This document shows, one piece after another, positions 1 through 20,387 of a stretch of 20,387 bases of DNA (position 1 is its first letter; every line of letters starts with the position of its first letter). The DNA comes from a candidate division WOR-3 bacterium (GTDB lineage Bacteria; Hydrothermota; Hydrothermia; Hydrothermales; Hydrothermaceae). A program made the position numbers and the translations under genes. The notes under the pieces are model-generated. The model was not told the DNA's origin, did no database searches, and was given only the letters and a program-made list of their open reading frames with translations. The stretch lies in contig JBDRZD010000033.1 of NCBI GenBank assembly GCA_039803745.1, positions 1-20,387 on the forward strand, in the 5' to 3' direction.

Positions 1-5
1 CAAAT

Positions 6-1364
6 CTATTTTTTTCTTCTTTTCAGGGATACAAATATTCCAATAAAGCATAAAATACTGAATACTAAAAAGGAGACCTTTGAACTTTTTAAAAATAAAT
101 AAAAATTTTCTTGAACAATTTTTTTACCACCTATATAAAATGTTAATAAAAGTGTAACAAGTGCCATACTGAACATCTGCCCTAAAACCCTCATTGTTGC
201 AAGCATTCCAGCAGAAACACCATAAAATTTTTTATCAACTGAACTCATGACTGCATTTGTATTTGGAGAAGCAAATATTCCAAGTCCAAGACCAAGAAGG
301 ATTAGATTTAAAATTATTAATAAAATTTTAGTATTATTTTCTAAAAATGTAAATATCAAAAGGGAAAGGAATGTTAAGAACATACCAAAGGAAGAAATCT
401 TTGCAGGTTCTATTTTATCAGATATTCTTCCTGCAAATGGAGAAACGAGTGCCATGAAGACAGGTTGACTTAAAAGAATTATTCCTGTCTCCCTTGGATT
501 TATCCCCTTAATATATTGAAGATAAAGACTTAAAATAAAAGTGACTCCTGCTGTGGATGCATAGTTTATAAAAGTTGCAAGGTTTGAAAAGGAAAACACG
601 AGGTTTTTTCTAAGAAGATTTATATTTAAAATGGGATAATCATTTTTAATTTCAAAGTTTACAAATAAAATTATTCCTAAAATGCCTAATAAAAAAAATA
701 TTATGCCTTTTTTTGAAGGCAATGTTGAAAGACCGTAGATTAGAAAAAGTAAAGTTATTCCGTATATTACAGCACCTTTAATATCAAATTTTTCCCTTTC
801 ACTATTTTTAAATTCCATTTTAAAACTTAAAATAAGATAAATTGCTGTTATAAAAGAAAAAATTGAATTAAAAATAAATATGCTTCTCCATCCAAATTCC
901 TTTGTCAAAATTCCTCCTAAAAAAGGTCCTAAAGAGAGTCCTGTATAAACAGATGCTGAATTTATCCCGAAGGCTTTTCCCCTTTCATAAGGAGGAAAAA
1001 CTTCTGTTAAAATTGCAATTCCCATTCCAAATATCATTGCTGCACCAATTCCCTGAATTATCCTTAAAAAGATTATAACATAGGGATTTGAAGAAAGGGA
1101 TAAAAGAAAAGAAGAAAATGAATAAATTATAAGACCTGATAAAAATACTTTTCTTCTTCCATATATATCTGCTATTTTACCTGAAGGTAAAAGAAATATT
1201 GAAACTGAAAGCAAATAGGATGTTGCAATCCATGCAAGAAGTGAGGCAGAAATAGAGAGTTCCTTTCCCATAATTGGTAATGCAACATTTATTGAAGAAC
1301 CCATAAAAGGTGTTATAAAAGAGGACATACAGGCGATTATAAGAATTGAAATCTTATTTTTCAT
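6..1364 (-). CDS. MFS transporter, DHA2 (EmrB/QacA-like) drug:H+ antiporter family
   Basis: 452 aa with many hydrophobic segments. MFS motif A (SGKIADIYGRRK, repeated as AGRISDK), motif B-like LRIIQGIGAA, motif C-like GLSLGPFLGGIL, N-terminal SSINVALP. Start overlaps the upstream stop (ATGA, 1361-1364). Confidence 0.93.
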   Translation of the reverse strand: MKNKISILIIACMSSFITPFMGSSINVALPIMGKELSISASLLAWIATSYLLSVSIFLLPSGKIADIYGRRKVFLSGLIIYSFSSFLLSLSSNPYVIIFLRIIQGIGAAMIFGMGIAILTEVFPPYERGKAFGINSASVYTGLSLGPFLGGILTKEFGWRSIFIFNSIFSFITAIYLILSFKMEFKNSEREKFDIKGAVIYGITLLFLIYGLSTLPSKKGIIFFLLGILGIILFVNFEIKNDYPILNINLLRKNLVFSFSNLATFINYASTAGVTFILSLYLQYIKGINPRETGIILLSQPVFMALVSPFAGRISDKIEPAKISSFGMFLTFLSLLIFTFLENNTKILLIILNLILLGLGLGIFASPNTNAVMSSVDKKFYGVSAGMLATMRVLGQMFSMALVTLLLTFYIGGKKIVQENFYLFLKSSKVSFLVFSILCFIGIFVSLKRRKK

Positions 1365-2389
1365 ATATTATTTTTTAATTTATTAAGAAATTCTTTTATA
1401 GTATATAAAATATCTTCTGCGAATAAAAAAATTATTCTAAATGGGGGTGATAAAATGGGAAAAAGAAAAGATAAAAAAGCAATTTTCGGAAAGAAATTTG
1501 ATTCCGTTTCAGCATTTGCTTTTCTTTTTAAATCACGATAAATTACATCAAGATAGGGACCTGCTTTCTCTGCCCCAAGTTTTTTTATAAAAGTAATTGC
1601 AAGTTCATCTTCCGGAGAAAGAATCCTCTTTTTTCTTTTTTCAATAAATTCTTTAAACTCACTTATTTTACCTTTTTCAAACCACATACCATAACAGACA
1701 GGACAAATAAATATGCCTTCAATTTTTAAAACTGGATTTATGAATTTCCTCATATCCTTTTTACATACAGGGCATTTTGGTATATTATGGTGAATCTGAA
1801 AGTTAATCACTTCTTTTTCATCTATATTTAATACATTTTCTTTATCAACTGAATATGCTCCTCCTTTTGAAAAAAATAAACCGCCACAATATTCGCATCT
1901 TTTAACATCCAGATTTTTCCCAAAATCATTTTTTATTTCGTAATTTTTTAAAGTATTTCCATCAAAAGGACAATTGAGTTCTGCTGGAGAATATGCTTCA
2001 AATCCTTTGTGTATTTCATCTAAAAAAGTAATTGCAATTAAAGATTTTACTCCTCCATATTCAGGTGATAATTTTTCCATTTCTGGAAGCGCCAATTTTA
2101 TTGTTTTACCCGGAATAAAAATGCCTTTGCATTTTTCACAGTGAAAGGCAGATGAATTAAGAGGAAATAATTTATGAACAAATTCAGTCATATCTGAGTC
2201 ACAATTGGGACAGGGAATTTTATATTCTTTTTCCTCTTTTTGAGTAATCAAGTCAATTTTTGTAATTCTTTCAAATTCATCTTTATCAAAAAATATTCCG
2301 CCACACTCAGGACAATGATCTATTTCTATACCTATGATTTTTGTTTTTAATAATTCTCCATGACCCCACGGACATTTTCTTTTTTTCAT
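1361..2389 (-). CDS. Protein with four tandem zf-TFIIB-like zinc ribbons and a C-terminal hydrophobic segment
   Basis: Four units of CPxx...CxxCxG(I/L/M)(F/W): CPWGH..CPECGGIFFD, CPNC..CEKCKGIFI, CPFD..CEYCGGLFF, CPVC..CPVCYGMWFE. ATGA overlaps with both neighbours. Confidence 0.8.
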   Translation of the reverse strand: MKKRKCPWGHGELLKTKIIGIEIDHCPECGGIFFDKDEFERITKIDLITQKEEKEYKIPCPNCDSDMTEFVHKLFPLNSSAFHCEKCKGIFIPGKTIKLALPEMEKLSPEYGGVKSLIAITFLDEIHKGFEAYSPAELNCPFDGNTLKNYEIKNDFGKNLDVKRCEYCGGLFFSKGGAYSVDKENVLNIDEKEVINFQIHHNIPKCPVCKKDMRKFINPVLKIEGIFICPVCYGMWFEKGKISEFKEFIEKRKKRILSPEDELAITFIKKLGAEKAGPYLDVIYRDLKRKANAETESNFFPKIAFLSFLFPILSPPFRIIFLFAEDILYTIKEFLNKLKNNI

Positions 2390-2838
2390 TTCAAAAATTT
2401 CAATAAAAGTTCAACAGCACTTTCTGGATCATCCACCTCAATACCTATATCAATTTTAAAAGGCACTTTAATTTTTATTAATGGTTTATTAATTTTGCCA
2501 CAAATTGCAAGTTCCATAAGTGTTCCATATTCACCATCAATAGCAATAACTCCATCAGAAGATTTAACTATTATTATATTTCTTGCCATACCCATTCCTG
2601 TAACTATAGGAATTTTTACCCATTTATTACTTTCTTCTTTTGATTCACCCGGCAATATACCTATTGTAAGACCACCTGCCTCATAGGCGCCTCTGCATGC
2701 AGCCTCCATAACGCCACTTAAACCACCACATATCAATATATTACCACTTTTAGCAATATTTTTACCAACTTCATAGGCTATATCATAGATTTCTTTTGAA
2801 CAAACTGAGCCACCTATTACACCGATTAATTTTTGCAT
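2386..2838 (-). CDS. TIGR00725 family protein (SLOG/LOG-like nucleotide-binding Rossmannoid fold)
   Basis: Motifs IGVIGG, ICGGLSGVMEAACRGA, GGLTIGILPG, TGMGMARN and DGEYGTLMELA are typical of this family. Confidence 0.9.
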   Translation of the reverse strand: MQKLIGVIGGSVCSKEIYDIAYEVGKNIAKSGNILICGGLSGVMEAACRGAYEAGGLTIGILPGESKEESNKWVKIPIVTGMGMARNIIIVKSSDGVIAIDGEYGTLMELAICGKINKPLIKIKVPFKIDIGIEVDDPESAVELLLKFLK

Positions 2839-2844
2839 TTTTTA

Positions 2845-2850
2845 ATTATA
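2845..2850 (-). promoter_or_regulatory. -10 box (TATAAT) 6 nt upstream of the TIGR00725 ATG; probable leaderless promoter
   Basis: Plus-strand ATTATA at 2845-2850, ATG at 2838, no Shine-Dalgarno in between. Confidence 0.6.
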
Positions 2851-2860
2851 ATCTAAAAAA

Positions 2861-3151
2861 TTATATCATTTCTATTTTTTTTATTCTATCAATTCTAAAA
2901 CTTCTCCATTCATTTCTTAAATAACAATAGGCAATTATTTTGCCATTTTCTATCTTTTCAGGTTTTATAACCCTTCTTGTCTCTTTACCCTTTGAATCAA
3001 CATATTCAATTTCTAATTTCTTTGATGATTCTATTGCTTTTTTTATTTTTTCAAAAGGATTTAAAACTTCTTCATTTGTTTTTTTAATTCTTTTTTTCTT
3101 TCTTAAAATAACTTTTGAAAGGTCTTCACCAAAAAGTATTATTTTAAGCAT
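2861..3151 (-). CDS. Stand-alone WYL domain protein (96 aa from the ATG at 3151)
   Basis: IKKAIESSKKLEIEYVDSKGKETRRVIKPEKI...AYCYLRNEWRSFRIDRI is a recognisable WYL domain. The ATG at 3151 follows AAGGTG and overlaps the vWA gene stop (ATGCTTAA), so it is preferred over the TTG at 3172. Confidence 0.88.
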   Translation of the reverse strand: MLKIILFGEDLSKVILRKKKRIKKTNEEVLNPFEKIKKAIESSKKLEIEYVDSKGKETRRVIKPEKIENGKIIAYCYLRNEWRSFRIDRIKKIEMI

Positions 3152-4694
3152 ATACACCTTTTGTGTATTCAATTATTTTCTCAGGTATATCTTCAGAATC
3201 TTCAATTAAAAAACAGGGTATTTTATCTTTTAAATCTTCATAAACAGAACTTTCCTTTTCTATCTGAAACAAAACAAATTTATAATTCTTAACAATTTCC
3301 ATAAATCTTTTTCTTATTTTATTCCAGTTATGAATTTCACCATCAGTGATGAAAATTATAAAAATATTATTCTTTAAGTTCTCTTCTATTTTTTTAATAT
3401 CAATATATGTATTACCCCTTTGTGGTGAAAAGAGCAATTTTTTTATTTTATCAATTTCATTATAAGAAAGCCATCCTGTTGAAATTGTTTTAGAACTGAA
3501 GTTTATTAAAGAATATTTAATATAGGGTGCTATCCTTTTTATTTTTAAAAAGTTGAAAATTCCATAAATCCCAATTAAAAGATTATGATATTTCTTGCCC
3601 CATGGCAAAAAACTATCACTCCCATAAGTCATGGAATGGGAAGAATCAACAAGAAACATTAAATCAGGGAAAAAATCTTTAACACCTTTTTTAATAAATA
3701 TTCCTTTTTTAAATGGTTCAACATAAAAATTTATATTATTTTTAAATGGTGAATCTTTATCAAAGAAGGGTCTTTTAAAGTTTATTTCATAAAAGGAATG
3801 ATTCTTTATATCAAAATTCTCTTTTCCATAACTTATAAAGGGAATTTCAAAACCACTTCTTTCATCTGTTTCAATTTCAACATAAGGTGAAATAATTGTA
3901 TAATAAATATCATAAAATGAAGAAGATGAGATAAAAGAGGGTTTTTCTCTCCTTTTTGCCTTCAATTTAATATATTTTTCAATACTTTCATTTGAAGACA
4001 TCTCTTCTTCAAAAAATGATAAAACTGATAAAGGAATCCTCTCGCCTCTGAAATATTTTTTTGAAAAAATTATAAATTCATTAAATAGAAATTTCCAATT
4101 AGCATGATTTTTTAAATATCCTATCCTTTCTTCTTTATTTTCAGGTATATTCCATTTTTTAAATAATTTTTTTACATCCTCAATTATTTCCTCATATTTT
4201 TCTTTATTATTTTGAAAATCTTTAAAGATTTCTTTTATCCTTTTTTCTTCATTCCATAAATACAAATTCAATATTACAAAGAATGAATAAAAAGGTGAAA
4301 AGGAATGAGAAGTTTGTAATTTGAAAAATTCTAATTGCCCCTCATAAGGTGGATTTTTAAACTTATTATAGGTATTCACTATTAAGTCCTCAAAGGCATT
4401 TAAAATATAACCTGAATCTTCTGAATTTTTAAAATTTTTAAAGGATAAATCAAATAATTCATAATGATAAAAAATATCCATCGGACATATTTTCCAGTGC
4501 ATTATTTCATGAAGCAATATATCCTTTATAAATCCATCTTTCCATTTTATTTCATCCCCTATTTCCAAAATAATTTTCCATTTATAAACATCAATACTTG
4601 CTCTTATTTCTCTGCCTTTAATTCTTATAACTTCAATAAAGCCTCCTATAAAATCAAGATTTCTTTCAATATCCTCAAAAATTTTTTCAATCAT
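3144..4694 (-). CDS. N-terminal HExxH metallopeptidase-like domain + C-terminal vWA (MIDAS) domain protein
   Basis: HEIMH followed by NAFEDLIVN (candidate third Zn ligand Glu). vWA MIDAS elements LVDSSHSM, GNT and ITDGE. 8-nt overlap with the upstream AAA gene. Confidence 0.85.
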   Translation of the reverse strand: MIEKIFEDIERNLDFIGGFIEVIRIKGREIRASIDVYKWKIILEIGDEIKWKDGFIKDILLHEIMHWKICPMDIFYHYELFDLSFKNFKNSEDSGYILNAFEDLIVNTYNKFKNPPYEGQLEFFKLQTSHSFSPFYSFFVILNLYLWNEEKRIKEIFKDFQNNKEKYEEIIEDVKKLFKKWNIPENKEERIGYLKNHANWKFLFNEFIIFSKKYFRGERIPLSVLSFFEEEMSSNESIEKYIKLKAKRREKPSFISSSSFYDIYYTIISPYVEIETDERSGFEIPFISYGKENFDIKNHSFYEINFKRPFFDKDSPFKNNINFYVEPFKKGIFIKKGVKDFFPDLMFLVDSSHSMTYGSDSFLPWGKKYHNLLIGIYGIFNFLKIKRIAPYIKYSLINFSSKTISTGWLSYNEIDKIKKLLFSPQRGNTYIDIKKIEENLKNNIFIIFITDGEIHNWNKIRKRFMEIVKNYKFVLFQIEKESSVYEDLKDKIPCFLIEDSEDIPEKIIEYTKGVYA

Positions 4695-5982
4695 TTTTTA
4701 AAAAATAATGAAGGAGTGGATTTTTATATTTACTCAAAATTTTTTCAATTTTCTCTTTATCCTTAATATTTAAAAGGTTTCCCTCTTCCTTTGCTATATG
4801 ATTTATTTCATAAATTATTCTTTTTATAAAATTCCAGTTTTCTTCAATCATGTCTAAATCCCCTTGGGCAAGTTTTCCTTCAAAACTTTTTAAGAATAAT
4901 TCTTTTAAAACTTCTTTTTTCTCCTCAATTTTCCTTTTAATCATTCTCCCAATTTCCATTGAAGCAAGATATGCATCACCCATATATTTTGTTTCAATTA
5001 AATAATTGTTTATAATTCCATTAAATGGGGAAAGAAAGGAAAAACTCTCAATTATATCAATATAATCAACATATTCTTTTTTTATTCCTTTAAGTTTTAA
5101 ATAAAGATTTTTTGCCTTTGAAAAGATATTTAAATTTTTTATGAATCTCATACTCGGTGGAAAAATATAACCACATCCCTCTCCAAGCCTGTGGCATCCC
5201 TCACATATTGAAGGTATGGAATTGATTGATATTCTTTTTGAATTGAGTTTATTTTTTTTACAAAAATCAAGCCCGTATCTTAAATAAAGAATGGAAATTA
5301 TTGCATCAAGTGTAAGTTTAACATTTTCAATTTCTTTATTAATTTTTTTAAATAGTTCAACATAATTCCCGTTCCTCTTTATTTCATATTTATTATTCTC
5401 AATTATTTCAATTACATCTAATGGGTCAGGATTAAAATAATCAACATTTATTATTAAAGGGAACCTGTCAATTATTGAAGAATCCATATCAAATATTCCT
5501 GAATACCTTATAATCCCCCCTTTTCTTTCATAGTTTGCAGTTGCAAAAGTGATATGGTATCCATTCCCCAAAATTATTTTTTTATTTTCAAATTCAATGT
5601 ATCCATCAAGAATATGAAAAAATTCATTCTGGATAATTTCCGGAGCCCTGTTTATTTCATCTATCATTGTAAAATTTGCATCCTTAATCTCTTTCAATTC
5701 AAACTTAAATTTATCTATATTAAATCTTTCAAAGATTTCTTTTAATTTCATATCAGGTCTTGCCCTTATATATATTCCCTTTTCATCAAAATAAATTGAG
5801 TTTATCTCATGGAGTAATACTGTTTTCCCTTCGCCTCTTTCTCCTATTAAAAGGGTATTCAATTTTCCGATAAGGGCAATCTTGATGATATCAGAAAGTG
5901 TTAAATTTTCTTTAAAATTCCTTATAACTGTGCTATTTCTATATATCTTTAAATCTTCTATTTCAAAAATTTCATTTTTCAT
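4687..5982 (-). CDS. MoxR-like AAA+ ATPase with a Cys-rich insert
   Basis: Walker A GERGEGKT, Walker B TMIDEINRA, sensor-1 FATAN, Arg finger IIDRF. The adjacent vWA partner is typical of the MoxR clade. Confidence 0.88.
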   Translation of the reverse strand: MKNEIFEIEDLKIYRNSTVIRNFKENLTLSDIIKIALIGKLNTLLIGERGEGKTVLLHEINSIYFDEKGIYIRARPDMKLKEIFERFNIDKFKFELKEIKDANFTMIDEINRAPEIIQNEFFHILDGYIEFENKKIILGNGYHITFATANYERKGGIIRYSGIFDMDSSIIDRFPLIINVDYFNPDPLDVIEIIENNKYEIKRNGNYVELFKKINKEIENVKLTLDAIISILYLRYGLDFCKKNKLNSKRISINSIPSICEGCHRLGEGCGYIFPPSMRFIKNLNIFSKAKNLYLKLKGIKKEYVDYIDIIESFSFLSPFNGIINNYLIETKYMGDAYLASMEIGRMIKRKIEEKKEVLKELFLKSFEGKLAQGDLDMIEENWNFIKRIIYEINHIAKEEGNLLNIKDKEKIEKILSKYKNPLLHYFLKND

Positions 5983-5988
5983 ATTTTA

Positions 5989-6034
5989 ATTATAGTAATC
6001 CTCAGTGACAAATTCTGTCATTTTTCTTTATAAT
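5989..6034. promoter_or_regulatory. Divergent promoter region with two TATAAT boxes and a central TGACA-N5-TGTCA inverted repeat (putative operator)
   Basis: Minus-strand TATAAT at 5989-5994 (6 nt before ATG 5982). Plus-strand TATAAT at 6029-6034 (6 nt before ATG 6041). TGACA at 6006-6010 and TGTCA at 6016-6020. Confidence 0.7.
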
Positions 6035-6040
6035 ATAAAA

Positions 6041-7012
6041 ATGAAATATACATCAAAAATTCAGAGATTTAATGAATTTATAAATTTATTAAAAAGAGGC
6101 AGATATGGATTGGAAGAATTAAAAGAATATCTTGAAATAAGTGAAAGAACAATTTTCAGGTATATAAAAGAACTTAAAAATAGAGGAATAACTGTAAATT
6201 ATGATGATTTCACAAAAAAATATTATATTGAACAAAAAGAGAATATAATTCATATTTATCCTCTTGAAATAATCTTTACTGAAAAAGAATTAAATGCCCT
6301 TTATTTTGCCTTTGATTTTTTAAAAAAGAAAAAAAATTTCCCATTAATTTCTGAACTTGAATCATTTATAAAAAAGATTGAAGAATATAAGGGGAATATT
6401 GAGTATAAGAGTATATTTGAAATTACAAGTTTTGTTTTCCCTTCTGATTTAAAGGAAAAATATGATTTAATAAAAGAAGCAATAAATGAAAATAGATATA
6501 TTGAATTTTATTATTATGGTTCAAAGGAAAAAAAGGAGATAAAAAGGAAGGTTGCTCCATGGTTTTTAATACATGCCTTTGGTAAATGGTATTTAATAGG
6601 TTATTGCACTTTAAGGGATGAGATGAGGACATTTGATTTAAAAAAGGTAAGGAATATTAATAAAACTGATGAACTATGTTATGATGCAATAATTGGAAAG
6701 GATTATAAAGAATTTGTAAAGGATATGTTTGGACCATGGAAAGGAGAAAAAGAAGAATGGGTGAGCATTTTTTATGACAGGGAGGTTGCAAATTATATTA
6801 AGGAAAGAAAATTTTTTCAAGATTTCAAAATTGAAGAATTTGGTGATGGTTCAATAAGATTAAAAATTAAGGTTTCTTATCCAGAAGCAGTTTTATATTA
6901 TCTTGTTTTACCATTCCATTTTCATGCGGAAATTGAATCACCAAAATATTTAAGGAAAAGACTTATAAATTATTTAGAAAGAACATTGAATAAATATAAA
7001 AAGGAAAAATGA
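6041..7012 (+). CDS. HTH-WYL-WCX transcriptional regulator (YafY/PafBC/DriD-like)
   Basis: N-terminal wHTH (LEELKEYLEISERTIFRYIKELK), WYL domain (KRKVAPWFL..GKWYLIGYC..RTF), C-terminal WCX-like region (AEIESPKYLR). ATG 6041 is preferred to GTG 6005, which lies inside the promoter palindrome. Confidence 0.92.
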   Translation: MKYTSKIQRFNEFINLLKRGRYGLEELKEYLEISERTIFRYIKELKNRGITVNYDDFTKKYYIEQKENIIHIYPLEIIFTEKELNALYFAFDFLKKKKNFPLISELESFIKKIEEYKGNIEYKSIFEITSFVFPSDLKEKYDLIKEAINENRYIEFYYYGSKEKKEIKRKVAPWFLIHAFGKWYLIGYCTLRDEMRTFDLKKVRNINKTDELCYDAIIGKDYKEFVKDMFGPWKGEKEEWVSIFYDREVANYIKERKFFQDFKIEEFGDGSIRLKIKVSYPEAVLYYLVLPFHFHAEIESPKYLRKRLINYLERTLNKYKKEK

Positions 7013-8034
7013 ACAAAATAGTTTTATCACTTATAATAATTATTGGTTCTTTTCTTTTAGGTTTTATATTTGAAAAATTCATTTTAAGATTTTTAAAGGA
7101 AATCGCAAAAAAGACAAAATGGGAAGGTGATGAAATTATAATAAAATCCTTAGAAAAATGGATAATAATATGGTTCACATTGATAGGTATTCATATTACC
7201 CTCTTTATAATAAAAATAAAACCAGATGTTTTTAATGTCCTTCACAAGTTATTAATTTCCATTTATATTCTATCAATCACAATAGTTTTAATAAATATTG
7301 CGTCAGGCTTTTTAAAAATTTATACAGAAAAATTAAAAGAAGCCTTACCCTCTGTTTCAATTCTTGAAAATATAATAAAAATATCAATTTTAATAATTGG
7401 TCTTCTTGTTCTTTTAAACTTTCTTGGAATCTCAATAATCCCGATAATTACAGCCCTTGGAGTTGGTGGAATTGCTATTGCTCTTGCACTCCAAGATACA
7501 CTCTCAAACTTATTTGCAGGATTCCATATAATTCTTTCAAAGCATATAAGACCGGGAGACTATGTAAAACTTCAAACAGGTGAAGAAGGGTATGTTGTGG
7601 ATATTACATGGAGAAATACAACAATAAAAAGTTTATTAAATAATCTTATAGTTATACCAAATTCAAGATTGTCATCAACAATTTTTACAAATTATCATTT
7701 ACCTGAAAAAGAGATGAGTCTTATAATCCCTGTAACTGTTAGTTATGATAGTGACCTTGAAAGGGTTGAGGAAGTTACAACTTCTATTGCAAAGGAAGTT
7801 TTAAGAGAAATTTATGGTAAAGAAGATGATGAAGTTTTTATAAGATACAGTTCTTTTGGTGAATACGGTATAAATTTTAATGTAATAATTAATATAAAAG
7901 AGTTTTCCCAGCAATATTTAATAAGGCATAATTTTATCAAAAGGTTATACAAAAAATATAAAGAGGAGGGAATTGTTATCCCCTATCCTGTGAGAAAGAT
8001 TTATATTGAAGAGAAAGAAAAATTCAAAGAATAA
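7009..8034 (+). CDS. mscS: Small-conductance mechanosensitive channel (MscS family)
   Basis: N-terminal TM helices. ALGVGGIAIALALQDTLSNLFAG, IRPGDYV, GYVVDITWRNT, IPNS and GIVIPYP are MscS signatures. ATGA overlap with the WYL regulator. Confidence 0.93.
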   Translation: MNKIVLSLIIIIGSFLLGFIFEKFILRFLKEIAKKTKWEGDEIIIKSLEKWIIIWFTLIGIHITLFIIKIKPDVFNVLHKLLISIYILSITIVLINIASGFLKIYTEKLKEALPSVSILENIIKISILIIGLLVLLNFLGISIIPIITALGVGGIAIALALQDTLSNLFAGFHIILSKHIRPGDYVKLQTGEEGYVVDITWRNTTIKSLLNNLIVIPNSRLSSTIFTNYHLPEKEMSLIIPVTVSYDSDLERVEEVTTSIAKEVLREIYGKEDDEVFIRYSSFGEYGINFNVIINIKEFSQQYLIRHNFIKRLYKKYKEEGIVIPYPVRKIYIEEKEKFKE

Positions 8035-8801
8035 TTGATGCATTTATTCCAGTCTTCTTTATAAAATTTTCTTATTTTTTCAAGTTCTTTTTTTTCAGGA
8101 AAAATATTTTTATAATTTATTAAAAAGTCAGGTATATATTTTGAAAGGTATAAAATTGGGTATCTGATAGGGTAAACGATAAAATATTTTTTTAAAAATC
8201 CTCTTGGTCTTAAATCTATTCTTGATGACAATTTATAGAAAATATTTAATTCCTTTTCGCCATAGGATGAATGTCTTTTTTTGAAAGAAATCTTTGATTT
8301 ATCATAATCTGCCCCAACATATTTTGCAATTTTATCTAAAAACCTTTCCGGATTATTTTTAAGTTCATCATAGATAAGAACAAGAGGCTTTTTCTTAAAA
8401 TTCTTTTCAACAAACTTTATTTTTTCATAAAAATATAAATCATCTATTTTGAAATACCCTGTATTTTCAAAATTAAAGAGTTCACTAAATTTTATTCTTC
8501 TTCCATTTTTAATCATCCTTTTAAATTGAGAATAAAGCCATTCATCCTGTCTCCTTAAAACAAGAATGATTCCCGCATCAGGAAAATCCTCTTTAAACCA
8601 TAAAAGCATCTCCTCAAATCTTTCATCACATTCCCTTGAAACAAGAAATTTACCTTCTCCCTTTTTCTTTATAATTTCCTTTGATTTTTTAAATTTTGTC
8701 ATCGGAATATAATTTATATTCTTTAACTTTGGAAAGAAATCAAATTGAAGATATTTTGTTCCTGTTTTTCCAAGTCCTGCATGAAAATAAACTTCAAGCA
8801 T
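8001..8801 (-). CDS. Sulfotransferase-family P-loop protein
   Basis: N-terminal HAGLGKTGTKYLQ (5'-PSB-like loop), LVLRRQDEWLYSQF (3'-PB-like) and LIYDELKNNP. The 3' end overlaps mscS convergently by 34 bp. Confidence 0.75.
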   Translation of the reverse strand: MLEVYFHAGLGKTGTKYLQFDFFPKLKNINYIPMTKFKKSKEIIKKKGEGKFLVSRECDERFEEMLLWFKEDFPDAGIILVLRRQDEWLYSQFKRMIKNGRRIKFSELFNFENTGYFKIDDLYFYEKIKFVEKNFKKKPLVLIYDELKNNPERFLDKIAKYVGADYDKSKISFKKRHSSYGEKELNIFYKLSSRIDLRPRGFLKKYFIVYPIRYPILYLSKYIPDFLINYKNIFPEKKELEKIRKFYKEDWNKCINYSLNFSFSSI

Positions 8802-8808
8802 TTATTAA

Positions 8809-8814
8809 ATTATA
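8809..8814 (-). promoter_or_regulatory. -10 box (TATAAT) 7 nt upstream of the sulfotransferase ATG; probable leaderless promoter
   Basis: Plus-strand ATTATA at 8809-8814, ATG at 8801, no SD. Confidence 0.55.
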
Positions 8815-8833
8815 AAGAATTTAATGGGCTCTA

Positions 8834-10978
8834 TTAAAATATTTTAAGTATTTTTCTGGTAATTTCTTTATCCCTTTCACCTTTTATCTTTATAAAATAT
8901 ATACCCTTTTTAAATTTTAAAGGGATCTCCTTTTTACCTTTTAAAAGGAAAAATTCCTTATATACATTTCTTCCTGTTATATCATAAATAAAAACAAACA
9001 AATTGTCTTTCTCAAGATTCAAAATTAATTTACCATTTTTATAAAAGCAATATTCATCTTTTACTTCTTTTTCACCTATATCCACAGGACTCATATAAGA
9101 AAATTTTATTGCATCTGATATAACAACCTCACCATTTGTTGAATTTGAATACAAAATTAAATAAAAAGGTGAGATTAAAGTAAAAGTATCGCAAAAAATC
9201 CAGCCAACTTCGTTTATTCCTTGAGAATATTGATTTACATAAAAATCAAAGGTGCCATTTTGAGCATAGATTCTATAATGAGCATTTTGGGTTCTATTAT
9301 ATCCCTTTCTTGCAAAAACTCTTACTTCATAAATTCCAGAAGGTAAAAATGAAAAATCATATTTAACAGAATCGTTCTGATATGTATAAGCCCATCTATA
9401 ATCGGATAAATATCCTGTATAGGATGATAAATTCCAGTTACCATAAAATTGGCAAAGTGAATCTCCATCATCTATTAAATAAAATGGAAAAATATCAATA
9501 GAATTTAAAAATCTAAATTTGATTGCATCAAAGGCAATCTTTTTCCCGGAGACATTAGAAGTATCACCAAGAGTTACGCATCCATTAATATAATTTCCCT
9601 CCTTTGGCATCGGATATATTCCAAGGCTTTTCCATTGCCCATTAAAATTACCCTGATTAACCCAGTAAGGAGTTATATTAATCAAATTATAAATTTTGTA
9701 TCTTACATAAGCATTAAATTCAGTATCTGCTGGTATATAAGCAAATATTTCATAATCCCCTGTATCGGGTAAATTGGGTGTCCATCTTGCCCAGTTTGAA
9801 ACAGGATTTGTCCATGTATATGTCCAGAAAATATGACCACCATATCCATATCCAACATTATCTTTAAACCACCAAGAAGAATAGGGTCCTCCCCTTTTAA
9901 ACCCTTTTGTAAGGTCATCAACTATTGTATCTGGATAAGGCAAATATCCAACAAGTCTCATATAATATGTCCAGTCCCAGTAAGGACCCGGGTCTGTATG
10001 TGTTGCTCCCGGAACCTCATTATGTCCTATTATATGCTGTCTATCATAAGGAACACCAAATAAATTAATCATTGACCTTGTTATATAAGCAGATTTTTTA
10101 TACATCTCATCAGTATACCATCCATTCTGTTCAATCCAACCCTCATGTTCTGTTCCAATACTTTTTGTATTATATGTCCAGTTTCCTGCATGCCATGCAA
10201 TATCCTTATGGCGAACCATCTGGGTTGAATGACCATCATATGATCTTAAAACATAATGGGCAGAAACATTAGAATTTGGATTTCTGAACCATGCAATTGT
10301 TCCTTCATATGTTCCCTGTGCAGTATGAATTATAACATATTGAATTGGATATGTATATGGTCTATTTGAAACTGTAAAGTTTGAAGAATCTGCATAGATA
10401 AATTGATTAATACTATCAAGTTCTGGTGTCTCAAAAATTTCTTCCTTGATCTCTATTTCCTTCCCTTCAACTTCAATTATTCCCTCTTTAAATCCCTCTT
10501 TATAAATTTCAAAAAACCTCTTTAATTTAAATTCATTTCCTTTAAAATATTTTAAAAGTGCCTTTTCTAAATTATTGTTTTCTTCATCCAAATATTTTTT
10601 CAAAAGATATGCTGAAAACCTAATATTGTTCTCCGCGTCACCAGCAATAATTTTCAATTTACCCTTATAATGAATCTTTGTCTTTCCTATATCATGAAGT
10701 TCACATTCAATTTCAAAATCAGGAACATTTTTAAGTTTAATTTCATCAATAAAGATAGTATCTTCTTCAGAAATTCCCATTATACCATACTTTCTATCAA
10801 TTGACGGACATTTTATATGATGAAATCTTGTTTCCATATAACCTATGATTTTCAAAATATTTGCATCAATACCGAATTCCTTTGCAGAGTTTTCCATTAT
10901 TTCTTTATATTTTTCAAGTTCCTTAATTCTTTCAGAAGGAGGAGCAAGGATTATAAATATTATAAAAAATTTTGTCAT
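8834..10978 (-). CDS. Secreted N-acetylmuramoyl-L-alanine amidase (Amidase_2) with N-terminal lysozyme/SLT-like domain, two golvesin-like beta domains and a T9SS-type CTD
   Basis: Amidase_2 motifs IIHTAQG, SAHY, AWHAG, IGTEHEG, IIGHNEV and HTDPG. N-terminal AKEFGID..IGYMETRF..YGIMG..NNIRFSAYLL. Two repeats of the form I(V/I)DD...DAIKF. CTD motifs IYDITGR, GIYFIKI and RKILK. SD AGGAGG. Confidence 0.88.
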   Translation of the reverse strand: MTKFFIIFIILAPPSERIKELEKYKEIMENSAKEFGIDANILKIIGYMETRFHHIKCPSIDRKYGIMGISEEDTIFIDEIKLKNVPDFEIECELHDIGKTKIHYKGKLKIIAGDAENNIRFSAYLLKKYLDEENNNLEKALLKYFKGNEFKLKRFFEIYKEGFKEGIIEVEGKEIEIKEEIFETPELDSINQFIYADSSNFTVSNRPYTYPIQYVIIHTAQGTYEGTIAWFRNPNSNVSAHYVLRSYDGHSTQMVRHKDIAWHAGNWTYNTKSIGTEHEGWIEQNGWYTDEMYKKSAYITRSMINLFGVPYDRQHIIGHNEVPGATHTDPGPYWDWTYYMRLVGYLPYPDTIVDDLTKGFKRGGPYSSWWFKDNVGYGYGGHIFWTYTWTNPVSNWARWTPNLPDTGDYEIFAYIPADTEFNAYVRYKIYNLINITPYWVNQGNFNGQWKSLGIYPMPKEGNYINGCVTLGDTSNVSGKKIAFDAIKFRFLNSIDIFPFYLIDDGDSLCQFYGNWNLSSYTGYLSDYRWAYTYQNDSVKYDFSFLPSGIYEVRVFARKGYNRTQNAHYRIYAQNGTFDFYVNQYSQGINEVGWIFCDTFTLISPFYLILYSNSTNGEVVISDAIKFSYMSPVDIGEKEVKDEYCFYKNGKLILNLEKDNLFVFIYDITGRNVYKEFFLLKGKKEIPLKFKKGIYFIKIKGERDKEITRKILKIF

Positions 10979-11006
10979 TTTATTCCCCTCCTATTTTAAA
11001 CAATAA

Positions 11007-11035
11007 ATTTTACAGTTTTTTTTATAAAAATTCAA
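11007..11035 (-). promoter_or_regulatory. sigma70-type promoter of the amidase gene (TTGAAT-17-TAAAAT)
   Basis: Plus-strand ATTTTA at 11007-11012 and ATTCAA at 11030-11035, 17-nt spacer. Confidence 0.5.
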
Positions 11036-11114
11036 GAATTATTAAATTTTGTATTTTAGATATTCTGCTTTTGTTTTCAAAGTCCTGTAAAGAATTAACT
11101 TCAAACATAATATA

Positions 11115-11603
11115 TTAAAAACAATAACCGAGAGAAAGCCCACCTTGAGGGTAGAACATCCATCCGGCAAAAAAGAAAAGAACACAAGTTATCCTAAACA
11201 TGATGCCTCCTTTCCATGGTTGATAACGATATCCCATGCCTGGCTGGAGTAAAATTTCTTTACCTTCCCATTCCCATACAGTGACACAATAAGAAAACCC
11301 CATGCTTATTTCCAGATTGTGTGGTGAGCCTTGAGAACATAAAGATTGAAGAGAATTTAATGAAAAAATATACACATATCCCACATTATAGAATCCCCAA
11401 GCACCTACCCCTATTCTTACTGTGGAAGACGGAGTAATTCTATAATCTCCATTAATTGAGAGAGAAAGAAGCGGTCCTCCCTGTCCCCCGAGTTCAAAAT
11501 AGATGGATAAAGGTTTAAATTTCTCATCATTTTTATTTTCAATAGTTTCCCCATTTAGTTTTGATACCATAAATGTAAACAAAATTAAATAAAATAATCT
11601 CAA
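11115..11603 (-). CDS. Hypothetical exported protein, possibly a small outer-membrane beta-barrel
   Basis: Signal-peptide-like N-terminus (TTG start). Alternating Gly/aromatic beta strands (IYFELGG, GMGYRYQP) and a terminal GLSLGYCF resembling a beta-signal. Confidence 0.65.
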   Translation of the reverse strand: MRLFYLILFTFMVSKLNGETIENKNDEKFKPLSIYFELGGQGGPLLSLSINGDYRITPSSTVRIGVGAWGFYNVGYVYIFSLNSLQSLCSQGSPHNLEISMGFSYCVTVWEWEGKEILLQPGMGYRYQPWKGGIMFRITCVLFFFAGWMFYPQGGLSLGYCF

Positions 11604-11613
11604 GGTAAATTCA

Positions 11614-14600
11614 TTATTTCAATTTTAAAAATTTTTCCCTTTCTTTAAAAACTGTTTTACCATATTTTTCTGCTGAAAATTCAAAAATGTAAACTCCTTT
11701 TTGGATTTTACCAAGTTTTTCAATCTCTATTTCATAAAATCCAGCTGAAAGATTTTTTAATTTTTCTTCATAGATAATCCTTCCCATAACATCATAAATT
11801 TTTATCTTCCCGGTGCATTCATAAGGGATTGAAATTTTTATAATATTATTCAAAATTTTAAAAGAAAAAACTGAAGGAATTTCGCTTTCTTCAACTTTTA
11901 CTGCACTTATTCTGAATGAATCACTTACCTCATAAATATTTAAATTTGAAGAACTTGAAAGTTTAATCCTTGCATTATTTGAAGAAATTCCCTGAGGGAT
12001 TGTCCATTCATAATTCCCCTGATTATTCTGATTTAAAACTATTGTATTCCATGTTGTTCCACCATCAAGAGAATAATATAGATTTATCTGGGATAAAAAC
12101 CCCTTCATATTCCATGTGATAAAATATTTTCTCTGGGAAAACCATAAGTCTCCAAGAAGAGGAGAAGTAATCTCTATAAATGGTGAAGAAATGATTAATG
12201 TATCACTTAATCCATAAACAAGAGTATTTGAAGAATTTTCTATTTTAATCATTGCTGTATTGGATACAACCTCTGGAACTGTCCATTCATATTTACCTGT
12301 ATTCTGGACATTTGAAGCAATTATCAGCCAGTTCTGCCCACCATCAAGAGAATACCACAAGTTTGCATTTGAAAAATTACCTATTGTCCTCCATGTAATT
12401 GTATATTTTCTTCCATCTAAAAGGGTATCAGAGGCGTAAGGTGAAGTGATTATAATTTGTTGCGGTAAAATTGAAAACCTTTCGCTTATGTCAAAAACCT
12501 GTGGATTTTGAGAACTTGTTATTTTTATAAAACAATTATTGGAGATTGCAGTTGGAACATTCCATTCATAATACCCATTATTATTTACATTTGTTTGAAT
12601 AACATTCCATGTGTTTCCGCCATCAACAGAATATTCAAGATTTACGCTTTGAATTGTCCCTGTCCATTCCCATGTTATATAATATTTTCTTCCTGAAATA
12701 AGTTGAACATTCAAAAAAGGATATATAACATTTATTGTCTGTAAAGGTATTCTGAAAGTATCGCTTATTCCATAAACATTTAAATTTTGAACATTTGAAA
12801 CCTTTACAAGGCAGAAATCTCCCGGTGTATTCGGTATTGTCCATTCATAATTTCCTGAATTTTGTGTGCTTGAAGTTATAACCTGCCATGAGGAGCCACC
12901 ATCTATAGAATATTCAATCTTTGCATTCTGGAAAACTCCTGTATTCCACCATGCTATAAAATATTTTCTTCCTATTATCCATTCCTCATCTTTTTCCGGT
13001 GAATATACAAATATCTTTTGTGGAACAATATTAAAGGTATCGCTTATATCAAAAACATTTGTATTTGCCGAATTTGAAATCTTTATCAAAGCCATGTTAG
13101 AAGGTGTATTCGGGATTGTCCATTCATAAACCTGGTTATTCTGGACATTTAAAGCAACTGTATTCCATGTAACCCCTCCATCAACTGAATATTCAATATT
13201 AACACTTGGGAAAGCACCTGTATAATCCCATGTTAGAAAATATTTTCTTCCAATAATAAAACTATCTCCTGAAACAGGGCTTGTTATGAATATCTCCTGT
13301 GGTATGATTTGAAAAGTATCGCTAATATCCACAACATTTGGATTTTCATAATTTCTTATTCTTACAAGGCAATTATTAGAAGGAGTATTTGGGATAGTCC
13401 ATTCATATTCTCCATCGTTTTGTGTAGGGGATACAATATTAACCCATGTTGCACCACCATCATAGGAATAATCTATAACTGCGTTAGCAAAACTACCATA
13501 GGTATTCCACAATATAAAATATTTCTTTCCAACAACCCATCTTTTTGTGGAATCCGGTGAAACAATCCTTATTTTCTGTAAATGAATTGAAAAACTATCG
13601 CTTATATCCTGTGCAGTGCCATTAACATCTTTAACCATTATTTTACAATTATCAGTTACATAATTGGGCACAGTCCATTCATAACTTTTCTGGGTGTTAG
13701 AGACTGTTGCAATATAAGTCCATGAACCATTATTTATTGAATAATAAATTTCTACCTGGTTTGGACTTGCGAATTGCTGACTGTGCCATGTGATTATACA
13801 TTTATTGCCTATTAAGAATGTATCACCAGAGAGTGGAGACAAAATTTTTAGAGGGATACCAATAAGTGAAGTTGTATCCTGTATTGTAAATGAATCACTT
13901 AATCCTAATCCAGCAGCCTCAACTTTTACAATAGCATTATTTGATAAAAAGGTGTCAACTGCCCAGGTATACCATCCTGTATTTGGGGTATTATTAACAA
14001 TTGTTTTCCAAGTAATTCCGCCATCTATTGAATACTCAATCTCTGCACTTGGTACATCAACTATATAAGTCCAGTAAATTGCATGTTTCCTTTTTATATA
14101 ATAAATATCCTGAAATTTCGGTCTCTTTACCCTTAATGTATCTGGAATTATCACAGGAAAACCATCACTTATGTCAAAATTATCAATATCAGATGTATTT
14201 ACAACTTTTATTAAACATGCACCAGGAAGTCTCCAGTGATAACTTCCATCATTAGCTGTGCTTGTTGTTATTGTTTGCCAGTTTGTTCCATCAAAAGAAT
14301 ATTGAAGCATAACATTCTGAATATTTCCGTTTGTTTCCCATATTATCTCCATATCTTCACCCAAAAAGATTGGCTCACCTCCATTTGGATATATTACTTT
14401 TATAGTAGGTCTTACTATACGAAAAACACCGCTTAATGCATAGGAATTAGGGTCATTAACATTTGTTATTTTAATTCCAGCAGAATCTGAAATATAATAA
14501 GGCATAACAAAATCAAAACTACCATCATTTGGAGTATTATTTGTTATTGTCCACCACTCTACTCCTGACTGTGTTTTATACCAGAGTTCAAGTTTTACTC

Positions 14601-15846
14601 CTGCTGCACTTCCTCGCCAGTCCCAGTGTATTGCATATCTTTCACCTGCTATAAGGGCTTCATCTGCTCTTGGTCTTTTAATTACAAATTCAGTTCTTTT
14701 GATTACAAAATCCTGCGAACTTATATCAAATACATTTGGGTCATCAACATTTGTAATCTTAATCCTTACATTTTGAGAAGGTGTTCCTGGGACCGTCCAT
14801 ATATAACTTCCATCATTTTGAGTTGAACTTGTTATTAAAATCCATGTATTGCCTCCATCAACAGAATATTCAATCTTAACATTTGCAATACTTCCTGTCC
14901 AATTCCAGTGAATAGGGGCATTATCTCCTGGATAAAAAACTTCTCCACCGTCAGGAGTTTTAATTTCAATAGAAGATGATAGGATGGTGAAATTATTATT
15001 GCTTATATCATAAATACTTGGATTTGAAACATCGGATATTTTAATCAAGCAATTTGTTGAAGGAGACGAAGGTATTACCCAGTAATGTGAGCCATCATTT
15101 TGAGTAGATGCAACAATTAAATTCCATGTATTTCCACCATCAACTGAATACTCAATTTTCACATTCTGGATGCTTCCCTCCCAGTCCCATAGAATTGGAT
15201 AAATTTTTCCCATAACAAAATTTTCTCCGCCATTTGGATATAATACTGTAAGTGAATTTGTGGCTATTGTAAAATCGTTATCACTTATATCAGAAGAAGA
15301 AGGGTCATCAAGATTTGTTATTCTTACTCTACATAAATTTGAGGGAGTATTTGGAACTGTCCATGCAAAATCCCCATCATTTGAAGTGGAATTTGTTATA
15401 GTTTGCCATGTTGTCCCGTCTATTGTATATTCAATTTTAACATTTGAAAAATTTCCTGTCCAATCCCATTCTATTGGATAATTATCACCTGCTCTTAAAG
15501 CCTCTCCACCATTCGGCTTCTTAACCCTGATTACCGGTCTTATAATAGAGAAACTTCCATCACTTATATCATATTCAGAAGGATTATTCACATTTGATAT
15601 TTTAACAAAACAATTTGAGGAAACAGTATTAGGGATTGCCCATAGATAACTTCCATCATTTGGTGTTGATGAAGCAATTAAAATCCAGTTTTGTCCACCA
15701 TCAACTGAATATTCAATCTTTACAGAACTTATATTCCCTTCCCAGTTCCAGTGAATCGCCCTTTTTTCTCCAACAGTCCATTCCTCCCCACCATTTGGAT
15801 GGGTGATATATATAGCATTTACAATTAAAAAAATTATATTTATCAC
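11614..15846 (-). CDS. Large secreted/surface protein with 14 tandem ~93-aa Ig-like (Kre9/Knh1-like 'PNGGE') repeats and a T9SS-type CTD
   Basis: Repeat consensus I..PNGGE....G....I.W...G....V.IEYS.DGG.TW..I.....N.G.Y.W.IP...S..C.IKI........DISD..F.I. CTD motifs IYDVMGR, GVYIF and EKFLKLK. GTG start with SD AGGAGG. Confidence 0.88.
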   Translation of the reverse strand: MINIIFLIVNAIYITHPNGGEEWTVGEKRAIHWNWEGNISSVKIEYSVDGGQNWILIASSTPNDGSYLWAIPNTVSSNCFVKISNVNNPSEYDISDGSFSIIRPVIRVKKPNGGEALRAGDNYPIEWDWTGNFSNVKIEYTIDGTTWQTITNSTSNDGDFAWTVPNTPSNLCRVRITNLDDPSSSDISDNDFTIATNSLTVLYPNGGENFVMGKIYPILWDWEGSIQNVKIEYSVDGGNTWNLIVASTQNDGSHYWVIPSSPSTNCLIKISDVSNPSIYDISNNNFTILSSSIEIKTPDGGEVFYPGDNAPIHWNWTGSIANVKIEYSVDGGNTWILITSSTQNDGSYIWTVPGTPSQNVRIKITNVDDPNVFDISSQDFVIKRTEFVIKRPRADEALIAGERYAIHWDWRGSAAGVKLELWYKTQSGVEWWTITNNTPNDGSFDFVMPYYISDSAGIKITNVNDPNSYALSGVFRIVRPTIKVIYPNGGEPIFLGEDMEIIWETNGNIQNVMLQYSFDGTNWQTITTSTANDGSYHWRLPGACLIKVVNTSDIDNFDISDGFPVIIPDTLRVKRPKFQDIYYIKRKHAIYWTYIVDVPSAEIEYSIDGGITWKTIVNNTPNTGWYTWAVDTFLSNNAIVKVEAAGLGLSDSFTIQDTTSLIGIPLKILSPLSGDTFLIGNKCIITWHSQQFASPNQVEIYYSINNGSWTYIATVSNTQKSYEWTVPNYVTDNCKIMVKDVNGTAQDISDSFSIHLQKIRIVSPDSTKRWVVGKKYFILWNTYGSFANAVIDYSYDGGATWVNIVSPTQNDGEYEWTIPNTPSNNCLVRIRNYENPNVVDISDTFQIIPQEIFITSPVSGDSFIIGRKYFLTWDYTGAFPSVNIEYSVDGGVTWNTVALNVQNNQVYEWTIPNTPSNMALIKISNSANTNVFDISDTFNIVPQKIFVYSPEKDEEWIIGRKYFIAWWNTGVFQNAKIEYSIDGGSSWQVITSSTQNSGNYEWTIPNTPGDFCLVKVSNVQNLNVYGISDTFRIPLQTINVIYPFLNVQLISGRKYYITWEWTGTIQSVNLEYSVDGGNTWNVIQTNVNNNGYYEWNVPTAISNNCFIKITSSQNPQVFDISERFSILPQQIIITSPYASDTLLDGRKYTITWRTIGNFSNANLWYSLDGGQNWLIIASNVQNTGKYEWTVPEVVSNTAMIKIENSSNTLVYGLSDTLIISSPFIEITSPLLGDLWFSQRKYFITWNMKGFLSQINLYYSLDGGTTWNTIVLNQNNQGNYEWTIPQGISSNNARIKLSSSSNLNIYEVSDSFRISAVKVEESEIPSVFSFKILNNIIKISIPYECTGKIKIYDVMGRIIYEEKLKNLSAGFYEIEIEKLGKIQKGVYIFEFSAEKYGKTVFKEREKFLKLK
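11905..15813 (-). repeat. 14 degenerate in-frame tandem repeats of ~280 bp encoding Ig-like domains
   Basis: Counted by eye from the translation. Recurrent plus-strand DNA such as CCACCATCAAC..AATATTCAAT and GTCCATTCATA. Confidence 0.85.
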
Positions 15847-15870
15847 GATTCCCTCCTTTTAATTTAATAA

Positions 15871-15900
15871 ATTTTATTTTTTCAATATATTAAAAGTCAA
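15871..15900 (-). promoter_or_regulatory. sigma70-type promoter of the repeat-protein gene (TTGACT-18-TAAAAT)
   Basis: Plus-strand ATTTTA at 15871-15876 and AGTCAA at 15895-15900. Confidence 0.5.
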
Positions 15901-16020
15901 ATCAGAAATATCTTTGTTATCTAAAAGAAATGACATAGAAGAACCTTCAAAGTTATTCCCCTTATGGAGGGTTTATAGAGTGTTTCAAAAATTGCTCCCT
16001 TTTATTCAGAAACTAAAATT

Positions 16021-16613
16021 CTATTCTCTTATTCCTATTCCCAAATAGTAACCATTATAAAAATCATACTTACCACCGTGGAATTTTGTACAGCCTGCTG
16101 AAATAACTGTATTTTTGTTTAAAATAAAACTAAGAGTAAAACTATGCGTATTATAATGCAGGTAAGAATAAGTTAATGTTAGTTTTTCAGGATTTGGGAA
16201 CCCATATAATATTTCACCTTTGAAAAAATAAGGGAAATTTATTCCAAGTTTTATACTAGAAATTGATCGTTCCATAGGGTTTGAGAGTTTACAAAACAAT
16301 CCTACATAGCCATCTAAATTCATATTAAGTGGTTCTTTGGTCTCCCGTTTTAAAAAAAGAAATGCAGAAACCTCACCACCTAATGCTTGAGTTTCATCAA
16401 AACCATGATATCCACCTGCAGTTGCCTGTATTCCATAAGCCTCATAATTTATAAAGGATGTGTTACACCCAAAAGGAGTATATCTTCCCTTTATATAAGC
16501 ACTATTAATTCCTCTATAGAAGTTAGGACCCTTTTTAATAGCAGCTTTATCAAAATTAACAGGGGCTATACAATAATAAATTAAAAAAGTAAAGAAACTA
16601 TTAATTTTTTCAT
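16021..16613 (-). pseudogene. Frameshifted exported/outer-membrane (possibly lipo-) protein gene, ~197 aa if restored
   Basis: The frame of ORF 16021-16323 stays open upstream (..LIYYCIAPVNFDKAAIKKG..KEPLN) but has no start codon. ATG 16613 (MKKLIVSLLF*) is off by one base. Adding 1 nt in either 6-nt homopolymer (16583-16588 or 16605-16610) restores a signal-peptide-bearing ORF. Confidence 0.7.
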
Positions 16614-16649
16614 GATTTTTATAAATTATAAAGTAATTCTATCGGCTAA

Positions 16650-16820
16650 TTAGAAACAGTTTTTTCCTTTTTCTGATGTTGTTTTAAGAAGTTCATCAAA
16701 ACACTCTTTGCAAAGGTATATCTCCTCGGTTATCTTTATAAATGTTAAATCAGGATTGTATATCTTTTTGCATTTTATACATATTTTTTCTTTTTTAATT
16801 TTTCTTTTTTTCTTTTTCAT
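16650..16820 (-). CDS. Small basic C4 zinc-finger protein (56 aa), not in the ORF track
   Basis: Manual translation: MKKKKRKIKKEKICIKCKKIYNPDLTFIKITEEIYLCKECFDELLKTTSEKGKNCF*, containing CxxC-x19-CxxC. Strong SD AGGAGGT just upstream of the ATG. Confidence 0.8.
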   Translation of the reverse strand: MKKKKRKIKKEKICIKCKKIYNPDLTFIKITEEIYLCKECFDELLKTTSEKGKNCF

Positions 16821-16858
16821 CTCTTACCTCCTTTTTCCATTTTAAAATCATAAACCAT

Positions 16859-17761
16859 TTAACCCCCTCCATACATATACATATTTATAAATAATCCATT
16901 CTTTATTTCTTCCACAATCCTTTCAATTCTTTTCTCTTGATTCTTTTCTATCTCCAAAAATTTCAGCAGTCCTCTCCAATCCATTTTAAAAACTCTTTCT
17001 AAAAAATCCAGCAGCTCATTTTTGGTCATCAATTCTCTTTTTAATTGATTTGCCTGAAAAGCAGCATTAATAACTTTGCCAAAATCCATCACACCTTTAT
17101 TTTTTTCCACAAATTCTTTTAAACATTTAAAAATATCTTCAAGTCCAAAAATAAATTCTGTGGTCAATTCCTCGTCATTTAAGGGTATCATTTTTATAAT
17201 TCCATTTTTATATTCAAAACCCCTCAAAATAATTTCTAATTCAAATTTCACATAATAATTACCTGAATCCGCCAATTTAAATCTGTTAGGATAAAAAAAA
17301 CGGTCCGTTTCCCGACCACTAATCTTAAGAATTTTCACAACTAAATTGTGCTTCCTCCACTCGCTTGGACAGAATGAATCTGGCAGAATAATTAAGAATC
17401 TCATTTTTTTAAAACACAACTCCTTTATAATTCTTAAATTTGTTAAAATCCACCATTCATAATTTAGGAGAGGGAAAATGTATTCTTCATTTTTAAACCT
17501 TTCAGTTTTATATTCATCACCCAGATCGCATATATAAGTTTCTTCTTTTAAACTATTGTATAAAATCAAATAAGGTAAGAAATTTCTTCGCAACAGGTCT
17601 ATTAAGTTTCTGACTCTCCTTCCTTCTTCTCCTGATATTACAATCCATAACCCATAATTTTTCACTAAAACCATATCACCTCTTATCTCCTCTCTATAAT
17701 TTATTCTATTACTTTCAAAAATTTCTTTTACTGCTTCAATATATTTTGACCTTTCTCCCAT
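16859..17761 (-). CDS. Hypothetical protein (300 aa), third gene of the AAA/vWA operon
   Basis: Long ORF with SD AAGGAG overlapping the vWA stop. No family recognised with confidence. Confidence 0.8.
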   Translation of the reverse strand: MGERSKYIEAVKEIFESNRINYREEIRGDMVLVKNYGLWIVISGEEGRRVRNLIDLLRRNFLPYLILYNSLKEETYICDLGDEYKTERFKNEEYIFPLLNYEWWILTNLRIIKELCFKKMRFLIILPDSFCPSEWRKHNLVVKILKISGRETDRFFYPNRFKLADSGNYYVKFELEIILRGFEYKNGIIKMIPLNDEELTTEFIFGLEDIFKCLKEFVEKNKGVMDFGKVINAAFQANQLKRELMTKNELLDFLERVFKMDWRGLLKFLEIEKNQEKRIERIVEEIKNGLFINMYMYGGG

Positions 17762-17775
17762 CTAAGTATTCTCCT

Positions 17776-18897
17776 TTAAAGACCATTAAATTCTTTCTCC
17801 TTTTTATATCTTACAGTTATTCCAAAGGGAGCTTCCTTTTTTTCCTTTGTAATCCATAAAACCGGAAATGGCGGGGCTTTCTCAGGAAAATTTCCCATTA
17901 AATCTGTGAAGAATACAAGAGGAAGTATGATTCTTTTCTCTTCAAGATATTTAAATACAGGTCTAAAATCTGTTCCACCTCTACCAGTTATTTCAATAAC
18001 TTCCGGCAATTTATCAGGATATTTTATTTCTTCTACTTTTTGAATTTTAACATCATTCTGAACTAAATAAATATGATAAAAATTAAAAGAATTTAAAATA
18101 CCGTTAATTTCGCTGAAGAAATCCTTTAAATCGCTACTTGTAATTGAACCTGAAGTATCCACTGCCACAACTAACTTCAAAATCTTTTGCCTTCTCGTTG
18201 GATAAATAATATCATAAGCAAGATATCTTCTGTTAGGTCTTGTCCAATCTGTCTTTATCCTTACATTCTGGATTAAAAATTTAGCCAGCATAATCCTCCA
18301 GTTAATTTTTGGCTCCCTTAATTCATCAATTAACTCCTCCAACCATTCCGGGAAATCACCTTTTAATTTTGCTTCATTCCAAGCATCAATCAAAATTCTT
18401 CTATATTTTTCCTCTGTTTCTTGTGCATTTCTACTATCACAAAAATAATGATCATCAAATCCTTGGGGGTAAAAATATGCAAAATTTTTAAGCAAAAGCC
18501 TATAATACTCCTCTGCTGACAGACATTCTTTAAAACCAAACCTTTCAGGAAATAATGAATTTTCTTTGAGTCTATCAATTTTAAATCCCATCTTCAAAAG
18601 CATAGAATTAATCGCGAGGTCAGTTGCTATATTCCATAAAAATCTTTCTCTTTGACCAAGCCTTGTAAAATGACATAGAGCAATATGCAAAATTTCATGA
18701 AGAATAACAAAAACTCTATCAGATTCACTTAGTTCTTTAAACCAGTTCGGATTTACCTTAAAGCGTCCGTCCCCATAAACACAAGCAGTGGGTATATTCA
18801 TTTCTTCTTCAAAAACAGTTTCTAATAATAACTTTCTGAAAAAAGGGTGTTCCATCACCACTTTTACAATTGCCCTTTCAAATTCCTTTGTTCTCAT
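17776..18897 (-). CDS. DUF2201-type protein: N-terminal putative metallopeptidase (HExxH) + C-terminal vWA-like domain
   Basis: HPFF..L, PTACV, VILHEILHIALCH..R, WNIATDLAIN, LSAEEYY, WTRPNRR, VAVDTSGSI, GRGGTDFRPVF and FFTDLMG match the DUF2201_N/DUF2201 pattern. Confidence 0.9.
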   Translation of the reverse strand: MRTKEFERAIVKVVMEHPFFRKLLLETVFEEEMNIPTACVYGDGRFKVNPNWFKELSESDRVFVILHEILHIALCHFTRLGQRERFLWNIATDLAINSMLLKMGFKIDRLKENSLFPERFGFKECLSAEEYYRLLLKNFAYFYPQGFDDHYFCDSRNAQETEEKYRRILIDAWNEAKLKGDFPEWLEELIDELREPKINWRIMLAKFLIQNVRIKTDWTRPNRRYLAYDIIYPTRRQKILKLVVAVDTSGSITSSDLKDFFSEINGILNSFNFYHIYLVQNDVKIQKVEEIKYPDKLPEVIEITGRGGTDFRPVFKYLEEKRIILPLVFFTDLMGNFPEKAPPFPVLWITKEKKEAPFGITVRYKKEKEFNGL

Positions 18898-18912
18898 TTG
18901 TTTTTCGTTAAT

Positions 18913-19953
18913 TTAAAGCAGAGAATCAAAATATGCTTCTCTTAATTCATTATAAAATTTGCTTTTTCTAAGCATTAAACCTCTTTCTCCATCTCTAAGA
19001 ATCAAATTCAATATATACGAACCATACTCAACAAAATTTTTTCTAATATCAAGTAAGATTTTCGCAACATTATCTATATGTCTTTGATTTTTAGGTCTTA
19101 AACCTAAAGCAGTTGAGATAGCCCACCACATAGAGGTTTTTTCGCGAGATGGAAAATCTATCTCCCCTGTCTCTAAGGCTTTTTCTATATCAGGTAACTC
19201 CCTGTATACTTCTAAAAAGGCTACAAAATCAGCAGCAACAGGACCTCCTACTGCCCAAGCAACCGTTTCAACATTTTTTGTCAATTTCCAGATTATGTCT
19301 GCAAACTCCCATGTTCTTGGACAGGGATAAGCAATTGAAACCCTGTCAGGCTTTATGTTAATAAAATTCTCGGGTCTATATTTCAAATAAGCAATTATTT
19401 CTTCAGATATTCCTTTCTTTACCGCCCATTCAATCCATATATCAAGATCTGGTTCTACTTCTATATGGATAAATCTTGAAACTAATGGATCAGGTATTTC
19501 AAATACATTAACTGCATCCTCCTTTCTATTCCCTGCTGCTAATACATACCAGCCATCAGGAAGTTTATAATTTCCAACTCTTCTATCAAGAACAAGTTGA
19601 TATGCTGTTGCCTGAATTGAAAGGTCTGCTAAATTCAACTCATCTAAAAAAAGAAAACCTTTTCCATCCTTTGGAAAAAATTCAGGAATCCACCAGACCA
19701 ATCTTTTTGTCTCCTTATCTGGAAATGGAATACCCCTTAAATCAGCAGGGTCAATCTGAGCAAGCCTTAAATCTATAACTTTTAAATTATATTCTTTTGC
19801 CACTTCCCTAATAACTGTTGACTTGCCAACACCCGGTGGTCCCCATATAAAAAGTGCTGGTATTTCAAATGCTTTTCCTTCCTGTACTTTCTTTGCTATC
19901 TCTATCAATAAATCTTTTAATCCCTTTATGTTTACTGAGTTACTTCTTCTCAA
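18913..19953 (-). CDS. MoxR-related AAA+ ATPase (DUF2201-associated type)
   Basis: Walker A WGPPGVGKS, DLRLAQIDPADLRGIP, Walker B LFLDELNLA, AAGNR, LVSRF and CPRTWE. TTG start with SD AGGAGG. Confidence 0.92.
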   Translation of the reverse strand: MRRSNSVNIKGLKDLLIEIAKKVQEGKAFEIPALFIWGPPGVGKSTVIREVAKEYNLKVIDLRLAQIDPADLRGIPFPDKETKRLVWWIPEFFPKDGKGFLFLDELNLADLSIQATAYQLVLDRRVGNYKLPDGWYVLAAGNRKEDAVNVFEIPDPLVSRFIHIEVEPDLDIWIEWAVKKGISEEIIAYLKYRPENFINIKPDRVSIAYPCPRTWEFADIIWKLTKNVETVAWAVGGPVAADFVAFLEVYRELPDIEKALETGEIDFPSREKTSMWWAISTALGLRPKNQRHIDNVAKILLDIRKNFVEYGSYILNLILRDGERGLMLRKSKFYNELREAYFDSLL

Positions 19954-19980
19954 ATTTCCCTCCTTTTAATTTCATCTTTT

Positions 19981-20009
19981 ATTATATACCACTTTTCCCT
20001 TTTTGTCAA
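19981..20009 (-). promoter_or_regulatory. Perfect-consensus sigma70 promoter TTGACA-17-TATAAT for the AAA/vWA operon
   Basis: Plus-strand ATTATA at 19981-19986 and TGTCAA at 20004-20009, 17-nt spacer, 27 nt upstream of the TTG start. Confidence 0.8.
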
Positions 20010-20310
20010 GTTTATCAACACTCTTTTAACTCTAAACCCCGGGAATCCTAAACCTTTTATAATTTTTTTAGCCATAAATAAGTTCATAGGAAAAATTTAA
20101 AGCTTTCCATTGACAAATTATGACAAAACCAAAAAAGTGATAAAATAAAAAATCAAAAATAGTTTAAAATCGCTCTTTGACAAATTGCTATTTATCTTGA
20201 AACTTTAAAAAGATAGGAAAAACATCATAAGGAACATTATAAACTTCATTTAAATAAAAGATTGCTTTCTGGGTCTGAATGTCTTTAATCTTCATTCTTT
20301 GGATAAAGCA

Positions 20311-20387
20311 TTATAATTTTTCCAGGATTTTCTCAAGATAAGAAATAAGTGTTTCAGCATTCTTTTTATCCTCATCAAACATTTCTT
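20311..20387 (-). CDS. Probable 3' end of a gene entering from beyond the window (partial)
   Basis: Open frame ..EMFDEDKKNAETLISYLEKILEKL* with protein-like composition, ending at TAA 20313-20311. Too short to identify. Confidence 0.45.
   Translation of the reverse strand, partial: EMFDEDKKNAETLISYLEKILEKL

Follow-up and report, generated by a model that had tools for sequence, protein, structure and literature searches.

Organization of the locus

The window, i.e. the whole analyzed stretch of 20,387 nucleotides from a candidate division WOR-3 bacterium, harbors a module of four genes. Three of these form an operon encoding a MoxR/Midasin-type AAA+ ATPase, a protein that combines a zincin-like domain with a vWA domain, and a stand-alone WYL protein (WYL96), while the fourth, divergently oriented, encodes an HTH-WYL-WCX transcription regulator (Table 1). 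By employing both ORF coordinates and direct reading of the sequence, we confirmed the layout described in an earlier note on this DNA, namely three overlapping genes placed head-to-head with the regulator gene, whose ATG lies 58 bp from the AAA+ start. The gene for the 516-aa protein and the AAA+ gene share 8 nt, and the WYL96 gene (ATG at 3151, stop at 2861) in turn overlaps the 516-aa gene by the 8-nt ATGCTTAA. These overlapping stop/start junctions are retained, according to ORF coordinates, in the four other intact loci. A longer WYL96 gene starting with TTG at 3172 is less likely, and the ATG at 3151 was preferred. For the regulator an alternative upstream GTG start at 6005 is possible, but it overlaps the conserved candidate operator described below.

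Table 1. Features of the module and its surroundings, with positions in the window.
Feature	Position	Strand	Remarks
Shared block of 5.65 kb	2381..8032	.	module + SLOG + MscS; blastn, 96.8% identity
SLOG gene	2386-2838		neighbor, excluded from module
Stand-alone WYL protein (WYL96), 96 aa	2861..3151	-	Pfam WYL
Zincin-like HExxH + vWA protein, 516 aa	3144..4694	-	motifs, AlphaFold model, structure search
MoxR/Midasin-type AAA+ ATPase, 431 aa	4687..5982	-	Pfam AAA_5, Walker A/B
Divergent control region, 58 bp	5983..6040	.	palindrome and TATAAT-like box
Palindrome TGACA-N5-TGTCA	6006-6020		within divergent region; candidate operator
TATAAT-like box	6029-6034		
HTH-WYL-WCX transcription regulator	6041..7012	+	323 aa from ATG at 6041
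MscS gene	7009-8034		neighbor, excluded from module
DUF2201 pair	17776-19953		includes a 373-aa protein

Protein components

The domain assignments of the earlier note (AAA+, HExxH-vWA, WYL and HTH-WYL) hold in the light of Pfam comparisons, motifs and structure searches. The ATPase matches Pfam AAA_5 with 33.5 bits (cut-off 22) and its clade-b homologues match AAA_3 with 29.6 bits (cut-off 27); the bpMoxR model scored 19.5 bits against the module, below its cut-off of 27. The best PDB matches of the AAA+ family profile were Midasin and the MoxR structure 2r44. Both the Walker A (GERGEGKT) and Walker B (DEIN) motifs are invariant in 24 sequences, and a C-terminal extension of about 250 aa carries a cysteine cluster.

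No Pfam (E <= 0.01), NCBIfam, PADLOC or PHROG model matched the 516-aa protein, and its family of 364 representatives is without a Pfam model; 39 of the 40 tested members gave no hit and the remaining one matched only Big_7. The zincin-like domain spans approximately residues 1-270 and the vWA domain, with a complete MIDAS, approximately 340-516. In the former, the HEIMH motif occupies residues 62-66, and 42 sequences share H62, E63, H66, C70, P71 and D103 without exception and E102 with few exceptions. In the latter, 41 homologues show little or no variation at the MIDAS residues D350-x-S352-x-S354, T429 and D451. The AlphaFold model from which the vWA fold was recognized has a pLDDT of 87, and the model of the N-domain one of 89. 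Structure searches support the vWA fold, with 4fx5 matching at Z 17.3 over 165 residues (rmsd 2.4). The vWA model also aligned with the MIDAS domains of Rea1 and MDN1 (Z 13.4-13.5) and, at Z 14.6 but with an rmsd of 8.4, with 9qh8, the VWA complex of NorQ-NorD; the best viral structural matches were phage proteins of the 'CobT-like/VWFA' type. For the N-domain, 10 of the 11 chains with Z >= 5 were zinc peptidases or putative ones, the best scores being those of ZMPSTE24 (Z 7.5), Ste24 (7.4), BepA (6.5) and the minigluzincins (6.0), all below the caution line of Z 8, and Foldseek returned no match at E <= 0.001. Likenesses to SPRTN (6mdx, Z 4.5), PprI-ssDNA (8sln, Z 4.0) and CapP (7t5t, Foldseek E 0.76) are faint, with scores inside the noise range that the tool gives. 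By its motifs and these modest structural scores, the N-domain is tentatively assigned as zincin-like.

WYL96 (Pfam WYL, 47.1 bits) consists of a conserved N-terminal FG motif, a lysine-rich linker and a WYL barrel, with F7, G8 and the WYL core invariant in six orthologues. The regulator passes the Pfam cut-offs with HTH_11 at 26.0 bits, WYL at 64.1 bits and WCX at 32.7 bits, and a PDB search identified PafBC (6sj9, E 2e-9) as its closest solved relative. Purifying selection acts on each of the four genes in several lineages, as indicated by e.g. dN/dS values of 0.10-0.33 for the ATPase, 0.12-0.38 for the 516-aa protein and 0.13-0.34 for the regulator. Furthermore, RNA-library contigs from one study cover parts of every module gene, with DNA carry-over being possible.

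Control region

Across the six loci the core of the palindrome and the CTTTATAAT box are invariant, whereas the coding DNA there is merely 66-97% identical. Promoter-like hexamer pairs on both strands share the left half-site of the palindrome as their -35 element (6005-6034 on the plus strand, scoring 11/12, and 6011-5983 on the minus strand, scoring 10/12), in DNA so AT-rich that matches of this kind are frequent (65 found versus 52 expected). The palindrome is a plausible candidate operator for the WYL regulator. It occurs only once in the 1.67-Mb assembly, which argues for a local regulator and against a DNA-damage regulon of the PafBC type.

Distribution and lateral transfer

The four-gene synteny central to the earlier note was conserved in all six carriers found among 41 relatives and 272 genomes of the phylum. 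These six of the 272 genomes all belong to one order, and the module is absent from 35 of the 41 relatives. Gene order and orientation are the same in the five further genomes (protein identity 44-98%), so the arrangement is not due to chance. The regulator gene adjoins the module in every locus, and full-length WYL96 matches among the relatives are confined to the six module-bearing genomes, always beside the vWA gene.

A genome of another family (G007) shares the 5.65-kb block with sharp edges and no blastn similarity outside of it. The module is 97% identical between the two, compared with 72% for rpoB, while in a genome of the same genus (G001) the module is 68% identical and rpoB 83%. In one carrier, the AAA+ and vWA genes have decayed. 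Together, the patchy distribution, the lateral transfer and the decayed copy fit an accessory rather than a core function and, judged by these sequence comparisons, the module is accessory and laterally transferred. As to the flanking genes, G007 has kept a native SLOG-MFS operon elsewhere and its cassette copy of SLOG is split over two frames, and MscS is absent from two of the five other loci (the state was readable in four of them).

No phage, integrase, transposase or tRNA features were found in or beside the block, and two queries against a viral contig collection gave no relatives of the module. Neither a conserved client gene beside the module, where downstream genes differ in every lineage, nor linked repair genes were found at the module loci. 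As to the proximity to defence islands, which the earlier note proposed to check, a fragmented type I restriction-modification system lies beside only one of the five other loci, and the remaining loci are without recognized defence genes. The module itself contains no recognized toxin or nuclease effector, and the zincin is the sole candidate output.

Distant relatives of the ATPase-zincin/vWA core

The core of ATPase and zincin-vWA protein recurs, without WYL, in archaea, mostly DPANN, where a target gene of diversity-generating retroelements (DGR) lies on each side of it. A scan of archaeal genomes, using a pattern built from archaeal-type sequences and thus yielding counts that are not a census, found the core in 37 of 37 loci and a reverse transcriptase in the locus for 23 of them. 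The genes on either side of the zincin-vWA gene carry TR/VR repeats at their 3' ends, and 87 of 93 mismatches between the repeats, in the three loci measured, fall on template adenines. This placement of archaeal relatives inside hypermutation cassettes suggests that the module may act as a sensor-driven protease switch. In a further clade the core, as AAA and vWA genes, is accompanied by a Mut7-C RNase (PIN-like) and a ThiS-like protein, and clade-b relatives are placed among housekeeping-looking genes.

The DGR feature was seen only in the archaeal relatives, with no RVT_1 domain in the 93%-complete assembly and no reverse transcriptase in the window. WYL96 is read as a binder or sensor mainly because the archaeal slot beside the zincin-vWA gene holds hypervariable DGR targets. 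The N-terminal motif of these targets did not match WYL96 statistically (rank 711 of 13,793), and the argument for a common slot is therefore positional only. A possible, if somewhat doubtful, generalization is that ATPase and zincin-vWA protein are the conserved engine of receptor-coupled protease switches, a broader class so far undescribed, in which the ligand-binding third component can be exchanged. The hot-spring bacteria that carry the module would use a WYL protein in this place, DPANN and other archaea would use proteins hypermutated by DGR, and the third clade a ThiS-like Ubl accompanied by a PIN-like RNase. If so, orphan DPANN DGR targets would serve as sensors inside the cell that are connected to an ATP-dependent protease, and WYL96 would be their counterpart of fixed specificity, detecting nucleic acid derived from invaders or stress.

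Possible functions

We tentatively prefer to read the module as a locally regulated sensor-ATPase-protease unit for conflict or stress, a WYL variant of the MoxR-vWA-peptidase theme, whose systems have been predicted to serve in biological conflicts or under stress, and give this reading slightly less than an even chance. By binding to the single palindrome, with which the -35-like boxes of the two divergent promoters overlap, the regulator would repress both the operon and its own gene, and repression would be relieved once a ligand, probably one resembling nucleic acid, is bound by the WYL domain of the regulator. The operon products, as read from the sequence, are a MoxR-type ATPase that is catalytically intact, a zincin-vWA protein whose HExxH...E and MIDAS sites are both preserved, and the 96-aa WYL protein. 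Like the vWA partners in other MoxR pairs, the vWA/MIDAS domain may couple the zincin to the ATPase, with WYL96 as a third, ligand-binding component gating the ATP-driven remodeling through which the zincin would be switched on and a target cleaved. A defence role of the module is conjectural.

MoxR-vWA pairs are also known as chaperones with a housekeeping role only, and the module could be of this kind. ATPase and vWA co-chaperone would then assemble or process a client, with the zincin trimming it and the WYL proteins only timing expression, much as in NorQ-NorD, CbbQ-CbbO, RavA-ViaA or the jumbo-phage pair of MoxR and metallopeptidase-vWA proteins proposed for virion assembly. The alignments of the vWA model with 9qh8, Rea1 and MDN1, the phage 'CobT-like/VWFA' matches and the housekeeping-looking surroundings of the clade-b relatives speak for such a role, as does the relevant section of Iyer 2021 (PMC7824862), in which two proteins with the architecture of the module's pair are presented as chaperone and cochaperone. 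We nevertheless consider it unlikely, given the lineage-specific downstream genes with no conserved candidate client, the patchy distribution, recent lateral transfer and decayed copy that fit an accessory function, the zero relatives from two queries of viral contigs together with the missing PHROG match of the vWA protein, and a co-translated, presumably ligand-binding WYL protein that has no counterpart in known chaperone pairs.

Proteolysis in response to DNA damage or nucleic-acid stress appears decidedly improbable. WYL domains sensing ssDNA would here lead to induction and activation of the ATP-dependent zincin, which would remove DNA-bound proteins in the manner of Wss1/SPRTN-Cdc48 or cleave a repressor as IrrE/PprI or CapP do. 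The relationship of the regulator to PafBC is in line with this, and so are the weak likenesses of the N-domain to SPRTN, PprI-ssDNA and CapP, but the latter fall within the noise range of the tool. Moreover, an operator present once in the assembly does not point to a damage regulon, linked repair genes were not found, and absence from 35 of 41 relatives is unexpected for a repair function. It is highly improbable that the ATPase-zincin/vWA pair is a remnant of a mobile element or virus, i.e. a captured phage morphogenesis or takeover module without function for the cell. Purifying selection on four genes in several lineages, a dedicated regulator with a conserved candidate operator, and the lack of both viral-contig relatives and phage, integrase, transposase or tRNA features in or beside the block all argue against it, even though phage proteins with the same overall architecture exist, the module moves laterally, and the window holds a second, clearly phage-type pair (phrog_1297, 1e-88, and phrog_1314, 1e-82).

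Comparison with known systems

NorQ-NorD, CbbQ-CbbO, RavA-ViaA, CoxD-CoxE and CobS-CobT all pair a MoxR-type ATPase with a MIDAS vWA partner, as does the module. Unlike these chaperones, it has no linked gene for a client enzyme, its vWA protein carries a zincin domain, and it is accessory, mobile and WYL-linked. The regulator has the HTH, WYL and WCX layout of PafBC, DriD, BrxR and CapW, of which PafBC and DriD respond to ssDNA, and resembles them in being divergent from its presumed target genes with a palindromic site in between. The controlled genes are, however, new for this class of regulators, and the operon encodes a second, HTH-less WYL protein.

The 373-aa protein of the true DUF2201 pair in the window scores 116.7 and 85.8 bits against PF13203 and PF09967, respectively. 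Membership of the 516-aa protein in DUF2201 was rejected, with no match to either model at E <= 0.01; BLASTP between the two proteins gave short patches only (E 0.006-0.03). To our knowledge, DUF2201 and jumbo-phage pairs are without WYL partners. Their two-protein architecture, a MoxR-like ATPase followed by an HExxH-vWA protein, is identical to that of the module as far as set out in the pertinent section of Iyer 2021 (PMC7824862).

The earlier note did not recognize the four-gene architecture as a named system, and we found no named match in PADLOC-DB v2.0 or the literature searched; only generic WYL models of the database matched, namely the two WYL proteins, and the ATPase and the zincin-vWA protein were without hits. 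The general design is nonetheless already published: the combination of MoxR, vWA-peptidase and a third component is a theme in the relevant parts of Kaur 2020 (PMC7159879) and Iyer 2021 (PMC7824862), and with a sensor it is a template for conflict systems, including ones with DGR-diversified sensors, in those of PMC7159879, PMC10907252 and PMC12839542. The MoxR-vWA ternary conflict systems (VMAP-, iSTAND-, beta-propeller- and FtsH-type), as portrayed in sections of Kaur 2020 (PMC7159879) and Dore 2024 (PMC10907252), likewise comprise a MoxR-class AAA+ ATPase, a MIDAS vWA-peptidase fusion and a third component read as sensor. They are also laterally mobile, and share the DGR diversification of binding proteins with the distant relatives of the module. 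In contrast to these systems, the module has a 96-aa WYL protein as its third component, and Pfam models for VMAP, iSTAND, beta-propeller or FtsH matched neither the module nor flanking proteins. The fused peptidases of the ternary systems, in the sections concerned, are for the most part trypsin or caspase domains without activity and rarely metallopeptidases, whereas the module has an N-terminal zincin with an apparently intact site. The divergent WYL transcription factor sets the module further apart, and its host is a small-genome hot-spring bacterium while those of the ternary systems are multicellular. Since the design of MoxR, vWA-peptidase and third component has been described before, the module is best seen as a WYL version of a published theme and not as a separate kind of system.

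Gene organization and control region

The AT-rich window (G+C 23-35%) was analyzed by ORF listing and direct sequence reading, and the coordinates, overlaps and motifs (HEIMH, DSSHS) described in the earlier note for a AAA+ ATPase, a zincin/vWA fusion of 516 aa, a stand-alone WYL protein (WYL96) and a divergent HTH-WYL regulator all proved correct. The Rfam gathering scan and the tRNA scan gave no matches. The C-terminal extension of the ATPase (residues about 240-275) carries a Cys cluster, beginning with a nearly invariant C241 and continuing as CxxC...C...C, which is kept in bacterial clades and some archaeal members and lost in others, and which may be a zinc-binding insert.

The intergenic region contains a putative operator, the palindrome TGACA-N5-TGTCA, which together with the downstream sequence CTTTATAAT is invariant across six loci. 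The 1.67-Mb assembly has a single copy of the palindrome, where composition predicts about 1.5; the regulator therefore looks dedicated to its own locus. Promoter-like hexamer pairs were found on both strands, with the left half-site of the palindrome as common -35, although such pairs are frequent in DNA of this kind (65 found versus 52 expected).

Features of the window and of related loci
Feature	Position	Strand	Details
342-aa zinc-ribbon protein	1361-2389	-	between SLOG and MFS genes, 4-nt overlaps
SLOG gene	2386-2838		flanks module
96-aa WYL protein (WYL96)	2861-3151	-	ATG at 3151, overlaps upstream stop by 8 nt; Pfam WYL
516-aa zincin/vWA protein	3144-4694	-	8-nt overlap with AAA+ gene
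AAA+ ATPase	4687-5982	-	Pfam AAA_5
Palindrome	6006-6020
323-aa regulator	6041-7012	+	ATG at 6041, 58 bp from AAA+ start; Pfam HTH_11, WYL and WCX
MscS gene	7009-8034		flanks module
Type IX-sorted proteins	8834-10978; 11614-15846	-	two large secreted proteins
Second AAA+ and metallopeptidase-vWA pair, 300-aa ORF	16859-19953	-	346 and 373 aa (pair)
G007, restriction-modification fragments	L010:1129-4851		type I
G009, broken module	L014:6900-9700		stop codons
G001, second MoxR-type ATPase	L012:1-3732		downstream of WYL96, same strand
Archaeal DGR cassettes	L034:5111-10956; L043:5056-10838; L039:5099-10938		examples
Third-clade loci	L060:3509-6812; L087:5484-8704		metagenomic

The 516-aa zincin/vWA protein

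The 516-aa protein had no match in NCBIfam, PADLOC or PHROGs and nothing above the Pfam cut-off, and a Pfam scan of 40 family members identified no domain in 39 and Big_7 alone in one. A word-indexed search returned 11 relatives only. By exhaustive phmmer search the family has 364 cluster representatives at E <= 0.001, of which 220 pass 1e-10 and 35 pass 1e-30. The best full-length matches in the viral library were phage proteins labeled 'CobT-like/VWFA'; two scans of a viral-contig collection found no relative. The catalytic motifs are intact. In a 41-member alignment, H62, E63, H66, C70, P71, N99 and D103 are invariant or nearly so, as are the MIDAS residues D350, S352, S354, T429 and D451.

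The AlphaFold model (pLDDT 87) has a vWA fold at the C-terminus, for which the top structural match was 4fx5 (Z 17.3, rmsd 2.4 over 165 residues), with the NorQ-NorD VWA complex and the MIDAS domains of Rea1/MDN1 also among the matches. Modeled alone (pLDDT 89), the N-terminal domain retrieved mostly zinc peptidases; the chains scoring Z >= 5 numbered 11, all but one of them zinc peptidases or putative zinc peptidases. The scores were modest (ZMPSTE24 7.5, Ste24 7.4, BepA 6.5, minigluzincins 6.0), Foldseek against the PDB gave nothing at E <= 0.001 for this domain, and the family profile against the PDB gave just weak vWA matches (E >= 0.009). The zincin assignment therefore rests on motif and fold combined.

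Conservation, transfer and genomic neighborhood

The 516-aa protein is present in 6 of 41 relatives, and its family profile in 6 of 272 phylum genomes, all from one taxonomic order. The four genes are strictly linked, since the regulator, divergent from the ATPase - zincin/vWA - WYL96 series, recurs in all five other genomes, and the conserved synteny on which the earlier note had staked its proposal thus holds. Full-length WYL96 is restricted to the six module-bearing genomes, where it always adjoins the vWA gene; further search matches were ordinary WYL regulators of 270-530 aa. The module appeared absent from one relative (G002), but its contig ends inside the neighboring MscS gene at 99% identity, so that the absence is probably an assembly gap. 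The block formed by the module with SLOG and MscS was also found in hot-spring metagenomes from several studies, and every module gene is matched in part, at 90-99% identity, by short RNA-library contigs of a single study (P8), a weak hint of transcription. A DNA contig joint skipping 2400-8751 was not counted as an empty site, one side being just 21 letters.

All four module genes are under purifying selection, with dN/dS of 0.10-0.38 wherever the comparison was not saturated; only WYL96 paired with its near-identical counterpart in G007 departs from this range (0.78), on very few changes. The module is dispensable, as many stop codons break the ATPase and zincin/vWA genes of G009, a relative in which WYL96, SLOG and the regulator are still open.

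The module tree contradicts the genome tree, which points to recent lateral transfer. Compared with the host genome (G000), G007, which belongs to another family, shows 96.8% identity in the module (window 2381-8032, with sharp edges and nothing alike outside) versus 72% in the rpoB region. The corresponding values are 82% versus 72% for G010, 68.5% versus 83% for G001, of the same genus, and 66% versus 72% for G008. The transferred block includes SLOG and MscS. SLOG was rejected as a fifth component: G007 retains a native SLOG-MFS operon to which no module is attached, the SLOG copy of the G007 cassette is frameshifted, and two of the five other loci lack the gene; MscS was likewise treated as a neighbor and not a part.

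Proximity to defense islands was also raised in the earlier note. Among the five other loci, recognized defense genes occur in G007 only, where the transferred cassette directly adjoins a fragmented type I restriction-modification system, with methylase, specificity and C-terminal HsdR pieces; the other four loci have no recognized defense neighbors. About 3.5 kb past the other end of the G007 cassette is a Cache-HAMP adenylate/guanylate cyclase matching Pycsar cyclase models. The second MoxR-type ATPase of G001 (454 aa; AAA_5, AAA_3, with bpMoxR barely above cut-off), directly downstream of WYL96, is followed by two family-less ORFs of 349 and 447 aa, and these genes may constitute another MoxR-centered system.

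Other genes of the window were also annotated. The zinc-ribbon protein next to SLOG has at least two TFIIB-type zinc ribbons (Pfam), further CxxC pairs and a hydrophobic tail. Since SLOG and MFS are directly adjacent in G007, and one RNA-library contig joins 1356 to 2382, this gene is an insertion or variable. The two large secreted proteins bear C-terminal sorting domains for type IX secretion; one combines Amidase_2 with Golvesin_C, and the other is multi-domain (F5/8-type C / BNR / Big_7) and 1410 aa long. Neither has any relation to the module. The second AAA+ gene is paired with a DUF2201_N/DUF2201 metallopeptidase-vWA gene, followed by a family-less ORF. This pair has strong matches among phage families (phrog_1297 at 1e-88, phrog_1314 at 1e-82) and, like the main module, is confined to the same taxonomic order (6 of 41 relatives).

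Distant relatives in archaeal DGR cassettes and a third clade

A genome scan with a motif from a 13-sequence alignment of distant members, and hence biased towards them, yielded 37 loci, all archaeal (by record title 30 with DPANN-type names, five Methanosarcinales or Methanosarcinaceae and two unclassified). The longer loci have a homologous ATPase upstream of the zincin/vWA gene, which is flanked by genes of 200-290 aa without Pfam domains. A reverse transcriptase (RT) was found in 23 of the 37 genome loci and 9 of 66 metagenome loci; the contigs concerned are often short. In L034, L039 and L043 both flanking genes carry a 72-77-nt repeat at the 3' end, and a further copy lies next to the RT. 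Where the copies differ, the RT-proximal one has an adenine at 87 of 93 mismatches, which is the signature of diversity-generating retroelements (DGRs). In these archaeal MAG contigs (L023-L059, mostly with DPANN names), homologs of the ATPase and the zincin/vWA protein sit inside DGR cassettes, in the order ATPase - target gene - zincin/vWA - target gene - template repeat - RT. No relatives of WYL96 or HTH-WYL were found in the 103 genome and metagenome loci, and no RVT_1 in the window's genome.

A third clade is represented by two metagenome loci so alike that they count as one observation, with ATPases about 40% identical to that of the window. Here a Mut7-C (PIN-like) RNase precedes the ATPase, a vWA protein without a zincin domain and a ThiS-like 92-aa protein; one protein was labeled Aerophobetes. 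Both loci adjoin an H+-pyrophosphatase gene. As the same ATPase-vWA core occurs with differing companions across the clades, the core is old and constant while its partners are exchanged.

Two further resemblances were discarded. The archaeal flanking proteins appeared as vWA paralogs in a single-linkage cluster, an artefact of overlapping ORF calls, and direct BLASTP gave no meaningful similarity (E 0.014 over 80 residues). An N-terminal FG-type docking motif, spotted by eye in WYL96 and the archaeal DGR targets, was rejected by HMM ranking: with a model of 56 archaeal N-termini, WYL96 ranked 711 of 13,793 scored N-termini in G000 (15,340 candidate starts searched) at 3.1 bits.

Proposed function and comparison with known systems

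We tentatively read the module, at somewhat short of even confidence, as a regulator-gated machine of WYL96 sensor, ATPase and zincin. The regulator would gate both divergent promoters, WYL96 would be the ligand-binding third component, and the zincin would be controlled by ATP-driven remodeling through the vWA domain, with proteolysis during conflict or stress as the predicted output. Complex prediction for the zincin/vWA protein with WYL96 returned 'no answer' (score 0.00, two runs without controls) and counts neither for nor against binding.

A client-specific chaperone or maturation role is the less likely alternative, at about half that confidence; a jumbo-phage MoxR and metallopeptidase-vWA pair has been reported as a chaperone pair in Iyer 2021 (PMC7824862). 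Proteolysis in response to DNA damage seems more doubtful still; PafBC as the closest solved relative of the regulator fits it, but the palindrome occurs only once in the assembly. That the module is a mobile-element remnant is highly improbable: although it has moved between families, purifying selection acts on all four of its genes.

To our knowledge, MoxR-vWA-peptidase systems have so far been computational predictions with almost no biochemistry. The module is compact, i.e. three small proteins and a regulator with intact active sites, and its thermophile-type proteins should suit structural work; it therefore lends itself to asking how a protease coupled to AAA+/vWA might be gated by a component that binds a ligand. 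WYL proteins, so far transcription factors and CRISPR accessories, would also gain a further likely role, that of a subunit in an ATPase-protease machine. From the place of the core in archaeal DGR cassettes comes a concrete, testable proposal for where orphan hypervariable DPANN proteins feed in, a link not found in the DGR papers searchable by term.

Kaur 2020 (PMC7159879) defines conflict systems consisting of MoxR, a vWA-effector and a third component, with DGR-diversified domains in some systems and metallopeptidases called rare, and the same three-part scheme is repeated in a 2026 survey of BREX (PMC12839542). Dore 2024 (PMC10907252) interprets DGR targets as sensors and states that its own CPR/DPANN RT clade is without link to conflict domains. 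In the passages covered, these three papers and PMC7824862 mention neither a WYL third component nor the archaeal ATPase/zincin-vWA genes. Neither was mentioned in the term-searched DGR papers, PMC4372165, PMC5006420, PMC5758913 and bioRxiv 2020.04.01.020958. The earlier note had proposed a candidate new system. The four-gene module is real and falls outside every described subfamily, but the MoxR-vWA-peptidase theme is already described, and by its sequence the module is a new WYL-bearing variant of that theme, with a predicted function.
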